DNA of 64,000 nucleotides, from the NCBI RefSeq assembly GCF_000026545.1, contig NC_011601.1, one strand, 5' to 3'. This DNA is from Escherichia coli O127:H6 str. E2348/69 (GTDB lineage: Bacteria > Pseudomonadota > Gammaproteobacteria > Enterobacterales > Enterobacteriaceae). A model generated the notes under the pieces. It was not told the origin of the DNA. It saw nothing but the letters and a program-made list of their open reading frames with translations, and did not search any database. The position numbers were made by a program, and so were the translations under genes. This document shows, piece after piece, positions 1 through 64,000 of the stretch (within the stretch, counting starts at the first letter, position 1; each line of letters opens with the position of its first letter).

Positions 1-183
1 TGCGGTGATCCAGCCCTGGCCCTGACCTTTCAGGAAGCGCGGCACGCCTTCTTCAATAGAGGCGGTACACAACACTTTGGTATCGCCAAATTCGACCAGC
101 ACCGAGCCTTCTGCATGTTTTGTATAGTTACGAGTCAGGGTAACGGGACGCACCTGATTATTGCTACGGCCTGCTGGACGCAT
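1..183 (-). CDS. rph: RNase PH, N-terminal part (gene continues past window start)
   Basis: Reverse-strand translation from the ATG at 183-181 reads [61 protein letters not shown], recognisable as E. coli RNase PH. It is absent from the ORF track because it runs off the window. It is divergent from yicC as in K-12. Confidence 0.9.
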
Positions 184-309
184 ATTGAAATCTCCGGCTT
201 GAAACAAATGTGGCTGCGCATTATACGGACTTCCGGCGGTTATTCCTATCCTGACAAGGCATCGATGGCTATAATCCTTCCACCTCTCCTTTTATAAACA
301 GGAACGTCT

Positions 310-1173
310 ATGATCCGCAGTATGACCGCCTACGCCCGGCGTGAAATCAAGGGTGAATGGGGGAGCGCAACCTGGGAAATGCGCTCGGTAAACCAGCGTT
401 ATCTGGAAACTTACTTTCGTCTGCCGGAGCAGTTCCGTAGCCTTGAACCTGTCGTTCGTGAGCGTATTCGTTCTCGCCTGACGCGCGGTAAAGTGGAATG
501 TACCCTGCGCTATGAGCCCGATGTCAGCGCGCAAGGTGAGCTGATCCTCAACGAAAAACTGGCTAAACAGCTGGTAACTGCCGCGAACTGGGTAAAAATG
601 CAGAGTGACGAAGGGGAAATCAACCCGGTTGATATTCTCCGCTGGCCAGGCGTGATGGCGGCCCAGGAACAGGATCTCGACGCGATTGCCGCTGAAATTC
701 TCGCGGCGCTGGATGGTACGCTGGACGACTTTATCATCGCGCGCGAAACCGAAGGTCAGGCGCTGAAAGCATTGATCGAGCAGCGTCTGGAAGGCGTGAC
801 CGCCGAAGTGGTCAAAGTCCGCGCCCACATGCCGGAAATCCTGCAATGGCAGCGTGAGCGTCTGGTGGCTAAGCTGGAAGACGCCCAGGTGCAACTGGAA
901 AACAACCGTCTGGAGCAGGAGTTGGTTCTGCTGGCACAACGAATTGACGTTGCCGAAGAGTTGGACCGCCTCGAAGCGCATGTTAAAGAGACCTACAACA
1001 TTCTGAAGAAAAAAGAAGCCGTTGGTCGTCGTCTGGACTTTATGATGCAGGAGTTCAACCGCGAGTCGAACACCCTGGCCTCGAAGTCTATCAATGCCGA
1101 AGTGACTAACTCCGCCATTGAGCTGAAAGTGTTGATCGAGCAGATGCGCGAGCAGATTCAGAATATTGAATGA
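310..1173 (+). CDS. yicC: YicC-family stress-induced protein, 287 aa
   Basis: The 287-aa ORF MIRSMTAYARREIKGEWGSATWEMRSVNQRYLE... matches remembered E. coli YicC. It has the K-12 position next to rph. Confidence 0.9.
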   Translation: MIRSMTAYARREIKGEWGSATWEMRSVNQRYLETYFRLPEQFRSLEPVVRERIRSRLTRGKVECTLRYEPDVSAQGELILNEKLAKQLVTAANWVKMQSDEGEINPVDILRWPGVMAAQEQDLDAIAAEILAALDGTLDDFIIARETEGQALKALIEQRLEGVTAEVVKVRAHMPEILQWQRERLVAKLEDAQVQLENNRLEQELVLLAQRIDVAEELDRLEAHVKETYNILKKKEAVGRRLDFMMQEFNRESNTLASKSINAEVTNSAIELKVLIEQMREQIQNIE

Positions 1174-1212
1174 TTTTGCATGCTGTCGCATGAAATTGCA
1201 AAAATCCATCAT

Positions 1213-1237
1213 AGCCCGCATTTTGCGGGCTTTTTTA
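1213..1237 (+). terminator. Rho-independent terminator of yicC
   Basis: The hairpin GCCCGC-ATTTT-GCGGGC is followed by a T6 run, 40 nt after the yicC stop. Confidence 0.75.
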
Positions 1238-1281
1238 TTTTCATACTGTCGCATATGATTGCATAGCATCGCGCAAAACAT

Positions 1282-1300
1282 TTGTACCCAAGACTGTACC
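1282..1300. repeat. attL core, direct repeat TTGTACCCAAGACTGTACC
   Basis: It is identical to 12406-12424. An inverted copy of its left half (TGGGTACAAA, 1325-1334) lies just before the int start. Confidence 0.85.
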
Positions 1301-1360
1301 TTTAATAATTTATCCAATTCATTTTGGGTACAAAATGATAGTCAATATTCAGGTGAAACT

Positions 1361-2620
1361 ATGGCAAAGCTGACAGATATCCAAATCAAGTCATGGATTA
1401 AGGCAGGAGAACGCTTCGAGGGGCGCTCTGACGGCAACGGGCTATACCTTCGCTATCGAGTGGGGGATAAAGTGCCTGTATGGCGTTTTCGATATCAGTT
1501 CGCTGGGAAATCACGGGTAATGCTTATTGGATCTTATAGCGAAATATCCCTTTCCAAAGCACGGGAAATAGCCAAGGAATTATCCGCACGTGTAGCCCTG
1601 GGCTTCGATGTCGCCGGGGAAAAGAAAGCGCGAAAAGCGGCTGCTATAGAAAAGATGGAGCGGGAGAAAAACGCGCTTCGCGTGTCAGAGCTAGCAACCG
1701 AGTATTTCGAACGGCAGATTTTGGGACGCTGGAAACATCCCGATCTTCTGCGCCGGAGAATCGATAAGGATATCAACCCACATATTGGCAACATGAAGAT
1801 AGAGGACGTAAAACCCCGTCATATTGATGCGATGCTACAGAGCGTTGTTGATCGTGGCGCTCCAACCGTAGCTAATGACGTTCTGCGCTGGACTAAACGC
1901 ATATTCGATTATGCTATCAAGCGTCATGCACTGGAATTAAACCCAGCTGGAGCATTTGATCTGTCAGACGCTGGCGGGCAGGAAAGTAGCCGTATGCGCT
2001 GGCTGACCCGTGAAGAACTTATACGTTTTTTCCAAGCTATGCGCACTGCAAAAGGATTCAGCCGCGAGAACGAGCTGACCATGAAGCTAATCCTCTGCCT
2101 GTGTTGTCGCAAAATGGAGCTGTGCGGTGCTCAGTGGGATGAATTCGACCTTGATGAAGCAGTGTGGCATCTACCAGCAGAACGCGTTAAAAACGGCGAC
2201 GCTATTGATATACCACTACCTCCACCTGCGGTTGGTTGGTTGAGAGAGCTTCGCACTATCGCGGGCAGTGGGAGTAAATGGGTTCTCCCCGCGCGGAAGA
2301 TGCAACACCGCATGATTCCCCACATTCAGGAAAGCACACTCCCAGTGGCGCTGGCAAAAGTACGCCGCGAAATGCCAGAAGTACCAAACTTCACAATTCA
2401 CGATTTCAGGCGTACCGCCCGCACCCATTTAGCGGCGTTGGGTGTCGATCCCGTAGTCGCAGAACGTTGCCTGAATCACCGCATTAAAGGCGTTGAGGGT
2501 ATCTACAACCGCCACCAGTACTTTGAAGAACGACGGGCAGCCCTGGAACTGTGGGCGGGGCTTCTGGTTTCGCTTGAACGAGGGGAAAACTACAATGTTA
2601 TTCCTTTATCTAAAATATAA
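1361..2620 (+). CDS. int: Tyrosine recombinase, P4-type integrase (N-terminal DUF4102-like arm-binding domain plus catalytic domain), 419 aa
   Basis: MAKLTDIQIKSWIKAGERFEGRSDGNGLYLRYRVGDKVPVWRFRYQFAGKSRVMLIGSY is the typical P4/CP4-57 integrase N-terminus. The C-terminal part has HDFRRTARTHL and a terminal ...GIYNRH... tyrosine region. An AGGTGA SD lies 5 nt upstream of the ATG at 1361. Confidence 0.9.
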   Translation: MAKLTDIQIKSWIKAGERFEGRSDGNGLYLRYRVGDKVPVWRFRYQFAGKSRVMLIGSYSEISLSKAREIAKELSARVALGFDVAGEKKARKAAAIEKMEREKNALRVSELATEYFERQILGRWKHPDLLRRRIDKDINPHIGNMKIEDVKPRHIDAMLQSVVDRGAPTVANDVLRWTKRIFDYAIKRHALELNPAGAFDLSDAGGQESSRMRWLTREELIRFFQAMRTAKGFSRENELTMKLILCLCCRKMELCGAQWDEFDLDEAVWHLPAERVKNGDAIDIPLPPPAVGWLRELRTIAGSGSKWVLPARKMQHRMIPHIQESTLPVALAKVRREMPEVPNFTIHDFRRTARTHLAALGVDPVVAERCLNHRIKGVEGIYNRHQYFEERRAALELWAGLLVSLERGENYNVIPLSKI

Positions 2621-2636
2621 AAGTTTTGTTTGAAGG

Positions 2637-2739
2637 TATTCACCCTATTCACCTTTTTAATTAACTTCATGATTTTAAATAATAAAAAAGGGTGAATACT
2701 TACAGTAAAACTAATCACCTTAGTATTCACCTGTTCACC
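2637..2739. repeat. Iteron cluster (ori-like): six copies of T(A/G)TTCACC around an AT-rich spacer
   Basis: TATTCACC is at 2637, 2646 and 2724. TGTTCACC is at 2732. Degenerate TAATCACC is at 2712. Inverted GGTGAATA is at 2691. The 2654-2690 spacer is almost pure A/T. TGTTCACC is the type I iteron I recall being bound by P4 alpha protein at ori and crr. Confidence 0.65.
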
Positions 2740-2939
2740 TTCTAAAGCTGCTGTGGCTGCTCCCCTTGCCCGAAAACACGCCAGCCACCAGCGTTAAAAA
2801 AAACTACAAAAATCATCATCGTACAGATCTGTACGATGACGCCAGCACTCACCCTACAAAACAACCTAACTTATTGATTTCAAAAGTAGAGAAAATCTGC
2901 TTTATGCCACTAGCTCGCACCCGTCCCCAAAAAGAAAAA

Positions 2940-2966
2940 GCCCGCGCTGGAGACGCACGGGCTTTT
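2940..2966. terminator. Bidirectional hairpin terminator between the int/iteron region and the cargo operon
   Basis: GCCCGCG-N9-CACGGGC is flanked by A-rich sequence upstream and TTTT downstream, so a T-run follows the hairpin on both strands. Confidence 0.5.
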
Positions 2967-3123
2967 GGGTACCGATAACCATGTTTGGAATCAACTCATT
3001 GAGTTCTGACCTCAATTTGCATGTTATCACAAGAAAAACACATTGTAATAATTGCAACAACGAATATCATCATTGCATATAATGAAACATAAATATCCGA
3101 TAGAACATACTGAGGTCTGACCG

Positions 3124-3675
3124 ATGCAAGATATTACAAACATCGCAGTGACTGGCGAAGATGGCGTGGTGACGTATGCCGACGGCAGTAAAGAGGAGTT
3201 CCAGTGCAGCGGAACCGTTGCGACCATCATTGCAAGTCTTGCAACGACACTCGAGAAAGAACGCAAAATGCGCATCGCCACCGGCGACCGCCTGCGCCGC
3301 ATGTACACCCGCGACAGTGATATGATTTCCCGCGGTTTGAATGGCACGTCTGCTACTTCCACGGCACCGACAGCAATGAATGCTGAGTTCATGCGTCTGG
3401 TACGTGCCGTAGCGCCGAAATACGATTCAGCACTGCCCGACGCCGACCCGCGCATCGTTGCGCTCGATGTGCTGCGCTACGCCCCTGCTGAGGCGTTCAG
3501 CGCCGTACACCCTACCCCAATGTCAGAAATCCAGCTGGATCAGGCTATCGATATACTCGAGCAGGTTGGCGACTACATGAAAGCAAACAATATCGCTCCG
3601 AAAATAATTTCTACAGGAGACGCAATCCGCAGCATCAATGCTGACAACGCCACCTTCTGGGGCAAAAAACACTAA
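3124..3675 (+). CDS. Hypothetical protein, 183 aa (cargo operon 1, gene 1)
   Basis: A GAGG SD lies about 9 nt upstream of the ATG. I recognise no family. The C-terminal motif INADNATFW is shared with the next ORF. Confidence 0.65.
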   Translation: MQDITNIAVTGEDGVVTYADGSKEEFQCSGTVATIIASLATTLEKERKMRIATGDRLRRMYTRDSDMISRGLNGTSATSTAPTAMNAEFMRLVRAVAPKYDSALPDADPRIVALDVLRYAPAEAFSAVHPTPMSEIQLDQAIDILEQVGDYMKANNIAPKIISTGDAIRSINADNATFWGKKH

Positions 3676-3688
3676 AGAGATATGAAGC

Positions 3689-3877
3689 ATGTCTATCTAT
3701 GACCCGAAATTAGCCGCAGGCAACCCACAGCGCGCCCACCGCCCAATGCTGACCCGTCAGGATCTTGAAACGGCAAAGGCACGCAATAACTTCGATCGCC
3801 AGAGTCGCAACCTGCAGCAACTCAACGAATCAAATGCACGGTTCTGGAGTGAACAGAATGAGAAAGCCAAACGTTAA
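3689..3877 (+). CDS. Hypothetical small protein, 62 aa (cargo operon 1, gene 2)
   Basis: It starts 13 nt after gene 1. It carries LNESNARFW, similar to the gene 1 C-terminus. Its 3' end overlaps the gene 3 start by 20 nt. Confidence 0.5.
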   Translation: MSIYDPKLAAGNPQRAHRPMLTRQDLETAKARNNFDRQSRNLQQLNESNARFWSEQNEKAKR

Positions 3878-4034
3878 GCCGGTCCTGCTGTCCGCCGAGC
3901 AGATGCAGGCCATACGCAACATTCAGGAACGTGAACGCCAGCGCTCCAATCTCGGCGTCGCTCCCACCGTTCACCAGATTGCCCGCGGCCTCATGGCTAA
4001 GGCTCTGGCCTCACTGGCAAGCGAGGGCGCGTAA
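3858..4034 (+). CDS. Small putative ribbon-helix-helix-like protein, 58 aa (cargo operon 1, gene 3)
   Basis: The ATG at 3858 has a GGAG SD 8 nt upstream, within the longer track ORF 3765-4034. MRKPNVKPVLLSAEQMQAIRNIQERERQR...TVHQIARGLMAKALASL has a strand-helix-helix pattern. The stop overlaps the next start as TAATG. Confidence 0.5.
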   Translation: MRKPNVKPVLLSAEQMQAIRNIQERERQRSNLGVAPTVHQIARGLMAKALASLASEGA

Positions 4035-4765
4035 TGGGCGCCATTCACCAGATATATGAGCAGGAAATGTTCTATAACTGGATAGGCGATGGTAAACGAT
4101 GTGTAGCATTCCACGAAGCGGGCCATGCAGTAGCCGCATGGCTTATTCGCTTAGATATGCAGGTTATCGCCATTATGGATGAATCCGGCTACGTTGCTGG
4201 CGAACATGTACATGAAGCCCAGTGTTTGGGCGTTGTTAAACACGGCATAATCCACAGCCACGATCTCAGGCGTTTGCGGGAGAGTAAATCTGGTGTAGTT
4301 GGGCACGATGGCAAAGTTATCCCTTTCATACGCTACTACGCGGAAGGTATAAAGCGCGATGCAACAAAGGCCGCTTTTGTAGCCCTCGCTGGACCAGTAA
4401 GCGAAGCCATTTACGAAAATAACGAAATTTTCAATATAAAGTATTCACTCCCTCACCGCTATGACATGGCTAACGTAAATGACATGCTCGATTTAATATG
4501 TGCCACGGATAAGCGAATTAACAGGAAGTTAATGCTTTCTAAACTTGTTGAAAAGACCAAATTCCTCATGACTCAATACTGGCCGGAAGTAGGAAAAATA
4601 GCGCATTTGCTTGAGCGGGATAACATTGTTAATGGCCGCGATGTTAGCTCGCTAATCGGCCTCAACGTCATTGACCGGGCAACGCCATTTTTGGTATCTG
4701 ACTTGAGCAGTACATTTGCTCATCTCCCGTACTCGTCCCTGCCTCCGAATGAATTAGCAACTTGA
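4034..4765 (+). CDS. Stand-alone FtsH-like (peptidase M41-type) zinc metalloprotease domain protein, 243 aa, with no AAA+ module and no TM segment
   Basis: FHEAGHAVAAW (HEAGH at nt 4112-4126) matches the FtsH zinc site. Later segments (VALAGPVSEAIY, MANVNDMLDLI, KIAHLLERDNIVNGRDVSSLI) parallel the FtsH protease domain by eye. There is no Walker A/B. Confidence 0.7.
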   Translation: MGAIHQIYEQEMFYNWIGDGKRCVAFHEAGHAVAAWLIRLDMQVIAIMDESGYVAGEHVHEAQCLGVVKHGIIHSHDLRRLRESKSGVVGHDGKVIPFIRYYAEGIKRDATKAAFVALAGPVSEAIYENNEIFNIKYSLPHRYDMANVNDMLDLICATDKRINRKLMLSKLVEKTKFLMTQYWPEVGKIAHLLERDNIVNGRDVSSLIGLNVIDRATPFLVSDLSSTFAHLPYSSLPPNELAT

Positions 4766-4777
4766 AGACAGTAAAGT

Positions 4778-4802
4778 AGCCATGCATTTAACACGCATGG
4801 CT
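4778..4802. terminator. Bidirectional hairpin between the two convergent cargo operons
   Basis: A perfect 8-bp stem AGCCATGC / GCATGGCT with a 9-nt loop lies in the 47-nt gap between the stops at 4765 and 4813. Confidence 0.55.
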
Positions 4803-4812
4803 ATGTGAACAT

Positions 4813-6036
4813 TTAAGAATTAGAGCGCTTAGGCGATCGCGTAAATTGCACTAAAGCCCCTTTATGATCGTTAGCCTGCACATCACGATGCTCAACCAAC
4901 ATAGATTTTAATTTTGCCAGATGCACAACAGCAGCCTTCTTGCCAGTCAGGTACCCCTCGGGCAAACCAGCAATCATTTCCACATCAATAGCAGATAAAC
5001 CTGCGAATGCAGCAAGCCGTTCAACTGAAATGATTCCAGACGATGCCAGCAATTCAATAGTACGTTTCAACAAACGTGGTTTTTCAGGCTCACGATAATC
5101 ATCTCCCGGCTCTGATTTCGCTCCCCAACGTGCTGAACGACGCTTATAAAGATTTTGTTTCTCTTCTTCCGTAATAATATGCAGCACATGTAAACGCATG
5201 ATACTTGCCGCAACGGAAATACCATAGCGTTGTTTAATTAAAAGCAAGCTATCTAATGTTACCGGGGTCCTAATTTCTTCGGCAAATGTCTCAGCAGGAA
5301 GCAGCAGTGCTCCCGCAAATTTATGAGCCTGACTTTCCTTCAGCTTATAACGTTCGGCTTCGAGTTCGTTGCCAACATAGCGGTGAAGGATCAGATGACC
5401 AATTTCGTGAGCAAGGTCAAATCTGCTACGAAAAGCATTACCTTTATCTGAAGAGAGGAGAACAAAAGGAACACCTAAAGTCTCACTCCAGGCAGAAAGC
5501 CCTTCAATCTGCGCAACGCCTGTTTCTTCTCTAATAACGATAATACCATTACTCTCTGCGGCTAAAGCAAGATCCGGTATTTCCTTTGTACCAAGATTCC
5601 AAAGAGCACGGCACTCATTAGCAGCGTCTTCAATATCTGCATCACTAATTTCATCAATGTTTGTAAAGCTACGACGCGGTAGTTTTAGCTCCGGCAGATC
5701 TACAAACTCAGTCAGCTTAGTAACTAACTCATTAGCCCAATGGATTCGAGTTTCTAACATTGCTCGTGCAGCTACATGAGCTGATGCATTGCTTCTGAAC
5801 AGAGGCTTTGACATCCCCTTCAACAGAGGGCGCGTAAACCATTCAGGTGTAACATTTACGACAGTGGCCAGACGTTCTAAAGCCTCAGACTCTGGAGCCT
5901 GTTGACCGGAACGCCATTTGCTAATGGTTGCTGGTGATACACCCACCATAGTAGCTAATTGAGTTTGTGATAGCCGCCGGGCGGCTAGTACCTGTGCTAA
6001 CCTGCCCGGTTGAAATTCGGCGACGCCTCGGCTCAT
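4813..6036 (-). CDS. XRE-family HTH fused to an ImmA/IrrE-type (M78, COG2856) zinc peptidase domain with a C-terminal extension, 407 aa
   Basis: The N-terminus LAQVLAARRLSQTQLATMVGVSPATISKWRSGQQAP is a classic XRE HTH. HEIGHLILH is at aa 210-218 (HEIGH at nt 5395-5409). The start overlaps the upstream gene stop as ATGA, with a GAGGAAG SD. Confidence 0.8.
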   Translation of the reverse strand: MSRGVAEFQPGRLAQVLAARRLSQTQLATMVGVSPATISKWRSGQQAPESEALERLATVVNVTPEWFTRPLLKGMSKPLFRSNASAHVAARAMLETRIHWANELVTKLTEFVDLPELKLPRRSFTNIDEISDADIEDAANECRALWNLGTKEIPDLALAAESNGIIVIREETGVAQIEGLSAWSETLGVPFVLLSSDKGNAFRSRFDLAHEIGHLILHRYVGNELEAERYKLKESQAHKFAGALLLPAETFAEEIRTPVTLDSLLLIKQRYGISVAASIMRLHVLHIITEEEKQNLYKRRSARWGAKSEPGDDYREPEKPRLLKRTIELLASSGIISVERLAAFAGLSAIDVEMIAGLPEGYLTGKKAAVVHLAKLKSMLVEHRDVQANDHKGALVQFTRSPKRSNS

Positions 6037-6680
6037 ACATTATCTTCCTCGGTTCCATCTTTTCTGATAATGCCCCTTTTGAGCCCAGGGAATGCATTAT
6101 CTTCTTGGGACGGAACTACATCATATCGGGTTAAAAAAAGTTCAAGTGGCTCATGAAAAACCCAGCGCTTCCCATCAGAACTTGGTACAACAAGCTCTAT
6201 AGACATCGGAGCTTCAGGCTGAATCTGCAACGAACCGGAAAAACGGCATACTACGAACAGTGTAGCTTTTGGCACATCAGAACCATCGGAGAATAAATCC
6301 GGTTGCACCATTTTTTCCACAAACACGTTCTCAGAAATGAGTTCTTGCTTACGTTTGCTACGGAATAATCTCTTCCACTGGTTATCATTGTAGCTTTCAC
6401 GAACAATCGTGAATATACCACTATGGCCTTCTACAATACGGTTACCACGCAGCTTTCCAGGATTACAACCGTTGGCCTCAAACACCTCATAAATAGTTTC
6501 ATTCAGGTTTAAATGACGATCATAACCAAGCGCGGTCGATCTGTGATCTAGCTTCTTCTTTTGAGCATAATCGTAAGAACGCTTTGATGCCGCGTAAATC
6601 GCGTCAGAAAGGGCCATGAAGAGTTGTTTTGAAACATTCTGAACGATGAGATCTGCCACTTTGGATTTTTTCACGACCAT
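6033..6680 (-). CDS. Hypothetical protein, 215 aa, first gene of cargo operon 2
   Basis: It is an intact ORF with an AGGA SD. It is translationally coupled (ATGA) to the XRE-ImmA gene. I recognise no family. Confidence 0.65.
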   Translation of the reverse strand: MVVKKSKVADLIVQNVSKQLFMALSDAIYAASKRSYDYAQKKKLDHRSTALGYDRHLNLNETIYEVFEANGCNPGKLRGNRIVEGHSGIFTIVRESYNDNQWKRLFRSKRKQELISENVFVEKMVQPDLFSDGSDVPKATLFVVCRFSGSLQIQPEAPMSIELVVPSSDGKRWVFHEPLELFLTRYDVVPSQEDNAFPGLKRGIIRKDGTEEDNV

Positions 6681-6683
6681 TTC

Positions 6684-6702
6684 CTATCACTGTCACTGAT
6701 AG
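6684..6702. promoter_or_regulatory. Operator-like inverted repeat CTATCA-N7-TGATAG at the start of cargo operon 2
   Basis: CTATCACTGTCACTGATAG lies 4 nt upstream of the 6680 start codon, overlaps the SD, and contains an internal tandem TCACTG. Confidence 0.45.
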
Positions 6703-7209
6703 CCGTGATTTTATATCAGTATTTTTTCGTGTGTCCATAACGCAATCAATTATTTTTTCCTTTGTCAGCAAGAATTATATAAAAAGCACTATCATGACAG
6801 GATTTGGGCCACTAACCTTTCACAGACTCTTGAAGTCCTAGAAAAAAGCAATGGCACAAGGTGTCCTTGCCGGGAGAAAAATCATCTGGCTACCAGCAAC
6901 CTTATAGATTCCAGATCAACGTAATATCAAAGTAAAACGTCCATTTCCGGTACCATATTTGGTCATTACGACGGGGGAAACTTATACCCACTGCTGCCCC
7001 ATCGTCAGCGCCGACAGGGACCTATGCCGCAAGGTATAAGGCAAAATTGGCATTTTCGCTATTCCCCCTGCCCGTATTTTTTGGCTTACTGGAATTTCTC
7101 TATCTAACACAATGAACTTGAGGCTATTCCGACAGGGAGAAAAGCGATCTACGCCTGACCGCCTGCCTCAGCAATCATCCAGGCAAGTACGTGTGTAAGG
7201 CTAACGCGA

Positions 7210-7890
7210 ATGAGTGATTTTTATTCCCCTCTACCAAGCTATGATCTTGTCCGGGCAGCGGAGATGCTGACTGATAAGGGGGCAAATTGTACCGGTAACG
7301 ATTTATTGGAACTATGGAACCAAGGCGTTATCGAGTTGTGTTTTTCTCTGCCGGACTACATTGCTTGTGAAGATGTTAATTTTCCCGGGCATGGTCACAG
7401 CATTTTGTTATCCGTGGATCCGATTAGCTTCAACCTTTTCTGGCTAAATGTTGATTACCCACCGAACTTAAATGCTAACTTTTCTGTGAAAGAATATGGC
7501 TCAGATAGTGAATTCCATGAGCAGTCCCTATGGATACCAACAGAACCGCACTACAACACTCACCATGATAACGGGGAAGGGCTTTGCGAAGCGTTAAGGA
7601 ATACTTATGGCCGGGAAAATTTACGAATACCAGGTGTCGAATTGCAAAAGGTTTGGCGCTTTTTGATCGGTCAGCCTTATGAAAAAAAGCCAACGCCTGA
7701 GCGTATCACCGCTAAGCAATGCCGCTTTATCGTCGCATTACTCAGATCGTATAACCTGACTGACGATGATTTTAAGGGGAGCATTAGGGACCTGAGAATT
7801 AAGATATCTAACCGGATCCCTTCAATCGGTGATCCTGAAATCGATGATAATACCCTTACTGACTGGCTGAAGAAGGGAGGGGTTCGGTAG
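7210..7890 (+). CDS. Hypothetical protein, 226 aa, first gene of the rightward alpA operon
   Basis: It is an intact ORF after a 529-bp intergenic region. I recognise no family. Confidence 0.6.
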   Translation: MSDFYSPLPSYDLVRAAEMLTDKGANCTGNDLLELWNQGVIELCFSLPDYIACEDVNFPGHGHSILLSVDPISFNLFWLNVDYPPNLNANFSVKEYGSDSEFHEQSLWIPTEPHYNTHHDNGEGLCEALRNTYGRENLRIPGVELQKVWRFLIGQPYEKKPTPERITAKQCRFIVALLRSYNLTDDDFKGSIRDLRIKISNRIPSIGDPEIDDNTLTDWLKKGGVR

Positions 7891-7891
7891 C

Positions 7892-7928
7892 TGAGTTTTC
7901 ATAACTCCGATGAGTTTTCAATAACTCC
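7892..7928 (+). repeat. Tandem direct repeat TGAGTTTTCA(A)TAACTCC x2
   Basis: The copies are at 7892-7908 and 7911-7928 and differ by one extra A. They lie immediately after the 7890 stop. Confidence 0.7.
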
Positions 7929-7957
7929 CCCACCCGTAACCACCTACCCCGTAGCCT

Positions 7958-7993
7958 TGCGATTACCTTCTCACTCAATAGCAGGTAATCGCA
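7958..7993 (+). promoter_or_regulatory. Hairpin able to sequester the alpA SD and start codon
   Basis: There is a perfect 10-bp inverted repeat, TGCGATTACC (7958-7967) and GGTAATCGCA (7984-7993). The right arm contains the AGGTAA SD and the A of the ATG. Confidence 0.45.
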
Positions 7994-8205
7994 TGAAATC
8001 GCAAACTTTCACCTTTCCTACCAATGGCAACGCACGAGCCAAACAAGTGGCGCACTATCTTGGAGTGCATATCAGCACCGTATGGCGCTATGCAAAACGT
8101 CCTGATTTTCCAAAACCCCACCAGTTAACCGACGGCGTGACCGTCTTTGACGCCGCAGCTATTCGCCAATGGAACAAGCAAAAAACCGGGGGTGAGAATG
8201 CTTAA
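7993..8205 (+). CDS. alpA: AlpA-family (MerR-like HTH) phage/island regulatory protein, 70 aa
   Basis: RAKQVAHYLGVHISTVWRYAKRPDFPKPHQLTDGVTVFDAAAIRQWNKQK matches the AlpA/Vis-type pattern. Confidence 0.8.
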   Translation: MKSQTFTFPTNGNARAKQVAHYLGVHISTVWRYAKRPDFPKPHQLTDGVTVFDAAAIRQWNKQKTGGENA

Positions 8206-8259
8206 CGCGACCGTGAGCACACCCTGCACGACAGCCGTTCGATCTCCATTGTTGGCGGG

Positions 8260-8454
8260 TCAGGCTTTCGGCTCAATACCCAGCCGCTGGAGTTCTTTGC
8301 GCCCCAAGGTTTTCATCCAATTAGCTAAACTCATACCTGCATCTCGTGCGGCGGCCTCGAATTGCTCTTTCAATTCTGGGGCGATCCTCACTTGGAAAGC
8401 TGGTGCCTTTCCCCTGCCTTTGGGCTGTTTATCACGCTGTATTACTGTTGACAT
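8260..8454 (-). CDS. Ribbon-helix-helix (Arc/CopG-type) DNA-binding protein, 64 aa
   Basis: MSTVIQRDKQPKGRGKAPAFQVRIAPELKEQFEAAARDAGMSLANWMKTLGRKEL is a typical RHH signature. The start is chosen at the internal Met of track ORF 8260-8547. Confidence 0.65.
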   Translation of the reverse strand: MSTVIQRDKQPKGRGKAPAFQVRIAPELKEQFEAAARDAGMSLANWMKTLGRKELQRLGIEPKA

Positions 8455-8458
8455 GTAT

Positions 8459-8512
8459 GTACCTATTAAACTAAGATTCAAATCAATAGGTACGCACCTT
8501 AACATGTTAAGG
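8459..8512. promoter_or_regulatory. Divergent operator region: a 9-bp inverted repeat plus a 16-bp perfect palindrome
   Basis: GTACCTATT (8459-8467) pairs with AATAGGTAC (8485-8493). CCTTAACATGTTAAGG is at 8497-8512. Both lie between the RHH gene start (8454) and the rightward operon start (8589). Confidence 0.5.
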
Positions 8513-8588
8513 TCAGAAAAGACAACGCCCCGTAGTGCTCGCAACACATACGGGGCGTCTAACCAACAACGTTACGGAGACTAACGCT

Positions 8589-8789
8589 ATGGCTAAGCCG
8601 CAGTGTACCCAAACTCACCCCAAATATCAGTATCGTTTTATGGCGCTCGATCGCGCTGACCGCCAGGCAAAACCCTGCAAAATCATTGTTGAGGCCACCA
8701 GCGAGCATGAAGCACGTAAGGTGTTGGCACCTCACTACATCCTGTCACTGTCCGCCGTTTTGCCAGTTCAGGAGGTGAGCCATGTTTAA
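8589..8789 (+). CDS. Small protein, 66 aa, possibly Icd-like (host cell division inhibitor-like)
   Basis: The ATG has a GGAGA SD 8 nt upstream. MAKPQCTQTHPKYQYRFMALDRADRQAKPCKIIVEATSEHEARKVL resembles my memory of Icd-like proteins found upstream of primases in P4-like islands. This is unverified. Confidence 0.45.
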   Translation: MAKPQCTQTHPKYQYRFMALDRADRQAKPCKIIVEATSEHEARKVLAPHYILSLSAVLPVQEVSHV

Positions 8790-8976
8790 TGTCATTGTCA
8801 CGGTCACCTATCACTTTTCGGGAACGATCCGTCGTTTTGCTATTCCGGAACGTTTCAATAATCGTGAGCTCGCAGAGAAAGCGGCGCAGCAGTTAACCCA
8901 TACCAGCTATCTGGATGATGGAGTGAGCAGAATTGTGACCCACGCGGCGGAAGTAGTGGAGGTGCGCCATGTATGA
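8782..8976 (+). CDS. Hypothetical small protein, 64 aa
   Basis: Its start overlaps the previous stop by 8 nt (translational coupling). I recognise no family. Confidence 0.5.
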   Translation: MFNVIVTVTYHFSGTIRRFAIPERFNNRELAEKAAQQLTHTSYLDDGVSRIVTHAAEVVEVRHV

Positions 8977-9157
8977 CGCCTACCTGAACCCAAAGGACGC
9001 ACTCCGTCCGATCGCCGTTGCACTCGAGGCTGCGCAGTTTATCGCGCTTGACCCGGAGAATACCGATTTAGCCCATGAGCTGATCGCCTGGGCACTTGAA
9101 ACAGCCGCGCGTGCCTCAGCTGCGCAACGTAACACCCCGGAGGTGGACAATGCTTAA
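8969..9157 (+). CDS. Hypothetical small protein, 62 aa
   Basis: Its start overlaps the previous stop by 8 nt. I recognise no family. Confidence 0.5.
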   Translation: MYDAYLNPKDALRPIAVALEAAQFIALDPENTDLAHELIAWALETAARASAAQRNTPEVDNA

Positions 9158-9458
9158 TCTCAATACATGGAATCTTTTCACGCTGCCGCTGAACGGTGGC
9201 GCAGCTGAGACAGCGCCGGACGATCTGCGTCTGCTGGCCGCTGTGGGGGACGAGGCTCGCAACAACTACCTGCGCGGTGTAAGCGCCATCGGCAATCTGA
9301 TCTTCTGGGCATGTGATAACCCCAACTACACCGACCATCAAGCTGACCTGCCAGCGCTGGGCGCATTCCTGAAACATACCGCTGATATGGCGCGCGCTGC
9401 CGAATTCATGGCAGGACATCTGGACTCACTGGCTGACGGCAAAGAGGGAGGCAAATAA
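9150..9458 (+). CDS. Hypothetical protein, 102 aa
   Basis: The internal ATG at 9150 has a GGAGG SD and overlaps the previous stop (ATGCTTAA). I recognise no family. Confidence 0.5.
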   Translation: MLNLNTWNLFTLPLNGGAAETAPDDLRLLAAVGDEARNNYLRGVSAIGNLIFWACDNPNYTDHQADLPALGAFLKHTADMARAAEFMAGHLDSLADGKEGGK

Positions 9459-9679
9459 TGCCACGCAAACATCGCTCATCAAGCAACCTGATCAAATTAA
9501 TGGAACGCCAGAAAGGTATAGGGCGCGACGATATCCAGATCGCAGATAATCGCCCTACATTCATGCCGTACGAGCCGAACGGAACCTACGCTACAAACCG
9601 CCATACCCGCCGTATGCTACGCAAGCTCCACGGCATCCAGGCAAAAAGAATGTGTGATCTGAAAGGAGGTCAGAAATGA
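9458..9679 (+). CDS. Hypothetical basic small protein, 73 aa
   Basis: It overlaps the previous gene as TAATG, and its stop overlaps the primase start as ATGA. Confidence 0.5.
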   Translation: MPRKHRSSSNLIKLMERQKGIGRDDIQIADNRPTFMPYEPNGTYATNRHTRRMLRKLHGIQAKRMCDLKGGQK

Positions 9680-12090
9680 GTGGATTCGATCACCTGATGG
9701 AGCAGGGGCAGAAACGCACCCCTGCTCGTTTTACTGCAAATAGCTTTTCTGACCTGTGCAACGCTATTCTATCGCATCGTGTGCAAATTTCCATCACACA
9801 GGAAATGACGGATGAAGAACGGCGCAAAGAAAAGCAGAAACTGTACTGGTTCTCGGCAACTACCCAGCAGGACGGGCAGCGACGTAAACCCGAAAACATG
9901 GCACCGTGTGCTTTCGGTATGCTGGACATTGACGGCAGCACTCCCGGTGCAATCACAGCACTTGTACAGGTGTTCCGGCGATACTCAATGCTGGTGTACC
10001 AGACGGCCAGCTATACGACGGATGAACCTCGTCTGCGTATTGTGTGCGAGCTTTCCCGAGCGGTTGAATCTGACTACCGCCGAGCGACAGGCGAATCCAT
10101 AGAAACTTTGTTGATGCAGGAGGCTGGATTCTCATTCGCCAGCCTGGCGGATAAGAAAGCACGCTGGGAGAACGGCAGCGATTATGTTGTCTTTGACCGC
10201 AATGTATACGGCGCTCAAAGCTATTGCTACTGTCCACACACTGGAGCGAAAGCCCAGAATTACGCGGGCGCGGTAATCGACGTAGGGGCGTTACCGGAAC
10301 CCGCCCAGCCACCAGCGAAGGCGGCCAAAAGCAAGGCAAAGAAACAGCGCCAGCGTGACGCCGCGGCGGTAATAGATGCTGATTTTGACGATCTGAGCGC
10401 CGGACCGGATAACTTCCTTATCGCCGACCTGCGCAGCGCACTCTGGTTTCCCTCCATGCTGCAAAAGGCATGGGACAATGGGGCGTGGATTGAGCAGGGC
10501 TACCGCCTTGCATCTCTCAAAGGCACCGATTTTGAGGACGACGCGCGGCAACTGTGGGTCGAGTGGTCATTGACCGCAGCGGATGGCTGGCCTGATGAAG
10601 AACTTGATGAAGTCGCGGCACAACGCTGGAATGGTCTCGCCCCTGACAAAACCAGCTATAAAGCTATTTTTACTGATGCTCAGGCGCAGGGGTGGAATAA
10701 TCCGGGCAAATGGCGAGCAAAGGCCGCGTACATTGAGAAAATGGCCCCCAGCACACGCGGTGAACTGCTGGCGCAATATTACGGCAACGTATGCCTGAAA
10801 GCTGATGGCAACATGGTTTATCACTATACCGGGCAGGTGTGGGAGCACATCGCCGATGCCGAGTTGCGCCGCCAGCTTTCGCAGATTTTCAAAGATAACG
10901 GGGTCCCCTTTACACCGTACGAGGTTAAAAGCGCGATTGAGGCTATGGGAATGCTTCTGCCTTTAATGGGAGAAACTCCTCGTAACCTGATTGGCTTTGC
11001 CAACGGCGTTTATGATCTCGAGGCGCAGCGATTCCGCCCCCACTGCCCAGACGATTGGCTGACCAGCCATAACGGCGTTGAATACACGCAGCCGGTTAAA
11101 GGCGAAACCCTGAAAAACAATGCCCCAAACTTCTGGCGCTGGCTGCATCATTCCGCAGGGGGCGACTTCGACAAAATGGAGAGAATCAAAGCCGCTCTGT
11201 ATATGGTGCTGGCAAACCGCTACGACTGGCAACTGTTCATCGAGGTTACCGGTGCTGGTGGCAGTGGTAAAAGCGTGTTCACGGGTATTGCACGTATGCT
11301 GACGGGCGAACTACACGCCACCAGCGGCACAATGGAGGACATGGACACCGCGCGCGAACGCGCATCTTTTGTCGGCAAAAGCCTGATCACCCTACCCGAC
11401 CAAGCAACATATACGGGTTCCGGGCCGGGTATCAAGGCTATAACGGGCGGCGACGTGGTAAGGATCGACCCAAAGCACGAAAAGCCATTCCATACGGTTA
11501 TTCGCGCCGTTGTCATCGCAACAAACAACGAACCTATGCGTTTCACCGAACGACAAGGCGGGATATCGCGGCGCCGGGTTATTTTCCCGTTTAACCATGA
11601 AGTGCCGGAGGCGGAACGTGATCCCCATCTGCTCGATAAAATTAAAGCCGAACTGCCGGTAATCGTCCGTGGTCTGCTGATTGACTTCGAACAGCCAGGC
11701 AAAGCCAAATCGCTACTTATCGCGCAGCGTGATTCAGCGGAAGCGCTGCAGGTGAAGAACGATAACGACCCGATGTATGGCTTTTGCTCTTACCTGCTAG
11801 GTTTGCCGAATCCCGAGGGCATGTACATGGGCGATGGGCGCATGGCGCGAGAGCCACGCATCTACCTCTATCATGCTTATCTGGCCTATCTGGAAGCCTA
11901 CGGTTATCAGAGAACCCCCACCCTACCGAAGTTCAGCGGAGATTTACGGGACACGCTCAAAGCCTTTGGTATTACTCTGGACAGTAAAAAGAGTAAAAAG
12001 GGCAAAAGATATAACGTCAATTTGTCTGACAGGGCACAAGAATGGCTGGGAGAAGACGAACTCTCAGCTGTGCCCGACACATTGCAGTAA
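9676..12090 (+). CDS. P4 alpha-like replication protein: N-terminal primase-like domain, PriCT-2-like region, D5_N/SF3 helicase P-loop, 804 aa
   Basis: Walker A GAGGSGKS is at nt 11251-11274. The surrounding ...ANRYDWQLFIEVTGAGGSGKSVF...IKAITGGDVVRIDPKHEKPF...ATNNEPMRF...GGISRRRVIFPF matches the phage/plasmid primase P4-family C-terminal domain. A candidate DxD (LDIDG) is at nt 9925-9933. Confidence 0.85.
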   Translation: MSGFDHLMEQGQKRTPARFTANSFSDLCNAILSHRVQISITQEMTDEERRKEKQKLYWFSATTQQDGQRRKPENMAPCAFGMLDIDGSTPGAITALVQVFRRYSMLVYQTASYTTDEPRLRIVCELSRAVESDYRRATGESIETLLMQEAGFSFASLADKKARWENGSDYVVFDRNVYGAQSYCYCPHTGAKAQNYAGAVIDVGALPEPAQPPAKAAKSKAKKQRQRDAAAVIDADFDDLSAGPDNFLIADLRSALWFPSMLQKAWDNGAWIEQGYRLASLKGTDFEDDARQLWVEWSLTAADGWPDEELDEVAAQRWNGLAPDKTSYKAIFTDAQAQGWNNPGKWRAKAAYIEKMAPSTRGELLAQYYGNVCLKADGNMVYHYTGQVWEHIADAELRRQLSQIFKDNGVPFTPYEVKSAIEAMGMLLPLMGETPRNLIGFANGVYDLEAQRFRPHCPDDWLTSHNGVEYTQPVKGETLKNNAPNFWRWLHHSAGGDFDKMERIKAALYMVLANRYDWQLFIEVTGAGGSGKSVFTGIARMLTGELHATSGTMEDMDTARERASFVGKSLITLPDQATYTGSGPGIKAITGGDVVRIDPKHEKPFHTVIRAVVIATNNEPMRFTERQGGISRRRVIFPFNHEVPEAERDPHLLDKIKAELPVIVRGLLIDFEQPGKAKSLLIAQRDSAEALQVKNDNDPMYGFCSYLLGLPNPEGMYMGDGRMAREPRIYLYHAYLAYLEAYGYQRTPTLPKFSGDLRDTLKAFGITLDSKKSKKGKRYNVNLSDRAQEWLGEDELSAVPDTLQ

Positions 12091-12109
12091 CTTGTAAAAA
12101 ATCACCAAG

Positions 12110-12131
12110 AACCCCGTAAATCGGGGTTTTT
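12110..12131 (+). terminator. Rho-independent terminator after the primase gene
   Basis: AACCCCG-TAAAT-CGGGGTT is followed by a T-run, 20 nt after the stop. Confidence 0.75.
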
Positions 12132-12152
12132 GTCTATTTATTAGTCTGAAAG

Positions 12153-12254
12153 GGTGAACAGGTGCGCATACCTTAACAAAGCTGTTCACTCTAATAATTT
12201 TCTTTAATATCAGTACACTACCCGCAATAAGTGAACAGATGGACGGGGTGAACA
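12153..12254. repeat. Second iteron cluster (crr-like): four copies of GGTGAACA / TGTTCAC
   Basis: GGTGAACA is at 12153-12160 and 12247-12254. TGTTCACT is at 12183-12190. AGTGAACA is at 12230-12237. An AT-rich spacer lies between them. It is the same octamer family as 2637-2739. Confidence 0.6.
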
Positions 12255-12405
12255 CTTCACACCTATAGCGCGAAATATTTTAATATTTGCAGTTGAATTG
12301 CAATCCTTGAAAACAGAAACGCGTAGCAAAACGTAGAGTGCTGAAAAAATTTTGTTGGGGAGCAGTTCAAACTGCATGAGCAATTTTCAAGCACTCCTCT
12401 TTGTC

Positions 12406-12424
12406 TTGTACCCAAGACTGTACC
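12406..12424. repeat. attR core, direct repeat TTGTACCCAAGACTGTACC
   Basis: It is identical to 1282-1300. Confidence 0.85.
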
Positions 12425-12653
12425 CAATAGAAAAAATAGAAAATAAAAACTCAGCAATAGCAGCGATTGGTTACACTACTCAACATTCAGATTCAACTCG
12501 TAACGCCAATTCTTACTTTTCAGCCTTCACAAATGCCGCCCACTCAAACAGAGCGGCATTTTTCTTCCCCGCAACTTCAATTCTGTTTTGCGTGCCTGCT
12601 CCAGATTTTGCGATGTTTTTTTGCCCAGCGCAGTGAGAACGTGAGATACTCAC

Positions 12654-12673
12654 AACTGTATATAAACACAGTT
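12654..12673 (+). promoter_or_regulatory. LexA (SOS) box of dinD
   Basis: AACTGTATATAAACACAGTT fits CTGT-N8-ACAG and lies 44 nt upstream of the dinD start. Confidence 0.8.
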
Positions 12674-12716
12674 GTAGACTTACTTTCCTTGCAATCGATA
12701 TCACATGGAGTGGGCA

Positions 12717-13541
12717 ATGAACGAACATCATCAACCTTTTGAAGAGATAAAGCTGATTAATGCAAACGGAGCAGAACAATGGTCAGCAAGACAACTTGGG
12801 AAACTACTGGGTTATTCAGAGTATCGTCACTTTATACCTGTATTAACGCGCGCCAAAGAAGCTTGTCTGAATAGTGGTCACACAATTGATGACCATTTCG
12901 AGGAGATCCTCGATATGATCAAAATTGGCTCAAATGCCAAAAGAGCATTAAAAGACATCGTACTCTCCCGCTATGCCTGTTACCTGGTAGTACAAAACGG
13001 CGACCCTGCGAAACCGGTTATTGCGGCAGGGCAAACTTATTTTGCTATCCAGACCCGACGGCAGGAGCTGGCTGACGATGAAGCTTTCAGGCAACTTCGT
13101 GAAGACGAAAAGCGTCTTTTTCTGAGAAATGAGTTGAAAGAACATAACAAACAATTAGTTGAGGCAGCGCAGCAAGCTGGGGTAGCGACAGCTATCGATT
13201 TCGCCATATTTCAGAATCATGGTTACCGGGGGCTGTATGGTGGATTAGATCAGAAAGCCATCCATCAGCGGAAGGGGCTGAAAAAGAGTCAGAAGATCCT
13301 GGATCATATGGGTTCAACAGAACTGGCGGCTAATCTCTTTCGAGCTACCCAAACAGAAGAAAAACTCAAGCGGGATGGCGTGAATTCAAAACAGCAAGCT
13401 AACACCACACACTTTGACGTGGGTCGCAAGGTGAGGCAAACCATTCAGGAACTTGGCGGAACCATGCCTGAGGAGTTGCCGACCCCGCAGGTCAACATCA
13501 AGCAGTTGGAAAACAGTGTAAAAATTACAGAGAAGAAATAG
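12717..13541 (+). CDS. dinD: DNA-damage-inducible protein D, 274 aa
   Basis: MNEHHQPFEEIKLINANGAEQWSARQLGKLLGYSEYRHF... matches remembered K-12 DinD. The start is taken at the second Met of the track ORF. Confidence 0.9.
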   Translation: MNEHHQPFEEIKLINANGAEQWSARQLGKLLGYSEYRHFIPVLTRAKEACLNSGHTIDDHFEEILDMIKIGSNAKRALKDIVLSRYACYLVVQNGDPAKPVIAAGQTYFAIQTRRQELADDEAFRQLREDEKRLFLRNELKEHNKQLVEAAQQAGVATAIDFAIFQNHGYRGLYGGLDQKAIHQRKGLKKSQKILDHMGSTELAANLFRATQTEEKLKRDGVNSKQQANTTHFDVGRKVRQTIQELGGTMPEELPTPQVNIKQLENSVKITEKK

Positions 13542-13832
13542 CAGAAACTAAAAACTCTTTTTGTTGATTGAGATACCCGATGCGTAAGCCAAAGTCCAGG
13601 TGCGGTGAACACAATGGCTAAACATTGCACCTTTCTTTTCCACCCCTCAATTTTAACCTATTTTTTCTTATGCATTCTCTCAGACAAGAAGTCAGAAGAA
13701 TGCATCTACGCTACAGAAAATAGCGATTTCACATAACTACAAGTTATCAATTTCCTCTCACCTTAAAAAATCTCAATCGTGACAATACGCACAAATCGCT
13801 ACCCTGCCAGACAGATTTTTAGGGAGAGAACC

Positions 13833-16224
<2,392 letters not shown>

Positions 16225-16225
16225 G

Positions 16226-16265
<40 letters not shown>

Positions 16266-16266
16266 T

Positions 16267-17013
<747 letters not shown>

Positions 17014-17067
17014 ACCTGATTTCAGTATCATGCCCAGTCATTTCTTCACCTGTGGAGCTTTTTAAGT

Positions 17068-17343
17068 ATGGCACGCGTAACTGTTCAGGACGCTGTAGAG
17101 AAAATTGGTAACCGTTTTGACCTGGTACTGGTCGCCGCGCGTCGCGCTCGTCAGATGCAGGTAGGCGGAAAGGATCCGCTGGTACCGGAAGAAAACGATA
17201 AAACCACTGTAATCGCGCTGCGCGAAATCGAAGAAGGTCTGATCAACAACCAGATCCTCGACGTTCGCGAACGCCAGGAACAGCAAGAGCAGGAAGCCGC
17301 TGAATTACAAGCCGTTACCGCTATTGCTGAAGGTCGTCGTTAA
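17068..17343 (+). CDS. rpoZ: RNA polymerase omega subunit, 91 aa
   Basis: [31 protein letters not shown]... Confidence 0.95.
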
Positions 17344-17361
17344 TCACAAAGCGGGTCGCCC

Positions 17362-19470
17362 TTGTATCTGTTTGAAAGCCTGAATCAACTGATTCAAACC
17401 TACCTGCCGGAAGACCAAATCAAGCGTCTGCGGCAGGCGTATCTCGTTGCACGTGATGCTCACGAGGGGCAAACACGTTCAAGCGGTGAACCCTATATCA
17501 CGCACCCGGTGGCGGTTGCCTGCATTCTGGCCGAGATGAAACTCGACTATGAAACGCTTATGGCGGCGCTGCTGCATGACGTGATTGAAGATACTCCCGC
17601 CACCTACCAGGACATGGAACAGCTTTTTGGTAAAAGCGTCGCCGAGCTGGTAGAGGGGGTGTCGAAACTTGATAAACTCAAGTTCCGCGATAAGAAAGAG
17701 GCGCAGGCCGAAAACTTTCGCAAGATGATTATGGCGATGGTGCAGGATATCCGCGTCATCCTCATCAAACTTGCCGACCGTACCCACAACATGCGCACGC
17801 TGGGCTCACTTCGCCCGGACAAACGTCGCCGCATCGCACGTGAAACTCTCGAAATTTACAGCCCGCTGGCGCACCGTTTAGGTATCCACCACATTAAAAC
17901 CGAACTCGAAGAGCTGGGTTTTGAGGCGCTGTATCCCAACCGTTATCGCGTAATCAAAGAAGTGGTGAAAGCCGCGCGCGGCAACCGTAAAGAGATGATC
18001 CAGAAGATTCTTTCTGAAATCGAAGGGCGTTTGCAGGAAGCGGGAATACCGTGCCGCGTCAGTGGTCGCGAAAAGCATCTTTATTCGATTTACTGCAAAA
18101 TGGTGCTCAAAGAGCAGCGTTTTCACTCAATCATGGACATCTACGCTTTCCGCGTGATCGTCAATGATTCTGACACCTGTTATCGCGTGCTGGGCCAGAT
18201 GCACAGCCTGTACAAGCCGCGTCCGGGCCGCGTGAAAGACTATATCGCCATTCCAAAAGCGAACGGCTATCAGTCTTTGCACACCTCGATGATTGGCCCG
18301 CACGGCGTGCCGGTTGAGGTCCAGATCCGTACCGAAGATATGGATCAGATGGCGGAGATGGGTGTTGCCGCGCACTGGGCTTATAAAGAGCACGGCGAAA
18401 CCAGCACTACCGCGCAAATACGCGCCCAGCGCTGGATGCAAAGCCTGCTGGAGCTGCAACAGAGTGCCGGTAGCTCGTTTGAATTTATCGAGAGCGTTAA
18501 ATCCGATCTCTTCCCGGATGAGATTTACGTTTTCACACCAGAAGGGCGCATTGTCGAACTGCCTGCCGGTGCAACGCCCGTCGACTTCGCTTATGCGGTG
18601 CATACCGATATCGGTCATGCCTGCGTGGGCGCACGCGTCGACCGCCAGCCTTACCCGCTGTCGCAGCCGCTTACCAGCGGTCAAACCGTTGAAATTATTA
18701 CCGCACCGGGCGCTCGCCCGAATGCCGCGTGGCTGAACTTTGTCGTTAGCTCGAAAGCGCGCGCCAAAATTCGTCAATTGCTGAAAAACCTCAAGCGTGA
18801 TGATTCTGTAAGCCTGGGCCGTCGTCTGCTCAACCATGCGTTGGGTGGCAGCCGCAAGCTCAATGAAATCCCGCAGGAAAATATTCAGCGCGAGCTGGAC
18901 CGCATGAAGCTGGCAACGCTTGACGATCTGCTGGCTGAAATCGGCCTTGGTAACGCAATGAGCGTGGTGGTCGCGAAAAATCTGCAACATGGGGACGCCT
19001 CCATTCCACCGGCAACCCAAAGTCACGGACATCTGCCCATTAAAGGTGCCGATGGCGTGCTGATCACCTTTGCGAAATGCTGCCGCCCTATTCCTGGCGA
19101 CCCGATTATCGCCCACGTCAGCCCCGGTAAAGGTCTGGTGATCCACCATGAATCCTGCCGTAACATCCGTGGCTACCAGAAAGAGCCAGAGAAGTTTATG
19201 GCTGTGGAATGGGATAAAGAGACGGCGCAGGAGTTCATCACCGAAATCAAGGTGGAGATGTTCAATCATCAGGGTGCGCTGGCAAACCTGACGGCGGCAA
19301 TTAACACCACGACCTCGAATATTCAAAGTTTGAATACGGAAGAGAAAGATGGTCGCGTCTACAGCGCCTTTATTCGTCTGACCGCTCGTGACCGTGTGCA
19401 TCTGGCGAATATCATGCGCAAAATCCGCGTGATGCCAGACGTGATTAAAGTCACCCGAAACCGAAATTAA
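17362..19470 (+). CDS. spoT: Bifunctional (p)ppGpp synthetase II / pyrophosphohydrolase, 702 aa
   Basis: (M)YLFESLNQLIQTYLPEDQIKRLRQAYLVARDAHEGQTRSSGEPYITHP... has a TTG start at 17362, as known for spoT. Confidence 0.95.
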   Translation: MYLFESLNQLIQTYLPEDQIKRLRQAYLVARDAHEGQTRSSGEPYITHPVAVACILAEMKLDYETLMAALLHDVIEDTPATYQDMEQLFGKSVAELVEGVSKLDKLKFRDKKEAQAENFRKMIMAMVQDIRVILIKLADRTHNMRTLGSLRPDKRRRIARETLEIYSPLAHRLGIHHIKTELEELGFEALYPNRYRVIKEVVKAARGNRKEMIQKILSEIEGRLQEAGIPCRVSGREKHLYSIYCKMVLKEQRFHSIMDIYAFRVIVNDSDTCYRVLGQMHSLYKPRPGRVKDYIAIPKANGYQSLHTSMIGPHGVPVEVQIRTEDMDQMAEMGVAAHWAYKEHGETSTTAQIRAQRWMQSLLELQQSAGSSFEFIESVKSDLFPDEIYVFTPEGRIVELPAGATPVDFAYAVHTDIGHACVGARVDRQPYPLSQPLTSGQTVEIITAPGARPNAAWLNFVVSSKARAKIRQLLKNLKRDDSVSLGRRLLNHALGGSRKLNEIPQENIQRELDRMKLATLDDLLAEIGLGNAMSVVVAKNLQHGDASIPPATQSHGHLPIKGADGVLITFAKCCRPIPGDPIIAHVSPGKGLVIHHESCRNIRGYQKEPEKFMAVEWDKETAQEFITEIKVEMFNHQGALANLTAAINTTTSNIQSLNTEEKDGRVYSAFIRLTARDRVHLANIMRKIRVMPDVIKVTRNRN

Positions 19471-19476
19471 TGTTTT

Positions 19477-20166
19477 ATGAACCCAACACGTTATGCACGC
19501 ATCTGCGAAATGCTCGCCAGGCGGCAGCCTGATCTGACCGTCTGCATGGAGCAGGTCCACAAACCTCATAACGTTTCTGCGATTATTCGTACCGCAGATG
19601 CCGTTGGCGTACATGAAGTTCATGCTGTCTGGCCTGGCAGCCGGATGCGCACCATGGCTTCGGCAGCTGCGGGTAGTAACAGCTGGGTACAGGTGAAAAC
19701 GCACCGCACCATTGGCGATGCCGTCGCTCATCTGAAAGGCCAGGGCATGCAGATTCTGACAACCCATCTTTCTGATAACGCTGTTGATTTCCGCGAAATT
19801 GATTACACTCGCCCGACCTGTATTTTGATGGGACAGGAGAAAACGGGCATCACGCAGGAAGCGTTGGCCCTGGCGGATCAGGATATCATCATTCCGATGA
19901 TCGGCATGGTGCAGTCGCTGAATGTTTCCGTTGCCTCAGCCCTCATTCTTTACGAAGCCCAGCGCCAGCGGCAAAATGCGGGCATGTACCTGCGTGAAAA
20001 CAGCATGTTGCCGGAAACCGAGCAACAACGCCTGCTGTTTGAAGGTGGCTATCCGGTGCTGGCGAAAGTCGCAAAACGCAAAGGTCTGCCCTACCCCCAC
20101 GTTAATCAGCAAGGCGAGATTGAAGCCGATGCTGACTGGTGGTCCACCATGCAGGCCGCAGGGTAA
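19477..20166 (+). CDS. trmH: tRNA (Gm18) 2'-O-methyltransferase, 229 aa
   Basis: MNPTRYARICEMLARRQPDLTVCMEQVHKPHNVSAIIRTADAVG... is SpoU family and in the K-12 position. Confidence 0.95.
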   Translation: MNPTRYARICEMLARRQPDLTVCMEQVHKPHNVSAIIRTADAVGVHEVHAVWPGSRMRTMASAAAGSNSWVQVKTHRTIGDAVAHLKGQGMQILTTHLSDNAVDFREIDYTRPTCILMGQEKTGITQEALALADQDIIIPMIGMVQSLNVSVASALILYEAQRQRQNAGMYLRENSMLPETEQQRLLFEGGYPVLAKVAKRKGLPYPHVNQQGEIEADADWWSTMQAAG

Positions 20167-20171
20167 GCGCG

Positions 20172-22253
20172 ATGAAAGGTCGCCTGTTAGATGCTGTCCC
20201 GCTCAGTTCCCTAACGGGCGTTGGCGCAGCGCTTAGTAACAAGCTGGCGAAAATCAACCTGCATACCGTACAGGATTTGCTCTTACACCTTCCTCTGCGC
20301 TACGAAGATCGCACACATCTCTACCCCATCGGTGAACTACTGCCGGGTGTTTATGCCACGGTGGAAGGCGAAGTGCTGAACTGCAATATCTCCTTCGGCA
20401 GTCGGCGGATGATGACCTGCCAGATCAGCGACGGTTCCGGCATTCTCACTATGCGCTTTTTCAACTTCAATGCGGCAATGAAAAATAGCCTGGCGACAGG
20501 CCGCCGCGTGCTGGCCTATGGCGAAGCAAAGCGCGGCAAATATGGTGCGGAGATGATCCACCCGGAATACCGCGTACAGGGCGATCTCAGCACGCCAGAG
20601 TTACAGGAAACGCTCACACCGGTTTATCCAACTACGGAAGGCGTAAAGCAGGCTACGCTGCGTAAATTAACCGACCAGGCGCTGGATCTGCTCGACACAT
20701 GCGCCATTGAAGAACTCCTGCCGCCGGAACTGTCACAAGGAATGATGACGCTACCGGAAGCGTTGCGCACTTTGCACCGCCCGCCGCCGACGCTACAGCT
20801 TAGCGATCTCGAAACCGGGCAGCATCCGGCACAACGCCGTCTGATTCTGGAAGAACTACTGGCGCACAACCTCAGCATGTTGGCGTTACGTGCCGGTGCA
20901 CAACGTTTTCATGCTCAGCCGCTGAGCGCCAATGACGCGCTGAAAAATAAACTCCTCGCCGCCTTACCGTTCAAGCCAACGGGCGCACAGGCACGCGTAG
21001 TGGCGGAGATCGAGCGCGATATGGCGCTGGATGTGCCGATGATGCGCCTGGTGCAGGGCGATGTAGGTTCCGGTAAAACGCTGGTCGCCGCCCTCGCCGC
21101 GTTGCGTGCGGTTGCCCACGGCAAACAGGTGGCCCTGATGGCACCAACCGAATTACTCGCCGAGCAGCACGCCAATAACTTCCGTAACTGGTTTGCACCA
21201 CTCGGTATCGAAGTAGGCTGGCTCGCCGGAAAACAGAAAGGTAAAGCACGACTGGCTCAGCAAGAAGCCATCGCCAGCGGTCAGGTGCAGATGATTGTTG
21301 GTACGCACGCCATTTTCCAGGAACAGGTGCAGTTTAACGGCCTGGCGCTGGTGATTATCGACGAACAGCATCGTTTTGGCGTGCATCAGCGTCTGGCGTT
21401 ATGGGAGAAAGGTCAGCAGCAGGGCTTCCATCCGCATCAGTTGATCATGACCGCCACGCCCATCCCCCGCACGCTGGCGATGACTGCGTATGCCGATCTC
21501 GATACCTCGGTGATAGATGAGCTGCCACCAGGCCGCACGCCAGTGACTACGGTCGCTATTCCTGATACCCGCCGTATCGATATCATTGACCGCGTGCGCC
21601 ACGCCTGTATGACTGAAGGGCGTCAGGCGTACTGGGTTTGTACGTTGATTGAAGAGTCGGAATTACTGGAAGCGCAGGCGGCGGAAGCGACCTGGGAAGA
21701 GTTGAAACTGGCGCTACCAGAGTTGAATGTTGGCCTGGTACACGGACGGATGAAACCCGCAGAGAAACAGGCGGTGATGACATCGTTTAAACAAGGCGAG
21801 CTACACCTGCTGGTTGCCACTACTGTCATTGAAGTCGGTGTTGATGTACCCAATGCCAGTCTGATGATTATCGAAAACCCGGAGCGTCTGGGTCTGGCGC
21901 AGTTGCACCAGTTACGTGGCCGCGTGGGCCGTGGCGCGGTGGCTTCTCACTGCGTGCTGCTCTACAAAACGCCGCTCTCCAAAACCGCGCAAATCCGCCT
22001 GCAGGTACTACGCGACAGCAACGATGGTTTTGTGATTGCACAGAAAGATCTGGAAATTCGCGGCCCTGGCGAATTGTTAGGTACACGTCAGACGGGTAAT
22101 GCTGAATTTAAAGTGGCGGATTTACTGCGCGATCAGGCGATGATCCCGGAAGTTCAGCGCCTGGCGCGACATATTCACGAACGTTACCCACAACAGGCAA
22201 AAGCCCTGATAGAACGCTGGATGCCGGAAACGGAACGTTACTCGAATGCGTAA
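20172..22253 (+). CDS. recG: ATP-dependent DNA helicase RecG, 693 aa
   Basis: MKGRLLDAVPLSSLTGVGAALSNKLAKINLHTVQDLLLHLPLRYEDRT... has Walker A GDVGSGKT and a DEQH box. Confidence 0.95.
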   Translation: MKGRLLDAVPLSSLTGVGAALSNKLAKINLHTVQDLLLHLPLRYEDRTHLYPIGELLPGVYATVEGEVLNCNISFGSRRMMTCQISDGSGILTMRFFNFNAAMKNSLATGRRVLAYGEAKRGKYGAEMIHPEYRVQGDLSTPELQETLTPVYPTTEGVKQATLRKLTDQALDLLDTCAIEELLPPELSQGMMTLPEALRTLHRPPPTLQLSDLETGQHPAQRRLILEELLAHNLSMLALRAGAQRFHAQPLSANDALKNKLLAALPFKPTGAQARVVAEIERDMALDVPMMRLVQGDVGSGKTLVAALAALRAVAHGKQVALMAPTELLAEQHANNFRNWFAPLGIEVGWLAGKQKGKARLAQQEAIASGQVQMIVGTHAIFQEQVQFNGLALVIIDEQHRFGVHQRLALWEKGQQQGFHPHQLIMTATPIPRTLAMTAYADLDTSVIDELPPGRTPVTTVAIPDTRRIDIIDRVRHACMTEGRQAYWVCTLIEESELLEAQAAEATWEELKLALPELNVGLVHGRMKPAEKQAVMTSFKQGELHLLVATTVIEVGVDVPNASLMIIENPERLGLAQLHQLRGRVGRGAVASHCVLLYKTPLSKTAQIRLQVLRDSNDGFVIAQKDLEIRGPGELLGTRQTGNAEFKVADLLRDQAMIPEVQRLARHIHERYPQQAKALIERWMPETERYSNA

Positions 22254-22255
22254 AA

Positions 22256-22279
22256 AGCGGCGGTGAGAAGACCGCCGCT
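22256..22279. terminator. Bidirectional terminator between recG and gltS
   Basis: AGCGGCGGT-GAGAAG-ACCGCCGCT lies in the 33-nt gap between convergent stops. Confidence 0.7.
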
Positions 22280-22286
22280 TCATCGG

Positions 22287-23492
22287 TTAACCGGCAAAAA
22301 TCGGCAACATCAAATACAGCTTAATCACCAGCGCATTGACGATATCGATAAAGAACGCACCGACCATCGGCACGACCAGGAACGCCATGTGCGACGGGCC
22401 AAAGCGTTCAGTGATCGCCTGCATGTTGGCGATTGCTGTTGGCGTTGCACCGAGGCCAAAACCACAGTGACCCGCAGCCAGCACTGCCGCATCGTAGTTT
22501 TTGCCCATCATGCGCCAGGTAACGAAGATGGCATACAACGCCATGAAGATGGTCTGTACCACCAGAATCGCCAGCATCGGCAACGCCAGCGAAGCCAGCT
22601 CCCACAGTTTCAGCCCCATCAGCGCCATCGCCAGGAACAACGACAGGCTTACGTTACCCAGCACGGATACCGCACGCTCAAAGACGCGGTAAAAGCCCAT
22701 CATTGACAGACCGTTGCTCAGAATCACGCCAACAAATAGTACACAGACGAAGGTCGGTAGTTCAAAAGCAGTACCAGCCAAAAGTTGCGCAACAATTTTC
22801 CCCACCGTCAGGCAGATAGCAATCAGCGCGATAGTTTCAATCAGCACCAGCGAGGTGATCATGCGGCCCACATCCGGCTTTTCGAACGCCGTCGGAACTT
22901 CCTGGTCATCCGGAATACCGTTCGGTGTGGTGGAGTGTTTCACCAGATAGCGCGCCACCGGACCGCCAATCAAGCCGCCCAGCACCAAACCGAACGTTGC
23001 ACAGGCCATCGCCACTTCTGTCGCGTTGGTGAAACCATAACGTTCAATGAACAATTTACTCCATGCAGCACCCGTACCGTGACCGCCGGAAAGCGTAATA
23101 GAACCGGCCAGCAGCCCCATCAGCGGATCAAGCCCTAACAGGCTAGCCATACCAATGCCAATGGCATTTTGCATCACCAACAGGCCAACAACCACAATCA
23201 GGAAAACCCCCACCACACGCCCACCAGCTCGCAGACTGGCAAGGTTGGCGTTCAGGCCAATGGTGGCGAAGAAAGCCAGCATCAACGGATCGCGCAGGGA
23301 CATATCAAAGTTGACTTCCCAGCCCATGCTTTTTTTCAGTATCAGCAGCGCCAGCGCCACTAATAAACCACCCGCAACAGGTTCCGGTATGGTGTATTTT
23401 TTCAAAAAGGAGACGGAATGGACCAACTTGCGCCCGAGCAGCAACGTCAGCGTTGCGGCAACAAGCGTTGCTAAAGTATCGAGATGAAACAT
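22287..23492 (-). CDS. gltS: Sodium/glutamate symporter, 401 aa
   Basis: MFHLDTLATLVAATLTLLLGRKLVHSVSFLKKYTIPEPVAGG... is polytopic and in the K-12 position. Confidence 0.95.
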   Translation of the reverse strand: MFHLDTLATLVAATLTLLLGRKLVHSVSFLKKYTIPEPVAGGLLVALALLILKKSMGWEVNFDMSLRDPLMLAFFATIGLNANLASLRAGGRVVGVFLIVVVGLLVMQNAIGIGMASLLGLDPLMGLLAGSITLSGGHGTGAAWSKLFIERYGFTNATEVAMACATFGLVLGGLIGGPVARYLVKHSTTPNGIPDDQEVPTAFEKPDVGRMITSLVLIETIALIAICLTVGKIVAQLLAGTAFELPTFVCVLFVGVILSNGLSMMGFYRVFERAVSVLGNVSLSLFLAMALMGLKLWELASLALPMLAILVVQTIFMALYAIFVTWRMMGKNYDAAVLAAGHCGFGLGATPTAIANMQAITERFGPSHMAFLVVPMVGAFFIDIVNALVIKLYLMLPIFAG

Positions 23493-23771
23493 AGTTACTC
23501 CTTTGTGTCCGCATCACTCTTTCATACTCGTCATACTTCATCGCGCATTTGCAGTAAGGCGAAATATGACGAGTATCGAGTCATGCTTTCCTGGTTCGAA
23601 TTCTTAGCTGAAACTAGAAAAATGGCATGGATTTTAAGCAGAAAACAACTAAAAGTTATATAAAAAAGTACATTTATCTCATTTAAATATTTAGATGAGG
23701 ATGTGGCAAACGTTTGCTTTTCTCTTTCGGTCAGCTAAAATGCCCGCTTTGCTACCACGGGATTGTTTTCG

Positions 23772-25163
23772 ATGTCTGTTTCCACCCTCGAGTCAGAAAA
23801 TGCGCAACCGGTTGCGCAGACTCAAAACAGCGAACTGATTTACCGTCTTGAAGATCGTCCGCCGCTTCCTCAAACCCTGTTTGCCGCCTGTCAGCATTTG
23901 CTGGCGATGTTCGTTGCGGTGATCACGCCAGCGCTATTAATCTGCCAGGCGCTGGGTTTACCGGCACAAGACACGCAACACATTATTAGTATGTCGCTGT
24001 TTGCCTCCGGTGTGGCATCGATTATTCAAATTAAGGCCTGGGGTCCGGTTGGCTCCGGGTTGTTGTCTATTCAGGGCACCAGCTTCAACTTTGTTGCTCC
24101 GCTGATTATGGGCGGCACAGCGCTGAAGACCGGTGGTGCTGATGTTCCTACCATGATGGCAGCTTTGTTCGGCACGTTGATGCTGGCAAGTTGTACCGAG
24201 ATGGTGATCTCCCGCGTTCTGCATCTGGCGCGCCGCATTATTACGCCGCTGGTTTCTGGCGTTGTGGTGATGATTATCGGCCTGTCGCTAATTCAGGTTG
24301 GGCTGACCTCCATTGGCGGCGGTTACGCAGCCATGAGCGATAACACCTTCGGCGCACCGAAAAATCTGCTGCTGGCAGGCGTGGTCTTAGCCTTAATTAT
24401 CCTGCTTAACCGTCAACGTAACCCTTACTTACGCGTGGCCTCACTGGTGATTGCGATGGCGGCCGGATATGCGCTGGCGTGGTTTATGGGCATGTTGCCA
24501 GAAAGCAACGAACCGATGACACAAGAACTGATTATGGTGCCAACGCCGCTCTATTATGGTCTTGGCATTGAATGGAGTCTGCTGCTGCCGCTGATGCTGG
24601 TCTTTATGATCACTTCGCTGGAAACCATTGGCGATATCACGGCGACCTCTGACGTTTCCGAACAGCCAGTTTCCGGTCCGCTGTACATGAAACGTCTGAA
24701 AGGCGGCGTGCTGGCAAACGGCCTGAACTCGTTTGTCTCGGCGGTATTTAATACCTTCCCGAACTCCTGCTTCGGACAGAACAACGGGGTGATCCAGTTA
24801 ACCGGTGTTGCCAGCCGCTATGTCGGTTTTGTCGTCGCGCTGATGTTGATCGTGCTGGGTCTGTTCCCGGCAGTGAGCGGTTTTGTACAACACATTCCAG
24901 AACCGGTTCTGGGCGGCGCAACGCTTGTAATGTTTGGCACCATCGCCGCCTCCGGTGTGCGTATCGTTTCTCGTGAGCCGCTGAACCGCCGGGCGATTCT
25001 GATTATCGCGCTGTCGCTGGCGGTCGGTCTGGGCGTGTCTCAGCAGCCGCTGATTTTGCAGTTTGCTCCTGAATGGCTGAAAAACCTGCTCTCCTCCGGG
25101 ATTGCCGCGGGCGGTATTACTGCCATCGTGCTGAATCTGATTTTCCCACCAGAAAAACAGTAA
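23772..25163 (+). CDS. xanP: Xanthine permease (NCS2 family), 463 aa
   Basis: [47 protein letters not shown]... corresponds to K-12 yicE/xanP. Confidence 0.9.
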
Positions 25164-25283
25164 TTCACTGGCGGCGGTAAGATAATTACCGCCGCAGTCT
25201 CACCTCTTTCACCATTCCCGCCTTGAGGATTGCGCGTAAATCGTGCATAACTCCCTTATGTGCATTTCACGGGATGGAAGACC

Positions 25284-26993
25284 ATGAAATTTATTGGGAA
25301 GCTGCTTCTCTACATTCTCATCGCTCTGTTAGTGGTGATCGCTGGCCTCTATTTTCTTCTGCAAACTCGCTGGGGAGCAGAACATATCAGCGCATGGGTT
25401 TCCGAGAATAGCGACTATCATCTGGCCTTCGGGGCGATGGATCACCGTTTTTCCGCGCCATCTCATATCGTGCTGGAGAACGTCACGTTTGGCCGTGATG
25501 GCCAGCCCGCGACCCTGGTGGCAAAAAGTGTCGACATTGCGCTAAGCAGTCGGCAACTGACCGAACCACGCCATGTCGATACCATCCTGCTGGAAAACGG
25601 GACGCTGAATCTCACCGACCAGACCGCGCCGCTACCGTTCAAAGCCGATCGTCTGCAACTGCGTGATATGGCGTTTAATAGCCCGAATAGCGAATGGAAA
25701 CTGAGCGCGCAGCGGGTAAATGGCGGCGTGGTTCCGTGGTCACCAGAAGCCGGTAAAGTGCTGGGTACGAAGGCACAGATTCAGTTTAGTGCCGGATCGC
25801 TTTCGCTCAATGATGTTCCTGCCACCAATGTACTGATTGAAGGCAGTATTGATAACGATCGCGTTACGCTGACTAACCTGGGTGCCGACATCGCCCGCGG
25901 GACATTAACCGGAAACGCGCAGCGTAACGCTGACGGCAGCTGGCAAGTGGAAAACCTGCGCATGGCGGATATCCGTCTACAAAGCGAAAAATCGCTAACC
26001 GACTTCTTTGCACCATTACGCTCTGTCCCGTCGTTGCAGATTGGTCGCCTGGAAGTCATCGACGCTCGTTTGCAAGGTCCGGACTGGGCGGTGGCCGACC
26101 TCGATCTCAGCTTGCGCAACATGACCTTCAGTAAAGATGACTGGCAGACACAGGAAGGTAAACTGTCGATGAACGCCAGCGAGTTTATTTATGGCTCGCT
26201 GCATTTATTTGATCCGATTATAAACGCGGAATTTTCCCCGCAGGGCGTAGCACTGCGCCAGTTCACCAGCCGCTGGGAAGGGGGTATGGTCAGAACGTCA
26301 GGAAACTGGCAACGCGACGGGAAAACGCTGATCCTCGATGATGCGGCAATTGCCGGACTGGAATATACCTTGCCCAAAAACTGGCAACAGTTGTGGATGG
26401 AAACGACACCCGGTTGGTTAAACAGCCTGCAACTGAAGAGATTTAGCGCCAGCCGCAATCTGATCATTGATATCGACCCTGACTTCCCGTGGCAGCTCAC
26501 CGCGCTCGATGGTTACGGTGCCAATCTGACGCTGGTTACCGATCATAAATGGGGCGTCTGGAGTGGCTCGGCGAATCTGAATGCCGCCGCCGCAACGTTT
26601 AATCGTGTTGATGTCCGTCGTCCGTCGCTGGCGCTAACTGCCAACAGCAGCACGGTGAATATCAGCGAACTGAGTGCATTTACTGAAAAAGGCATTCTGG
26701 AAGCCACCGCCAGTGTTTCACAAACGCCACAACGTCAGACCCATATCAGCCTGAATGGACGCGGTGTGCCGGTGAATATTTTGCAACATTGGGGATGGCC
26801 TGAATTACCGTTGACTGGCGACGGCAATATTCAGCTTACCGCCAGTGGCGATCTTCAGGTCAATGTCCCGCTGAAACCTACGGTTAGCGGGCAATTGCAT
26901 GCCGTGAATGCCGCAAAGCAGCAAGTGACTCAAACCATGAATGCGGGCGTAGTTTCCAGTGGTGAAGTTACGTCGACGGAGCCGGTGCAGTAA
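25284..26993 (+). CDS. yicH: AsmA-family protein YicH, 569 aa
   Basis: MKFIGKLLLYILIALLVVIAGLYFLLQTRWGAEHISAWV... has an N-terminal TM anchor and is in the K-12 position. Confidence 0.9.
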   Translation: MKFIGKLLLYILIALLVVIAGLYFLLQTRWGAEHISAWVSENSDYHLAFGAMDHRFSAPSHIVLENVTFGRDGQPATLVAKSVDIALSSRQLTEPRHVDTILLENGTLNLTDQTAPLPFKADRLQLRDMAFNSPNSEWKLSAQRVNGGVVPWSPEAGKVLGTKAQIQFSAGSLSLNDVPATNVLIEGSIDNDRVTLTNLGADIARGTLTGNAQRNADGSWQVENLRMADIRLQSEKSLTDFFAPLRSVPSLQIGRLEVIDARLQGPDWAVADLDLSLRNMTFSKDDWQTQEGKLSMNASEFIYGSLHLFDPIINAEFSPQGVALRQFTSRWEGGMVRTSGNWQRDGKTLILDDAAIAGLEYTLPKNWQQLWMETTPGWLNSLQLKRFSASRNLIIDIDPDFPWQLTALDGYGANLTLVTDHKWGVWSGSANLNAAAATFNRVDVRRPSLALTANSSTVNISELSAFTEKGILEATASVSQTPQRQTHISLNGRGVPVNILQHWGWPELPLTGDGNIQLTASGDLQVNVPLKPTVSGQLHAVNAAKQQVTQTMNAGVVSSGEVTSTEPVQ

Positions 26994-27036
26994 AAATAAG
27001 GACGCTAGCGGATATCAGCGCTAGCGTTCCCCGTTA

Positions 27037-27717
27037 TTAGCGCAAAATTCCATACTCACTGCACAATAACCATTTCACCGGTTCATCTTCTTCTATCGCC
27101 GGAAAACGTCCTCCCGGCTCAAGAAAATAATTATCGTGTTGGTCATCATTTACCATCGAGATTTCCCAGCCGAGAACAAACGCTTTTTCCGCCCAGAAGC
27201 GATGATACAGACGCGGCGGCAGGCAAATGCCCTGCCCCGGCTTTAGCACCAGCGTTTCACCAGGTTTCATGGTACGCCGCTGACCATCAACACTCACGGT
27301 AATGACTCGTTGATCATCACAGAGATTGGCTTCGTTGGCCCAGGCCAACTGCATGCATAAGTCTCCACCGCCCCGATTGAGGATATCTTCCATTTTGTGG
27401 GTGTGAAAATGCCAGGGAGTCTGCTGATCTTGTTGGATCTGCAACATTTTCTCAGCATACGGTTTTGGATATGCCGCCGACCCCAGCGCGCCGTTGCGCA
27501 TCGTTAGCAGTGTTAGTCCCGTTTGGTTGAAATCACCACGACCAAAATCGGTGATATCCCAACCGAGCTGTAAGTCGACCACTTCTTGCCAGTTATCCCG
27601 TTCCCGCTGCAGCCAGTCATCCACCGTAAAATAGGCGAACTCTGGCAAACAAACGCGGAAGGTCTGCGCAATGGCATGTGCTTTATCAATAACATAATTA
27701 ATTTGTGAACGTTTCAT
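27037..27717 (-). CDS. Cupin-superfamily sugar isomerase (D-lyxose/D-mannose isomerase-like), 226 aa
   Basis: MKRSQINYVIDKAHAIAQTFRVCLPEFAYF...LGWDITDFGRGDF...PWHFHTHKMEDI resembles the YdaE/Z5688-type D-lyxose isomerase. The start is taken at the internal Met. It is the last gene of the sugar operon. Confidence 0.7.
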   Translation of the reverse strand: MKRSQINYVIDKAHAIAQTFRVCLPEFAYFTVDDWLQRERDNWQEVVDLQLGWDITDFGRGDFNQTGLTLLTMRNGALGSAAYPKPYAEKMLQIQQDQQTPWHFHTHKMEDILNRGGGDLCMQLAWANEANLCDDQRVITVSVDGQRRTMKPGETLVLKPGQGICLPPRLYHRFWAEKAFVLGWEISMVNDDQHDNYFLEPGGRFPAIEEDEPVKWLLCSEYGILR

Positions 27718-28630
27718 TGGCTTCTCCGTTGCGCATAGCAAGCCAGGCAGCGCCACGCATTCCGCTACTGTCGCCGTGCTGTGCTTTTACAATGGGAGTG
27801 GTGAATTGATCGGTGAAAACCAGTGGAGCGACTTCTGCGTTCAGATCGGTGATAAGCAGTTCCACATTCGAAAGCCCGCCGCCGATCACAATCACGCCAG
27901 GGTCAACAACGTTAACGATGGTTGCCAGCGTGCGGGCAAGCTGTTGGCGAAAACGTGCCACCTGCTGCATGGCACAAGCATCACCACGTTGTGCCAGGGT
28001 GACAATCGCCGCAGGAGTGAGCAAGTTACCAGTCATCTGTTGATAGCGTTCACTAAAACCGCTGCCGGAAACAAACGACTCCACGCAGTTGTGTTTGCCG
28101 CAATAGCAACTGACTGATGGACCATCTTCCTGCTCCGTATAGCCTGGCAACGTGATATGACCGCATTCGGCAGCATTTCCCCAGGCCCCTATAAACGGTC
28201 GTTGCTTGATGGCAATGCCACCGCCGCAGCCCGTACCAAGCGTAATACCAAATACCACGTCATAATCTTGCCCGGCACCGTCGCAAGCTTCTGATAGCGC
28301 GAAACAGTTACCATCATTGGCTATCACCACCGGTTGCCCAAGCAATTGCTGCAAATCAGCCTGTAACGCATGACCGTTAATCACCTGAATATTCGCGTTT
28401 TTAATCAGGCCAGTGAGTGGCGAGATACTGCCGGGTAAGGCGATCCCTGTCAGCATCGGTCGTTGAACGTCCCGCCTAATCTGCTCGATAAGCGCCACAA
28501 CGCATGAGACAAATTGTTGATATGTCGACTTTTGCGTCGGGCAGCGGTAACGGCGAATCTCCCAGCCATGCGCATCCATGACAACGGCGGCGATTTTGGT
28601 CCCACCAATATCCAACCCCAGATAGTGCAT
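27698..28630 (-). CDS. ROK-family sugar kinase, 310 aa
   Basis: MHYLGLDIGGTKIAAVVMD has the ATP-binding DxGGT motif. A cysteine-rich ROK zinc motif CYCGKHNCVES is present. Confidence 0.8.
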   Translation of the reverse strand: MHYLGLDIGGTKIAAVVMDAHGWEIRRYRCPTQKSTYQQFVSCVVALIEQIRRDVQRPMLTGIALPGSISPLTGLIKNANIQVINGHALQADLQQLLGQPVVIANDGNCFALSEACDGAGQDYDVVFGITLGTGCGGGIAIKQRPFIGAWGNAAECGHITLPGYTEQEDGPSVSCYCGKHNCVESFVSGSGFSERYQQMTGNLLTPAAIVTLAQRGDACAMQQVARFRQQLARTLATIVNVVDPGVIVIGGGLSNVELLITDLNAEVAPLVFTDQFTTPIVKAQHGDSSGMRGAAWLAMRNGEANETFTN

Positions 28631-28677
28631 ATCTCGTTCCTTGTTGCGTAAAAGGCGGGTCACCCCGCCCTTCTGGC

Positions 28678-29538
28678 TTAGTACAGTGATGCTTTACCGA
28701 ACGAACCGAACAGTTTCATTTTGTGGCGAATGACTTCCCGCGCCGCGTTAATCGCATCCGGATAGATGACGTTCGGGTCCCACCAGCTCTCTTTAGCGAG
28801 AATTTCACGCACTTTCTGGAAATAGGCGTATTTCATATCGCTGGAGATATTGATTTTGCCGACGCCGAGCGTAACTGATTCAGCAATCTCCGCGTCCGGG
28901 TTTGCCGAACCACCGTGTAGTACCAGCGGAATATCAATACGTCCGGCAATGTCGCGCAAAATGTCCATTTGCAGCTTCGGCTGCATCCCTTTAGGATAGA
29001 TGCCATGCGCTGTACCAATCGCCACAGCCAGTGTGTCAGCACCTGTACGAGCAATAAAATCGGCGGCCTGCGCCGGATCTGTGTAGGTCACTTGTGAAAC
29101 ACCACCTTCTACCGACGTTCCTGTTTGTCCGATGGTTCCCAGTTCACCCTCAACCGACACGCCAACCGCGTGAGCGAGGCGAACCACTTCTGCGGTCAGC
29201 GCCACGTTTTCTTCATACGGCAGCAGCGAACCGTCGATCATTACTGAGGTAAATCCGCAGCGAATCGCACGCAAAACATGCTCTACAGAGGCACCATGAT
29301 CGAGGTGCAGTACAAACGGGACCGGACTACGCTGGGTAATTTCGCGAACGTGAGCGAAAAAGGCATCGCCCACAAAATCATGTTCGCTGGGATGGATGGC
29401 AATAATCGCCGGAGTATTTGTCGCTTCTGCTTCATCCACGACTGCGCGAAGGAAACAGTTATCCGCCACATTAAATGCGCCAATGGCAAAGCCGTGCTGG
29501 CGGGTAGGTTGCAGTAATTCTTTCATCGAAACTAACAT
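28678..29538 (-). CDS. Class II ketose-1,6-bisphosphate aldolase (GatY/KbaY/FbaA family), 286 aa
   Basis: The motifs LHLDHG, GTAHG and LVLHGGS are present. Confidence 0.8.
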   Translation of the reverse strand: MLVSMKELLQPTRQHGFAIGAFNVADNCFLRAVVDEAEATNTPAIIAIHPSEHDFVGDAFFAHVREITQRSPVPFVLHLDHGASVEHVLRAIRCGFTSVMIDGSLLPYEENVALTAEVVRLAHAVGVSVEGELGTIGQTGTSVEGGVSQVTYTDPAQAADFIARTGADTLAVAIGTAHGIYPKGMQPKLQMDILRDIAGRIDIPLVLHGGSANPDAEIAESVTLGVGKINISSDMKYAYFQKVREILAKESWWDPNVIYPDAINAAREVIRHKMKLFGSFGKASLY

Positions 29539-29618
29539 GTTAAATCTCCAGTTTCAGCGTGTAGTCCGCCCTGCCGGTGCGTTATTGCACTGGCATAAAG
29601 GCCATGACAGAAAATGAA

Positions 29619-30470
29619 TCAGGCTTTGCCAATAGCGCCGCTCGCCTGTAAATACGGTGTAATCGCTTCTTCGAAGGCCAGTTCCATAGCTTTCAGCGCG
29701 TCCACCAGTTCAATGGATATATCGTGACAGAGGGTATGCAGGAGCGCGGATTTCCCCCGTTCAAAAATGGCCGCCCCCACGTTGATTTTTGCTACCCCCA
29801 GAGTCGTACAGAGCTGGAGCTGATCGAACGGCGTACCGCTACCGCCATGTAATGCCAGAGGCACGCTCGAGCAGTGGAAAATCTCCGCCAGACGCTGAAA
29901 ATCAATAGCAGGTACAACACCAGGCGCGTACATGCCGTGCGCCGTGCCTACCGAGACGGCCAGTAGATCAATGCCTGTCTGCGCGATAAACGGTTCCACA
30001 TCAGTGGGTTGCGTCATCAGGTCTGCATTGGCGGCCTGGTCGTAACGCGGCGCATCTGCCAGATGGCCCAGTTCGCCTTCCACGCAGAGCTGCGCGCTGG
30101 CGGCGAGTTCCACCACCGCCCTGGTCTGGCGCACGTTTTCCTCCAGGGGAAAAGCAGAAGCATCAATCATTAATCCGCTGAAACCAGCACGAAACGCCTG
30201 ACGAATACAGTCCGGATTTTTGCCATGATCAAGCGCCAGAGTGACCGGTACTGAGGCAGATTCCGCGAGCGTTTTAACCACTGCCGCCGCGACGGGTGCA
30301 GGAAAATGCGCCAGATGCCCCTGATAGAGATTGAGAATGATCGGAGCGCGATTCTTCTCCGCCACGCGGATAGCTGCGTGAGCACTTTCCAGATTCATAC
30401 AGTTGATCGCCAGCAAGGCGTAATGTTCATGCCAGGCTTTCATCACCATACTTTTCATATCGGCAAACAT
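29619..30470 (-). CDS. Second class II ketose-bisphosphate aldolase paralogue, 283 aa
   Basis: The motifs LALDHG, GTAHG and LALHGGSG are present, so the metal ligands appear conserved. Confidence 0.8.
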   Translation of the reverse strand: MFADMKSMVMKAWHEHYALLAINCMNLESAHAAIRVAEKNRAPIILNLYQGHLAHFPAPVAAAVVKTLAESASVPVTLALDHGKNPDCIRQAFRAGFSGLMIDASAFPLEENVRQTRAVVELAASAQLCVEGELGHLADAPRYDQAANADLMTQPTDVEPFIAQTGIDLLAVSVGTAHGMYAPGVVPAIDFQRLAEIFHCSSVPLALHGGSGTPFDQLQLCTTLGVAKINVGAAIFERGKSALLHTLCHDISIELVDALKAMELAFEEAITPYLQASGAIGKA

Positions 30471-30481
30471 AGGGCCTCCGG

Positions 30482-31573
30482 TTATTCGAGGGTGAAAGTG
30501 ATCTCTTCATCTTTCAGCTTTTGATCGCTCAGTTCGTCAAACTCTTCGTCGCGTTCCGTTACCGGTTTCTTCCAGAGTGAAAGCATCACGCCACAAATCA
30601 CCGTGCCTATACCCAGCGCCAGGCAAAACAGCAGAGGATGGGTGAACAGAGGCACAACAAACATGCCGCCATGCGGAACCGGACTCTCCACGCCCCACAC
30701 CATGATTAAGCCGCCCGCGACCGCCGATGCCACCACACAAGATCCCACTACTCGCAGCAGGTCACGCGCGGCGATCGGAATGACTCCTTCAGTGATCATG
30801 CAGATCCCCATCGGAAACGCGGCTTTCAGCGCCTCGCGCTCCGCACGGGTGTATTTATGGCGTGTCAGTAAGAACGAAAGTGTGATGCCAAACGGAGGGA
30901 TGATTGAGCCGACAAATTTCACGGCTTCTGGTCCGTAGACGCCACTGACCAGCAAGCCATCGGAAAACAGCGACATGGTTTTGTTGACCGGACCACCGAA
31001 ATCGAAGGTTGCCATCGCGCCAAGTATGGCCCCCATCAGGAAGCGCGATCCGCCCTGCATCGACTCGAGCAAATGAATCAGTGCTTCTTGTAACCAGGCG
31101 ATGGGTTTACCAATCAGCGTCATCATTAACAGCCCACCGATAATGGTGCTTAATACCGGCAACACCATGATTGGCATGAGTCCTTGCATCGACTGCGGCA
31201 GGCGGATATAGCGTTTAAGTAGCAAAATGGTGTAGCCCACCAGGAAACCACCCAACATACCGCCAATAAATCCGGTATGGATTTGCCCGCAGAGAAAGCC
31301 GACAATCAGGCCTGGGGCAAATCCGGGACGATCGGCAATAGAATAGGCAATTGCCGCGCTAATCAGCGGCACAATCAGCCCCATTCCCCAGCCGCCAATC
31401 TGATTAAGCATCCACGGGATTGTTCCTGTTTTTTCACCAACATCTGTACCGCCAAGAACTTGCCCCAACGCAATACATATCCCGGCGGCCACAATAAGGG
31501 GTATCATCCACGAGATGCCGGTTAATAAATGTTTTTTAATTTCCTGTGAAACCGGAATTTTATTGTCTTTCAT
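30482..31573 (-). CDS. PTS fructose-family EIIC component, 363 aa
   Basis: It is a polytopic membrane protein of typical fructose-like IIC length and composition, next to IIB and IIA genes. Confidence 0.8.
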   Translation of the reverse strand: MKDNKIPVSQEIKKHLLTGISWMIPLIVAAGICIALGQVLGGTDVGEKTGTIPWMLNQIGGWGMGLIVPLISAAIAYSIADRPGFAPGLIVGFLCGQIHTGFIGGMLGGFLVGYTILLLKRYIRLPQSMQGLMPIMVLPVLSTIIGGLLMMTLIGKPIAWLQEALIHLLESMQGGSRFLMGAILGAMATFDFGGPVNKTMSLFSDGLLVSGVYGPEAVKFVGSIIPPFGITLSFLLTRHKYTRAEREALKAAFPMGICMITEGVIPIAARDLLRVVGSCVVASAVAGGLIMVWGVESPVPHGGMFVVPLFTHPLLFCLALGIGTVICGVMLSLWKKPVTERDEEFDELSDQKLKDEEITFTLE

Positions 31574-31597
31574 ATTAAGATCCCTCCAGTATAAGGA

Positions 31598-31912
31598 TCA
31601 TTTGTTTCCCAGTGATTTTTCGACCTTTTCAAGAAATTGAACGGGCGATTTAATGACGATCTCTGTCTTTACTCGCACAATACGTTTATTGGTGAAGCGT
31701 TCTTCTCCTTTTATTTTCACATCTACAGCAAGAATCACGACGTCAGCAGCAGAGATATCTGCCGCCTGTAATTCATTTTCTGTACCAATGGTTCCCTGGG
31801 TTTCAACTTTAATGGTATGACCCAGAGCTTTTGCTCCTTTGATTAACTTTTCACGAGCAATATAGGTATGAGCAATACCCGCCGTACAGGCGGCAACACA
31901 GACAATATTCAT
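31598..31912 (-). CDS. PTS fructose-family EIIB component, 104 aa
   Basis: MNIVCVAACTAGIAHTYIAREKL... contains the active-site Cys motif of fructose-type IIB. Confidence 0.8.
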   Translation of the reverse strand: MNIVCVAACTAGIAHTYIAREKLIKGAKALGHTIKVETQGTIGTENELQAADISAADVVILAVDVKIKGEERFTNKRIVRVKTEIVIKSPVQFLEKVEKSLGNK

Positions 31913-31929
31913 GACATACTCCCTGTTAT

Positions 31930-32400
31930 TTAGCAGACATCGGATTGTGCATACTGACTAAAGAGATCAATGATTTTTTGCGGACTCGTCTCAACTAACA
32001 ATTGTTCTATGATGTCATCATCCGCCAGTGCGCCCGCGACCTGGGAAAGTAAACGGATATGGGTGGTATTTTGATCTTCAAGACGTACCGCAAATAAAAT
32101 AATACAGCGCACGCTACTGCCATCCAGCGTTTCCCAGGGAATATCCTGCCGGGTACGGCCAATTGCCAGCGTAGTATTAATCACAGCTGAAGATTTACCA
32201 TGCGGGATCGCAATATGATTTTCAAAACCAGTCGAGCCTTCCGCTTCGCGCTGCCAGACATCTTTAATAAAGGTTTCCCGACAATCGATCGCACCATCTT
32301 TTTTGAGAAGATTAGTTAATTCTTCAATCGCCTCCTCTTTATTCGTCGCTTGCATATCTAAAATAACGCGATTCGTATTCAGGATTTTTGTTATGTCCAT
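31930..32400 (-). CDS. PTS EIIA (fructose/mannitol-type) component, 156 aa
   Basis: ...GFENHIAIPHGKS... contains the phosphorylatable His motif of the PTS_EIIA_2 family. Confidence 0.8.
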   Translation of the reverse strand: MDITKILNTNRVILDMQATNKEEAIEELTNLLKKDGAIDCRETFIKDVWQREAEGSTGFENHIAIPHGKSSAVINTTLAIGRTRQDIPWETLDGSSVRCIILFAVRLEDQNTTHIRLLSQVAGALADDDIIEQLLVETSPQKIIDLFSQYAQSDVC

Positions 32401-32426
32401 TCGTCATACCTCATAAAATTCTGACA

Positions 32427-33980
32427 TTAAATTTCAACGACCCGAGATGTCGCATGATGTAATTTTTCCGTAATCACCATTTCAGTGACCCGCTTAATAT
32501 CGGCATCATTAAAAAAAGCGGTAACATAAGCGACCGGCATAGTGACTGTAGGCAAATTAATGGTCGAAATAATCAGTTCGATATTGTCAGGCAAAACCTG
32601 TGATAAATTCGCTGCTGAAATAACATCAACAATCGTCCATTCAGGAAATGCTCGCAGAATACGGCTTTTCAGTAGATGCGAAGTTCCGATTCCGGTTGAA
32701 CAGACCAGTAATACGCGTTTACGGGCAATTTGCCGCTCCATCGCAGCCTGAAAATGAACGGTCAGGTAACCTACTTCATCCTCGCTCACTGCATTCTCAC
32801 CCCAGGTTTTAAATACCTGATTCACCACATATTGCGTCAACCGCCAGACATCCGCTAGTTCTGCTTTAATATCTTCCAACAATGGATTACGGATATGAAT
32901 ACGATAATTTAGTCGGTTAATCAGCGGTTTAATATGCACCAATAAGCCATCATATAATGCGCTGTCTTCACTAAAATCGCAGTCCACGATGTCACTGAAT
33001 ACCGTAATTAAACGCCAGGTAATCAGACGCGCTTCATTGCTGGCCTGCATATGTGAAATAATGCTAACATCTTTTTGTCCATCAATCGCCACACCTGATG
33101 AAATGATATATTGATAAATAAACCAGACTTCATCATCGGGCAATGTATGTGCAATTCGTTGTTCTATCTTATGAATCATCTGACTGGCAACATTAAAGAT
33201 ATTTTCATCATATTGCCTGGTTTGATCTTCTTCTCTTGATAACGCATTCCCGTGCGTGTTGCGATACATCATAATAAGGATATGAGTAAAAATGTTAACG
33301 TAATAAGGTTCTCCCAAAGACCAACTTAATTCATTTTCCATATCCAGTAACAATGACTGGACAAATAACACCGCTTCTTCTCCAAAATAATGGACTAATG
33401 CTTTATAGCTTCCGGGATCCAGACGTGAATACACGACACCTTGCGTCTCATTATGGTTAATAATGCCGTTAATCAGTAATGCCATTGCCTGTCGGACTTG
33501 CCCTTCACTACCTTCAATATGCGTACCACTTGGACTGCGGATCAACGATAACCCCAACGGCGCAAGCCAGGACTCAATTACTCTCAGGTCATTAACAATA
33601 GAGGCTCCGCTGATAAAGTAGCGTTCTGACAATTTACTGATCGACGTTTCATTCGGTGTTTCACTTAATAACTGCGACGCTATTTTAACGCGCCTGGCAT
33701 TATTCATTACACCATCAATCTCTTCACATTCTGCCACCAACAAATGATCAAGATGCAGCAAATCAGCAATATTCTCCGCGCTTAACATCACACCCGCGCC
33801 AGCACGCTTCTCAACATTTATTCTCCATTGTCCCAGCCATTGCTCAAGTAAACGTAAATCACGTTGAATGGTTTTTTCCGAAACATTTAAATAGCCGGCA
33901 ATCGTAACAATAGTCGTATATTCCCTTCGAGGTAAAAGGAATCGTAATAATCTGTTTTGTCGCGAGGTAATCATTTGCAT
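32427..33980 (-). CDS. PRD-containing PTS regulatory activator (Mga/MtlR-LicR-like: HTH, PRD, EIIB-like), 517 aa
   Basis: It has an N-terminal HTH (TIVTIAGYLNVSEKTIQRDLRLLE) and a C-terminal KRVLLVCSTGIGTSHLL EIIB-like Cys motif. It is the first gene of the 8-gene leftward operon. Confidence 0.75.
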   Translation of the reverse strand: MQMITSRQNRLLRFLLPRREYTTIVTIAGYLNVSEKTIQRDLRLLEQWLGQWRINVEKRAGAGVMLSAENIADLLHLDHLLVAECEEIDGVMNNARRVKIASQLLSETPNETSISKLSERYFISGASIVNDLRVIESWLAPLGLSLIRSPSGTHIEGSEGQVRQAMALLINGIINHNETQGVVYSRLDPGSYKALVHYFGEEAVLFVQSLLLDMENELSWSLGEPYYVNIFTHILIMMYRNTHGNALSREEDQTRQYDENIFNVASQMIHKIEQRIAHTLPDDEVWFIYQYIISSGVAIDGQKDVSIISHMQASNEARLITWRLITVFSDIVDCDFSEDSALYDGLLVHIKPLINRLNYRIHIRNPLLEDIKAELADVWRLTQYVVNQVFKTWGENAVSEDEVGYLTVHFQAAMERQIARKRVLLVCSTGIGTSHLLKSRILRAFPEWTIVDVISAANLSQVLPDNIELIISTINLPTVTMPVAYVTAFFNDADIKRVTEMVITEKLHHATSRVVEI

Positions 33981-34274
33981 TTTTTACCCTTATCACAGAT
34001 TAAGAAGCCCCATATGGAAGAGCTTCAGTTGCCATCTCTGAGGGTAAATATAAAGCAGAATAATTTCACAACAATACTAAAATCTGTCCGTAATCCGGAC
34101 AGTGATAAAACAAAGCAAGGCGGTTAAGGGATATTTTTCAGCACAGATCACATTTTCGTGATGAATAATCGTGATCATGCTCGCAAATACGATGGAAGAA
34201 ATATTTATTACCAGATGTGAGATTATTTACCGGATACGACACAAAACCATTCGTATCCGGCATTCTTCAATAGA

Positions 34275-36593
34275 TTACAACGTAATTGTCAGCGCATTCC
34301 CTTGAGGAGTCACCACCAGTCCCTGCTCACTTTCAGCCTGCGAACCGCCTTGCAGACCATTTACTTTCACAATATTGCGCAAGCACAGTGTCCAGTTCTT
34401 CGCCTCGCCCGTACCAGTCACAGTAATCGTGTTGCCAGTACGTGCTGCTTTTAAAGTAAAGATCACCGAACCGTCAGCACCGGGCACTTCACAGACGGCT
34501 TCATGCCCGTCTTGCAGATTAAAGAGGTGGAATGCCGTACCTTCGTGCCACGCGTAATCGGGACGTTGATCGTTGTTGCCCAGCGCCAGTAGGGTGCTAT
34601 CACGCACATAAACGGGCAGACTCAGGAAGCTGTGCTGCTGTTTATGCCAGCGACTACCGTCGAGTTCATCGTTGTGCCACAGGTGTGTCCAGCGACCTTC
34701 CGGCAGGTAGAACTGCACATCGCCCGCTTCAGTGAACACAGGCGCAACCATCACGTTGTCGCCTAACATGTATTGACGGTCAAGGTAATCACAAGCCGGA
34801 TCGTCCGGGAACTCCATCATCATGGCCCGCATCATCGGCGTACCCCGCGCGTTTGCACGTGCAGCTTCACGATACAGATACGGCATCATGCGGCATTTCA
34901 GTTGCGTGAAGAAGCGCACCACATCACAGGACTCATCATCGTAGGCCCACGGCACACGATAAGATTTGCTGCCATGTAAACGGCTATGGCTGGAAAGCAA
35001 ACCAAACGCGCACCAGCGTTTGTAAACGTGCGCCGGAGCGGTATTTTCAAAGCCGCCGATATCGTGGCTCCAGAAACCAAAACCTGAAAGGCCAATAGAC
35101 AAACCACCGCGCAGGCTTTCCGCCATTGATTCGTAGTTAGCGTAACAGTCACCACCCCAGTGTACCGGGAATTTCTGCGCACCGACGGAGGCCGAGCGGG
35201 CAAACAAGACGGCTTCTTCCTCACCAACGGTGTCCTTGAGCACGTTCCACACCAGTTCGTTGTAGATGTACGCATAATGGTTATGCATTTTCTGCGGCTC
35301 GGAACCATCAAACCATTGAACATCGGTTGGAATACGTTCGCCAAAGTCGGTCTTAAAGCAATCAACGCCCATCGCGACCAGACCTTTCAGTTTGTCGGCG
35401 TACCATTTGCAGGCATCCGGATTGGTAAAGTCATAAATCGCCAGACCTAGCTGCCATTTATCCCACTGCCATAACGAACCGTCCGGGCGTTTGAGTAAAT
35501 AGCCTTTCTCTTGTAACTCTTTAAAGACAGGGGATTTTTGCCCGATATAGGGGTTAATCCAGACGCAGATTTTTAGCCCTTTCGCTTTCAGGCGGCGGAT
35601 CATCCCTTCCGGGTCCGGGAAAGTCAGCGGGTCCCACTCAAAATCGCACCACTGGAAGGCTTTCATCCAGAAACAGTCAAAGTGGAAAACATGCAGTGGC
35701 AGATTGCGTTCCGCCATACCATCGATAAAGCTGTTTACCGTCGCTTCGTCGTAGTTGGTGGTAAATGAAGTGGTTAGCCACAGGCCGAAGGACCACGCGG
35801 GCGGCAGCGCCGGACGACCAGTAAAACGGGTATAACGATCAAGTACCGCTTTCGGCGTCGGGCCGTCGATAACAAAGTATTCGAGATATTCACTCTCAAC
35901 GCTGAACTGCACTTTGGAGACTTTCTCCGATCCCACTTCAAAAGAGACGCATTGAGGATGATTGACCAGTACCCCATAACCACGGTTAGTCATATAGAAC
36001 GGAATATTTTTATACGCCTGTTCAGTACTTGTGCCGCCGTCCCGGTTCCAGGTCTCTACCGTCTGGCCATTGCGCACCAGGGCAGTAAAGCGCTCTCCCA
36101 GACCGTAAACTGTTTCGCCAACGCCAAGATCCAGCCGCTCAAACATATAATTTCGTTGACTATTCGTGTCCTGCACGTAGCCATTATTTTTCACCTGACT
36201 ACCGGTAATACGTTCGCCGTTGTGCAGAAAATCCAGTGACCAGAACTCACCTTTGCTGACACGCGCGCTTAAGTTGCCACTTTTAAACTCAGCATAACGT
36301 TCTGTGTTTTCGATTGTGACCTTCACATCCTGCAAAATATTGAGCGGATAATGAGGACCGTTATTCAGCGCCCCCTGAAAATGCTCAATCCGTACACCAA
36401 CAATACCTTCCTGTGGGGAGAAAAAGCGCAGCGTAAATAAAGGTGTATCAAGCTGCCAGGTACGTTCACGCACATCACGGGGGGCAGCATAGACCACCAT
36501 TTCATTACCCTGCTGTTCAACCTCGAACACCTGAAGCGGGTGAATCAAATTGAGGCCAGGTTGAATCAACCAGTTTCCGTCGCTAATTTTCAT
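34275..36593 (-). CDS. yicI: Alpha-xylosidase (GH31), 772 aa
   Basis: [38 protein letters not shown]... has the same size and position as K-12 yicI. Confidence 0.95.
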
Positions 36594-36602
36594 TGCCGTT
36601 CC

Positions 36603-37985
36603 TTAGTTCTGCACTTCTTGAGAGGTGAATTGTTGCTGGCAACGGCGTTTGCCCTGAGCCAGCTGTTCCATAACGGTTTTCAGATTGTGCGTCGTGAGTG
36701 AGTAGTAGCGTTTAGCGATAATCGCGCTCAGCAAGTAACAGATCGCCGGAACAATCGTGAATAGCGCGATAATGATGCTAATTGTGACGCTGTTCTGCGC
36801 TTTTTCTGCCGCATCATATCCGCCATAAGCCAGCATCCAGCCGATAAGGGCACCACCGAAGGCCAACCCCAGTTTGAGCACAAACAGCGTGCCAGCAAAA
36901 CTGATCCCGGTCAGGCGTTTACCATTGCACCACTCGCCGTAGTCGACGGTATCGGACATCATTACCCACTGGATAGGTGTCACCAGTTGATGCAACACAC
37001 CAATCACGAAGATGAAGACAAACATGGTGATGCTGGCCTGCATAGGAACAAAGAACATCGCGAGGCTAATCACTGCCAGCAGGGCGTTCGTCCACCAGAA
37101 GATAGTGACTTTACATTTCCAGTCGGTCAGCGGTTTCGCCAGTGCGGAACCAATCAGGTTACCCACGCAATAAGTGGTGAGAAAAGCGACAAACACTTCC
37201 GGCGTACCCAAAATCCATGTGACGTAATACATCATCGCCCCACCGCGTACGCACACCGCCAGGATATTGAAAATTGTCAGGAAACCGACAATACGCCACT
37301 GGTCGTTTTGCCAGATATCACGTAAATCATCCCGCATAGACGTCGTTGTAGGTGGTGCTTCAACGCGTTCTTTAGTGGTGAAGAAACAGAATGCCAGCAT
37401 CATAAATGCCACCACGGAAAGGACCGCGATACCGCCCTGGAAACCGAGTGGTTTATTATCACCACCAATTAAATTAACCAGTGGCATCATCAGAACAGTA
37501 GAGAGCATGCCTCCCGCGGTCGCCAGCACAAAACGCCAGGATTGCAGCGAGATACGCTGAGTCGGGTCATTGGTGATTACACCACCCAATGCGCAGTAAG
37601 GGATATTGACGATGGTATAAAGTAAGGTAAGTAGGGTATAAGTAATTGCTGCATAAATCATTTTTCCGTTCATACTGAGATCTGGCGTGCTATAGGCCAG
37701 TACACAGACGATCCCGAATGGCAGTGCGCCAAACAGCACCCACGGCCGAAATTTACCCCAGCGAGAGCGCGTTCGATCGGCCAACAACCCCATGCAAGGA
37801 TCGGAAATCGCATCCAGTGCACGAGCGACCAAAAACATGGTTCCGACAAATCCGGCAGGAATGCCAAAAATATCGGTATAAAAGAACATCATATATAACA
37901 TTACGTTATCGAAAATAATGTGGCTGGCGGCGTCTCCCATGCCATAACCAATTTTCTCTTTAACGGACAACACTTCACTCTTCAT
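36603..37985 (-). CDS. yicJ: GPH-family glycoside/cation symporter YicJ, 460 aa
   Basis: MKSEVLSVKEKIGYGMGDAASHIIFDNVMLYMMFFYTDIFG... The start is taken at the internal Met of the track ORF. Confidence 0.9.
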   Translation of the reverse strand: MKSEVLSVKEKIGYGMGDAASHIIFDNVMLYMMFFYTDIFGIPAGFVGTMFLVARALDAISDPCMGLLADRTRSRWGKFRPWVLFGALPFGIVCVLAYSTPDLSMNGKMIYAAITYTLLTLLYTIVNIPYCALGGVITNDPTQRISLQSWRFVLATAGGMLSTVLMMPLVNLIGGDNKPLGFQGGIAVLSVVAFMMLAFCFFTTKERVEAPPTTTSMRDDLRDIWQNDQWRIVGFLTIFNILAVCVRGGAMMYYVTWILGTPEVFVAFLTTYCVGNLIGSALAKPLTDWKCKVTIFWWTNALLAVISLAMFFVPMQASITMFVFIFVIGVLHQLVTPIQWVMMSDTVDYGEWCNGKRLTGISFAGTLFVLKLGLAFGGALIGWMLAYGGYDAAEKAQNSVTISIIIALFTIVPAICYLLSAIIAKRYYSLTTHNLKTVMEQLAQGKRRCQQQFTSQEVQN

Positions 37986-38277
37986 CTGCTTTTCCTTGAT
38001 GCTATAGGGGTGCTGAGACCGATAACGCATTTTGTAAACCATCCCTGCGAGAGCGAATATTCCGATATCTGGTTATTAATTTATGATTCTTGTTTTATGT
38101 GATCGTGGTAGCGTTAATTTCGCTCATATATCATTGTAAAATATGAGTTTTATATGAACTATAATGTTTTCGTGATAATACGCTGCGTGTATTAGGCGGA
38201 AAAAACTGATCTGGGGGATGTAGAAACTCAAGGAAGTAGCTATAATGCGCCCCGCCTCCATGTAGCAATCGAGGCGC

Positions 38278-38372
38278 GGAAGATCGTCGTCTCCGGTGAG
38301 GCGGCTGGACTTCAAATCCAGTTGGGGCCGCCAGCGGTCCCGGGCAGGTTCGACTCCTGTGATCTTCCGCCA
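38278..38372 (+). tRNA. selC: tRNA-Sec (anticodon UCA), 95 nt
   Basis: GGAAGATCGTCGTCTCCGGTGAGGCGGCTGGACTTCAAATCCAGTTGGGGCCGCCAGCGGTCCCGGGCAGGTTCGACTCCTGTGATCTTCCGCCA has a long variable arm, a TCA anticodon and a CCA end. Confidence 0.97.
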
Positions 38373-38668
38373 AAATGCCTCTCCTGAACTCTCCCGACGT
38401 TAACAAAACCCCTTCTAATCCCTTATATATCAGGCTTTCTTTGTGTCCAGAGATCAATCGACTCAACCTGTATCAAGTTGCTTTTGGGGATACTTTAGGG
38501 GGTATTATTTCCTCTTGAAATATTAGCCTCCCATAATAGGAAAAAGGTAATACATAACAATGGTTTTTAACAGCATCTTTGTTATACAAGGGGGCATTGA
38601 GGATATCAGGAAAAATCTCAAAATCGGTGCGGACAGGAAACTACGTGGGCAGCAAAAACGTATGGTAA

Positions 38669-38996
38669 CGCCGGGAAATGCAACGCCCACCAGTCGGGCT
38701 AATCCACCACTCCAATCGTGGTTCGCAGTACTACACACACGATTACCGGGCTATACAGGAGCGGTTTGGTCTGAAAACATCCATGCCGCGTAAAGGTAAC
38801 CGTTACGACAACACCTCAATGAAAAACTTATAGTAAACGCTGAAGAATGAAACTATCGTTTTAATAACCGGGATGAAGCCATCTAAGTAATACGGAAATA
38901 CATTGAGATTTTCTACAACCATCAGCGCCGCCACTCCCGTCTGGGGAATATCTCCCTAGTAGCCTTCAGGAAAAATATAACCAGATAACTGCGTAA
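38669..38996 (+). pseudogene. IS3-family transposase orfB 3' fragment (degraded)
   Basis: The frame reads ...PPVGLIHHSNRGSQYYTHDYRAIQERFGLKTSMPRKGNRYDNTSMKNL* and then, after stops and frameshifts, ...FYNHQRRHSRLGNISP.... This is the HSDRGSQY / GNCYDNA / FYNxxRxH pattern of IS3 OrfB. There is no intact ORF. Confidence 0.75.
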
Positions 38997-39270
38997 AAAA
39001 AGAACAAATGGTGGTGTCCGCTATTGCCAGTATACCTGAGTTTACTGCCTTTCAGATTATCACAATCAATAGCGAACAGACTTTTGAGCTCTGTGCGCTT
39101 TTAACAAAACGTCTCTTTCTCCACTTTCACCGTATAATAATACATTATTTATTACCCCTCCAATAAAAACCGATATTACTAATCACATTTATTACCACGC
39201 AATTTGATATCGGTTTTTATTAGTTGGAAAACAAATAATCAATACCGATTAATCGTTTTAAATTAGTTGG

Positions 39271-39891
39271 TTACCCTTTCTTCGATTGCTCATAGGCAGC
39301 TAAATGATCTTTTAGTGCCTGTGCAAGGGGCGGTAGTCCACCAGGCCCGGATGCCTGTCCACTTGTCGGTGGCGGTGGTGCCTGACGGGTTGGCTTAAAG
39401 CTTACAGTCTCAGACGCTTTCGATAGTTCATAGGCAGCTAAATGATCTTTTAATGCCTGTGCAATGGGCGGTAAAGGTCGGGATGCCCCGGATGCCTGTC
39501 CACTTGTCGGTGGCGGCGGTGCCGGACGGGTTGGCTTAAAGTTTACAGTCTCAGACGCTTTCGATAGTTCATAGGCAGCTAAATGATCTTTTAATGCCTG
39601 TGCAATGGGCGGTAAAGGTCGGGATGCCCCGGATGCCTGTCCACTTGTCGGTGGCGGCGGTGCCGGACGAGAGGGAGTAAATGAAGTCACCTGGCTGCTC
39701 ACATTAAAAATCGTCCTCGCATTAACATTCGACGAACCTGGAGAAAAGGGGGAATGAACTCTCACCGGAGTAAGACGAACAGCCTGAGGGGCTACAGAAA
39801 ATCCAGTTCCCCCCGCAGAGCTCACTCGACTTGCGATACCTACAAGCTGCCGCCCTAGTGTAGAAGCAGCGTTACTAATTCCATTAAGCAT
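39271..39891 (-). CDS. espF: T3SS effector EspF, 206 aa, three proline-rich repeats
   Basis: MLNGISNAASTLGRQLVGIASRVSSAGGTGFSVAPQAVRLTPV... is followed by 3 x RPAPPPPTSGQASGASRPLPPIAQALKDHLAAYE. Confidence 0.95.
   Translation of the reverse strand: MLNGISNAASTLGRQLVGIASRVSSAGGTGFSVAPQAVRLTPVRVHSPFSPGSSNVNARTIFNVSSQVTSFTPSRPAPPPPTSGQASGASRPLPPIAQALKDHLAAYELSKASETVNFKPTRPAPPPPTSGQASGASRPLPPIAQALKDHLAAYELSKASETVSFKPTRQAPPPPTSGQASGPGGLPPLAQALKDHLAAYEQSKKG
39289..39672. repeat. Tandem coding repeats of espF (138 + 141 + about 105 bp)
   Basis: The unit starting TTCATAGGCAGCTAAATGATC recurs at 39289, 39427 and 39568 (period 141 bp) and encodes the EspF PRR modules. Confidence 0.9.
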
Positions 39892-39975
39892 AATTTATGC
39901 CTCTTTATATCTAATCTTGGCTAACTCTCATATATATCAAAACGAATAATAAAATGATTTTTAAATCAAAATAAA

Positions 39976-40254
39976 TTAAAATCCTCGTACCCAACCACTA
40001 ACATTCTCATGGAACAAACTGTACAATAACTGACTCGACTCATCATCCATACAGCCCTCCAAAGCCTTTATCGCATCATTTTTTCTATTTAATCCAAATA
40101 AGATAATAAATTCTAAATGTGCGATATCTTTTTTATCAGGTATAATTTGTGGGAATACATTCAGGATAGCTTCCGCATATTTGGGAAGCTTATGGTTTGC
40201 CGCAGCTACAGCCGCCCACACCAGTATCTTATTAGCAGAAATATCATTAACCAT
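39976..40254 (-). CDS. escG: T3SS needle co-chaperone EscG (Orf29), 92 aa
   Basis: Size and position between espF and escF match the canonical LEE4 order. Confidence 0.8.
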   Translation of the reverse strand: MVNDISANKILVWAAVAAANHKLPKYAEAILNVFPQIIPDKKDIAHLEFIILFGLNRKNDAIKALEGCMDDESSQLLYSLFHENVSGWVRGF

Positions 40255-40259
40255 AAAAA

Positions 40260-40481
40260 TTAAAAACTACGGTTAGAAATGGTTGAGACCAGATCTTTTA
40301 TCGTTTTCAACATTCCACTTTCTACGTTAACATAAGCAGAATATTGCTGAACCGCAAACTGCAACTCTAACATTTTTTCAGGGTCATTAACCAAATCGGT
40401 GCTATTAAGTAACTCTGGCACAGAATCGCTCAGCGTTTTACCTACTTCACCCATTTGTTGAGTAATTTCAGATAAATTCAT
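40260..40481 (-). CDS. escF: T3SS needle protein EscF, 73 aa
   Basis: MNLSEITQQMGEVGKTLSDSVPELLNSTDLVNDPEKMLELQFAVQQYSAYVNVESGMLKTIKDLVSTI... belongs to the MxiH/PrgI needle family. Confidence 0.95.
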   Translation of the reverse strand: MNLSEITQQMGEVGKTLSDSVPELLNSTDLVNDPEKMLELQFAVQQYSAYVNVESGMLKTIKDLVSTISNRSF

Positions 40482-40517
40482 TAAATTTCCCTCAGAAGTT
40501 AATAAAATAATTTTTTT

Positions 40518-40925
40518 TTAACTATTTACGTTCATTACGAACCAAATTCCGTCTTCTGTTTCTTGCTGCACGGCACCCTTTCTGATGAAGTAATTAAACA
40601 ACTCTTCGCGCTTTTGACGTTCTGAATCTGAACCAATCTTAGATTTCATCGCACTGATTTTCTTAATACCCGAAAAGTGGTGATACAACTCTTCGAGCAA
40701 ACGAGTCAGTGATAAAACAGGGCCGTTAAGCCCTGTTTGGTTACGTGCTTCAAAAGAGCACAAAATCAGTTCTTGTTCATCCAGTCTGTACGCTAATGAA
40801 AAAAAAGGTGTCTCAATCCGCCATCCGATAAAAAAGGCACTGCCACAAAGAAACTCCTTCTGTATTGTGTACCCTTTTTGTTCAAGATAGTAATTAAACA
40901 CTTCATCATTAAACGTATCGACCAT
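40518..40925 (-). CDS. cesD2: EspD chaperone CesD2, about 135 aa
   Basis: Position between escF and espB fits. The track ORF extends 2 codons further (to 40931), so the start is uncertain. Confidence 0.85.
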   Translation of the reverse strand: MVDTFNDEVFNYYLEQKGYTIQKEFLCGSAFFIGWRIETPFFSLAYRLDEQELILCSFEARNQTGLNGPVLSLTRLLEELYHHFSGIKKISAMKSKIGSDSERQKREELFNYFIRKGAVQQETEDGIWFVMNVNS

Positions 40926-40931
40926 GATCAA

Positions 40932-41897
40932 TTACCCAGCTAAGCGAGCCGCTTGCCCCATGCGATTAATAAGGTCAGTAAGATCACGGGCTGTCGTTGT
41001 CATATCACGTAGACGGCTAGAGATATCATCCTGCGCTCTGCGAACATCCTGTTTGTAGGTATCTAAATTCGACGCCTGAAGATTTTCTACAGATTTAGCA
41101 CGCTGCTCATTGATATCATGATTGGACTTGACAGATTCAGATATCGTTGTTGGCAATGTTTTCGTACCTTCAGCAAGGCTGGTAACAACAATAAATGGCG
41201 TTGAACCGGAAATCCTTCCGGCAGCAGCAGTAAAGCGACTTAATAATCCTGCCTTCTGTGCTAATTCTTGAGCAGCATCAGCAGCCTCTTCAGCTACCTG
41301 AGAAGCTTTCTGAGCCGAAGTAGCAACATCATCAGTGATACCGGATGTACGACTGGCCGCTTTTGCAGCTGTCGCGATAGTTTGCTGCATTGCGCCAGCT
41401 GCATCATCTGCTGCATCTGCAATACCTTCGGAAGCCTTCGCCAGTGCTTTAGTTGAAGCTTCAGAGACTGTACCGATAGACTTCGCAGAAGTAGAAGCGG
41501 CTTGCTGAGCGACATCACTCGCGCCTTTAGTTGCGCTATTAATGGCAGCAAAAGAGCCTAAAATCCCCAGGACAGATGAGATAGCACCACCAATCAGAGC
41601 GGCTGTCGCACCGGCTTTTTTCTCATCAATAGCTTTATTTTGGCTCTCAAAAACGGCTTTTTGGATGTCATAGCTTTGCGCCAATTGCTTCTGAAGATAA
41701 TCTTGCAATGTGGTGACCATCTCACGCAACAGTTTTTGAACCTCCAGCAGAAGTTTAGAAATATCCACTCTGCCATCAGTAAGTAAAGATGAACTGATTG
41801 ACGAAGTTGATGTAGTTGTTGAACTGGTGCTGTCAGTCGTGCTGCTCAAAACAGAATTAACTGCGATTGCCGCATTGTTATTATCGATAGTATTCAT
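40932..41897 (-). CDS. espB: T3SS translocator EspB, 321 aa
   Basis: MNTIDNNNAAIAVNSVLSSTTDSTSSTTTSTSSISSSLLTDGRVDISKLLLEVQKLLREM... Confidence 0.95.
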   Translation of the reverse strand: MNTIDNNNAAIAVNSVLSSTTDSTSSTTTSTSSISSSLLTDGRVDISKLLLEVQKLLREMVTTLQDYLQKQLAQSYDIQKAVFESQNKAIDEKKAGATAALIGGAISSVLGILGSFAAINSATKGASDVAQQAASTSAKSIGTVSEASTKALAKASEGIADAADDAAGAMQQTIATAAKAASRTSGITDDVATSAQKASQVAEEAADAAQELAQKAGLLSRFTAAAGRISGSTPFIVVTSLAEGTKTLPTTISESVKSNHDINEQRAKSVENLQASNLDTYKQDVRRAQDDISSRLRDMTTTARDLTDLINRMGQAARLAG

Positions 41898-41917
41898 AAT
41901 AAACGCCTCTTTAATAA

Positions 41918-43060
41918 TTAAACTCGACCGCTGACAATACGGATATTCACTCGCGCAGAATCAGACATCAGCTGAGAAGCACTCTGTATATAATTCGCCT
42001 GGTTTTGCAGCTCGAGAGTAGCTTTTTCCAGCTCTGCCTTCGCACTCTGACTTAAGTACTCACTTTGTCGAGTTAAATTTTCCACAGCAAAAGCAGAAAC
42101 CTGTGATAACACATTATAATACGCTGCGTCATTATTCAGCACAGTTGTACCAATAGAGCGCGAAGAAGTAGTTAAACCATTTGCCACTGCCGAAATTTTC
42201 GATGCAACATTATCAACAAAAGTGTCGGCCAGCGTAGTGACTACTTTTACGATGTTTGAACCAACTTTGTTAGCGACATCGCCAACTTTAGATATAAGTG
42301 AAGACACCCCGCCAATGCCGGCTGTCAGAATACCTGCGGCAAGAGATAGACCGCCAAAAGCTTGCGCTGCTGTTTTTAACGCCTGTGGAGCATCATCGCC
42401 CATAACATCAACTGCAGTTTGCAGTGCCATTGCTGTTGCACTAATAGCAACAACAGCCCAGAGTGCCGGGTTAAAAATAGCTGCAATAGCAGTTGCTGCA
42501 ACCCCTAACCAACCAAAGACCTGACCAACAATTTTACTTTTTTGTGCTTTCTCTTCGGCTTTTTGTTGTTCTTCGAGCTGCTTTTTAAACTCCAGCGTTT
42601 TATTATCCAGCGCTTTATTTTGTCCATCCGCGTAGATCTCGTTGGAGTTTTTCATACTCGCAACTCTCTGCGCTGAGGCATCCAGGGATAACAGAGTGGC
42701 CATCATCATCATGGCCTGAGGGTCAACGTTATTCACCTGAGAAAGATAAGGATAGCCAGAGCTTGCATTCTGAGTGCTGCGCTGTGGTTCTGTTCCCTCT
42801 GTTCGACTCGTAACTTCACCACTAATACCACCAAACAGCTTACTCAGGACATCCTCAGCAGCAGAGGGCGTCACTAATGAGTGACCTGCCGGTGGCGTTG
42901 GTAAAGCGGTACTTTCTGTCCAACTTGCTGATGGGGCCGTGGATTTAACCAGTTGTAAATCCAGCGCGGAAGTCACTTCAGACTGATTAATACCTGAAGT
43001 AGCCGTAGCAGCACTGGCTCCAGACCTCACAGACTGGATATCGTTATTTACATTAAGCAT
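41918..43060 (-). CDS. espD: T3SS translocator EspD, 380 aa
   Basis: MLNVNNDIQSVRSGASAATATSGINQSEVTSALDLQLVKSTAPSASW... has central hydrophobic segments. Confidence 0.95.
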   Translation of the reverse strand: MLNVNNDIQSVRSGASAATATSGINQSEVTSALDLQLVKSTAPSASWTESTALPTPPAGHSLVTPSAAEDVLSKLFGGISGEVTSRTEGTEPQRSTQNASSGYPYLSQVNNVDPQAMMMMATLLSLDASAQRVASMKNSNEIYADGQNKALDNKTLEFKKQLEEQQKAEEKAQKSKIVGQVFGWLGVAATAIAAIFNPALWAVVAISATAMALQTAVDVMGDDAPQALKTAAQAFGGLSLAAGILTAGIGGVSSLISKVGDVANKVGSNIVKVVTTLADTFVDNVASKISAVANGLTTSSRSIGTTVLNNDAAYYNVLSQVSAFAVENLTRQSEYLSQSAKAELEKATLELQNQANYIQSASQLMSDSARVNIRIVSGRV

Positions 43061-43072
43061 AGTTATCTCCGG

Positions 43073-43651
43073 TTATTTACCAAGGGATATTCCTGAAATA
43101 GTTCTATATTGCAGTGACTGCATATCAGAACGTGCACTCGTTAATAGGTTTAACGTATTTGACATTTGCTGTATTTCAAGCTGGCTATTATTGACCGTCG
43201 TTGTCAAATTATTCGCTTTAGCTGAAATAGCTGCTTTCACCGTTTGCAAATCACCAGCGCCTAATTGAGCATTTATATTGTCAATACCACTTATTGTAAT
43301 GTCATTGCGAGGATCATTTATATATGAAATCACTTCATCAGGAAGTTGAGCTTTCGCATTCTTGTCAGAGCTACTCTGAACGTCAGCAATTTTAGCATCT
43401 ACAAGATTAGCCATTTTTTGGGCAGTGGTTGACTCCTTAGATGCCTCATTCATATCAGCAAACTTTGCAATCGACAGATCGCTTTGTGCCTGATACATAT
43501 AGGCAAACATGAGAATTGCAGCCTGAAAAACACCGAGTTTATTAAATAGATCAATAACGTCATCTTTCGACATGCTCCCTAAATCATAGGCCATTGATGT
43601 CGAAGTACTCGCATTCGCACTAGCAACTGATGCTGTAGTTGATGTATCCAT
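43073..43651 (-). CDS. espA: T3SS filament protein EspA, 192 aa
   Basis: MDTSTTASVASANASTSTSMAYDLGSMSKDDVIDLFNKLGVFQAAILMFAYMYQAQSDL... Confidence 0.95.
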   Translation of the reverse strand: MDTSTTASVASANASTSTSMAYDLGSMSKDDVIDLFNKLGVFQAAILMFAYMYQAQSDLSIAKFADMNEASKESTTAQKMANLVDAKIADVQSSSDKNAKAQLPDEVISYINDPRNDITISGIDNINAQLGAGDLQTVKAAISAKANNLTTTVNNSQLEIQQMSNTLNLLTSARSDMQSLQYRTISGISLGK

Positions 43652-43707
43652 GTATATACCTCTTCATAATCTTTCTTAGCATGACAAAAACTATAAAAAA
43701 AACAATA

Positions 43708-44763
43708 TCACATAACATCCTCCTTATAATCTATCACTTTACCAATCATTAATAATGTATTACTCCTCTGCTCGTTATCAATAAAACAAGCATCAGGTAA
43801 TGATGCAAAAAATTCTTTCAATAAATGGAAATAATAAACATGTTTATCTTCGACAATCGATACCCGAGAAGGGCTCTCCAGTAGCCAGTCTTCTGTTAAC
43901 CATACATGTTCAATAATAGATAGCATTTCATTTAAAATGACATCTTTATCTTTCTTAATGGAGATTGCAATAATATCCGTATAGTTATTAAGTGATAAAA
44001 AAATGATTATCCGACATAAATCACTAATAATTGAAGATGTTCTTACCTTGTCTTCAAAAGAAGACATATAAGACAGATCGAACGATAGCGCCCTAATAAT
44101 AACCTTTAAGTGCTTTTCACGCTCAGGAAGATCCTTAATCTCCATAAACCAGTCAAGTAAAGAGGCGCCATTTTCAGAATCCTCATCCTTAGCCTTTTCA
44201 TAAAGCTTCTTGATCTTCTGGATACCTTCCTGGTTTAACTCACCCACCCCTAACCAGGAAAGCAGAGCCAGCTCCCAATCGTCTTCGCCTAATAAATCCA
44301 ATAATAATTTGGCGTATTTCTTTTTTAATTCAATCTTAACGAATTTAGATTGTAATAAAGAAGATATTAGCGCAACAATTTCCCCCTTTGGCATGTTGCC
44401 AAACATCGCCAAAGTAGGATCGTGTTGTTCCAGCAACCCGCTGTTTTTTAATGATAGTTCTTTTATTTTATCACTATCGGTAAGAGTAAGCAGCTCTTGC
44501 ATTTCATTGAGCAGCTTCTCGATTGTCGTGCCTTCCTCTTCTTTCCTTGCGCTACCTTTGCGATATCCCAGGCTTAGCCCTTCAATCGTTTCAGAAAGCG
44601 ATGAGCTAGTAATCATTGCTAATTCATTTTGCAAATTTATTAATGGCGAAGAAGTATTAGAAGAATTTTTTTGCGTTAATTGCTGAGATTCTAATTCAAA
44701 ATCTAATGAATTAGAATTAAAAACAGATGCGGGGTTTTGATTAAATTCAATACCATTAGCCAT
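43708..44763 (-). CDS. sepL: T3SS gatekeeper SepL, 351 aa
   Basis: It is the first gene of LEE4, with the correct size and position. The sequence is MANGIEFNQNPASVFNSNSLDFELESQQLTQ... Confidence 0.9.
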   Translation of the reverse strand: MANGIEFNQNPASVFNSNSLDFELESQQLTQKNSSNTSSPLINLQNELAMITSSSLSETIEGLSLGYRKGSARKEEEGTTIEKLLNEMQELLTLTDSDKIKELSLKNSGLLEQHDPTLAMFGNMPKGEIVALISSLLQSKFVKIELKKKYAKLLLDLLGEDDWELALLSWLGVGELNQEGIQKIKKLYEKAKDEDSENGASLLDWFMEIKDLPEREKHLKVIIRALSFDLSYMSSFEDKVRTSSIISDLCRIIIFLSLNNYTDIIAISIKKDKDVILNEMLSIIEHVWLTEDWLLESPSRVSIVEDKHVYYFHLLKEFFASLPDACFIDNEQRSNTLLMIGKVIDYKEDVM

Positions 44764-44905
44764 TGGAAACTCACGTAATCATTAATTATGAATATTCCAT
44801 TAAATAGTACTGTACAACAGCTTCCTTTCTACTCTATTCTTAGACGATGTAAGTTCACCATATTTTTTCTCATTGTTCAACCACCAGGATGAATAAAATT
44901 TAAAA
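44764..44905. promoter_or_regulatory. Divergent sepL (LEE4) / escD promoter region
   Basis: It is a 142-bp AT-rich gap between divergent starts. Known LEE architecture places the LEE4 promoter here. Confidence 0.5.
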
Positions 44906-46126
44906 ATGTTATCCTCATATAAAATAAAACTTCTCAATGGTGCGATGCGTAATCGGGAATTACAACTTCCGATGGGAAACCTAACGCTAGGTACGGAAGA
45001 TAACGATATTGTTTACTTTCCTCTTGAACAAGGCCTCAATCAGTTTTTACTTGATATACGTGAGGAAGGTGTTTTCCTTTTATCTCCGGTTGAATTTTGG
45101 ATTGATGGGCAACCCACGCCCTATGAAGCAGATAAACCATTACCTGTCGGAAAGATTATTGATATAGCGGGATGTTGCTTCATCATTGGTGATATTGACC
45201 ATTCCTTGCCATTGTCTGATGTGCCAGAAAGGTTTTCTGCCAAAAATCAACGCAAAAAACGCCTTATCCTGGCGAGCGTGATTGGTGCTACTTTTGCGTT
45301 GTCTGGTGCCATCGGCAGTTACGTTTTGCTTTCCCCAAAAGCTGAACCCCCAACGTTTACCAGAGCTGATGTATATCAGCAGCTAAAAGAAAACAAACTT
45401 CATGCAATCACTCTGGTATGGCATGGAAAAAATATCGCGCTTTATGGGCGTTGCGAATCAACCACGGATTTAACTCCATTTTTTAATTACCTGAAAGAAA
45501 AAAATATTTTTTATTACAATAAAATCATTTGCAATAACCAAATCATATCCGCAATTAATGATGTCTTAACGGAATACGGTTACAAAGATATCATTATTAC
45601 AAAAGGTAATAAGCCTGGGTTCTTTCTGTTATCGGGATACATTCCCCCTTCACCCAAATGGAGCGAGGTTGAAAATCTGTTACTGAATACGCCAGGGGTT
45701 GCAGGATGGGAAATACACAACAACAGTAACAATAAAATCAATGAACTGGCATCAGAGTTTAAAAAGAATAAACTAATAAACTATGTCAATATTTTCAAAA
45801 AGAATGATGTCATCATTGTCGCGGGGGAAGTTTCTCAACAGAACGAGAGTAAGATCCTTGCCATTATAAATGCAATGAACAAAAATAGTAACGTCAAGAT
45901 ACTCTTTCAGAACATTCAGCCGTACATTTCAGCAGATATTTTTCCCGGAAAAATACTCAGAATCAGCGGTACGATGAAGAATCCTACAATTGCTCTTGAT
46001 AATGGTACCAGCCTCGGGATTGGTAGCATTCTGAAAGGAGGCTATGTCATCGACGCAATTGATCCTAAAGATGGTATCAACATCTCCCGCCCAGACGAAT
46101 ATATACATATTCCACTGTCGTATTAA
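44906..46126 (+). CDS. escD: T3SS inner-membrane ring protein EscD, 406 aa
   Basis: It has an N-terminal FHA-like region and a single TM (ILASVIGATFALSGAIGSYVLL), in the canonical position. Confidence 0.9.
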   Translation: MLSSYKIKLLNGAMRNRELQLPMGNLTLGTEDNDIVYFPLEQGLNQFLLDIREEGVFLLSPVEFWIDGQPTPYEADKPLPVGKIIDIAGCCFIIGDIDHSLPLSDVPERFSAKNQRKKRLILASVIGATFALSGAIGSYVLLSPKAEPPTFTRADVYQQLKENKLHAITLVWHGKNIALYGRCESTTDLTPFFNYLKEKNIFYYNKIICNNQIISAINDVLTEYGYKDIIITKGNKPGFFLLSGYIPPSPKWSEVENLLLNTPGVAGWEIHNNSNNKINELASEFKKNKLINYVNIFKKNDVIIVAGEVSQQNESKILAIINAMNKNSNVKILFQNIQPYISADIFPGKILRISGTMKNPTIALDNGTSLGIGSILKGGYVIDAIDPKDGINISRPDEYIHIPLSY

Positions 46127-46142
46127 TTTCTTATCCTCTTCC

Positions 46143-46162
46143 CCCTCTTCGGAGGGTTTTTT
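46143..46162 (+). terminator. Rho-independent terminator of escD
   Basis: CCCTC-TTCG-GAGGG is followed by T6. Confidence 0.75.
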
Positions 46163-46284
46163 ATTGTGTGGATGTTATAGATATAGTCTTCATGATGTCA
46201 AATTATTGGGTGGAGAGAAAAGCTAGCTAGAGACTTGATTACCAGGATACAACTCGAAAGGTGCTAATATAGAATATATCGCAT

Positions 46285-46320
46285 AAAAATGTCCGACTAA
46301 AAGATACATTTTAGCCGGAC
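46285..46320 (-). terminator. Putative terminator of eae
   Basis: The inverted repeat GTCCGACTAAAA / TTTTAGCCGGAC lies 23 nt downstream of the eae stop and is followed on the minus strand by a T-rich run. Confidence 0.55.
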
Positions 46321-46342
46321 AATGATTAGATATTTATTAAAT

Positions 46343-49162
46343 TTATTTTACACAAGTGGCATAAGCATTAGATTCACTAGCCTTAATATTATTCAGAGGG
46401 TTTTGTTTAACTAAATCGTATGTACTTGCAACACCACTCTTCGCATCTTGAGCTGTTTGTTGTACCCATGAAATTATAGTCTGACTAGACTTATAATATT
46501 CATATTTATTTGCAGCCCCCCATGCTTTAAAGACATTTTCCAGTTCATTCTGAGAAGACGGCAACTTTCCTCCAAAATTCTTACATGTATTCACAGCATC
46601 ATTATAGGTCACACGCTTGCTCATATTAGGAACAATCAGACTATTAGGTGTTGCAATAGTATAAGTTGCAGTTTGATTATCACTTGAGATAACGGAAATA
46701 GTTGTAGTTCCCTTCTCTTTTAAGGTGACCTGACCAGAAGAAGCATCCACCGAAGCAATTGCTGGATTTGCTGAGCGCCATGTATATTTTCCGTTACCTC
46801 CGCTGGCTTTCAGATTAACTTGACCATATTGCAACCATACAGTGGGTAACTTCCCTTTAACTCCGGTTCCAACAATTTCAATATTACCGTCATCAATTGT
46901 AAGCGTTGTAAAAAATTCAACTTCAGGTGCTTTGACATCAACGGCGACATCGCTAACACGGGCACTAACGAGTGATTTTCCTGGAGTTGTCGATGTTAAT
47001 GTTACTTTGGCATAGCCATTCGTATCCGTTTTTTCAGTGGAATTACTTAACTTACCTAAGGTCGTCGTAAAGGTCACTTCCTGATTAGATACAGGCTTAT
47101 CCCCCTTCATCACTTTAACAGTGTATGTAATAGCATCCTGACCATTTGCTACTGCCGTTGTTTTATCAGCCTTAATCTCAGTAATGCTGGCCTTGGTTTG
47201 ATCAACAAATATAACTGCATTGGCATTAAGCGCTGAAGTCATCTCTGCTGTTTTAGCAGACACGACGACCTGGCCTGGTTTATCCGATTTCAGGGTTACA
47301 GTCGCCTTACCGCTACCATTGGTATTGGCACTATTGGCACTTAAAACTGCAGTTCCTGAAACAATATTAAATGAAACAGGGACATTAGCCTGAGCTACCC
47401 CATTCTTTTTCACCGTCGCAGTATAAGTAATTGCTTCGGTGCCATCCGCTTTAGCCGAAGTCTTATCAGCCGTAAAGTCCGTTACCCCAACCTGGTCGAC
47501 CACCTGACCATTCGACAGAACGGTAATAGTAAGCAGTACATTGTTAGAGCTATTGCCATTACGGTCATAGGCGCGAGCCGTCACTTTATAAACATTGCTA
47601 CCACCTTGCACATAAGCAGGCAAAATAGCCTGGTAATCTTGTGCGCTTTGGCTTCCGCTATGCTGAATCTGGCCGCCCTGGCTACGTAATGCACTATCAT
47701 CCCAGACGATACGATCCAGACCGTATTTGCTCTTAACGATCAATTGAATCTTCTGCGTACTGCGTTCAGTACCATTAATATCATGCGGAATATTCAGAGA
47801 AAGAATATCCTGCTTTTTGTACTCCAGAATAATATTGTTATTACGCTGAACCAGATCGTAACGGCTGCCTGATAATGTTCTTAACTCGTTAACATATTGT
47901 GGCTCAATTTGCTGAGACCACGGTTTATCAAACTGATAACGGAACTGCATTGAGTAAAGGAGATCATTTTCATTACCCGTACCATGACGGTAATCGATCC
48001 CCATCGTCACCAGAGGAATCGGAGTATAGTTTACACCAACGGTCGCCGCACCAGGATTCGACTGCAGCTTATCAGAATTAAACAAAGCAACATTATCACC
48101 ATAATACTGCTCATACATCAGCTTGGCACCTAATGCCGGGTATGATGGCAGATAGCCATTAAAACGGATATCGAAGCCATTTGCTGGGCGCTCATCATAG
48201 TCTTTCTTATTGTATGACTCATGCCAGCCGCTCATGCGGAAATAGCCGTTAACACTACTTTTGAAATAGTCTCGCCAGTATTCGCCACCAATACCTAAAC
48301 GGGTATTATCACCAGAAAAATCCTGATCAATGAAGACGTTATAGCCCAACATATTTTCAGGAAGGAAAAAACGCTGACCCGCACCTAAATTTGCCGTAAA
48401 GCGGGAGTCAATGTAACGCGCTCCGACCTGACCAAATGCCAGCATTTTTTCGGAATCATAGAACGGTAATAAGAAGTCCAGTGAACTACCGTCAAAGTTA
48501 TTACCACTCTGCAGATTAACCTCTGCCGTTCCATAATGTTGTAACCAGGCCTGCAACTGTGACGAAGCCTGGTTACCAGCGATACCAAGAGCGGTATCTT
48601 TCGCGTAATCGCCGTTCAGAGATCGCGACTGAAGCTGGCTACCGAGACTCGCCGCCTGTTGTGCCGCATAATTTAATGCCTTGTCATCGGTCATGTTGCT
48701 TTTGGTCACGTCCGGGGACATTTTAGTCAGTTTATTTGTATGACCAGCGACACCACCTGCAGCAACAAGAGGTGCCGAACCTAAAAGTGGTAAGGCACTG
48801 TATTCAAAGGGAAGTTTTTTGAGTGGCAAAATGATCTGCTGACCAGGCGCGGCCTTCATCATTTCGCTTTCAGAACTGTATAAATGCTTATTCAACGACC
48901 AAATCGTCGATAAATTAATATCTTGCGATTTAGAAAGATCGGCAACAGTTTCACCTGTTTTCAACGTATAAAAAAGGCGATTCTGATAGCTATTATGAGT
49001 TAACAGTTTTGAATCCGAACCCAATTTAAAATAATTTTCACCATTTGCAAATGAATTCTGATTAACATAAAAAAACAATCCTAAACCAGCACTAAGCATA
49101 ATAAATGTTTTTTTTAGCTTATGCTTGTGCCGGGTCCGGGCATAAAAACCATGAGTAATCAT
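46343..49162 (-). CDS. eae: Intimin (alpha-type C-terminus), 939 aa
   Basis: MITHGFYARTRHKHKLKKTFIMLSAGLGLFFYVNQNSFANGENYFKLGSDSKLLTHNSYQNRLFYTLKTGETVADLSKSQDINLSTIWSLNKHLYSSESEMMKAAPGQQIILPLKKLPFEYSALP... has a LysM region, a beta-barrel, Big domains and a C-type lectin-like end ...NAYATCVK. The start is taken at MITHG. Confidence 0.95.
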   Translation of the reverse strand: MITHGFYARTRHKHKLKKTFIMLSAGLGLFFYVNQNSFANGENYFKLGSDSKLLTHNSYQNRLFYTLKTGETVADLSKSQDINLSTIWSLNKHLYSSESEMMKAAPGQQIILPLKKLPFEYSALPLLGSAPLVAAGGVAGHTNKLTKMSPDVTKSNMTDDKALNYAAQQAASLGSQLQSRSLNGDYAKDTALGIAGNQASSQLQAWLQHYGTAEVNLQSGNNFDGSSLDFLLPFYDSEKMLAFGQVGARYIDSRFTANLGAGQRFFLPENMLGYNVFIDQDFSGDNTRLGIGGEYWRDYFKSSVNGYFRMSGWHESYNKKDYDERPANGFDIRFNGYLPSYPALGAKLMYEQYYGDNVALFNSDKLQSNPGAATVGVNYTPIPLVTMGIDYRHGTGNENDLLYSMQFRYQFDKPWSQQIEPQYVNELRTLSGSRYDLVQRNNNIILEYKKQDILSLNIPHDINGTERSTQKIQLIVKSKYGLDRIVWDDSALRSQGGQIQHSGSQSAQDYQAILPAYVQGGSNVYKVTARAYDRNGNSSNNVLLTITVLSNGQVVDQVGVTDFTADKTSAKADGTEAITYTATVKKNGVAQANVPVSFNIVSGTAVLSANSANTNGSGKATVTLKSDKPGQVVVSAKTAEMTSALNANAVIFVDQTKASITEIKADKTTAVANGQDAITYTVKVMKGDKPVSNQEVTFTTTLGKLSNSTEKTDTNGYAKVTLTSTTPGKSLVSARVSDVAVDVKAPEVEFFTTLTIDDGNIEIVGTGVKGKLPTVWLQYGQVNLKASGGNGKYTWRSANPAIASVDASSGQVTLKEKGTTTISVISSDNQTATYTIATPNSLIVPNMSKRVTYNDAVNTCKNFGGKLPSSQNELENVFKAWGAANKYEYYKSSQTIISWVQQTAQDAKSGVASTYDLVKQNPLNNIKASESNAYATCVK

Positions 49163-49221
49163 GTTTGGGCTCCACCACAATGAGTTAGAATGAGTAGTAA
49201 ATTAATACTAATAAATAAGTT

Positions 49222-49692
49222 TTATCTTCCGGCGTAATAATGTTTATTATCGCTTGAGCTAATTTCCTCTATTTTCATATGTTCGTTTTCTAATGTTATT
49301 CCCTGATTATGTAATACCAAATACAGATTTTCCATCGACTTAACGACGACTTCTATTTCATTCTCAAGTTTTTCAGGGGTAGCATCATCGAGCGGGAAAC
49401 GTAACGCTAACAACAGCGATTGTGCTCCTGACTCATAACACAGGTATGGCCCACCATTCTCTGCAAACCATAAGTTTGCATTCAAAATCTCAAGAGCGAA
49501 GTTAGGGTTATCTGTCGGGAATTTTCCACAGACGCCATAAATCATCATATATTCGTCATTGGCATCAGATAACGAAATATAATAAATTTCATCAATAGCA
49601 AAAGAACACAATCTATTTTCATTAAAGGAAATAGATCCAACACCAATTTTTTCCGCAAACCTATCTAATAAAAGTTCAGATCTTGATGACAT
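49222..49692 (-). CDS. cesT: Tir/multi-effector chaperone CesT, 156 aa
   Basis: [58 protein letters not shown]... Confidence 0.95.
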
Positions 49693-49829
49693 TATAATTT
49701 CTCTTAATTGATTTATAATAACAGAAGTTCAAGAGTTACCCATGCTGCAACGTTGTTCTCTGAAACATTAACGCTAGTAAAACGCCCCCCCACCCCACCC
49801 CAACCTCAACTAAATACTCACAGATATAT

Positions 49830-51482
49830 TTAAACGAAACGTACTGGTCCCGGCGTTGGTGCGGCATTTACAGAACTTACTGCGCTCTCGCCACCACTCG
49901 TTAATCCTCCCATACCTAAACGCAATCCGCCGCTGTTTGCCAGAAGCGCATAAGTACTTTGGATACCTTGCCCTGGAGTTCCTATTAACCTTCCGGTAAC
50001 TGGGCCGCTCCCTGAAAAATTCTGAATAACGCTATAACCAGGATCTGCAGCGACCTCATCATAAATATGCTCTTCTGGCTGATGAGCCGATAGACTATTC
50101 CGAGCCCCCCCAACTTCAGCATATGGATTAACCACTTCGCTAGAGGAATCTGACCAGTGTGTCGATGCAACACTCCCCTGCGAATCACGTCTATTCAGAG
50201 AAGCGTCTTCTGCTCTTGTGGCATCAGTGCCACCTTGTGCTGGGGTATTCCCTCCGGTCTGTTGCTGCACTACCGTATGTGTTGTTGTAGTAGTTGTCTG
50301 TTCTGCCGGCTGATTTCGTCTATGGAGCGCAGTCGTTACACCAGCACCAATTCCCCCAGCAACAATCAATGCACTGCTGAGGCCGTAACCAATACCCGAT
50401 GAAAGCTGTAATTCCTCCTGACGTCTGGCATGCTGATCCTCATATCGCTGCTGCGCCTGTGCATTGCTTTCAACAGCCTGCTGTCTGGCCACCTCACCAG
50501 CCTCTTTAGCTTGTTGTGCTATTTGCTCAACAATATCATCTTTTAATTCCCCAGACGGAATAGCATTTCCGTTCGCATCGATGTTAACTTTCTGGTTCTC
50601 AGGGTTCTTGAATGCTTCTTGCGTTAACTGATCTTTTGTTGCACTTTCTGCAGCATTTGCGGCCTGATCAGGATCGGTGGTTGTAGGATCATCCGGTTCC
50701 GGTGTCAAAGCCAACGCCTGTGCAATACCAGTTGCCGCCAGTCCCGCTAAACCAGCAGCAATTGCGCCGACAGAAACCCAGAATTTAGGATCTGAGCGAA
50801 CGCTGGAATTTGTTGTTGAAGTATGGGTTTCGCTAACAACGCCATCATCTATTCCCGAAGCGCTGCCAACACCAACAGAACGCGTATCAACGTCCTTGGG
50901 TTGACGTCCTCCATGATTGTCTGGGTCTAATTTGGCCAGTATTTTCGTACGAGCTTCCGCGATATCTGATGCGACAGTGACCATCGGATGCCCACTACCG
51001 CCACGTCCCCCGGTAAAAACAAATCTGTTTTTACCCTCAGTATCAATAGATTGCAAGCTGCTCCATTCTTGAGGACTTAATGTAACGCTAACCTCCAAAC
51101 CATTTTTTTCTCCAATAGCGGCATGAGTACCATCTGCCTGCACTTCAACACGAAATGCAGAGGGTCCAATTTGCGTATTGAGAATATCAAGTGGCCCCTT
51201 ATCATGGAGAACTTCAAATCCTCCAAGCAAGCATGTCTCAGATGTAGCTGCAGCAAGCCTCGATGGGTTTGTAGGAAGTCCTGGAATATCTCTGGAATCG
51301 ACAGAATCAGCCATAGAATTTCTCAGGGGAGAAAACAATGAACGAGATCCTAATGCTCCTGTAGAGCTAATTAGATGACCAGTTCCTCCCCGTGCCGCGC
51401 CGTCTGTTTGTGAAGGTAGTGGCGGCGCAGGGGGAATTAAATGATTGCCATTTACATTATTACCAAGGTTACCAATAGGCAT
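49830..51482 (-). CDS. tir: Translocated intimin receptor Tir, 550 aa
   Basis: MPIGNLGNNVNGNHLIPPAPPLPSQTDGAARGGTGHLISSTGALGSRSLFSPLRNSMADS... has two TM segments and a C-terminal EEHIYDEVAADP (Y474-type) motif. Confidence 0.95.
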   Translation of the reverse strand: MPIGNLGNNVNGNHLIPPAPPLPSQTDGAARGGTGHLISSTGALGSRSLFSPLRNSMADSVDSRDIPGLPTNPSRLAAATSETCLLGGFEVLHDKGPLDILNTQIGPSAFRVEVQADGTHAAIGEKNGLEVSVTLSPQEWSSLQSIDTEGKNRFVFTGGRGGSGHPMVTVASDIAEARTKILAKLDPDNHGGRQPKDVDTRSVGVGSASGIDDGVVSETHTSTTNSSVRSDPKFWVSVGAIAAGLAGLAATGIAQALALTPEPDDPTTTDPDQAANAAESATKDQLTQEAFKNPENQKVNIDANGNAIPSGELKDDIVEQIAQQAKEAGEVARQQAVESNAQAQQRYEDQHARRQEELQLSSGIGYGLSSALIVAGGIGAGVTTALHRRNQPAEQTTTTTTHTVVQQQTGGNTPAQGGTDATRAEDASLNRRDSQGSVASTHWSDSSSEVVNPYAEVGGARNSLSAHQPEEHIYDEVAADPGYSVIQNFSGSGPVTGRLIGTPGQGIQSTYALLANSGGLRLGMGGLTSGGESAVSSVNAAPTPGPVRFV

Positions 51483-51808
51483 ACATATATCCTTTTATTT
51501 AGAAATTTGACACGTTCCTTTATATTACTATGACGTAACGGTATGCAGCCGATAAAACAACTGAGCATAAACCAAATAAATCACAGTATAATTTTTGATG
51601 CAAGCAAAATAACGCACCAGAAATGCATGTCTGTATTTCCAACTAAAAAATCACATAATCAAAATCATTATATAATTATCGAAAAAAAATAATTATAATT
51701 TTTATATGCAGAAATTTAATTGTGTATTGAAAAATAATATTTTATTTTAAACGTCTATAGAGACCTTTTTGCATCAAGAAAAAAAATAACAGCGCAGTAA
51801 GTTTCCCC
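51483..51808. promoter_or_regulatory. tir (LEE5) upstream regulatory region, extremely AT-rich
   Basis: It is a 326-bp gap with long A/T tracts (for example 51640-51790). Known LEE architecture places the Ler/H-NS-controlled LEE5 promoter here. Confidence 0.5.
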
Positions 51809-52420
51809 CTACAGCCGAGTATCCTGCACATTGTCTGCAATCGCCTTCTCAGTTAGAGCCTTGATATCACTGATTTTCGCGGTGCTAAAATTCTGTTCAA
51901 AGATTTCGCGTGAGACTTGTTCTATCAATTTGGTTTGAGTGTTAAAACGTGTAATGGGATCCACTCCTTTACCACACTGCTCATCAACTTTCTGATTAAA
52001 GTATTTATTGGATTGCAAAAAGTGACTAATTGATGATTGTGCACAGTTCATATCGAGAGGCTGTTGTATCGCGCTTTCAACCTCTTTAAAAATGCGACAT
52101 TTAGTCTCCTTACTAATTGCCGAATTATTACTCATGCAATAGTCATCCACAGTTTTGTTTACTGCTCTGGATAGAAAAGTAATCTGCTCTTGCTTGAACC
52201 ATTGCTGGGTATCACTACTACCAGTTTGTTTGGCTACGGCCTGTAGTAGCTGGGTAGTCAGTTTGCCATGATTAATCATAAGGTTCGACTGCATAGGTGT
52301 GAACCTCATACCACTGGCTGCCATGCCCGCTTGCGTCGCAGCCTTGGTTACAGCGGGTCTAAGAGTTTGTGTAACCGCCTGAGCTAACGCTCTACCTACC
52401 ATTGCCGTTGGACTAAACAT
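51809..52420 (-). CDS. map: Mitochondria-associated effector Map, 203 aa
   Basis: MFSPTAMVGRALAQAVTQTLRPAVTKAATQAGMAASGMRF... has a WxxxE-family body and a C-terminal TRL PDZ-binding motif. Confidence 0.95.
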   Translation of the reverse strand: MFSPTAMVGRALAQAVTQTLRPAVTKAATQAGMAASGMRFTPMQSNLMINHGKLTTQLLQAVAKQTGSSDTQQWFKQEQITFLSRAVNKTVDDYCMSNNSAISKETKCRIFKEVESAIQQPLDMNCAQSSISHFLQSNKYFNQKVDEQCGKGVDPITRFNTQTKLIEQVSREIFEQNFSTAKISDIKALTEKAIADNVQDTRL

Positions 52421-52694
52421 GCTATAAACCTTTATAAATTACATAAAAAACATTTACACCTATAAAAATAAAACGAATAAATAAAACTATAATATTATTT
52501 TATGATTTTAATTTTCCTCCAGAACTTTTCCTCCAGCACTATTTATAGGTGGTTGCACTACATTTATCATATGCTATCATGAATATGCAACATTATTACT
52601 TACATGTTATATTTTTTCCTTGTTATTTGTGTAAGAACTCACAAATAAATTACCTATGAACACATCAGCGTTATAAGAATGACAGGACTACAAT

Positions 52695-53057
52695 ATGAAT
52701 GAACAATTTTGCAAAGATCTTGCACATACGTTTGGGATAACATTGGAAGAGCAAACTGACGCCCTCGCTTTTCACGATAACGATGGTCATGAGTGGATAC
52801 TTGAGTGCGCACCTCAATCAGAAATTTTGTTTTTTTATTGTTACCTATCAACCAACGAACCAGATCAAATCAATAAAATATTAGAAATAAACAACAACCG
52901 AGAAATGCTTGGTATGTTTTTCTTATCATTAAAAGACGATAAAACTTTCTTAAACATTGCATTCCCCAAAAATAAAATAGATATAACGGAATTCACTAAC
53001 TTGATGGAAAACGGATATCTACTAAAAAAAGAAATAATAAAACTACTTTCACTTTGA
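52695..53057 (+). CDS. cesF: EspF chaperone CesF, 120 aa
   Basis: Size and position between map and espH on the opposite strand match the canonical LEE. Confidence 0.85.
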   Translation: MNEQFCKDLAHTFGITLEEQTDALAFHDNDGHEWILECAPQSEILFFYCYLSTNEPDQINKILEINNNREMLGMFFLSLKDDKTFLNIAFPKNKIDITEFTNLMENGYLLKKEIIKLLSL

Positions 53058-53258
53058 TTTATTTGCTTTTTACTTTGGAAGTGATAATATGGACTGGATG
53101 GTGGCATCCATTCAGTCCATATTTCACAAAAACTACAGTGCTCTATCCTTGAAATACTAATCATTTCGCCTGCATATTCTTTTCAAAAAAATAATGAAAT
53201 ATCGTCCCCAGAACAGAACACATTCTGGGGAGAAAAAGAAAACAGCATAAAATAATAC

Positions 53259-53765
53259 TTAAACTGTCACACCTGATAAAGAGTTTAATGTAGTATTCTC
53301 TGGAGGGTTCACACCTTCTGTAGACTGTACGCGACGTAACAAAGAAGAGAGCCCTCTTTCAGTTAAAAAGCCTTCCAGTGCAGTGCGAGGAAACCAGGTT
53401 GAAGACAGTGGCGTAATGTGTCTCTCATTTAATTTACTTTCCAGGGCCTTCGTAACGCCTCCATACAAAAAGCTAAATATCCTTGAGAAACATCCACTTT
53501 CCTGAGTTATCTTATTTACTTTGTACACATAATTATCTTTATCTTTAATGAAGCGGACAGCATAATCTTTTCCACGAAAATTGATAATTGAATAGTCATC
53601 AATGCCTGCAAAAACCCGGTGGTGACGCTGCTGCATGCGTGCTTTAAGTTGCAGTTCATCTACTATATCATCATTCGATATATGAAGAGTTCGGGTCAAC
53701 TTATTCCATGACGCATGGCTTGTCAAAGAAGTAGTGAATGTTATACCTGATAATGATGACGACAT
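53259..53765 (-). CDS. espH: T3SS effector EspH, 168 aa
   Basis: MSSSLSGITFTTSLTSHASWNKLTRTLHISNDDIVDELQLKARMQQRHHRVFAG... The start is taken at the internal Met of the track ORF. Confidence 0.9.
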   Translation of the reverse strand: MSSSLSGITFTTSLTSHASWNKLTRTLHISNDDIVDELQLKARMQQRHHRVFAGIDDYSIINFRGKDYAVRFIKDKDNYVYKVNKITQESGCFSRIFSFLYGGVTKALESKLNERHITPLSSTWFPRTALEGFLTERGLSSLLRRVQSTEGVNPPENTTLNSLSGVTV

Positions 53766-53795
53766 CATACACCTCCCTATATAACGCATTCCTGA

Positions 53796-54713
53796 TTAAT
53801 CACATACTACGCTAATAGTAAAATAAAAATCTTCGTTGATTTTTATAATACTCCCGTATGCGATTGTGGTATTATTCCGTACTAACTGGCACCCACCAAA
53901 AAGATGATATCCCGTTGAATCGATAATGTCATCTTTTTGGACATTACGCAACATATGTATATCAATATGCACTGTGCCAATCACACAATAAATGCGATTC
54001 ATCACAGTCTCGCTGCTGATAGTACATAACGGATCTGCAGCCAGAACATCCGTGACAGATAAATTATTATCGCTCAGCTTTACGGTTGCCAAAGGGTTAT
54101 TAATAACAATCCAGCACCTTCTCTCTTGACTATCATCAACATGATAGAGTCTCAGACTATCACCAACTCTCAACTCTGTAACTGGATAATCAGTCCACCC
54201 AGGTACGATATAGCCATCAAAAAAAAGAGCATTAGAATGTGGAACAAATTGCCAATTATCATTAATCAGATGTTGTAAACTTTGTACCGTTGTTTCGAGT
54301 ATAATTACATTAAGTCTGTTTTCTCCATTATTATTTTCTATTACCGGATAAACATCTTTATTTAGCATCGTAAATTGAACATCATCAACTGACACATCAC
54401 CTTCCGGTAAGGCAGTCTGCATTACCCATAAGATCATGAGTTTTATCATATCTTCCGGTATCAGCCGGCTTTCACTATACGGGAATAACTCTTGGCACCA
54501 CTGAATGAACTGTTCTTCTGATATCCAGAAACGCCCCTCATAGCCCGAGTATGTCAACGTGAAACGAATACCATGACCGCTGACCTCACGAAAATATGCA
54601 TGGCAAGCATGACCTTCGGACGTAATATAGAGGCGACCGGTTCCGATAACTGGCAACAACGGCAAATAAAAATCGTTAATTTTCATATTCAATTGTGAAC
54701 TCAATGGCTTCAT
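53796..54713 (-). CDS. sepQ: T3SS C-ring/sorting platform protein SepQ (EscQ), 305 aa
   Basis: Canonical LEE3 position, with a C-terminal SpoA/FliN-like region. Confidence 0.9.
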   Translation of the reverse strand: MKPLSSQLNMKINDFYLPLLPVIGTGRLYITSEGHACHAYFREVSGHGIRFTLTYSGYEGRFWISEEQFIQWCQELFPYSESRLIPEDMIKLMILWVMQTALPEGDVSVDDVQFTMLNKDVYPVIENNNGENRLNVIILETTVQSLQHLINDNWQFVPHSNALFFDGYIVPGWTDYPVTELRVGDSLRLYHVDDSQERRCWIVINNPLATVKLSDNNLSVTDVLAADPLCTISSETVMNRIYCVIGTVHIDIHMLRNVQKDDIIDSTGYHLFGGCQLVRNNTTIAYGSIIKINEDFYFTISVVCD

Positions 54714-55092
54714 CAGGAAAGATTTCTTTTAACTTATCGAAAACATAGTCTTTTTTATGATATAAAAAAACATGATTTCTATTATTTTGGCTTATTTTAA
54801 TAGACAGATAAATGATTCCGTTACTACATTTAATTGTTAAAACAACTCCTCGTAATCTTCCACAAAGAATACTAAACGAGTGCTCCCCTTCTTCAAAGTA
54901 GCGTCGTCTTCGGCCCGAGGAGTAAAACAATCTCTTCCATAAAGAAGCCATTCGTATGAACAACGTATCAGGCGATCTTTTTTTTATATGATAAAAAATA
55001 TCATTAAAACTTTCTTCTCCTTGCGGCCAATCATCTGATGGCCGAAAAGAAACAGGCTCTATCAAATTTCTTTTTAGAGAAACTCTAGTCAA
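54676..55092 (-). CDS. escP: T3SS needle-length/substrate-switch protein EscP (Orf16), 138 aa
   Basis: Canonical position and size. It overlaps sepQ by 38 nt. Confidence 0.8.
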   Translation of the reverse strand: MTRVSLKRNLIEPVSFRPSDDWPQGEESFNDIFYHIKKRSPDTLFIRMASLWKRLFYSSGRRRRYFEEGEHSFSILCGRLRGVVLTIKCSNGIIYLSIKISQNNRNHVFLYHKKDYVFDKLKEIFPDEAIEFTIEYEN

Positions 55093-55462
55093 AGTAATGT
55101 TCCTTTATGGCAAAAGATAATTTTTCTACTGATTTATTAACATGTTGCAGATTCTCTTTTGTTCGTTTTTGTGAATCTAGCAATGAACGCTTTTCCTTCG
55201 AAAGTGAAGATTTTTTCTCATACAATCGCTGCTTTTGCTCATCAAATGCATTGTTTTTAATCTGATATTTATACAACGACACTTTATCCAAATTCACCAG
55301 CGATGCACAATACGCCTGCTTAGAGGCAATCGACTCTTTAATGGATTGCTCGCAGTCATCGAGTTTACCATCCACCTCTTTTATCTGAGAGTTAATCTTA
55401 GCCATTGATTCTCTCAATCGGTTCGCTCTGCTTTTACGAATAGATAAAATTCTGTCCAACAT
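55085..55462 (-). CDS. escO: T3SS stalk protein EscO (Orf15), 125 aa
   Basis: It is a coiled-coil-rich small protein immediately downstream of escN (FliJ/YscO analogue position). Confidence 0.8.
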   Translation of the reverse strand: MLDRILSIRKSRANRLRESMAKINSQIKEVDGKLDDCEQSIKESIASKQAYCASLVNLDKVSLYKYQIKNNAFDEQKQRLYEKKSSLSKEKRSLLDSQKRTKENLQHVNKSVEKLSFAIKEHYFD

Positions 55463-55464
55463 AC

Positions 55465-56805
55465 TCAGGCAACCACTTTGAATAGGCTTTCAATCGTTTT
55501 TTCGTAACTACTGATATCTTTGGTGCTTTGTTGTATAAAGTTCTGAATTAATTTCCTATTTTTTATTGCCTTATCTGCTTCAGGATCTTGCCCCATCGTG
55601 TACTCACCAATACGAATAAGCAGCTCAACATTTTTATAAGTTGCAATAAGCTTTTTGCATTCTGCCGCCGCACGCAAATGCTCCGATGTAACAACGTTAT
55701 GCATAACACGACTGGCACTTAAACCAATATCAATTGCAGGGAAATGGTTTTCCTCTGCAAGTTCTCGGGTAAGTACGATGTGCCCATCAAGAATAGAGCG
55801 GACTTCATCGCCAATAGGATCATTAACATTATCGCTTTCTAACAACACCGTATAAATCGCGGTTATTGAACCTTTTGGCGCAGGCCCCGCTCGCTCTAAT
55901 AATTTGGGTAACGAAGAAAAAACACTCGGAGGGAATCCCCCCCTTACATCAGGCTCTCCCGATGCAAGCCCAACATCACGCGCGGCTCGGGCATAACGAG
56001 TTACAGAATCCATCATTAATAATACATTTTTACCTTGATCGCGGAAGTACTCTGCAATAGTCGTCGCCGTAAATGCGGCTTTCATCCTTTCCAGCGCGGG
56101 GCGGTCTGACGTTGTGACGACCAGCACACATTTAGAAAGCGTGGATTGAGGTAAAAGCGCGAGGAATTCATTTACTTCGCGACCACGTTCGCCGATAAGA
56201 GCAAGGACAATAATATCTGCGGATGCGCCATTACAAATCATCCCCAAAAGCGTACTTTTACCAACGCCTGAACCAGCAAAAATACCGATACGCTGCCCAA
56301 TACCGCAAGTTAGTAGCCCATCAATTGCCCTGACGCCAAGTATAAATGGCTGATCAATAACCTGCCTTAATAAAGGATCTGGTGGTTCAGCATACAAGCT
56401 GCGTTCAAACGGAAGATAGGGGGCAACAATATTACTCTCCATTGGTCTGCCTATGCCATCAATAAGCCGCCCAAGTAGTGCGTCTCCAACACGAATCTTG
56501 AACTCATCCCCCTGATAACTTAACCACTGACCACAGTACATGCCGGAAACATGCTCAAAAGGCAACAAGAAAACCTCATCTTCATCAATAGCGATCACCT
56601 CGGCTAAACGTTGACTGGGTTCTATCTTGTAAAAGGCGCCAATACGCGCTTTTGGTAAACGCGCCTTAATAATCGTCCCGCCGATATTGATAATCTTGCC
56701 TTCATATCTGGTAGACGAATTTAATGATAATGCCGGCACAGTGCTATTGAGCACTTTCTGAATACGTGGGTATTTTTCCAATACAGAATCATGCTCTGAA
56801 ATCAT
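55465..56805 (-). CDS. escN: T3SS ATPase EscN, 446 aa
   Basis: It has Walker A GSGVGKST and F1/FliI-like ATPase sequence. Confidence 0.97.
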   Translation of the reverse strand: MISEHDSVLEKYPRIQKVLNSTVPALSLNSSTRYEGKIINIGGTIIKARLPKARIGAFYKIEPSQRLAEVIAIDEDEVFLLPFEHVSGMYCGQWLSYQGDEFKIRVGDALLGRLIDGIGRPMESNIVAPYLPFERSLYAEPPDPLLRQVIDQPFILGVRAIDGLLTCGIGQRIGIFAGSGVGKSTLLGMICNGASADIIVLALIGERGREVNEFLALLPQSTLSKCVLVVTTSDRPALERMKAAFTATTIAEYFRDQGKNVLLMMDSVTRYARAARDVGLASGEPDVRGGFPPSVFSSLPKLLERAGPAPKGSITAIYTVLLESDNVNDPIGDEVRSILDGHIVLTRELAEENHFPAIDIGLSASRVMHNVVTSEHLRAAAECKKLIATYKNVELLIRIGEYTMGQDPEADKAIKNRKLIQNFIQQSTKDISSYEKTIESLFKVVA

Positions 56806-58816
56806 TTACCGTTCCTAATACTTTAAGTTCGATATTATTCCCAACCTCCTGAAAAGAGAGCACGGGGACTGACGGGAACGAACCTTCAATCATTTTCTTC
56901 ACATAGCGCCTGATATCTAAAGCGGTCAGAATGACGCCGTTCCCCGTTGGATTCATGATATTTTTTAAGAAGCCAATTATCTGCTCAGTTCGCTCCGGTG
57001 AGATATTCAGATACGAACCTGATGACGTTTGTCTGATCGACTCTCGTAGCTCATTTTCAATATCAGAGCCAATAAGCCAAACGTTCAGAAGTGTACCGCT
57101 AACGCTATAGCGACCTAAAATATGCCGACGCAGGGCGATACGAACGTATTCGCACAAGATAACCACATCCTTTTCTTTTGTTGACCAAAAAATAAGCGTC
57201 TCAAAGATAGTTCTCAGATCTCTAATTGAGACATTTTCCTCTACGAGACGTTGTAGAATGTCAACAATTTTGCTCAAACCAAGCTGGCGCTGCAGCTCTT
57301 TCACAAGCTCGTTATATTTTCTCTCCATGATGTCCATCAAATAACGCGTTTCTTGTACGCCGATGAACTCTTTGGCATTAGACAATACAAGTTTCTTTAG
57401 CAAAAACGTTATCTTATCATTTGTTGTTGCATAAACATCCATACCTGTAAGGTGAGCGAGTTGTTGATTAGTCTTATTCGTCTTATATACGATAGAGTTA
57501 GTCGAAAGCTTTTCCTGGACAAATTCGAATGATATCTCTGCATGCCCAGCCTCAAAATAGACAGTATCATCTATAAGAGTATCTTTGTATATTGACTCTT
57601 GATAGAGCAAAAATTCTATTGCGCTATCATTATTTTTAACCGGATTAACAATAATCTTAGGCAATGGAATTCCACTTTCCTCAAAGAAATTCCAACGCAT
57701 GACCTCAATTTGCTGTGTAATGTCTGAACTATAAATATTACTACTTAAGTTTAAAATCAATGGCTCAGCGCCCGGTGAGATGTTTTGGCTATTAGACAAA
57801 TCAGCTCCCATAGCATCCTTATTATTGCCAGCTCCAAATGTTCTTTTCTTCTGTAATTTCCAGGCTATCCCCAACAGGCAAACCGCCAGAAATAAGAAGA
57901 CCAATGTAGGAAAGCCCGGAATAATCGCCATTACGAGCATTAGTGCGGCACTGATTAAAAAAGGGCGACTATTAACAGAAACCTGTTGAACAATATCACC
58001 TGCAAGGTTTTCTTCTTTTTCGCTTTCACCGGGCACACGAGTAACAACCACGCCCGCGGTGACAGAAATAATAAGCGCAGGGATCTGGGCAACCAAAGCA
58101 TCACCGACAGACAATACAGAAAACAGGCTAAGTGCCTCACTAAATGGCATGTCAAATTGCCACATACCAATGAGCACGCCACCAAAAAGGTTAACTAAAA
58201 CAATAATGATACCAGCAATAGCGTCCCCTTTTACAAACTTCATCGCCCCGTCCATTGAACCATAAAACTGGCTTTCCTTTTGCACTCGGGAGCGAAGAAC
58301 TTTTGCCTCAAGCGGGTCAATAACGCCTGCGCGCATATCACCATCAATACTCATTTGCTTTCCTGGCATACCATCAAGGGAAAAACGAGCACTCACTTCA
58401 GCAACACGCTCGGCCCCTTTTGTAATAACCATAAATTGAACAATGGTGATAATAGTAAAAATAACCAGGCCAACAACAATATTACCGCCAACAACAAAGT
58501 TACCGAAGGAGTAAATAATGTCACCCGCATCGTGATGCAGCAGAATAAGTCTGGTTGTACTAACACTGAGCGACAGGCGCATCAACGTCGTAATCAACAG
58601 GATTGTGGGGAAAGAAGTTAGTTCAAGAGGATTTTTTATATAGATTGAGAGCATTAATAAAAGTAAAGCTGTCGAAATATTAATCGCGATAATGATATCC
58701 ACCACAACTGTTGGTAGTGGAATAATCATCATCATTACAGCCATAAAGAAGAAGAGAGCCAGAATAAGATCGTGATATGACTCTGCTTTTTTAAATATAT
58801 TTAAGAGTTTATTCAT
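56789..58816 (-). CDS. escV: T3SS export gate protein EscV, 675 aa
   Basis: It belongs to the FlhA/YscV/InvA family, with N-terminal polytopic TM segments and a cytoplasmic C-domain. Confidence 0.97.
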   Translation of the reverse strand: MNKLLNIFKKAESYHDLILALFFFMAVMMMIIPLPTVVVDIIIAINISTALLLLMLSIYIKNPLELTSFPTILLITTLMRLSLSVSTTRLILLHHDAGDIIYSFGNFVVGGNIVVGLVIFTIITIVQFMVITKGAERVAEVSARFSLDGMPGKQMSIDGDMRAGVIDPLEAKVLRSRVQKESQFYGSMDGAMKFVKGDAIAGIIIVLVNLFGGVLIGMWQFDMPFSEALSLFSVLSVGDALVAQIPALIISVTAGVVVTRVPGESEKEENLAGDIVQQVSVNSRPFLISAALMLVMAIIPGFPTLVFLFLAVCLLGIAWKLQKKRTFGAGNNKDAMGADLSNSQNISPGAEPLILNLSSNIYSSDITQQIEVMRWNFFEESGIPLPKIIVNPVKNNDSAIEFLLYQESIYKDTLIDDTVYFEAGHAEISFEFVQEKLSTNSIVYKTNKTNQQLAHLTGMDVYATTNDKITFLLKKLVLSNAKEFIGVQETRYLMDIMERKYNELVKELQRQLGLSKIVDILQRLVEENVSIRDLRTIFETLIFWSTKEKDVVILCEYVRIALRRHILGRYSVSGTLLNVWLIGSDIENELRESIRQTSSGSYLNISPERTEQIIGFLKNIMNPTGNGVILTALDIRRYVKKMIEGSFPSVPVLSFQEVGNNIELKVLGTVNDFRA

Positions 58817-59166
58817 GATGTCATCCTGCGAACGCGCTCAATAATCTGCACATGCTGTTGAAAAGTATTCATTAGAAAAAAAACATCGATATTGGTTAAC
58901 AAACAACTTAAGCACAATTTATTATCGTAGACAAAAATATGTTCAATCACTCCCTGCGTACGCTCAGGAGCAAGGGCACTAAAGAAAGAGAAAAATGCGT
59001 TTTCGTTATACTCTAAAGCAAACGTAACAAAAACATTATTATCAATTATTTCAATAAAAAAAGAAAACCCATTAAAATCAATTTCAACACGGTTATCAAA
59101 TAAATAAAAATCATTTCCCAACAATCTTAAAAACTCTTCAACATTTCTTTTAACTAAAAGATTCAT
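58813..59166 (-). CDS. mpc: Orf12 / Mpc (CesL), first gene of LEE3, 117 aa
   Basis: Canonical position. It overlaps the escV start by 4 nt. Confidence 0.8.
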   Translation of the reverse strand: MNLLVKRNVEEFLRLLGNDFYLFDNRVEIDFNGFSFFIEIIDNNVFVTFALEYNENAFFSFFSALAPERTQGVIEHIFVYDNKLCLSCLLTNIDVFFLMNTFQQHVQIIERVRRMTS

Positions 59167-59350
59167 CTGCAGGCTCTGAAGTAAGTATACGTGTGAATAT
59201 TATTGCTTGAAAAAGCGTATTGGATAATATATACAGTATATGTACTTTATGTACATTGCAACTATTTAAATAATATAATAGTTGCCTATGGGATAATTTG
59301 GTTATTTATAACCAGGTAAATGTCTAAATTAGACAAAAGGAGAAAGATCA
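59167..59350. promoter_or_regulatory. Divergent LEE2 / LEE3 promoter region
   Basis: It is a 184-bp AT-rich gap between the divergent mpc and espZ starts. This is the known overlapping divergent Ler-dependent promoter region. Confidence 0.6.
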
Positions 59351-59647
59351 ATGGAAGCAGCAAATTTAAGCCCTTCTGGTGCAGTATTACCACTGGCAGC
59401 CACAATCAATGGAAATAATCCAGTGGATGAGAAGACAGGGGTGATGCAGTCAGAAGGTGGAACAAGTCGCAGCGTTAGAATCCTGGGTGGAGTTTTAATA
59501 GGTGCAGGTGTTCTAGCCGCTATCGGTACTGGTATCGCAGCAATGTGTGTTGACGACCCTTCACAAAGATTAGGCTTAGGAATCGCAGCCGGTGTATTAG
59601 GTGGCGTAACTACTGTTGCCGGCGGATTAGCGATGAAATATGCCTAA
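59351..59647 (+). CDS. espZ: T3SS effector EspZ (SepZ), 98 aa
   Basis: MEAANLSPSGAVLPLAATINGNNPVDEKTGVMQSEGGTSRSVRILGGVLIGAGVLAAIGTGIAAM... has two TM segments. Confidence 0.9.
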   Translation: MEAANLSPSGAVLPLAATINGNNPVDEKTGVMQSEGGTSRSVRILGGVLIGAGVLAAIGTGIAAMCVDDPSQRLGLGIAAGVLGGVTTVAGGLAMKYA

Positions 59648-59676
59648 TCATCGCATCGCATAAAAATAGAGAGGTA

Positions 59677-60105
59677 ATGGATGCATTATGCTATTGCCTC
59701 TCTCATGAAAAGAGACTAACAGTAAATATGAATAATATTAATCAATCGGAAAACATTAATATTCAGTTAAATAAAGCATCCCAAACAAATGTCGTTGATG
59801 AGCATATCCCGTTAGCATCAACCCCCTCTGCAGCCGGAGCGGCTCAGTTTCTTGATCAATTACTCCCTAAAACGGCGGGAGTGTCTTCCCCAGAACAAGT
59901 GTTGATTGAGGAAATTAAAAAGCGACATCTTGCAACAATGAACACCGATCTCAGTTTCGATGCACTATCTGCAGGTGGGCTCTCGCCCGAAGATGTACTC
60001 ACTTTACAAAAGAATGTGCTCAACGCAAACGTCAATGTTGATGTCGTATCTAAGTTAGCAAGCCTCCTTTCAACATCGGTTACAAAATTAGTTTCGATGC
60101 AATAA
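59677..60105 (+). CDS. escI: T3SS inner rod protein EscI (rOrf8), 142 aa as drawn
   Basis: Canonical position before escJ. The SD spacing for the 59677 ATG is very short, and an alternative start MNNINQ lies at 59728. Confidence 0.8.
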   Translation: MDALCYCLSHEKRLTVNMNNINQSENINIQLNKASQTNVVDEHIPLASTPSAAGAAQFLDQLLPKTAGVSSPEQVLIEEIKKRHLATMNTDLSFDALSAGGLSPEDVLTLQKNVLNANVNVDVVSKLASLLSTSVTKLVSMQ

Positions 60106-60107
60106 AA

Positions 60108-60680
60108 ATGAAAAAACACATTAAAAACCTTTTTTTATTGGCTGCTATTTGTTTGACAGTGGCATGTAAAGAGCAATTGTATACAGGATTAACAGAAAAA
60201 GAAGCTAATCAGATGCAAGCACTGTTGCTATCCAATGATGTCAATGTTTCCAAAGAAATGGACAAAAGTGGAAATATGACACTCAGTGTGGAAAAAGAGG
60301 ATTTTGTTCGCGCAATAACGATTTTAAATAATAACGGCTTCCCGAAAAAGAAATTTGCAGATATCGAGGTTATTTTCCCACCCAGCCAGTTAGTGGCATC
60401 GCCATCACAAGAAAATGCAAAAATCAACTATCTCAAAGAACAAGACATCGAAAGGTTGCTAAGTAAAATACCCGGTGTTATCGATTGCAGCGTTTCATTA
60501 AATGTTAACAATAACGAAAGTCAACCATCCTCAGCAGCCGTTTTAGTCATCAGCTCGCCAGAGGTTAACTTAGCACCATCGGTCATTCAGATAAAAAACC
60601 TGGTTAAGAATAGTGTCGACGATCTCAAATTAGAAAATATTAGTGTTGTTATCAAGTCATCCTCAGGACAGGACGGGTAA
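60108..60680 (+). CDS. escJ: T3SS inner-membrane ring lipoprotein EscJ, 190 aa
   Basis: It has a lipobox LTVAC and YscJ/PrgK family sequence. Confidence 0.95.
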   Translation: MKKHIKNLFLLAAICLTVACKEQLYTGLTEKEANQMQALLLSNDVNVSKEMDKSGNMTLSVEKEDFVRAITILNNNGFPKKKFADIEVIFPPSQLVASPSQENAKINYLKEQDIERLLSKIPGVIDCSVSLNVNNNESQPSSAAVLVISSPEVNLAPSVIQIKNLVKNSVDDLKLENISVVIKSSSGQDG

Positions 60681-60685
60681 TATGT

Positions 60686-61141
60686 ATGAACAATAATAAT
60701 GGCATAGCAAAGAATGATTGTGACTGGCTAACGGCCCTTGATTTTGTAAAGGATGTCAACGGTTCACCAACGCATCTCACTTTTTATATCTACCAAAAAA
60801 ATGCTTTCTTGCACGATTTTGGAAACTACTGGGTTCTATATATCGAGCTTAGTGGTGATTTTCGTCAGATTCCAACAGATACATTTATCAGACTCTGCAA
60901 TATCCTGGCCGTTAGTAAAGAATATAAACAAATGGGTATTTTCCTGTCTAATAAGAAGTGGTATCTTTGCCAAATTTTTCATAAAGATAATAATCATCGC
61001 GCAAACATGTCAAAAGCAATAATGCAACATACTCTCGCCTCGTTGCTCGACAAGCAATTTGATAAACTAGAGCAATCATCTTCATCAGATACAATGATGC
61101 CGCCAACACACTTGTTTTCTGATATAGGACGAATTGTGTAA
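60686..61141 (+). CDS. sepD: T3SS secretion switch protein SepD, 151 aa
   Basis: Canonical position and size. Confidence 0.9.
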   Translation: MNNNNGIAKNDCDWLTALDFVKDVNGSPTHLTFYIYQKNAFLHDFGNYWVLYIELSGDFRQIPTDTFIRLCNILAVSKEYKQMGIFLSNKKWYLCQIFHKDNNHRANMSKAIMQHTLASLLDKQFDKLEQSSSSDTMMPPTHLFSDIGRIV

Positions 61142-62679
61142 TGAAAAAAATAAGTTTTTTTATTTTTACAGCACTATTTTGCTGCAGTGCACAAGCTGCC
61201 CCGTCCTCTCTGGAAAAAAGATTAGGCAAGAACGAATATTTTATTATTACTAAAAGTTCTCCAGTACGTGCAATCCTTAATGACTTTGCTGCTAACTACA
61301 GCATTCCTGTTTTCATCAGTAGTTCCGTGAATGATGATTTCTCTGGCGAAATAAAAAATGAAAAACCTGTAAAAGTACTGGAAAAACTGTCCAAACTCTA
61401 TCATCTCACATGGTATTATGATGAGAACATCTTGTATATTTATAAAACAAATGAAATATCAAGAAGTATAATTACACCAACATATCTGGATATTGACTCA
61501 CTGCTAAAATATCTGAGTGATACAATCTCAGTAAACAAAAACTCTTGCAATGTGAGAAAAATTACGACATTTAACTCGATTGAAGTTCGGGGTGTTCCTG
61601 AATGTATAAAATATATTACATCTTTATCAGAAAGTCTTGATAAAGAGGCACAGTCTAAAGCCAAAAATAAAGATGTTGTTAAGGTCTTTAAACTGAACTA
61701 TGCGTCAGCGACAGATATAACATACAAATACCGTGACCAAAATGTTGTCGTCCCAGGTGTTGTCTCCATTCTGAAGACAATGGCAAGTAATGGTTCGCTT
61801 CCCAGTACCGGTAAAGGTGCCGTCGAGCGAAGCGGTAACCTGTTTGATAACAGTGTAACGATTTCCGCTGATCCACGTCTTAATGCAGTTGTTGTAAAAG
61901 ACCGCGAAATAACGATGGATATCTATCAGCAATTAATTTCTGAGCTTGATATTGAACAAAGGCAAATTGAAATTTCTGTCTCAATTATTGATGTTGATGC
62001 AAACGATCTTCAGCAGCTCGGCGTAAACTGGTCCGGTACGTTAAATGCAGGACAAGGTACGATTGCCTTTAATAGCTCTACCGCACAGGCTAATATCAGC
62101 TCTTCTGTGATAAGTAATGCCAGTAATTTTATGATTAGGGTGAATGCGTTACAACAGAACTCGAAAGCTAAAATACTCTCTCAGCCGTCAATTATAACCT
62201 TAAATAATATGCAGGCGATTCTTGATAAAAACGTAACGTTTTATACAAAAGTCTCCGGAGAAAAGGTGGCGTCTCTGGAAAGTATTACAAGCGGAACATT
62301 GCTGAGAGTGACACCACGTATACTTGATGACAGCTCGAATAGTCTTACCGGAAAACGTCGGGAACGAGTTCGTTTGTTACTTGATATTCAGGATGGCAAT
62401 CAATCGACTAACCAAAGCAATGCTCAGGATGCCAGCAGCACCTTACCTGAAGTACAAAATTCAGAAATGACAACAGAAGCGACATTAAGTGCAGGAGAAA
62501 GTTTATTACTTGGCGGATTTATCCAAGATAAAGAAAGTTCAAGTAAAGATGGTATACCGCTGTTAAGCGACATTCCTGTTATTGGTAGTTTATTCTCCAG
62601 TACGGTAAAACAAAAACATAGTGTTGTTCGACTCTTTTTAATTAAAGCAACCCCGATAAAATCTGCATCTAGCGAATAA
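61141..62679 (+). CDS. escC: T3SS outer-membrane secretin EscC, 512 aa
   Basis: It has a signal peptide MKKISFFIFTALFCCSAQA and the secretin C-domain ...GIPLLSDIPVIGSLF... Confidence 0.97.
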   Translation: MKKISFFIFTALFCCSAQAAPSSLEKRLGKNEYFIITKSSPVRAILNDFAANYSIPVFISSSVNDDFSGEIKNEKPVKVLEKLSKLYHLTWYYDENILYIYKTNEISRSIITPTYLDIDSLLKYLSDTISVNKNSCNVRKITTFNSIEVRGVPECIKYITSLSESLDKEAQSKAKNKDVVKVFKLNYASATDITYKYRDQNVVVPGVVSILKTMASNGSLPSTGKGAVERSGNLFDNSVTISADPRLNAVVVKDREITMDIYQQLISELDIEQRQIEISVSIIDVDANDLQQLGVNWSGTLNAGQGTIAFNSSTAQANISSSVISNASNFMIRVNALQQNSKAKILSQPSIITLNNMQAILDKNVTFYTKVSGEKVASLESITSGTLLRVTPRILDDSSNSLTGKRRERVRLLLDIQDGNQSTNQSNAQDASSTLPEVQNSEMTTEATLSAGESLLLGGFIQDKESSSKDGIPLLSDIPVIGSLFSSTVKQKHSVVRLFLIKATPIKSASSE

Positions 62680-62692
62680 TAAATGAGGCTTT

Positions 62693-63148
62693 ATGAGCAG
62701 GAAATTTAGCTCTCTAGAGGATATTTATGATTTCTACCAGGATGGTGGCACATTAGCGTCATTAACAAATCTGACACAACAAGATCTCAATGACCTTCAT
62801 TCTTATGCCTATACAGCATATCAATCTGGTGATGTAATAACCGCAAGAAATCTATTCCATTTGCTCACATATCTGGAACACTGGAATTATGACTACACCT
62901 TATCTCTGGGCTTATGCCATCAGCGTTTATCAAATCATGAAGATGCACAACTGTGTTTCGCACGCTGTGCAACTTTAGTTATGCAAGATCCCAGGGCATC
63001 TTATTATTCTGGAATTAGCTACTTACTCGTCGGAAATAAGAAAATGGCCAAGAAAGCCTTTAAGGCTTGTTTAATGTGGTGTAATGAAAAAGAAAAATAC
63101 ACTACATATAAAGAAAATATTAAAAAATTGTTAGGTAATACAGAGTAA
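62693..63148 (+). CDS. cesD: Translocator chaperone CesD (TPR class II), 151 aa
   Basis: Canonical last gene of LEE2, with TPR-like sequence. Confidence 0.9.
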   Translation: MSRKFSSLEDIYDFYQDGGTLASLTNLTQQDLNDLHSYAYTAYQSGDVITARNLFHLLTYLEHWNYDYTLSLGLCHQRLSNHEDAQLCFARCATLVMQDPRASYYSGISYLLVGNKKMAKKAFKACLMWCNEKEKYTTYKENIKKLLGNTE

Positions 63149-63531
63149 AAACTACCATCAGCTATACCAATCCCCAGGCTGACTGGGGATTTTCTATCGG
63201 AAATAATAAAGCTGCTATAGTGAAGTGCTCCCAAAGTTGAGCACCGACCACTGGTAGATTTATCTACAGGTGTGGGGTTATTCCATTAACCAGGATTTTA
63301 TGCCCTGAACTATCTTCTGCTGTATTTAATATCATTTCCGTTTATGAAACAATCTGTATATCTTAACTTAGCATTAGAAATCTGATCTTTCCAATCATCT
63401 ATAGCTCAGAGTATATTTGTCAGGAAATGACCTTCAAACTTTAGCCGAGAAAAAGGCTTACCCTGGAAAACAAAACCCTTAAATATAGCTTTATTTTTAT
63501 TCTTCTATAAAATATACTCAAAAAATTACGT

Positions 63532-63945
63532 CTAACTCTCCTTTTTCCGCCTCAAGATCATTTCGTTCCAGATATTAGACTGTCCCACAATACCATTACC
63601 AACTCGGTAGGTTTTTCTTTTTGGTCCGGTTGATCCAGGACTTTCTATCGGAACCGCCTCAAGGTTAACATCATAAATGAAAATCTCAAGGCGCTTATAA
63701 TGCAAATTACCATAACTAACATATCTGACACGAAATGAAATTTTTTCTTTTCTTCTCGATATATAAGTTATAATAAATGATGCTCTCCTCAGGTTTATAC
63801 CGAATGCTTCGGCAATATCATTGCGAGAAATCCATTTCTCCTGCAATTTACACCAAAGAGAAACCAAGATATACAGAGGTTCACCATCGTAATTCTTTAC
63901 TGAGTCAGGAATTACATAGTCGCCATTTTTATTTTTAGATTCCAT
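63532..63945 (-). CDS. grlA: Global regulator of LEE activator GrlA, 137 aa
   Basis: MESKNKNGDYVIPDSVKNYDGEPLYILVSLWCKLQEKWISRNDIAEAFGINLRRASFIITYISRRK... is a CaiF-like HTH protein in the canonical position. Confidence 0.9.
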   Translation of the reverse strand: MESKNKNGDYVIPDSVKNYDGEPLYILVSLWCKLQEKWISRNDIAEAFGINLRRASFIITYISRRKEKISFRVRYVSYGNLHYKRLEIFIYDVNLEAVPIESPGSTGPKRKTYRVGNGIVGQSNIWNEMILRRKKES

Positions 63946-64000
63946 TTTCCATATTCTTTTTATTTGATAAATAAATCGACATAAAAAACATACATAAAAA

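Follow-up and report, generated by a model that had tools for sequence, protein, structure and literature searches.

The yicC–dinD region of Escherichia coli O127:H6 str. E2348/69 raises two connected questions: where the element inserted there begins and ends, and what kind of element it is. An initial annotation had read it as an integrated P4-like satellite bracketed by two perfect 19-bp direct repeats. We analysed a window of 64,000 nucleotides (contig NC_011601.1), in which the segment from about 1161 to 12495 is quite probably an integrative island of satellite type, 11.3 kb long, which belongs to the enterobacterial int-alpA-primase kind and has a P4-alpha-type replicon. Such elements are the "classical" Gram-negative PICIs in the definition of Fillol-Salom 2018 (PMC6092414), and the island is a further representative of this known kind at an already recorded E. 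coli insertion site, yicC–dinD being the attachment site of the PICI EcCIRM13514 (PMC6092414, Table S1).

The 19-mer TTGTACCCAAGACTGTACC occurs exactly twice, at 1282–1300 and 12406–12424, with zero occurrences expected by chance, and a shorter direct repeat, CAGATTCA, lies outside it. The attL copy of this outer repeat (1153–1160) falls within the last yicC codons, in the crossover region; the attR copy is at 12488–12495, and the empty site L003 contains a single copy. The empty site reads ...GAGCAGATTCAGAACATTGAATAA|CTCGTAACGCC... and has neither the 19-mer nor the sequences at 1162–1281 and 12425–12495 of the window; its alignment starts again from CTCGTAACGCC, the chromosome resuming at approximately 12496. 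Ordinary E. coli empty sites likewise lack the 19-mer together with the 121 bp to the left and the 71 bp to the right of it. Homology to a different element, EcCIRM13514, picks up again exactly at 12495. The latter shares the insertion point in the yicC 3' end and the core (GAGCAGATTCA...), and its published att core, GAGCAGATTCAA, agrees with the outer repeat (PMC6092414).

Judged by the alignment to the empty site and by translation, the crossover is in the last yicC codons, and the element rebuilds these codons and brings a predicted terminator: the element-supplied 3' end GAATATTGAATGA (1161–1173, plus strand) preserves the ...QIQNIE* terminus. An arm-binding tyrosine integrase inserted the island here, using a short core around CAGATTCA. 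Since attL and attR of E2348/69 share only 8 identical bp, and attR has lost 10 bp beside these, the crossover point can be placed only approximately. The true ends lie in yicC and not at the conspicuous 19-bp repeats, so the outer junctions, rather than the 19-mers, should be used for excision PCR or island deletion in E2348/69. The target had been described as intergenic and, for not being a tRNA gene, unusual. It is indeed no tRNA gene, but the insertion falls in the 3' end of yicC, the site was already on record and is listed with agreeing junctions, and most of the E. coli PICI sites in Table S1 are non-tRNA ones (PMC6092414).

What, then, are the 19-mers? Each consists of two tandem 12-bp units, and a third copy lies inverted before int, the 10 bp at 1281–1290 being the reverse complement of 1325–1334, as initially noted. 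The gene int starts with an ATG at 1361, which is 60 nt past the end of the repeat. The 19-mers are most likely arm-type integrase sites inside the island, because the corresponding copies in the sister elements have diverged and are non-identical, and because the geometry of P4 attP is alike. In the P4 record, tandem 12-bp arm repeats are situated at distances of 113 and 54 bp from the core, with an inverted copy at the int start. Here, the candidate int-side (P) arm with two tandem sites of 12-bp period (TTGTACCCAAGA|CTGTACC; 1282–1300, plus strand), formerly the "attL core", is 121 bp from the core, and the candidate far-side (P') arm (12406–12424, plus strand), formerly the "attR core", is 63 bp from it. 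The candidate inverted site (TTGTACCCA on the minus strand, 1325–1336) is just upstream of the int start and, if each 19-mer is a tandem pair of approximately 12-bp sites, would be the fifth one. Once the element is circular, the core would have such sites on both sides, and they would assist in assembling the recombination complex.

Besides geometry, covariation supports this architecture, as does the Arm-DNA-bind_3 domain of Int. Double GTGTAC motifs occur at homologous positions in EcCIRM13514 and in the M9682-C1 element, the left and right copies being non-identical; in the sister elements the far-side arm position is occupied by GTGTACACAAGGGTGTAC(A/C), and in RM13514 ATGTACA copies are found where the island has its inverted site. 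Arm sequence and integrase allele co-vary. The remaining arrangement is also shared with EcCIRM13514, whose att arms comprise a rebuilt yicC end, a terminator between two repeats, double GTGTAC-type sites in either arm and, ahead of int, an inverted copy. In the island, two 26-nt direct repeats of the TGTCGCAT-N5-TTGCA type (1175–1200 and 1238–1263, plus strand) surround a terminator hairpin at 1213–1231, which would terminate yicC. A third copy is located at the alpA start (7978–8003), and the sister elements have a different repeat (CTATCA...GACGCA) at the equivalent positions of the att region. The two repeats in the stretch from the core to the int-side arm are candidate AlpA/excisionase sites. 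The predicted full attP map therefore runs from one arm pair through the core, the terminator with a candidate excisionase repeat on each side, the second arm pair and the inverted arm site to int.

If, vice versa, the 19-mer were the true crossover core, the element would span 1282–12424, the intergenic attB would contain the 19-mer, and the outer segments of ~120 bp and ~70 bp would be a lineage-specific form of the yicC–dinD spacer or what is left of an older island. Compared with the 8-bp outer repeat, the perfect 19/19 identity is longer and cleaner; it also exceeds that of the arm pairs in the sister elements and is not accounted for by binding alone. Nested or tandem islands do occur at hot spots. 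However, among 5,426 complete genomes there is none with the 19-mer but without the integrase, and the empty junction predicted from the initial annotation is contiguous in none, being found solely in split form, as two halves, in precisely the 17 integrase carriers. The 19-mer hence accompanies the element and never occurs at an empty site, an outcome that the annotation itself had named as speaking against its reading. Sister elements at the yicC site have the motif pair equally far from the core, with left and right copies that are unlike each other, a difference that would be impossible in a crossover core. The inverted third copy, the shared geometry of the P4 arm repeats, and the fact that yicC is rebuilt and a terminator supplied by the segment outside the 19-mer, as expected of an element's end, point in the same direction. 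We therefore regard the 19-mer core as highly improbable, and judge an older-island origin of the outer segments unlikely. Among 185,579 species-representative genomes the 19-mer has three matches, in unrelated phyla, which is about the chance number.

Within the ends placed in yicC, the layout agrees with that of an integrated P4, as initially proposed: an integrase is at one end, the other holds an alpha-like primase-helicase and P4-type iterons, and AlpA and coupled small ORFs are between them. The special closeness to P4 does not hold, however, as the primase-helicase is 48% identical to that of EcCIRM13514, 46% to that of EcCICFT073 and 44% to P4 alpha. The tyrosine integrase (1361–2620, plus strand) has an arm-binding N-terminal domain (Pfam Arm-DNA-bind_3, 7e-19; Phage_int_M; Phage_integrase) and is 78% identical to EcCIRM13514 Int and 27% to P4 Int. 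Further downstream, RefSeq gene calls give a four-gene module on the plus strand (3124–4765) of o183, o62 (3689–3877), o58 (3858–4034) and an M41-like HEXXH peptidase (4034–4765). The latter matches Pfam Peptidase_M41 weakly across its HEAGH motif, and sources label its homologues "peptidase M41 family". For o183, the AF2 model had pLDDT 66, and Foldseek searches of PDB and BFVD had no match at E<=0.001; PDB profile searches with o183 and with o226 (see below) were empty. In other PICIs this module is located downstream of pri.

The regulatory and replication genes permit a scheme by homology. AlpA (7993–8205, plus strand) belongs to the family of regulators and excisionases (Pfam Phage_AlpA, 8e-7; PHROG 66, "excisionase and transcriptional regulator"). 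Divergently from the replication operon, a 64-aa ribbon-helix-helix (RHH) protein is encoded at 8260–8454 on the minus strand (PHROG 228, Arc-like repressor, 1e-5; HicB/RHH weak), which is a candidate repressor of that operon; other PICIs have a YlcI/YnfO gene at this position. A promoter-like site TTGACA-18-TAAGAT (8448–8477, plus strand; a consensus match only) precedes the first gene of the operon, which encodes an Icd-like small protein (8589–8789, plus strand; NCBIfam phage_ICD_like, 5e-18) and is 44% identical to the P4 left-operon region 8350–8174. It is followed by four translationally coupled small ORFs with overlapping start and stop codons (8782–8976, 8969–9157, 9150–9458 and 9458–9679, plus strand), for which no informative family matches were found in searches including Pfam and PHROG. 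This overlapping chain (8589–9679), to which the coupled small ORFs noted initially belong, leads into the 804-aa primase-helicase. The RHH protein and the consensus-like promoter would together control the whole operon, from the Icd-like gene through the small ORFs to the primase-helicase.

The primase-helicase (9676–12090, plus strand) comprises an unclassified N-terminal domain, D5_N, an SF3 helicase and a P4-alpha-type origin-binding domain (Pfam D5_N, DUF5906, Pox_D5; TIGR01613). Its likeness to P4 alpha, noticed initially, amounts to 44% identity over residues 314–791, and residues 696–791 match the solved P4 origin-binding domain (PDB 1KA8, 6e-16). The N-terminal domain is similar to APSE P3, has no Pfam match, and is not the primase domain of P4. 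An intrinsic terminator of the operon was found by a terminator scan at 12106–12132 (plus strand). The TGTTCACC-type iterons proposed earlier are real: the motif T(G/A)TTCACC forms two clusters and occurs 14 times in the window against 3.7 expected. Cluster A (2637–2739) has five T(A/G)TTCACC copies and is ori-like. Cluster B (12153–12254; GGTGAACA/TGTTCAC) has two exact and two near copies directly after the alpha terminator, a position like that of P4 crr. The origin-binding domain would be expected to bind both clusters, after int and after the primase-helicase gene.

Of the features of P4-like satellites, the island thus has the integrase with AlpA/Vis and the alpha protein with a P4 origin-binding domain and TGTTCACC iterons. 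The integrated order is also that of P4 (NC_001609), namely int, a defence hotspot, AlpA/Vis, an Icd/eta-like gene, alpha, iterons and att, including TGTTCACC type-1 iterons straight after the alpha terminator. Unlike P4, the island has no sid, delta, psu, epsilon, orf151, orf106 or P2-type cos, carries the divergent RHH protein in place of the C4/cI and isrK RNAs, has a different N-terminal primase domain, and targets yicC. P4 itself integrates into a tRNA-Leu gene. With EcCIRM13514 the island shares alpA, the Icd-like gene, the coupled small ORFs and the D5_N/SF3 primase-helicase, although the AlpA proteins are 34% identical and the EcCIRM13514 primase-helicase is 607 aa long, the island protein having an extra N-terminal domain. 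After pri, EcCIRM13514 has SSB, ProQ/FinO, PerC and further genes, whereas the island has just iterons and att; its accessory genes, the M41-like module and RosmerTA, are, unlike those of EcCIRM13514, between int and alpA. EcCICFT073, an experimentally characterised E. coli PICI (PMC6092414, PMC6739421), is of similar size, is without lysis or tail genes, and has int, alpA, a small divergent gene, an Icd-like gene, coupled small ORFs and the primase-helicase. It differs in having a lambda-type cos (GGGCGGCGACCT), whose flanks are conserved, as well as RppA and, after pri, capsid/decoration-like genes, all of which the island lacks.

The Gram-negative PICI screen of Fillol-Salom 2018 comprises an integrase, a master regulator (alpA) and a replication module in conserved order as well as a PICI-specific attachment site, here yicC–dinD, and all of these are present, with the modules ordered like those of EcCICFT073 and EcCIRM13514. 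Pfam and PHROG scans matched no structural or lysis genes of phages, in accord with the size and content expected of Gram-negative PICIs (~12–15 kb without such genes), and the 11,335 bp of the island fall inside the range of the E. coli entries of Table S1, 8.5–11.9 kb (PMC6092414). The definition also includes a helper cos with packaging redirection (Rpp/TerS) or a capsid morphogenesis gene, and these were not found in the island. SatelliteFinder core markers number three of five for PICI, where at least four are needed, and three of seven for P4-like satellites (int, psu, delta, sid, alpA, epsilon, alpha), where at least five are needed; the island would probably go uncalled by both models. 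Current marker-based definitions would probably miss it, as it has no recognisable hijacking module.

The packaging and hijacking functions were searched in the RefSeq-annotated ORFs and three extra candidates (Pfam, PHROGs, NCBIfam, PADLOC) and by tblastn of P4 and EcCICFT073 proteins. In agreement with the initial annotation, P4 Sid, Delta and Psu gave chance matches in window positions 1–14000 and no Pfam or PHROG match in any ORF; for capsid hijacking, nothing beyond int, alpA, icd and pri emerged from this ORF set. Epsilon had no tblastn match in 1–14000, where the small ORFs are without family match. RppA, capsid and decoration homologues (tblastn of the EcCICFT073 proteins) and TerS were not found in the island. 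The reported absence of a P2/P4 cos was borne out as well: the 19-nt cohesive end was not matched even with 5 mismatches allowed, and blastn-short of the P4 cos region yielded 9–10-nt chance matches. A lambda-like cos 12-mer at 11445 with 1 mismatch was rejected, since it is a block of conserved ITGGD codons that the CFT073 pri contains as well. In blastn comparison with 50,697 phage records, the whole element had similarity in the primase and icd region only, with no phage cos likeness. The C4/cI and isrK RNAs (Rfam) were absent, even at E<=10 on 8150–8700, while both were found in P4 and in the M9682-C1 PICI. An IMG/VR search with pri gave one contig, which is no evidence of packaging, since it includes chromosomal flanks. 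Transfer presumably needs a helper phage, and the whole life cycle (helper, excision, packaging) is inferred; with none of cos, TerS, Rpp or a capsid-remodelling function detected, the satellite life style is putative.

Cargo genes lie in the segment from the M41-like peptidase gene to alpA. Comparison of the sequences shows this segment to be a swappable hotspot, here holding a predicted RosmerTA toxin-antitoxin anti-phage system. The breakpoints of the cassette (4694–7948) come from blastn against L007 and L008, which bear a different cassette between near-identical flanks, in line with the mosaic assembly suggested initially. The AT-richness noted for the cargo was also confirmed, its GC content being 44.6% versus 53.7% for 7949–12090. 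On the minus strand, RmrA (4813–6036; HTH and M78 peptidase; PADLOC RmrA, 3.5e-125; Pfam HTH_3, Peptidase_M78) overlaps by 4 nt with its toxin partner RmrT (6033–6680; PADLOC RmrT, 8e-16), for which a promoter scan gives a promoter-like site at 6737–6708. The adjacent RmrT toxin and RmrA HTH/M78 genes are those that define RosmerTA; the pair matches the PADLOC models strongly, and nothing atypical was detected. Sister elements have an alternative RosmerTA allele in the same position. In P4, too, the cargo hotspot by int is exchanged between otherwise identical elements, and the two RosmerTA alleles show that defence cassettes are exchanged in P4 style outside canonical P4 too. An int-alpA RNA motif (Rfam RF02996; 7117–7184, plus strand; 39.4 bits against a gathering score of 35.8) lies 25 nt upstream of o226 and is kept in L007 (46.5 bits), though the surrounding cassette is swapped. 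The modular protein o226 (7210–7890, plus strand), upstream of alpA, has 12 homologues and a conserved C-terminal module of ~65 aa; it gave no family matches in searches including Pfam, PADLOC and PHROG, and its AF2 model (pLDDT 54) was too poor for structure search.

There are three further ways to interpret an island with this gene content. It could be an immobilised remnant, that is, a P4- or PICI-like satellite that has lost cos and its packaging/capsid module and persists as a fixed defence island without excision or transfer, at least in E2348/69. The missing cos, sid/psu/delta, Rpp, TerS and capsid genes would fit such a loss, as would the rarity of carriers (17 of 5,426 genomes) and the attR, whose spacer varies among carriers and which in E2348/69 and A34 is missing 10 bp right next to the core when compared with DEC5B. 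On the other hand, all genes are intact, with int, alpA and pri of full length, both arm sites and both iteron clusters are preserved, and cargo and immunity segments are exchanged without decay. Moreover, the element is 98.6–99.7% identical between strains whose flanks are 97% and 91–92% identical, hence better conserved than its surroundings across divergent backgrounds, which counts as support for a recent horizontal spread. We consider an immobilised remnant unlikely. A plasmid-like or mobilisable integrative element, with the alpha-type replicon serving an episomal state and with spread by conjugative mobilisation or generalised transduction instead of a true satellite cycle, is even harder to credit, and we give it very little weight. 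P4 can persist as a plasmid, and a P4-type replicon with two iteron clusters and no dedicated packaging genes would be compatible with this, but Pfam, PHROG and NCBIfam scans gave no relaxase, oriT-associated or partition gene, and the layout of alpA, Icd-like gene, coupled small ORFs and pri is that of helper-induced E. coli PICIs.

Next to the preferred reading of an int-alpA-primase island of the known kind, it is also rather doubtful that the lineage represents a distinct "minimal" satellite type, combining the P4-alpha replicon with PICI-style regulation and having no cos, terminase-redirecting or capsid gene. Near-identical copies are nevertheless found in strains with flanking DNA that has diverged more than the element. 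If the lineage were such a type, the island would be moved by a route so far undescribed. One candidate for that route would be the conserved o183/o62/o58/M41-like-peptidase module, found in other PICIs where packaging or interference genes normally sit; another would be the int-alpA RNA with its variable downstream gene. In this model EPEC strain, the island lies approximately 26 kb from the LEE.

The 11,143 bp of the interval match the chromosome of the EPEC O127:H6 strain E2348/69 at 100% identity. The gene content proposed for the island in the initial annotation (int, AlpA, coupled small ORFs and an alpha-like primase-helicase) was borne out. Between yicC (310-1173) and dinD (starting at 12705), we observe a tyrosine integrase gene with an arm-binding domain (int, 1361-2620), AlpA (7993-8205) and overlapping small ORFs (8589-9679). 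Next comes a primase-helicase of 804 aa (9676-12090); its domains are D5_N, SF3 helicase and Pox_D5, and it matches TIGR01613, the 'P4 family' signature. The cargo is indeed AT-richer, as the GC content is 44.6% across 4694-7948 versus 53.7% across the replication part (7949-12090).

Exactly two copies of the 19-mer TTGTACCCAAGACTGTACC are present (1282-1300 and 12406-12424; chance expectation, none), and the 10-bp inverted copy is exact (1281-1290 versus 1325-1334). The int ATG (1361) is close to the repeat, as initially described, at a measured distance of 60 rather than 61 nt. The unoccupied yicC-dinD site of strain JNE181771, aligned to both island ends, reads GAGCAGATTCAGAACATTGAATAA joined to CTCGTAACGCCAATTC, and the sequence directly 3' of its yicC stop is the one starting at approximately 12496 in the window; the 19-mer, window 1162-1281 and window 12425-12495 are all missing from it. 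The empty junction predicted from the 19-mer, used as a 602-nt synthetic query, reached at best 69% coverage among 5,426 complete E. coli genomes, and its 82-nt version matched only as two split halves, exactly in the 17 genomes of the 5,426 that carry the integrase.

An 8-bp direct repeat further out, CAGATTCA, has its left copy (1153-1160) among the final codons of yicC and its right copy at 12488-12495. In EcCIRM13514, a different island at the same site, the right-hand chromosomal homology with the window begins exactly at 12495, and yicC-dinD has been listed as a PICI attachment site with the core GAGCAGATTCAA (Fillol-Salom et al. 2018; PMC6092414, Table S1). The element contributes GAATATTGAATGA, thereby keeping the YicC C-terminus (...QIQNIE and stop), as well as a strong terminator hairpin (1213-1231). 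Taken together, the empty-site alignment, the outer repeat, the EcCIRM13514 homology, the published core and the element-supplied yicC end and terminator point to inserted DNA of about 11,335 bp (~1161-12495), with the strand exchange predicted only to within the ~20-bp yicC-terminal segment. Thus, the features reported initially are real and the kind of element was broadly right, but the att core lies elsewhere than in the 19-mer, integration took place within yicC and not in an intergenic sequence, and the target, being already on record, is not an unusual one.

The carriers vary immediately to the right of CAGATTCA, where 10 bp (ACATTGAATA) are missing in E2348/69 and A34 and present in DEC5B; since its attR lacks these 10 bp, the E2348/69 copy may excise poorly. 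In the attR comparison (window 12488-12505; 13656-13685 in L007, a carrier with swapped cargo) still other short variants are seen in other carriers. The 86-aa hypothetical protein annotated in RefSeq at 12376-12636 extends over the arm sites of the far side and the core into chromosomal DNA, and is probably a spurious call.

If the 19-mer were the crossover core, its left and right copies should not differ; vice versa, unequal copies would be expected of protein-binding arm sites tracking the integrase allele. The copies are perfectly identical in the E2348/69 lineage, but they differ at the homologous positions of EcCIRM13514 (Int 78% identical; left, GTGTACATAAAGGTGTACA; right, GTGTACACAAGGGTGTACA) and of the M9682-C1 element, also at the yicC site (left, GTGTACACCTAGGTGTACC; right, GTGTACACAAGGGTGTACC), which a crossover core would not allow. 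The 19-mer is built of two units spaced at a period of 12 bp (TTGTACCCAAGA and CTGTACC); the int-side pair is 121 bp from the core, the far-side pair is 63 bp from it, and a fifth, inverted unit lies just upstream of int. The P4 GenBank record follows the same plan: on the int side of attP, 113 bp separate the core from tandem 'attP arm sequence repeats' of 12 bp (TTGGGGGCATnn); another tandem pair, across the core, is 54 bp away from it, and the start of int has an inverted copy. The island integrase has a matching Arm-DNA-bind_3 domain. Hence we consider the 19-mers to be putative arm-type Int sites.

In the stretch from the core to the int-side arm, the terminator is flanked by two 26-nt repeats (TGTCGCAT-N5-TTGCA), and a third copy is located at the start of alpA. 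In sister elements, whose AlpA is a different one (34% identity), both positions are taken by another repeat (CTATCA...GACGCA), and these repeats are plausible candidate AlpA/excisionase sites.

Residues 314-791 of the primase-helicase are 44% identical to P4 alpha, and the solved origin-binding domain of P4 (1KA8) is matched by residues 696-791. Similarity to P4 is missing from the N-terminal 350 residues, which have no Pfam match and resemble APSE P3 (32% identity). The P4 type-1 iteron TGTTCACC and its variant TATTCACC form five copies directly after int (2637-2739) and four further ones, two of them exact, right behind the primase-helicase terminator (12153-12254), which is the position of crr in P4. 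The operon starts with an Icd-like gene (44% identity to a P4 left-operon ORF), preceded by a consensus-like promoter (8448-8477) and a divergent gene for a 64-aa ribbon-helix-helix protein. The C4/cI and isrK RNAs, which Rfam detects both in P4 and in the PICI of M9682-C1, are absent from the island. The element of strain 2013C-3342 (L009) is otherwise 99% identical, but has other sequence in place of the segment matching window 8281-8526, which holds the divergent RHH/YlcI-type gene and the promoter; this may be a swap of the immunity type. Mosaicism also affects the small ORFs at 8786-8957.

As initially stated, functions for capsid hijacking were not found: no island ORF matched the Sid, Psu, Delta, Epsilon, RppA, capsid, decoration or terminase families, no P2/P4 cohesive end was seen, and the island segments did not resemble phage cos regions. 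The sole lambda-like cosN 12-mer was rejected as a coding motif common to the primase of the characterised PICI EcCICFT073. Structure predictions for o226 (7210-7890, preceding alpA) and o183 yielded no useful information. By the SatelliteFinder marker sets the island has three of the seven P4-like and three of the five PICI core components, under both cut-offs. At the same time, it has all features used for PICI screening by Fillol-Salom et al. 2018 (PMC6092414), that is, int, a regulator, a replicon, a dedicated att site and no structural or lytic genes, and its size falls among those of the E. coli PICIs listed there. The island is one more representative of a known family, the enterobacterial int-alpA-primase satellites, with a previously recorded attachment site, notable mainly for the complete lack of recognisable packaging functions, the P4-type origin system and the well-resolved predicted attP architecture.

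The cargo includes a RosmerTA pair on the minus strand (6680-4813; PADLOC, RmrA 3.5e-125, RmrT 8e-16). The segment 4694-7948 is exchanged between near-identical flanks in ten other carriers, identified by 71% coverage of 1282-12424; in the one examined (L007), the replacement brings a second RosmerTA allele, one additional ORF and another gene in front of alpA. This is the same kind of cassette swapping as reported for the int-adjacent hotspot of P4 (PMC13586616). An orphan int-alpA RNA motif (Rfam RF02996, above the gathering score) is located at 7117-7184, 25 nt 5' of o226. Because it is the sole recognisable remainder in the swapped 3.25-kb cassette (78% identity; L007 8154-8221), its conservation suggests a cis-regulatory leader of whichever gene comes next.

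The region 3124-4765 encodes o183, o62, o58 and an M41-like HEXXH peptidase, a module situated downstream of the primase-helicase gene (pri) in other PICIs; the peptidase gene, the last one, has matches in ~1,100 of the 5,426 E. coli genomes. The module is a common satellite gene set. It is 96% identical to the one behind pri-ProQ-PerC in a tRNA-Gly PICI (compared intervals: window 2935-4693; L010, 9001-10758; M9682-C1, 8983-9722). A metagenome contig (IMGVR_UViG_3300011696_000024) has a related island beside yicG-ligB-gmk, with ORFs resembling RmrA/RmrT in size and arrangement (407 and 215 aa); the N-terminal domain of its primase is 70% identical to that of the island, but is fused to a DUF927 helicase, not to the P4-type module.

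The element of E2348/69 is 98.6-99.7% identical to those of three other carriers, and the chromosomal flanks are less so (left, 97%; right, 91-92%); as the element is more similar than its surroundings, this fits recent horizontal acquisition. The yicC-dinD site is a general insertion hot spot. Several hundred genomes have its two flanks at separate places (the flanks mapped to 6,209 places across 5,424 genomes), and in one strain the site is occupied by a copy of ISKox3. The M9682-C1 element (L011 3840-4025 and 11699-12523) is a third PICI type at this site, with isrK and C4 RNAs as in P4 and its own dinD-like gene, so that dinD appears duplicated. Further along the window, a fructose-type PTS/aldolase island lies at ~27000-34000, with yicH on one side and yicI on the other, and beyond tRNA-Sec (selC, 38278-38372) the LEE type III secretion island occupies the remainder of the window (to 64000).

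Follow-up and report, generated by a model that had tools for sequence, protein, structure and literature searches.

Does an unannotated intergenic stretch of the enteropathogenic Escherichia coli strain O127:H6 E2348/69 (EPEC) hold the replication origin of the island in which it lies? The stretch in question, positions 2637-2739 of the 64-kb DNA that we analyzed as a whole (hereafter, the window), comes directly after int, the integrase gene of an island of 11.3 kb that has the 3' end of yicC as its insertion site, and RefSeq gives no feature from int to the next CDS. An earlier note on this DNA had read it as a P4-type iteron origin on the basis of repeated octamers. We have examined this reading through the octamers themselves, the replication gene of the island, the relatives of both in P4, PICIs and other elements, and the borders of the island.

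The octamer cluster and its spacer

All six octamers that the earlier note had placed within 103 bp (TATTCACC three times, TGTTCACC and TAATCACC once each, and one inverted copy) were present. The stop codon of int is 16 bp ahead of iteron 1 (TATTCACC, 2637-2644, plus strand), which was read from the sequence and aligned with iteron 1 of the module profile described below. It is followed with a 9-bp step, the majority of relatives having 10 bp, by iteron 2 (TATTCACC, 2646-2653, plus strand). Next come a 37-bp AT-rich spacer (2654-2690), the presumed DNA-unwinding element, and iteron 3 (2691-2698, minus strand), which is inverted, the plus strand reading GGTGAATA, and was located both by the octamer scan and by the profile. 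Iteron 4 (TAATCACC, 2712-2719, plus strand) is degenerate and occupies the slot that is also the most variable one in relatives. Iteron 5 (TATTCACC, 2724-2731, plus strand) is set off by steps of 12 and 8 bp, equal to those of the module in the O157 island, and iteron 6 (TGTTCACC, 2732-2739, plus strand) is an exact P4 type-1 repeat. With its flanks, as part of 2621-2760, the module reads GAAGG TATTCACC C TATTCACC, the 37-bp spacer, then GGTGAATA CTTACAGTAAAAC TAATCACC TTAG TATTCACC TGTTCACC TTC, that is, two direct iterons, 37 bp of AT-rich DNA, one inverted iteron, 13 bp and three direct iterons.

A scan of the whole window bore out the clustering of the octamer. TRTTCACC occurred 14 times against 3.67 expected, a number reached in none of 100 shuffles, and five of these 14 copies fell inside the 103-bp cluster. 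With the looser pattern T[AG][AT]TCACC there were six sites within the 103 bp, whereas in 1000 first-order Markov simulations no cluster exceeded three sites, the maximum being one site in 912 runs, two in 87 and three in a single run. A de novo k-mer scan of the island revealed no iteron-like arrays besides this cluster and the second one described below. Scans of 2400-3200 detected neither promoters nor terminators inside the iteron cluster, and a search of full-text literature for the octamer returned primer noise only.

The spacer had been described as consisting of A and T only; this was incorrect, as it contains two C (2665 and 2668) and two G (2671 and 2690), leaving 33 A/T out of 37. 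Its proposed role as an unwinding element nevertheless gained from the stability calculation, since no 35-mer of the island has a less stable duplex than 2655-2689, which lies within the spacer. Its nearest-neighbour free energy is -33.5 kcal/mol, and it belongs to the top 0.12% of the window for low duplex stability. Such a minimum fits a DNA-unwinding element.

The non-coding gap of 380 bp that follows the module (2740-3123) contains a perfect 28-bp palindrome at 2814-2841 and, at 2936-2966, a GC-rich hairpin with T/A runs on either side that resembles a bidirectional terminator.

The initiator gene and the second cluster

The island encodes an alpha-like initiator of 804 aa (9676-12090, plus strand), which has, according to Pfam hits and the comparisons below, a D5_N/DUF5906 SF3 helicase and a C-terminal winged-helix origin-binding domain. 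Residues 314-791, corresponding to the SF3 helicase and the C-terminal domain, aligned with residues 294-768 of P4 alpha at 44% identity. The protein exceeded the cutoff of TIGR01613 ("primase, P4 family"), and its C-terminus aligned across the entire solved origin-binding domain of P4 (PDB 1KA8, E = 2.8e-17). The N-terminal third differs between the two proteins: the first ~310 aa (9676-10635) are unrelated to the zinc-finger/Toprim primase of P4 alpha, and residues 16-145 matched PHROG primase and helicase-primase families at their N-termini. The designation of this protein as a P4-type primase-helicase holds for the helicase and the C-terminal domain but not for the N-terminal third, which is not the primase domain of P4.

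The closest full-length homologue, with 56% identity and the same type of N-terminal domain, was found in Xenorhabdus beddingii (L004). At this locus, the iterons next to the alpha gene are of the TATGTAC type and are followed by an attR resembling a tRNA 3' end. Since even the closest homologue uses different iterons, iteron specificity appears to shift easily within the alpha family. For the prediction of iteron specificity, we aligned the C-terminal domains of about 75 homologues, each labelled by the iteron type adjacent to its gene. The domain encoded in the window was 30-46% identical to all iteron-type groups and clustered with none of them; an outlier from a locus without detected iterons (L055) shared 18% identity with it. 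The wing of the origin-binding domain reads KKSKKGKRYN here and [IV][RQ][ST]N in the proteins encoded at TTCACC-iteron loci. This difference in the wing and the different iterons of the closest homologue tell against the origin reading. As far as its sequence tells, the initiator is present, intact and of the cognate type, and it probably binds the iterons. The X. beddingii locus also carries, directly upstream of its alpA-like gene (5860-5900), a run of GGAATATT / GAATATTCC repeats that may be an operator.

A second group of octamers had been noted at 12100-12300. It does exist, directly 3' of the stop codon of the 804-aa gene and before attR, and consists of four sites within 12153-12254, two of them TGTTCACC and two TGTTCACT. 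The octamer scan placed these sites at 12153-12160 (minus strand), 12183-12190 (plus strand), 12230-12237 (minus strand) and 12247-12254 (minus strand), with an AT-rich spacer at 12191-12229 that ranks fifth among the least stable 35-mers of the island. Read on the minus strand, they form a reduced layout of two direct iterons, a 39-bp AT-rich spacer, one inverted and one direct iteron. The region 12151-12258 (minus strand), which the module profile matched over its full length, can be described as a degenerate, crr-like second copy of the module.

Relatives of the module in P4, PICIs and other loci

P4 alpha reportedly binds type-1 iterons in both ori and crr. In the GenBank record of P4, six repeats at 9310-9413 are labelled "ori type 1 repeats", and five more are annotated in each of the 120-bp repeats of crr. 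On the strand of int and alpha, P4 ori comprises TGTTCACC-TC-TGTTCACC, a 35-bp AT-rich spacer, GGTGAACA, 14 bp and three TGTTCACC. It resembles the window module in its octamer family, in its 2-~35-1-3 layout and in its orientation relative to int and alpha, both P4 ori and the window module being on the strand of these two genes. Furthermore, P4 and the window island both have a second cluster between alpha and att, oppositely oriented to the first. The crr-like site is here a single degenerate copy, whereas P4 crr is made of two 120-bp repeats, and we counted this against the origin reading. The two elements also differ in that the window iterons are mostly TATTCACC and those of P4 ori TGTTCACC, and in the position of the module, which in P4 lies between sid and vis but in the window is adjacent to the stop codon of int and 7 kb upstream of alpha. 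In the window island, unlike in P4, 5 kb of cargo (RosmerTA and others) lie between the module and alpA. A blastn search of phage genomes with 2560-2800 yielded chance AT-rich matches only; the likeness of the module to P4 ori is architectural and not BLAST-alignable.

The second comparison concerns the Gram-negative PICIs. In E. coli PICIs, the region 3' of pri-rep was described as two sets of iterons around an AT-rich region, and the cloned rep-ori of EcCICFT073 maintained a plasmid, for which both rep and ori were required (PMC6092414). In the sequence of this ori (L085, 7003-7240), we recognized two direct iterons, ~35-36 bp of AT-rich DNA, one inverted iteron, 13 bp and three direct iterons, all of the TCTACC type, and the module continues into a mirrored second copy. 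The Pri-Rep of EcCICFT073 is 46% identical to the 804-aa protein, and across the PICIs compared the identity of Pri-Rep to it ranges over 46-48%. The O157 island (O157:H7, L002) contains two mirrored TGTTCACC modules directly 3' of pri-rep, in mid-island (13952-14181), and the right half of the first of them is 85% identical to window positions 2687-2741. The PICI located at yicC-dinD in O157:H7 and O145:H28 has the same att site (GAGCAGATTCAA), the same module architecture and, in the O157 island, the same octamer as the window island. The arrangement differs, however: PICIs have their two mirrored modules immediately 3' of pri-rep, whereas the window has a degenerate copy there and the complete copy beside int. 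In addition, capsid, PerC and SSB genes are annotated in both the O157 and the EcCICFT073 islands but are not among the annotated products of the window island. Comparison of the module sequences shows that P4 ori and the tested PICI ori share one conserved 2-35-1-3 cassette. The statement that the organization of the PICI origin is unlike that of any other known replicon (PMC6092414) seems at odds with a module common to P4 and PICI ori. Origin function has been published for two relatives of the window module, namely P4 ori/crr and the rep-ori of EcCICFT073.

The cassette is not limited to these two cases. One genome per species was scanned using three aligned helicase and origin-binding regions of the alpha type as the query, giving 80 loci, and the 2-35-1-3 module recurred in dozens of them, with spacers of 34-37 bp that were mostly of 35 bp. 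An nhmmer profile was built from 32 distinct modules of other loci, leaving out the module of the window. Two matches only were obtained with this profile in the 64-kb window, at 2634-2743 on the plus strand (E = 4.4e-12) and at 12258-12151 on the minus strand (E = 7.4e-6), both covering the full length of the model. The departures of the first match from the family norm are its 37-bp spacer (norm 35), the 9-bp step between iterons 1 and 2 (norm 10) and the one TAATCACC iteron, and they too count against the origin reading.

The position of the module varied among the relatives. In 58 of the roughly 80 loci with an alpha homologue, it was situated on the 3' side of the initiator gene and no more than 400 bp away from it; in six P4-like loci it was located upstream of vis, in the manner of P4, and two of these six (L077 and L081) also had a minus-strand copy downstream. 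The window exhibits the same pattern of a plus-strand copy upstream and a minus-strand copy downstream, but 9.3 kb separate its upstream copy from the stop codon of alpha. Other homologues had, at the same place, arrays of TCTACC, GTGTTCAT, GGTATAC, CCCTACC or, in X. beddingii, TATGTAC; the sequence of the iterons thus varies with the initiator. The nearest match in layout was a locus of Serratia quinivorans (L071) with the order int, module, vis, alpha and no detectable sid, delta or psu, in which the module is likewise on the plus strand and upstream of alpha. Some 450 bp separate this module from int, and vis follows it directly, without the cargo that in the window lies between ori and vis, and the integrase and att site of the S. 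quinivorans element differ from those of the window island.

Island borders, competing readings and proposed replication

The att core was mapped against the empty yicC-dinD site of K-12 (L084) and the O157:H7 island inserted at the same site. We found the core, CAGATTCA, as a direct repeat at 1153-1160 (attL, plus strand, inside the 3' end of yicC) and at 12488-12495 (attR, plus strand), which sets the limits of the island at ~1161-12495; the new terminus of yicC is supplied by the island. This core agrees with the PICI att site GAGCAGATTCAA given for yicC-dinD in Table S1 of PMC6092414. An 18-bp repeat at 1283-1300 (TGTACCCAAGACTGTACC) was rejected as the crossover site, as it is inside the island and the comparison with K-12 puts the core elsewhere. 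Because the true core is at 1153-1160 and not at this repeat, the octamer cluster is 1.48 kb away from it, and the distance of 1.3 kb from attL given in the earlier note, where attL was misplaced, holds as an approximation only.

The tyrosine integrase (419 aa, 1361-2620, plus strand) has an arm-binding domain and shares 79% identity with the integrase of the PICI that occupies this att site in O157. The side of the replication operon starts with an alpA/vis-like gene for a regulator or excisionase (7993-8205, plus strand), followed by an ORF similar to the Icd/P4-cI region (8589-8789, plus strand). An int-alpA RNA motif (Rfam RF02996; score 39.4 bits, gathering threshold 35.8) is present at 7117-7184 on the plus strand, upstream of a 226-aa ORF and alpA. 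The int, alpA and 804-aa genes are all intact ORFs. The cargo segment between the module and alpA contains the anti-phage pair RosmerTA, encoded on the minus strand by rmrA (4813-6036; HTH and M78 peptidase, PADLOC E = 3.5e-125) and rmrT (6033-6680; E = 8e-16). Across 17 genomes of several serotypes, int, ori and alpha form a backbone with 99-100% identity, while the cargo varies, the O45:H2 and O55:H7 variants of this island having a different segment in place of the RosmerTA one. A 243-aa ORF (4034-4765, plus strand) resembles the M41 (FtsH-like) peptidase family only weakly, through an HEXXH match, and is named "peptidase M41 family protein" in some RefSeq records; together with small ORFs upstream of it, it recurs at 91-96% identity in otherwise unrelated E. 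coli loci.

The core set of P4-like satellites has been defined as int, psu, delta, sid, alpA, epsilon and alpha (PMC8628076). The window island has in common with these satellites only int, the alpA-like gene, the Icd/cI-region ORF and alpha. Searching the island by tblastn with P4 Sid, Delta, Psu and Epsilon gave no homologue, whereas the same queries did match the P4-like loci L075, L077 and L081. A P2/P4 cos site was not found with up to three mismatches allowed, using a pattern checked on the start of the P4 record. An 11/12 match to lambda cosN is located at 11445, inside the alpha gene, and is one of two such matches in the window, with 0.19 expected. No match to capsid, terminase, cos-related or PerC families was obtained among the larger ORFs of the island with Pfam, PHROG, NCBIfam and PADLOC. 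The island thus falls outside the definition of P4-like satellites (PMC8628076), and it appears to depart from the usual layout of PICIs as well.

With the borders and gene content established, the readings of the octamers can be weighed against each other. That they are arm-type binding sites of the integrase is suggested by their position directly after int, by the arm-binding domain of the enzyme and by the second cluster, 230-340 bp from the attR core; we find this reading hardly credible. The main cluster and the att core are separated by 1.48 kb, and the arm-site role is filled by separate TGTACCC repeats that flank the core on both arms, as TGTACCC/TGTACC at 1283, 1295 and 1326 (the last inverted) on the P' arm (1283-1332) and as two TGTACCC at 12407 and 12419 on the P arm (12407-12425, plus strand). 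These repeats recur as GTGTACCCAAAGGTGTACCC / GTGTACACAAGGATGTACAC at the same place in the O157 island and are likely the arm-type sites of the integrase, and they make better candidates than the octamers, which the earlier note had likewise set aside in this respect. The arm repeats annotated in the P4 record are of the TTGGGGGCAT type, and across loci with unrelated integrases the octamers track the alpha homologues. In the O157 island, whose integrase is so similar, the octamers are about 6-8 kb from either end and the modules are 3' of pri-rep, so the module follows the initiator gene and not the integrase. A reading closer to replication is that initiation takes place at the alpha-proximal cluster (12151-12258), the int-proximal one being auxiliary, as a crr-type enhancer or in copy control or handcuffing. 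The usual position of the module just 3' of the initiator gene in relatives speaks for it, as does the assay on EcCICFT073, in which the segment tested as ori came from the 3' side of rep. We nonetheless judge it highly unlikely, given that the alpha-proximal copy is degenerate, with four irregularly spaced sites and the weaker profile match, whereas the int-proximal copy is complete and reproduces the arrangement of P4 ori, and that in P4 and in the L077 and L081 loci the plus-strand upstream copy is of the ori type and the minus-strand downstream copy of the crr type.

The module could also be a true homologue of P4/PICI origins that has become a non-functional relic, left by recombination between elements sharing the yicC att site, the island itself having lost autonomous replication. 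The 85% identity to the right half of the O157 module means that recombination at the shared att site could have brought the module here, and its atypical spacings and TAATCACC iteron, the divergent wing of the origin-binding domain, the different iterons of the closest homologue and the lack of detected cos and helper-exploitation genes point in the same direction. On the other hand, the profile matched the module over its full length with a low E-value (4e-12), int, alpA and the 804-aa gene are intact, and the near-identical backbone with swapped cargo is as would be expected for an active modular element; we thus regard decay of the origin as unlikely. A further possibility concerns how the two clusters work together. 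In the integrated island they are 9.4 kb apart, the complete one at the left end by int and the degenerate one at the right end by alpha; in the excised circle they would be ~1.7 kb apart, head-to-head, and would flank attP-int. Because excision would bring them to this distance, it could license replication from a bipartite ori split between the ends of the island, the P4/PICI ori being a portable cassette that was relocated here and whose iterons co-evolve with the winged-helix domain. We consider this elaboration unlikely. The reading that we prefer, and consider probable with good confidence, is that 2637-2739 is the main replication origin of the 11.3-kb island, equivalent to P4 ori. The P4-type origin reading from which we started is supported by the architecture of the module, the profile match, the 1KA8-type initiator, the crr-like copy and the stability minimum in the spacer, and the module would be a previously unannotated member of the known P4/PICI kind of origin, with the function predicted from this kinship.

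If 2637-2739 acts as such an origin, replication would proceed as follows. After excision of the island, the C-terminal winged-helix domain of the 804-aa protein would bind the six iterons of the TRTTCACC type, and the protein would also bind the four iterons of the degenerate copy beside its own gene (12151-12258). The 37-bp AT-rich spacer would then melt between iterons 2 and 3, and the SF3 helicase together with the N-terminal primase-like domain would start theta replication of the excised circle. We infer iteron binding, spacer melting and the need for both sites by analogy with P4. A putative function is in this way assigned to an unannotated intergenic stretch of a reference EPEC strain, and a candidate replication module (ori, crr-like site and initiator) is defined for an island carrying RosmerTA. 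More generally, the position of the cassette seems flexible among elements while the iteron sequence varies with the initiator, which may be of use in annotating the origins of P4-like and PICI-like elements and in building alpha-dependent vectors.

Outside the island, the window also includes tRNA-SeC (selC) at 38278-38372 on the plus strand, the classic insertion site of the LEE in EPEC.

Follow-up and report, generated by a model that had tools for sequence, protein, structure and literature searches.

To our knowledge, M41 proteases, the family of FtsH, YME1 and AFG3L2, have been encountered almost exclusively as the C-terminal halves of AAA+ machines bound to the membrane. Lit, which is encoded by prophage e14 and provides protease-based abortive infection, is a stand-alone HEXXH zinc metalloprotease carried on a mobile element, latent until it is set off by infection. 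In ImmA/IrrE (M78) pairs, CapP/CapH and RmrA, which also belong to mobile or defence loci, a small regulator gene is coupled to a metalloprotease. The immune regions of PICIs, home to Tai systems and others, are located 3' of pri and at both the 5' and the 3' end (He et al. 2024, PMC11364771), and the published hotspot of P4 is the interval between psu and int (Rousset et al. 2022). Here we compare with these systems a four-gene locus that ends in an M41-type protease gene, and that we tentatively read as a mobile PICI cassette serving conflict between phage, bacterium and satellite, with the protease as its effector.

The window, that is, the whole stretch of DNA analysed, comprises 64,000 nt of Escherichia coli O127:H6 str. 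E2348/69 (GCF_000026545.1, NC_011601.1). It contains an 11.1-kb integrative island (1282-12424) between yicC and dinD, defined by annotation and by two copies of a 19-nt direct repeat, TTGTACCCAAGACTGTACC (1282-1300 and 12406-12424). This site seems empty in most of 4796 matching genomes, because only the flanks match there. The island carries int (1361-2620; Arm-DNA-bind_3, Phage_int_M and Phage_integrase domains), cargo, alpA (Phage_AlpA in Pfam), an icd-like gene and a D5/P4-family primase-helicase (9676-12090; D5_N, DUF5906 and Pox_D5 domains). An int-alpA RNA motif on the plus strand (RF02996, 7117-7184; 39.4 bits versus an Rfam gathering score of 35.8) forms the backbone-side limit of the variable region. 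Under the definitions of SatelliteFinder (PMC10085698), the island possesses the integrase, AlpA regulator and alpha-type primase of a P4-like element, and also the ordered int, alpA-type regulator and primase-replicase of a PICI, with the int-alpA RNA between int and alpA. The first-pass annotation had assigned the locus to the P4 hotspot position, but the island is no canonical P4. Neither the RefSeq annotation nor a Pfam scan of the remaining island ORFs revealed Psu, Sid or Delta, or any psu-delta-sid capsid-hijack operon, and the cassette therefore does not strictly occupy the P4 hotspot. Likewise, PADLOC indicated no relationship of the operon to the gop/beta/cII genes that the first-pass annotation had described beside int in P4. 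Nothing recognisable as a capsid-morphogenesis gene or small terminase was found 3' of the primase in the island; TerS-like genes are present in related satellites of other genera. The island resembles a PICI-type satellite, and the accessory regions of PICIs provide a better frame for it than P4 does.

The operon is located between int on one side and, on the other, a Rosmer system and the int-alpA RNA. Rosmer, which lies outside the operon and is context only, was identified by PADLOC on the minus strand at 4813-6680 and is composed of rmrA (4813-6036; E=3.5e-125, 416 bits; HTH_3 and Peptidase_M78 domains in Pfam) and rmrT (6033-6680; E=8.1e-16, 56.5 bits). The expectation that PADLOC would find no known system in 2900-6700 was thus borne out for the products of the four genes, which match none, but not for the segment as a whole, which holds RmrT and RmrA on the opposite strand. 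A second Rosmer variant adjoins the cassette in O55:H7. We considered and rejected the idea that the operon and Rosmer are functionally linked, as no Rosmer system is adjacent in loci L002, L004 and L006; Rosmer queries of the IMG/VR loci (L013-L023) also returned nothing.

Four plus-strand ORFs make up the locus: gene A (3124-3675, 183 aa), gene B (3689-3877, 62 aa), gene C (3858-4034, 58 aa) and gene D (4034-4765, 243 aa). All four were recovered where the first-pass annotation had placed them, and the same four CDS are annotated by RefSeq in E2348/69. Their packing, with 13 nt between A and B (3676-3688), a 20-nt overlap of B and C (3858-3877) and a TAATG overlap of C and D, supports the view that they form a tightly coupled four-gene operon, and by our reading of the sequence a GGAG/GAGG-type ribosome-binding site lies 8-13 nt 5' of every start. 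None of the four proteins has a transmembrane-like segment, the highest mean hydropathy over 19 residues (Kyte-Doolittle) being 1.29. Pairwise dN/dS values of the E2348/69 genes versus diverged copies were 0.07-0.10 for A, 0.24-0.25 for B, 0.04-0.14 for C and 0.22-0.28 for D, which indicates that A-D are more than chance ORFs and behave as selected genes.

On the 5' side, a terminator scan detected a G+C-rich hairpin with a 12-pair stem and flanking A- and T-runs, AAAAGCCCGCGCTGGAGACGCACGGGCTTTT, at 2936-2966. Seven copies of the cassette with differing upstream neighbours (int, perC or the primase) keep it 5' of gene A, and in EC02-type copies homology to E2348/69 begins at window position 2935. 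These observations point to a terminator-like insulator delimiting the mobile cassette on its 5' side. The hairpin is the stronger, conserved signal here and had been missed by the first-pass annotation, which noted instead the palindrome AACTCA-T-TGAGTT. The latter is indeed present (2993-3005) but is by itself no evidence of an operator and is probably insignificant: 28 inverted repeats of the 6-N1-6 class occur in the window, where ~16 are expected, and this one is kept only in near-identical copies, so we rejected it as an operator. Two overlapping sigma-70-like promoter matches from a consensus scan (TTATCA-17-AATAAT with a TG, and TTGTAA-16-TATCAT) are located 5' of gene A at 3024-3070 on the plus strand. 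Shuffled sequence yields no fewer such matches than this region, and TTGCA-type motifs within the 3024-3070 stretch recur in diverged copies. At the 3' side, the hairpin previously placed at 4778-4802 is real, extending over 4777-4803 with an 11-bp stem in the terminator scan, and separates the stop codons of the convergent genes D and rmrA; it is a possible bidirectional terminator with weak T-runs.

Gene D encodes the protein that relates this locus to FtsH, the likeness being one of protease domain family. The proposal that the last gene is a stand-alone FtsH-type protease domain held up well: 73 of 84 stand-alone homologues match PF01434, and a family profile finds FtsH chains with E=4.5e-20. 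The sequence FHEAGHAVAAW occupies residues 26-36 and includes the HEXXH motif, H27-E28-A-G-H31; H27 is invariant in a 19-sequence clade alignment, and H27, E28 and H31 are kept in at least 90% of the 84 homologues. D144 is likewise kept in at least 90% of sequences, and in a profile-to-FtsH alignment its column coincides with the Asp of 'GAENDFRQAT' in Thermus thermophilus FtsH, which we take to be the third zinc ligand in FtsH structures. The M41 fold can be recognised in D. The single sequence falls below the Pfam and NCBIfam cut-offs, scoring 20.6 bits versus a gathering score of 29.9 against the M41 profile (PF01434), over residues 21-44 only, and 15.5 bits versus a cut-off of 600 against FtsH proper (TIGR01241). 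Unlike FtsH, D has no AAA+ match, and the HEXXH motif already appears at residue 27 of 243, so that the ATPase module N-terminal to the protease is absent; the two transmembrane helices and the periplasmic domain are also absent (maximum hydropathy 1.29), as the first-pass annotation had stated for the ATPase and the membrane anchor. D further differs from FtsH in a clade-specific insertion of ~50 residues after the HEXXH helix (49-100) and in being encoded beside small partner genes on a mobile element. An AlphaFold2 model built from the 19-sequence alignment reached a pLDDT of 40.5, and only the 84-sequence alignment yielded a usable one. By its sequence, D is a soluble, free-standing M41 zinc metalloprotease with intact active-site residues and no unfoldase domain.

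Other stand-alone M41 proteins exist in phages and mobile elements, such as an uncultured-phage protein (UniProt A0A6J5RJ76) and one of Vibrio cholerae (PDB 5iqj), and the enterobacterial D clade is set apart from them by its insertion and by its A/B/C (and, as described below, E) partners. A second D clade, only 23-27% identical, occupies the same slot after the single-stranded DNA-binding protein (SSB) gene. Among more distant stand-alone M41 genes, one adjoins BstA and DUF4145, another lies directly 3' of a Pfam Antitox_RHH gene with Imm_superinfect genes and IS110 nearby, and another adjoins a phage ssDNA-binding gene; these are mobile or defence-like neighbourhoods. In E. coli, D was found in 53 of 5426 complete genomes. 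A genome-contig scan for D gave 5 weak loci and was swamped by the HEAGHA patterns of genuine FtsH genes.

The remaining products are small. Searched as single sequences against Pfam, NCBIfam, PHROGs and PADLOC, A-D gave only the sub-threshold M41 match at the HEXXH helix of D. Gene A encodes a soluble protein with a variable N-terminal half and a conserved C-terminal half (EFMRLVRAV...DPR.VALDVLRYAP...QVGDYMKANN) that terminates in N-x-x-N-A-x-F-W. It has 41 homologues across Enterobacterales and no match among Pfam, NCBIfam, PHROGs, PADLOC or PDB profiles; the 'XRE family transcriptional regulator' label given to it by NCBI is without HMM support. The basic protein B (net charge +5) has the same N-x-x-N-A-x-F-W motif in its C-terminal part, and homologues with 51-97% identity adjoin A in five loci (L003, L004, L013, L014 and L017). 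Protein C, also basic (net charge +5), has 27 homologues, an invariant, strand-like N-terminal VKPVL motif and, by eye, two predicted helices. PDB-sequence profile searches with A and C returned chance matches only, and a helix-turn-helix or repressor could not be shown among A, B and C.

The coupling of C to D through TAATG brings to mind a type II toxin-antitoxin system, in which C would be the DNA-binding antitoxin of a toxic D, stabilising the island, and A and B would be passengers. Several features fit: C is a small basic protein joined to a larger enzyme, it co-diverges with D more tightly than A and B do (dN/dS), C and D occur without A and B in ~32 E. coli genomes (an arrangement checked in one, O6:H16 strain M9682-C1), one distant M41 gene follows an Antitox_RHH gene, as noted above, and other distant members are preceded by a small gene with a 4-nt overlap. 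The ribbon-helix-helix character that had been ascribed to C, however, finds no profile support. C and 17 homologues have no Pfam, NCBIfam or PDB-profile match, and no RHH family is among the Pfam matches of the 18; comparison of C with the Antitox_RHH partner gave an hhalign probability of 0.4%; and the small genes preceding the distant M41 genes went undetected with an HMM of C and are mutually non-homologous, one being AlpA/HTH-like. Nor is the pairing obligate. C is missing beside an intact protease in several lineages: loci L006 (Dickeya), L008, L015, L016, L019 and L021-L023 have D without C, as do Klebsiella-type copies, and HEAGH is intact in D of Dickeya, L015, L016, L019 and the post-SSB clade. 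In Dickeya, a remnant of C (KVKPVFLGS) is fused to the protease. We consider a toxin-antitoxin system improbable.

Our preferred reading, a conflict cassette of PICI-type satellites, draws on where the genes are found. The full operon is int-proximal in yicC islands and 3'-terminal in a tRNA-Gly satellite whose primase differs, IMG/VR satellite contigs carry the cassette directly 3' of the primase with A-D copies 43-98% identical, and a further yicC island has C and D alone at its 3' end. In other Enterobacterales the cassette is found beside int, 3' of the primase or at the 3' end, and these three positions coincide with the named immune regions of PICIs. The gene set around D varies as well (ABCD, A-B-D, CD, D alone or D with E). 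Near-identical and diverged copies at differing positions in differing satellites thus bear out the earlier description of the operon as variable cargo, and we rejected a role in the island backbone because the cassette also occurs in other backbones; comparison within the same backbone is uninformative, since it is represented by only 17 genomes, all with ABCD. A tblastn search with A and D identified no homologue in 50,697 isolated phage genomes, and the cassette is therefore not part of the standard structural or replication set of phages. Together, these comparisons present the hairpin, promoter region and four coupled genes as an accessory cassette of PICI-type satellites that is self-contained and horizontally mobile; the protease is its constant component.

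The operon had been described as ending with the protease, but this is not its natural end: the protease gene is followed by gene E, which encodes a 352-aa lipoprotein, in Dickeya and in 13 further E. coli genomes. Gene E was found in 13 of the 5426 E. coli genomes, each time immediately 3' of ABCD, and is annotated as a neighbour in DEC5B and EC02; it is absent 3' of D in E2348/69. Megablast coverage stops at window position 4693 (query position 1794) in 13 genomes, inside the last codons of D, and from there to 4765 on the plus strand E2348/69 is unlike other cassettes, a pattern that we describe as a recombination scar. In the protein alignment, a 24-residue tail stands in place of the usual C-terminus of D (...ATPFLLAE, 223 aa). 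The E2348/69 cassette is a 3'-truncated form that has lost E and carries a substituted protease tail, and this copy may be impaired. A stronger version of this idea holds that the five-gene ancestor was cut by the recombination that imported the present Rosmer variant, leaving a decaying operon that is now useless. The break within D, the loss of E and the replaced tail are what such decay would leave behind, yet no ORF of the four is broken, 7 genomes of this type carry them in identical or near-identical form, all residues of D conserved at 90% or more are retained through T217-P218-F219, and C+D and ABCD occur without E elsewhere, which makes a useless remnant very improbable.

The surroundings of the cassette could also be those of a satellite life-cycle module, whose protease and partners would exploit or sabotage the helper phage by cutting its repressor (compare ImmA of ICEBs1), a regulator like CII, or a morphogenetic protein so that assembly or packaging is redirected. 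In most satellites the genes lie between primase/SSB and TerS-like (DUF2280, phrog_57) packaging genes, the post-primase region is where PICIs typically store hijacking genes, and the divergent D clade shares the post-SSB slot; early genes of the AlpA-like or SSB type precede distant homologues. In L017 a copy of a Neck1/tail-completion gene interrupts the cluster between C and D, and in L005 one separates the A-like gene from D; the same satellites have both E and D even where 5-6 kb lie between the two genes. This insertion and the travelling of E with D could indicate a role in the satellite life cycle. Set against this are the patchiness of the cassette among related backbones (D is in 53 genomes, whereas some similarity to the primase is found in 1126), its shifting as a unit with its own hairpin between positions and backbones, the inconstant gene set around D, and the E2348/69 and O55:H7 islands, which are without recognisable packaging or capsid genes. 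On balance, we regard a life-cycle module as unlikely, though not far-fetched.

A function in phage-satellite conflict, by contrast with these alternatives, is the reading we favour, if with reserve, and within it the most likely role that we infer is anti-phage or helper-interference immunity. Defence is suggested here by location, which is weak evidence for immunity because satellites also store helper-exploitation genes downstream of pri; the operon is a good candidate conflict module. Protein D would be the effector, with C and the A/B pair, which share the C-terminal NxxNAxFW, acting as its regulators, adaptors or sensors. Infection might relieve or redirect this control, upon which D would cleave a phage or host protein, following the same logic as Lit if the defence reading is right. 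Because an M41 domain alone cannot unfold its substrates, D would act on segments that are exposed or unstructured, or else recruit an AAA+ machine of the host; it might dock onto such a machine, or cut a phage regulatory or morphogenetic protein site-specifically. The likeness to Lit stops at the logic, as Lit is a single gene of an unrelated family (Peptidase_U49) and the PADLOC Lit model does not match D. Similarly, D is M41 and not M78 like ImmA/IrrE, the nearest M78 example being RmrA, 48 bp away on the other strand. With the immune regions of PICIs the cassette shares the 5', post-pri and 3' slots of int-alpA-primase satellites, but its proteins are unrelated to any tested system. A search of A-E against PADLOC-DB v2.0.0, which includes gop-beta-cII, Lit and PDC candidates, gave no family at E<=0.1, and a literature search for the module (M41 and defence, FtsH-like stand-alone proteins, PICI, P4 hotspot and RefSeq accessions) found nothing. 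It is possible, if somewhat doubtful, that the cassette represents an undescribed class of conflict system, in which a free-standing M41 effector without an unfoldase is paired with tiny co-translated controllers or targeters and, in the full form, an exported lipoprotein partner, and shuttles among the three PICI hotspots.

Soluble, ATPase-less M41 proteins of phages and satellites make up a family of several hundred. The E2348/69 locus is a tractable member, being a 1.9-kb operon in a reference EPEC strain, and natural alleles are available for comparison in the five-gene form of O55:H7 and the two-gene C+D form of the ~32 E. coli genomes. The five-gene allele of O55:H7 DEC5B spans NZ_CP038389.1 162911-165900, and one C+D allele spans NZ_CP024275.1 4008402-4009246. 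If a role in immunity or helper interference is true, the cassette would add a new type of effector to the anti-phage repertoire, offer a handle on the substrates of a naked FtsH protease domain, and provide a worked example of a cassette hopping between 5', post-primase and 3' hotspots.

The four plus-strand ORFs A (3124-3675), B (3689-3877), C (3858-4034) and D (4034-4765) are carried by an 11.1-kb integrative island flanked by yicC and dinD, in a region 100% identical to the E. coli E2348/69 (EPEC O127:H6) chromosome. A repeat search showed the island to be bounded on both sides by identical 19-nt direct repeats, TTGTACCCAAGACTGTACC (1282-1300 and 12406-12424). The island query matched 4796 E. 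coli genomes, nearly all of them in the yicC-dinD flank alone, so the site is apparently empty in most. The first island gene encodes a P4-type tyrosine integrase (1361-2620), and a convergent two-gene unit (4813-6680, minus strand) lies 3' of A-D. An int-alpA RNA motif on the plus strand (7117-7184; Rfam RF02996, 39.4 bits; gathering score 35.8) is the backbone-side limit of the variable cargo region; just 3' of it come a gene for a 226-aa hypothetical protein (7210-7890), alpA, an icd-like gene, several small ORFs and, as the last named gene, a D5/P4-family primase-helicase (9676-12090). An antisense ORF in the gap between alpA and the icd-like gene (8260-8547, minus strand) gave a weak, sub-threshold HicB-family match (E=0.0022, 18.3 bits; cut-off 21), and a shorter hypothetical CDS of 64 aa is annotated by RefSeq inside it on the same strand. 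The window also holds the tRNA-Sec gene selC (38278-38372, plus strand), which we take to be the LEE insertion site in E2348/69; presumably, then, the LEE is inside the window too.

RefSeq annotates the same four CDS that the first-pass annotation had proposed, and their spacing (a 13-nt gap, a 20-nt overlap and a TAATG overlap), the FHEAGHAVAAW motif in D and a 3' hairpin (4777-4803) are all present as described. The palindrome at 2993-3005, singled out as an upstream feature, also exists, but we discount it as significant because the window contains 28 such 6-N1-6 inverted repeats, compared with ~16 expected, and it is not conserved outside near-identical cassette copies. A stronger hairpin with flanking A- and T-runs (2936-2966) had been missed; it is kept 5' of gene A in all cassette copies examined, whatever gene precedes it, and therefore delimits the mobile unit on its 5' side. 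Against copies diverged to a dS of 0.2-2.8, dN/dS was 0.07-0.10 for A, ~0.24 for B, 0.04-0.14 for C and 0.22-0.28 for D, ratios indicating that all four are genuine genes.

D had been read by eye as an FtsH-like M41 protease domain with neither AAA+ ATPase nor membrane anchor, and both parts of that reading held. As a single sequence, D matches Pfam M41 at 20.6 bits, below the cut-off of 29.9 and over residues 21-44 only, and its close relatives are named 'peptidase M41 family protein' by NCBI. An exhaustive profile search recovered 283 cluster representatives, almost all with lengths of 150-250 aa, which indicates a family of stand-alone M41 domains. PF01434 was matched by 73 of 84 aligned members, and the profile built from these 84 found FtsH protease domains in the PDB (E=4.5e-20), with a collinear alignment across the HEXXH region and the C-terminal helices. 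The best PDB matches in a Foldseek search with the AlphaFold model of D (84-sequence alignment; pLDDT 80.7, pTM 0.80) were exclusively FtsH, AFG3L2, YME1 or FtsHi chains, and the best viral match was an uncultured-phage protein of 214 aa, likewise a stand-alone M41 domain. Residues H27, E28, H31 and D144 are each retained in 90% or more of the 84 aligned proteins; D144 corresponds to the third zinc ligand of FtsH. A Pfam scan and hydropathy analysis found neither an ATPase domain nor a membrane segment in D; the enterobacterial clade has a ~50-residue insertion (49-100) adjoining the active-site sheet.

Among the partners, A (183 aa) has 41 homologues spread across Enterobacterales, with a strongly conserved C-terminal half and a variable N-terminal half, and matched nothing in Pfam, NCBIfam, PHROGs, PADLOC or PDB profiles. 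NCBI labels its homologues 'XRE family transcriptional regulator', a name that looks unsupported, no HTH or XRE model of Pfam or NCBIfam matching A at E<=0.1. B (62 aa) and C (58 aa) are both basic. An N-x-x-N-A-x-F-W motif near the C-terminus is common to A (INADNATFW, 3640-3675) and B (LNESNARFW, 3824-3850), is also seen in diverged copies, and may serve both proteins for binding or recognition. In C, two helix-like stretches come after an invariant VKPVL segment, an arrangement compatible by eye with the ribbon-helix-helix fold first suggested for it, although no profile method used gave such a match. C (3970-3979) and D (4044-4053) share a 10-nt direct repeat, TTCACCAGAT, which is in the same codon phase and encodes (V/I)HQI in both; deletion between the copies would yield an in-frame C-D fusion. 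In Dickeya the protease (L006 8001-8717) is extended at its N-terminus by KVKPVFLGS, apparently what is left of a C fused to it in frame, and C is wholly absent from three IMG/VR loci (L015, L016, L019). Since these lineages have D with a remnant of C or none, C is no obligate neutraliser of D; the antitoxin role first proposed for C is thus weakened, and a C/D toxin-antitoxin pair is improbable.

The 3' end of D differs among relatives. Thirteen E. coli genomes lose similarity to the window at 4693, four codons short of the usual end of a 223-aa protease, and in them, as in Dickeya and L023, the next gene is E, which encodes a 352-aa lipoprotein (LTGC lipobox; for example, 10882-11940 in L003, the O55:H7 DEC5B island, 10850-11902 in L004 and 8795-9853 in L006). 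E has a central coiled coil, matches nothing in Pfam or PADLOC, and has no copy in the window. Within E. coli it occurs in exactly these 13 genomes, always directly 3' of ABCD; in satellites of other genera it usually shares the element with D, either beside it or int-proximal with A-D after the primase, and some copies adjoin a second D clade, 23-27% identical to the window D. Prophage contigs with no D detectable nearby (L046-L059) encode shorter homologues of the N-terminal domain of E. E2348/69 has undergone an exchange of the segment between 4693 and alpA, in which another Rosmer variant took the place of E and one Rosmer variant; the resulting 243-aa D keeps all conserved residues and has a new 24-residue tail. 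That the operon is a functionless remnant in this strain seems very unlikely. In four other loci (L008 8603-8953, L021 8606-8956, L022 8603-8953 and L005 3807-4145) D is followed by a gene that overlaps it by 4 nt in all four and encodes a secreted protein of 112-116 aa, with signal peptide and conserved Cys; the first three carry the second protease clade, and D of L005 is 43% identical to that of the window. D is thus often followed by a gene for an exported protein, whether this one or the lipoprotein E.

Of 5426 complete E. coli genomes, 53 contain protease DNA. Twenty have the full operon, and ~32 match the 3' end of C plus D alone at ~91% identity; in the one such genome inspected, the yicC-dinD site is occupied by a different island, which has a C-like/D pair after its primase, at the 3' end. 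A satellite integrated at tRNA-Gly, whose primase is different, also carries the full operon, at its 3' end. In IMG/VR contigs from other Enterobacterales, cassette genes lie directly 3' of a DUF927/P4-family primase, the copies there being 51-98% (A, B, C) and 43-79% (D) identical to the window. Because the gene sets around D vary (ABCD, A-B-D, CD, D alone and D+E), the constant element is the protease, a soluble M41 enzyme that is apparently active. Relative to L013, dS is 0.21 for C and 0.31 for D, and 2.8 for A and 1.2 for B; C and D diverge together, A and B have separate histories, and the cassette is therefore mosaic. Taken together, these comparisons depict a mobile, selected and self-contained unit. 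L017 has a Neck1/tail-completion gene (7307-7900; phrog_222, E=1.2e-47) inserted between C and D and a second copy in its head-tail module (11693-12247), and L005 has a gene resembling Neck1 by eye (2295-2927) between an A-like gene and D. These embedded copies, the usual post-primase position and the D-E linkage speak for a function in the satellite life cycle, which we nevertheless regard as rather unlikely.

The convergent unit beside the operon is a complete Rosmer anti-phage system (PADLOC: RmrA E=3.5e-125, RmrT E=8.1e-16), rmrA encoding HTH and M78 peptidase domains, and the DEC5B island has a different Rosmer variant at the equivalent place (L003 12083-13924). The first-pass annotation had placed the operon in the P4 hotspot, but this is mere analogy, because that hotspot lies between psu and int (Rousset et al. 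2022). RefSeq annotation and Pfam searches of the remaining ORFs found no Psu, Sid or Delta in the island, which thus falls outside the published seven-component definition of P4-like satellites (PMC10085698); its layout fits the int-alpA-primase order of PICI-type satellites. He et al. 2024 (PMC11364771) place the immune systems of PICIs at either end of the element, 5' and 3', and in a third region downstream of pri, a better precedent than the P4 hotspot; the cassette was seen at each of these positions. More distant stand-alone M41 genes likewise occupy mobile or defence-like neighbourhoods: one follows an AlpA-like gene, with BstA and DUF4145 nearby, one follows a Pfam Antitox_RHH gene, with Imm_superinfect genes and IS110 nearby, and one lies beside a phage ssDNA-binding gene.

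We therefore lean, at a probability just short of even, towards a conflict module, either anti-phage or helper-interfering, in which D would act as effector and the small proteins would serve as regulators, adaptors or sensors. Because it is an M41 domain without an unfoldase, D would be expected to cleave exposed stretches or to recruit a host AAA+ machine. The suggestion that the operon is no known system was upheld: PADLOC v2 and the searchable literature hold no description of an A-D(-E) module. The family name of D (peptidase M41) is already present in RefSeq. As satellite cargo with a putative protease effector, the cassette is a candidate system and a worthwhile experimental target.

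Follow-up and report, generated by a model that had tools for sequence, protein, structure and literature searches.

The closest described counterparts of the locus presented here come from phage satellites. According to the available parts of PMC5644958, CpmB (72 aa) of SaPI1 and the scaffold protein of phage 80alpha have a common C-terminal helix-and-hook that includes an RIIK motif, and both occupy the same site of the capsid protein. In the PICIs of E. coli, the Rpp proteins (RppA/B/C) redirect phage packaging by contacting TerS of the helper; these proteins are 144-153 aa long and carry a winged HTH at the N-terminus and a coiled coil at the C-terminus, and the structure of RppC has been solved (available parts of PMC6739421). 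Regarding the organization of these elements, the PICI gene set is accompanied by a dynamic zone of captured phage late or defence genes (available parts of PMC10111431).

The locus described here belongs to an island of approx. 11.5 kb that occupies the yicC-dinD interval of E. coli E2348/69; the window, i.e., the whole stretch of 64,000 nucleotides that was analysed, is 100% identical to E2348/69 in this region. The gene order of the island is int, P1, P2, P3, a HEAGH protease, RmrA/RmrT, a 226-aa ORF, and the genes for an AlpA-like HTH protein, an Icd-like protein and a primase, the last three being annotated genes of the E2348/69 island. Membership in the PICI group was defined by co-oriented int, alpA-type regulator and pri genes, a size of about 10-15 kb and an incomplete virion gene set. 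In the E2348/69 island, int, the alpA-type regulator and pri are co-oriented and a full virion gene set is absent; by its gene set, this island is a Gram-negative PICI-type phage satellite. It is devoid of structural cargo. Phage_AlpA and D5/DUF927 primases are also present in the islands of its relatives. The products of P1 and P2 share a short peptide that ends in Phe-Trp, and the features of this part of the island are the following:

1362-2620: tyrosine integrase (int), identified with Pfam
2936-2966, no strand assigned: GC-rich hairpin with A/T runs on both flanks, resembling a bidirectional terminator (12-bp stem, 7 GC pairs)
3024-3070, + strand: promoter-like hexamers in an AT-rich stretch that is conserved and contains repeated TTGCA(A/T) boxes, with conserved TTGCA columns
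3124-3675, + strand: P1, 183 aa, acidic (pI 5.2), gene annotated in RefSeq
3634-3660, + strand: first copy of the motif, I171-N-A-D-N-A-T-F-W179 of P1, four residues before the C-terminus
3689-3877, + strand: P2, 62 aa, basic (pI 10.5), gene annotated in RefSeq
3821-3847, + strand: second copy of the motif, L45-N-E-S-N-A-R-F-W53 of P2, with W53 invariant
3858-4034, + strand: P3, 58 aa, basic (pI 11.4); the sequence alone suggests a strand-helix-helix pattern
4034-4765, + strand: 243-aa zinc metalloprotease with HEAGH at residues 27-31, consisting of an M41-like peptidase domain alone
4813-6036, in a convergent pair: RmrA of the Rosmer defence pair (PADLOC, E = 3.5e-125)
6033-6680, in a convergent pair: RmrT of the Rosmer defence pair (PADLOC, E = 8e-16)

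The Rosmer pair is located after the protease gene.

Conservation of the motif and selection at the protein level

The two copies of the motif had been located in the original prediction with exact positions and translations: nt 3634-3660 (ATC AAT GCT GAC AAC GCC ACC TTC TGG) encode INADNATFW, residues 171-179 of P1, and nt 3821-3847 (CTC AAC GAA TCA AAT GCA CGG TTC TGG) encode LNESNARFW, residues 45-53 of P2. The Trp of the motif is the sole Trp of P1, and likewise of P2. A BLASTP comparison of P1 with P2 did not report the motif segment, and a Smith-Waterman alignment gave a score of 39 over IRSINADNATFWGKKH / LQQLNESNARFWSEQN with a shuffle P of 0.005-0.008; five identities per 9-mer arise in 28% of the shuffles. 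When only these two sequences are considered, the similarity is marginal, and alone it could be compatible with a post-hoc coincidence. When pairs of proteins from nine loci were compared, the best local alignment of P1 with P2 fell on the motif segments in seven. A DNA repeat as the source of the shared segment was considered and rejected, given that only 16 of the 27 bases are common and the synonymous sites vary.

Homologues of P1 are scarce. There were 41 close cluster matches among 5.8 billion proteins, and an exhaustive HMMER search of 1.84 billion representatives returned only 14 cluster representatives, none of them an annotated distant relative; the P1 family is therefore small and restricted to Enterobacterales. 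P1 has no match in Pfam, NCBIfam, PHROGs or PADLOC and no fold match, and its profile found nothing at E <= 1 among all PDB chains. A direct search with P2 recovered close relatives only; distant P2 proteins were found by reading the DNA located 3' of P1, in which the P2 ORF is often uncalled in public assemblies. The set of P2 homologues was obtained in this way from 66 loci taken from genomes, IMG/VR and metagenomes, and P2 follows P1 immediately in every locus except L062/L063. No usable match to P2 was detected in Pfam, NCBIfam, PHROGs or PADLOC.

The conservation of the motif among homologues, on which the original prediction had staked its value, is borne out by these two sets, since the Trp is invariant in both families. 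W179 is found in all 23 P1 sequences, down to 36% identity, and in the P2 family (13 non-redundant sequences, with identities as low as 18%) W53 is the sole invariant residue. The general layout of the motif includes hydrophobic residues at positions -11 and -8, Asn at -7 and -4, an aromatic residue at -1 and the Trp at position 0, usually followed by Gly/Ser/Glu and a basic or polar residue. Within the P2 family, Asn is present at -7 in 11/13 sequences and at -4 in 10/13, and position -1 is occupied by F, Y or I. Both Asn residues and the aromatic residue are retained in most P2 proteins, in clade 1 of P1 and in the most divergent P1 homologues, where the full N..N..[FY]W pattern appears as INADNDKFW (P0081), MNALNAEYW (P0082) and INEANRKFW (P0085); it is partly retained in P0083 (SEINEKFW). 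The copy in P1 of the Klebsiella-type clade is degraded (IGDAAKKAW), with both Asn residues and sometimes also the aromatic residue lost, therefore the Trp alone is universal in P1. In the P2 proteins of clade 2 the motif is internal, 15-21 residues before the C-terminus.

At the level of families, hhalign produced a single match between P2 and P1 that covers exactly the motif segments, with P = 2.6e-4 (6.7e-4 with the smaller first alignments); the probability of the profile-profile match, including that with P0082, is only 27-44%. The six-frame ORFs of the whole window and of the 66 related loci, 750,669 aa in total, were scanned for N..N..[FYI]W, and this pattern was confined to the homologues of P1 and P2 with the exception of two stray matches, one on an antisense strand and the other in an unassigned 62-aa ORF; a third protein family with the pattern was not found in these 750,669 aa, which include the neighbouring prophage genes within the loci. 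The codons of the conserved N, A, D and S residues vary synonymously (AAT/AAC, GCT/GCC/GCA, GAC/GAT, AGT/AGC), which argues for selection on the protein level. Some codons carry a second function: in clade 1 the P2 codons TGG AGT GAA CAG are fixed, contain the GGAG Shine-Dalgarno of P3 and precede its ATG, and in clade 2 the P1 codons TGG GGR are the Shine-Dalgarno of P2. A constraint on the DNA cannot explain the motif, because only one copy per clade is doubly constrained and yet the Trp is invariant in both. Taken together, the alignments show that the motif is conserved and that it has been selected as protein sequence.

P2, the P1 tail and the leader module

The predicted layout of P1 consists of an N-terminal three-strand sheet and a long helix, followed by a Ser/Thr-rich linker that is disordered, a helical core at residues ~82-160, a flexible PK linker and a C-terminal helix that contains the motif. 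The first ~80 residues are variable between clades and the core is highly conserved. Two members of the P1 family were modelled with AF2; the pLDDT values were 70-92 for the core (up to 92 in P0082) and about 46-61 for the tail helix, which spans residues 164-179 (183-204 in P0082) and follows a low-confidence linker. The models predict that the P1 tail is a tethered helix, not confidently packed on the core. That this helix is amphipathic was considered and rejected, since its hydrophobic moment was not consistently greater than that of shuffled sequences. The label 'XRE family transcriptional regulator', given by NCBI to many homologues of P1, was also considered and rejected as no Cro/C1-type HTH was detected by profile.

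Apart from the motif, P1 and P2 had been regarded as unrelated, and this proved to be only partly right, given that the colinearity with P2 extends over the entire P1 tail, starting at the PK(P/I) linker. A joint alignment of P1 tails and P2 proteins shows this colinearity from the PK(P/Y) linker through the Trp. The relation is most apparent in P0082, the P1 homologue of L062/L063, a protein of 207 aa with a 17-residue insertion and a tail of P2 length. This tail aligned without gaps over 31 residues with five P2 proteins, and with the P2 proteins of 8/9 loci tested it aligned over 31-41 columns (two of the alignments gapped) with a shuffle P <= 0.011; hhalign gave P = 2.3e-4 for the tail of P0082 against P2, and MAFFT placed it in register with ordinary P1 tails. 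No P2 gene was found after P0082 in L062/L063, and this, together with its P2-length tail, speaks for P2 as a detached copy of the P1 tail. From these alignments, P2 is most likely a free-standing, detached paralogue of the P1 tail, and P0082 may be either an intermediate or a fusion. Separately, the possibility that P1 and P2 are joined in the window through a frameshift was discarded, since the P2 frame is interrupted by a TGA at 3683-3685, immediately before its ATG.

Another aspect of these genes is that they seem to travel with their own upstream region. The hairpin located upstream of P1 is invariant in seven clade-1 loci (AAAAAGCCC...GGGCTTTT) and is kept whether the integrase or the primase is the upstream gene; it marks the 5' boundary of the module. 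The region 3024-3070 contains two sigma-70-like matches of 9/12 each, not above the shuffle expectation, and may represent a candidate promoter/operator of an operon formed by P1, P2, P3 and the cargo; TTGCA-like boxes are also present upstream of P3 in L065. P3 is a possible ribbon-helix-helix protein, as judged from its sequence pattern; only one of six homologues touches PF20605 Antitox_RHH (E = 0.077), no match of its profile was found in PDB, and Pfam, NCBIfam, PHROGs and PADLOC gave no usable family match. It occurs together with P1-P2 in loci without the protease, and also with the protease in the absence of P1-P2. As far as gene content tells, P1-P2, often accompanied by P3, forms a leader module in Enterobacterales PICI-type satellites. 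In most relatives, this module heads the PICI late zone and follows the primase at a distance of 0.2-1.2 kb, and in the lineage of E2348/69 it is found after int; comparison of these gene orders shows its modular behaviour.

A proposed docking helix and the alternative readings

On balance, we consider it somewhat probable that the shared peptide is a docking helix of a satellite leader module, present in a tethered form in P1 and in a free form in P2, that recognizes a common site other than the protease. According to this proposal, the motif would be the conserved core of a short helix that exists in two forms, one joined to the C-terminus of P1 through a flexible linker and the other as the standalone P2 protein. 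That the motif docks, and on what, is inferred here: the motif would most likely be a protein-protein docking surface, and both copies would bind the same site, which could be on a common partner, on the conserved P1 core or on each other, in which case P2 could add to the action of the P1 tail or compete with it. The module, which has a conserved terminator-like hairpin and a candidate promoter region of its own, heads a variable 'late/accessory' zone. The precedent of CpmB is in favour of this proposal; the absence of a third family with the motif from the loci and the phage genomes, the loss of both Asn residues from P1 of the Klebsiella-type clade, the inconsistent hydrophobic moment of the helix, the profile-profile probability of 27-44% and the second constraint on part of the local DNA count against it. 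A broader version of this idea, possible although tentative, is that P1-P2-P3 constitute an undescribed control/adaptor module in which P1 and P2, the latter as a copy of the P1 tail, compete for one site; this tail-mimic switch would gate the expression or activity of the cargo (protease, baseplate or defence) or would couple the satellite to the helper phage.

A particular case of docking is that the P1 tail and P2 pair with each other as a short hetero-oligomeric coiled coil, in which Asn residues at equivalent core positions set the register and the Trp residues pack; this we regard as rather doubtful. The identical 3-4 spacing of the two copies and the acidic character of P1 as opposed to the basic character of P2 are in agreement with such pairing, and the P0082 form fits the Rosetta-stone logic for interacting partners. 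Parallel changes within a locus point in the same direction, i.e., A to K at -3 in both clade-2 proteins, DKFW in both proteins of L010, and HVSE before the motif in both proteins of L064. Nevertheless, the segment spans only about two heptads, the P1 tail of clade 2 has no Asn and its P2 keeps them, and L062 has a single copy.

It is less likely still that the motif imitates, in both proteins, a helix found in a scaffold, terminase or tail protein of the helper phage and docks on the helper assembly machinery, in the manner of CpmB. This possibility is suggested by the precedent of CpmB and the 80alpha scaffold (available parts of PMC5644958), by the location of the module downstream of pri, where PICIs keep packaging or interference genes, and by the frequent presence of helper-type baseplate and TerS-like genes in the cargo; the variable N-terminal domain of P1 would also be expected for helper-specific contacts. 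However, tblastn against 50,697 phage genomes gave no match for P1 at E <= 0.01 and one irrelevant weak match for P2 at E <= 10, the motif does not occur in the neighbouring prophage genes within the loci, and the E2348/69 island lacks structural cargo. The negative outcome of the search for a helper protein with the motif, in the same phage genomes and in the ORFs of the loci, is a weak test, since tblastn misses 9-residue motifs.

The original prediction had proposed that the peptide could be a recognition or degron tag, or a common docking motif, which would link the two small proteins to the protease. The ssrA tag is a C-terminal degron for ClpXP/FtsH, and the locus is like ssrA-type tags in that a short peptide near a flexible C-terminus is encoded beside an FtsH-like (M41-type) peptidase-domain gene. 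It differs from them in that motif and protease are not co-inherited, the protease lacks an AAA+ unfoldase, and the motif is internal in the P2 proteins of clade 2. The 243-aa protease reaches 20.6 bits against PF01434 (cut-off 29.9), with 24 residues matched around HEAGH, and 15.5 against 600 for TIGR01241; no AAA+ domain was found in it with Pfam/NCBIfam, its close homologues are named 'peptidase M41 family protein' by RefSeq, and no match was obtained by tblastn against phage genomes.

That the motif is a degron or docking tag delivering P1 and P2 to the downstream metalloprotease seems quite improbable, although several observations agree with it. In the window, the four genes P1, P2, P3 and protease are co-oriented on the + strand and tightly packed (a gap of 13 nt between P1 and P2, overlaps of 20 nt between P2 and P3 and of 1 nt between P3 and the protease gene), and no + strand terminator was found between them; the P1 copy sits close to the very end of the protein behind a flexible linker, a placement common among degrons, and in about one locus in two the module is followed by the HEAGH protease, a non-random association. 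On the other hand, the protease, of which there are two sub-families, is present within 1.8 kb in 29 loci and absent in 32, the protease-less group comprising 29 adequately sequenced loci plus L061, L062/L063 and L064, and the motif is as conserved in protease-less loci as in those that bear it. P1/P2 pairs that are identical or nearly so are found both with the protease and without it: L016 and L021-23 have the same P1 tail and P2 with different downstream cargo, the protease being part of it in one case and not in the other. In protease-less loci the slot is filled by baseplate/tail-like genes (Dit_like, Pam3_gp18, a 355-aa 'NWMRHFELQL' protein and tape-measure-like proteins). The opposite arrangement is seen in the island of E. 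coli CFS3292, located in the same yicC-dinD site, which contains a primase, iterons, a P3 of 70% identity and a protease of 88% identity, and in which permissive tblastn detected neither P1 nor P2; the CFS3292-type DNA pattern recurs in approx. 26 complete E. coli genomes, and only CFS3292 was checked among them. The position of the motif in the clade-2 P2 proteins, 15-21 residues away from the C-terminus, is also at odds with a degron. Since motif and protease dissociate both ways, a degron or dock specific for the protease is poorly supported, and comparison of these loci shows that the motif is independent of the protease, which by comparative evidence appears to be the first cargo gene here, interchangeable and outside the motif system. 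Hence the suggested tag and the link of the small proteins to the protease through the motif are not supported, as co-inheritance fails in both directions; the notion of a common docking motif survives as the best general reading, given the invariant Trp of both families, but not with the protease as its specific target.

Finally, a chance resemblance, or a nucleotide constraint from an overlapping Shine-Dalgarno or gene, is the least credible reading and is largely refuted by these comparisons: the pairwise P of about 0.007, the silence of BLASTP, the fixed TGG AGT GAA CAG of clade 1 over the Shine-Dalgarno and start of P3 and the TGG GGR of clade 2 would fit it, but the Trp is invariant in both families and clades with one copy per clade adjoining a start codon, the other motif codons vary synonymously, the profile-profile match (P = 2.6e-4) involves exactly the same segments, and the pattern is absent elsewhere in the 750,669 aa bar the two stray matches.

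Comparison with known satellite systems

If the docking reading is true, P1-P2 would represent a conserved element that is new for Gram-negative PICI-type satellites, placed where satellites keep genes that exploit or block the helper, and the invariant Trp offers a single-residue handle for finding the partner. The HEAGH protease, the tail-tip genes and defence systems like Rosmer behave as interchangeable cargo behind one leader. There is also a consequence for annotation, given that P1 is widely labelled as an XRE family regulator without a detectable HTH. The observation is moderate and family-specific in scope. In the available parts of the satellite literature (PMC10111431, PMC6739421 and PMC5644958, among others), no mention of the P1-P2(-P3) leader was found.

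As in the case of CpmB and the 80alpha scaffold, two otherwise dissimilar proteins of a satellite system, one of them very small, have the same short C-terminal helical motif. The two cases differ in that, as far as the available parts of PMC5644958 describe it, the motif is there shared by a satellite and its helper and the target is the N-arm of the capsid protein, whereas the two copies described here are satellite-encoded, in adjacent genes. The motifs are also different, i.e., N..N..FW in P1/P2 versus RIIK, and a helper protein with N..N..FW was not found in the loci or in the phage genomes. With Rpp, P1 has in common its small size and the location of its gene after pri in Gram-negative PICIs; the identity of P1 as an Rpp was nevertheless rejected, since there is no PDB match at E <= 1 even though RppC has been solved, P1 has 183 residues as compared with the 144-153 aa given in the available parts of PMC6739421, and AF2 predicts a sheet and a long helix at its N-terminus. 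With respect to the late zone of the PICIs outlined in the available parts of PMC10111431, the island shares the co-oriented int, alpA-like and pri genes and a dynamic zone, which the P1-P2 module heads in most relatives; the lineage of E2348/69 differs in having the module after int and not after pri.

The satellite island and its cargo

The whole region 1362-12090 of the window is a PICI-type satellite, whose gene content includes an integrase gene (int), an AlpA-like HTH protein, an Icd-like protein and a primase.

1362-12090: PICI-type satellite island, between yicC (310-1173) and dinD
4813-6680, minus strand: Rosmer anti-phage defence pair RmrA and RmrT (PADLOC)
about 7993-8205: AlpA-like HTH
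9676-12090: primase

The module that begins with P1, the 183-aa protein, follows int in the window and the primase in most relatives. The Rosmer pair, formed by RmrA (407 aa, HTH and M78/IrrE peptidase, PADLOC E = 3.5e-125) and RmrT (215 aa, PADLOC E = 8e-16), is convergent with the HEAGH protease gene, and belongs to the cargo that this island carries.

The window protease has 243 residues versus 223 in most of its homologues. Because similarity to other genomes stops near position 4693, at the 3' end of the gene (about 4693-4765), the last ~20 residues look like a junction at which the gene recombined with the Rosmer cargo. In other loci (L015:5910-6470 and L017:6028-6561, also L025, L028 and L049), the same position 3' of P3, the 58-aa protein, is taken by a second, shorter HEAGH sub-family ('MWDRNIAIHEAGHAMAAW', 177-186 aa); tblastn with the window protease as query at a cut-off of 1e-6 misses this sub-family.

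Gene overlap and variants of the P1-P2 module

The purine-rich codons directly 3' of the motif Trp codon have a second role, as Shine-Dalgarno sequence for the gene that follows. In clade 1, which includes the window locus, TGG AGT precedes the P3 ATG; in the Klebsiella-type clade, TGG GGR precedes the ATG of P2, the 62-aa protein.

window 3844-3860: Trp-codon/Shine-Dalgarno overlap
L003 (compared locus) about 6545-6563: the corresponding overlap
L062:6001-6624: P0082, a P1 homologue of 207 aa
L065:4441-5752: island of E. coli CFS3292, at the yicC-dinD site, as in the window

The C-terminal tail of P0082 resembles P2 in both length and sequence, and no separate P2 gene is found downstream of it in L062; P0082 is a natural fusion or an intermediate form. 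The CFS3292 island lacks both P1 and P2, and shows the order primase, repeated TAGGGAT-type iterons (a probable ori), P3 and M41-like protease.

Neighbouring and related elements

Just upstream of the window, E2348/69 carries a gene annotated in RefSeq as 'reverse transcriptase family protein' (L001:3505-4464), inserted between slmA and pyrE. This site is without the gene in strain AUSMDU00014361, and the insertion may be a retron-type element.

Several related satellites (L003, L006, L012-L014, L016, L019, L061 and L064) contain a set of baseplate or tail-tip-like genes at a distance of 1-4 kb downstream from P1, with Dit_like, Pam3_gp18, gp138_N/Apex spike and a 355-aa protein of faint E217_GP41 similarity as members. 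The same satellites also have TerS-like genes (DUF5681, DUF2280, Terminase_2). The domain content of these sets suggests that such satellites could provide their own tail-tip parts.
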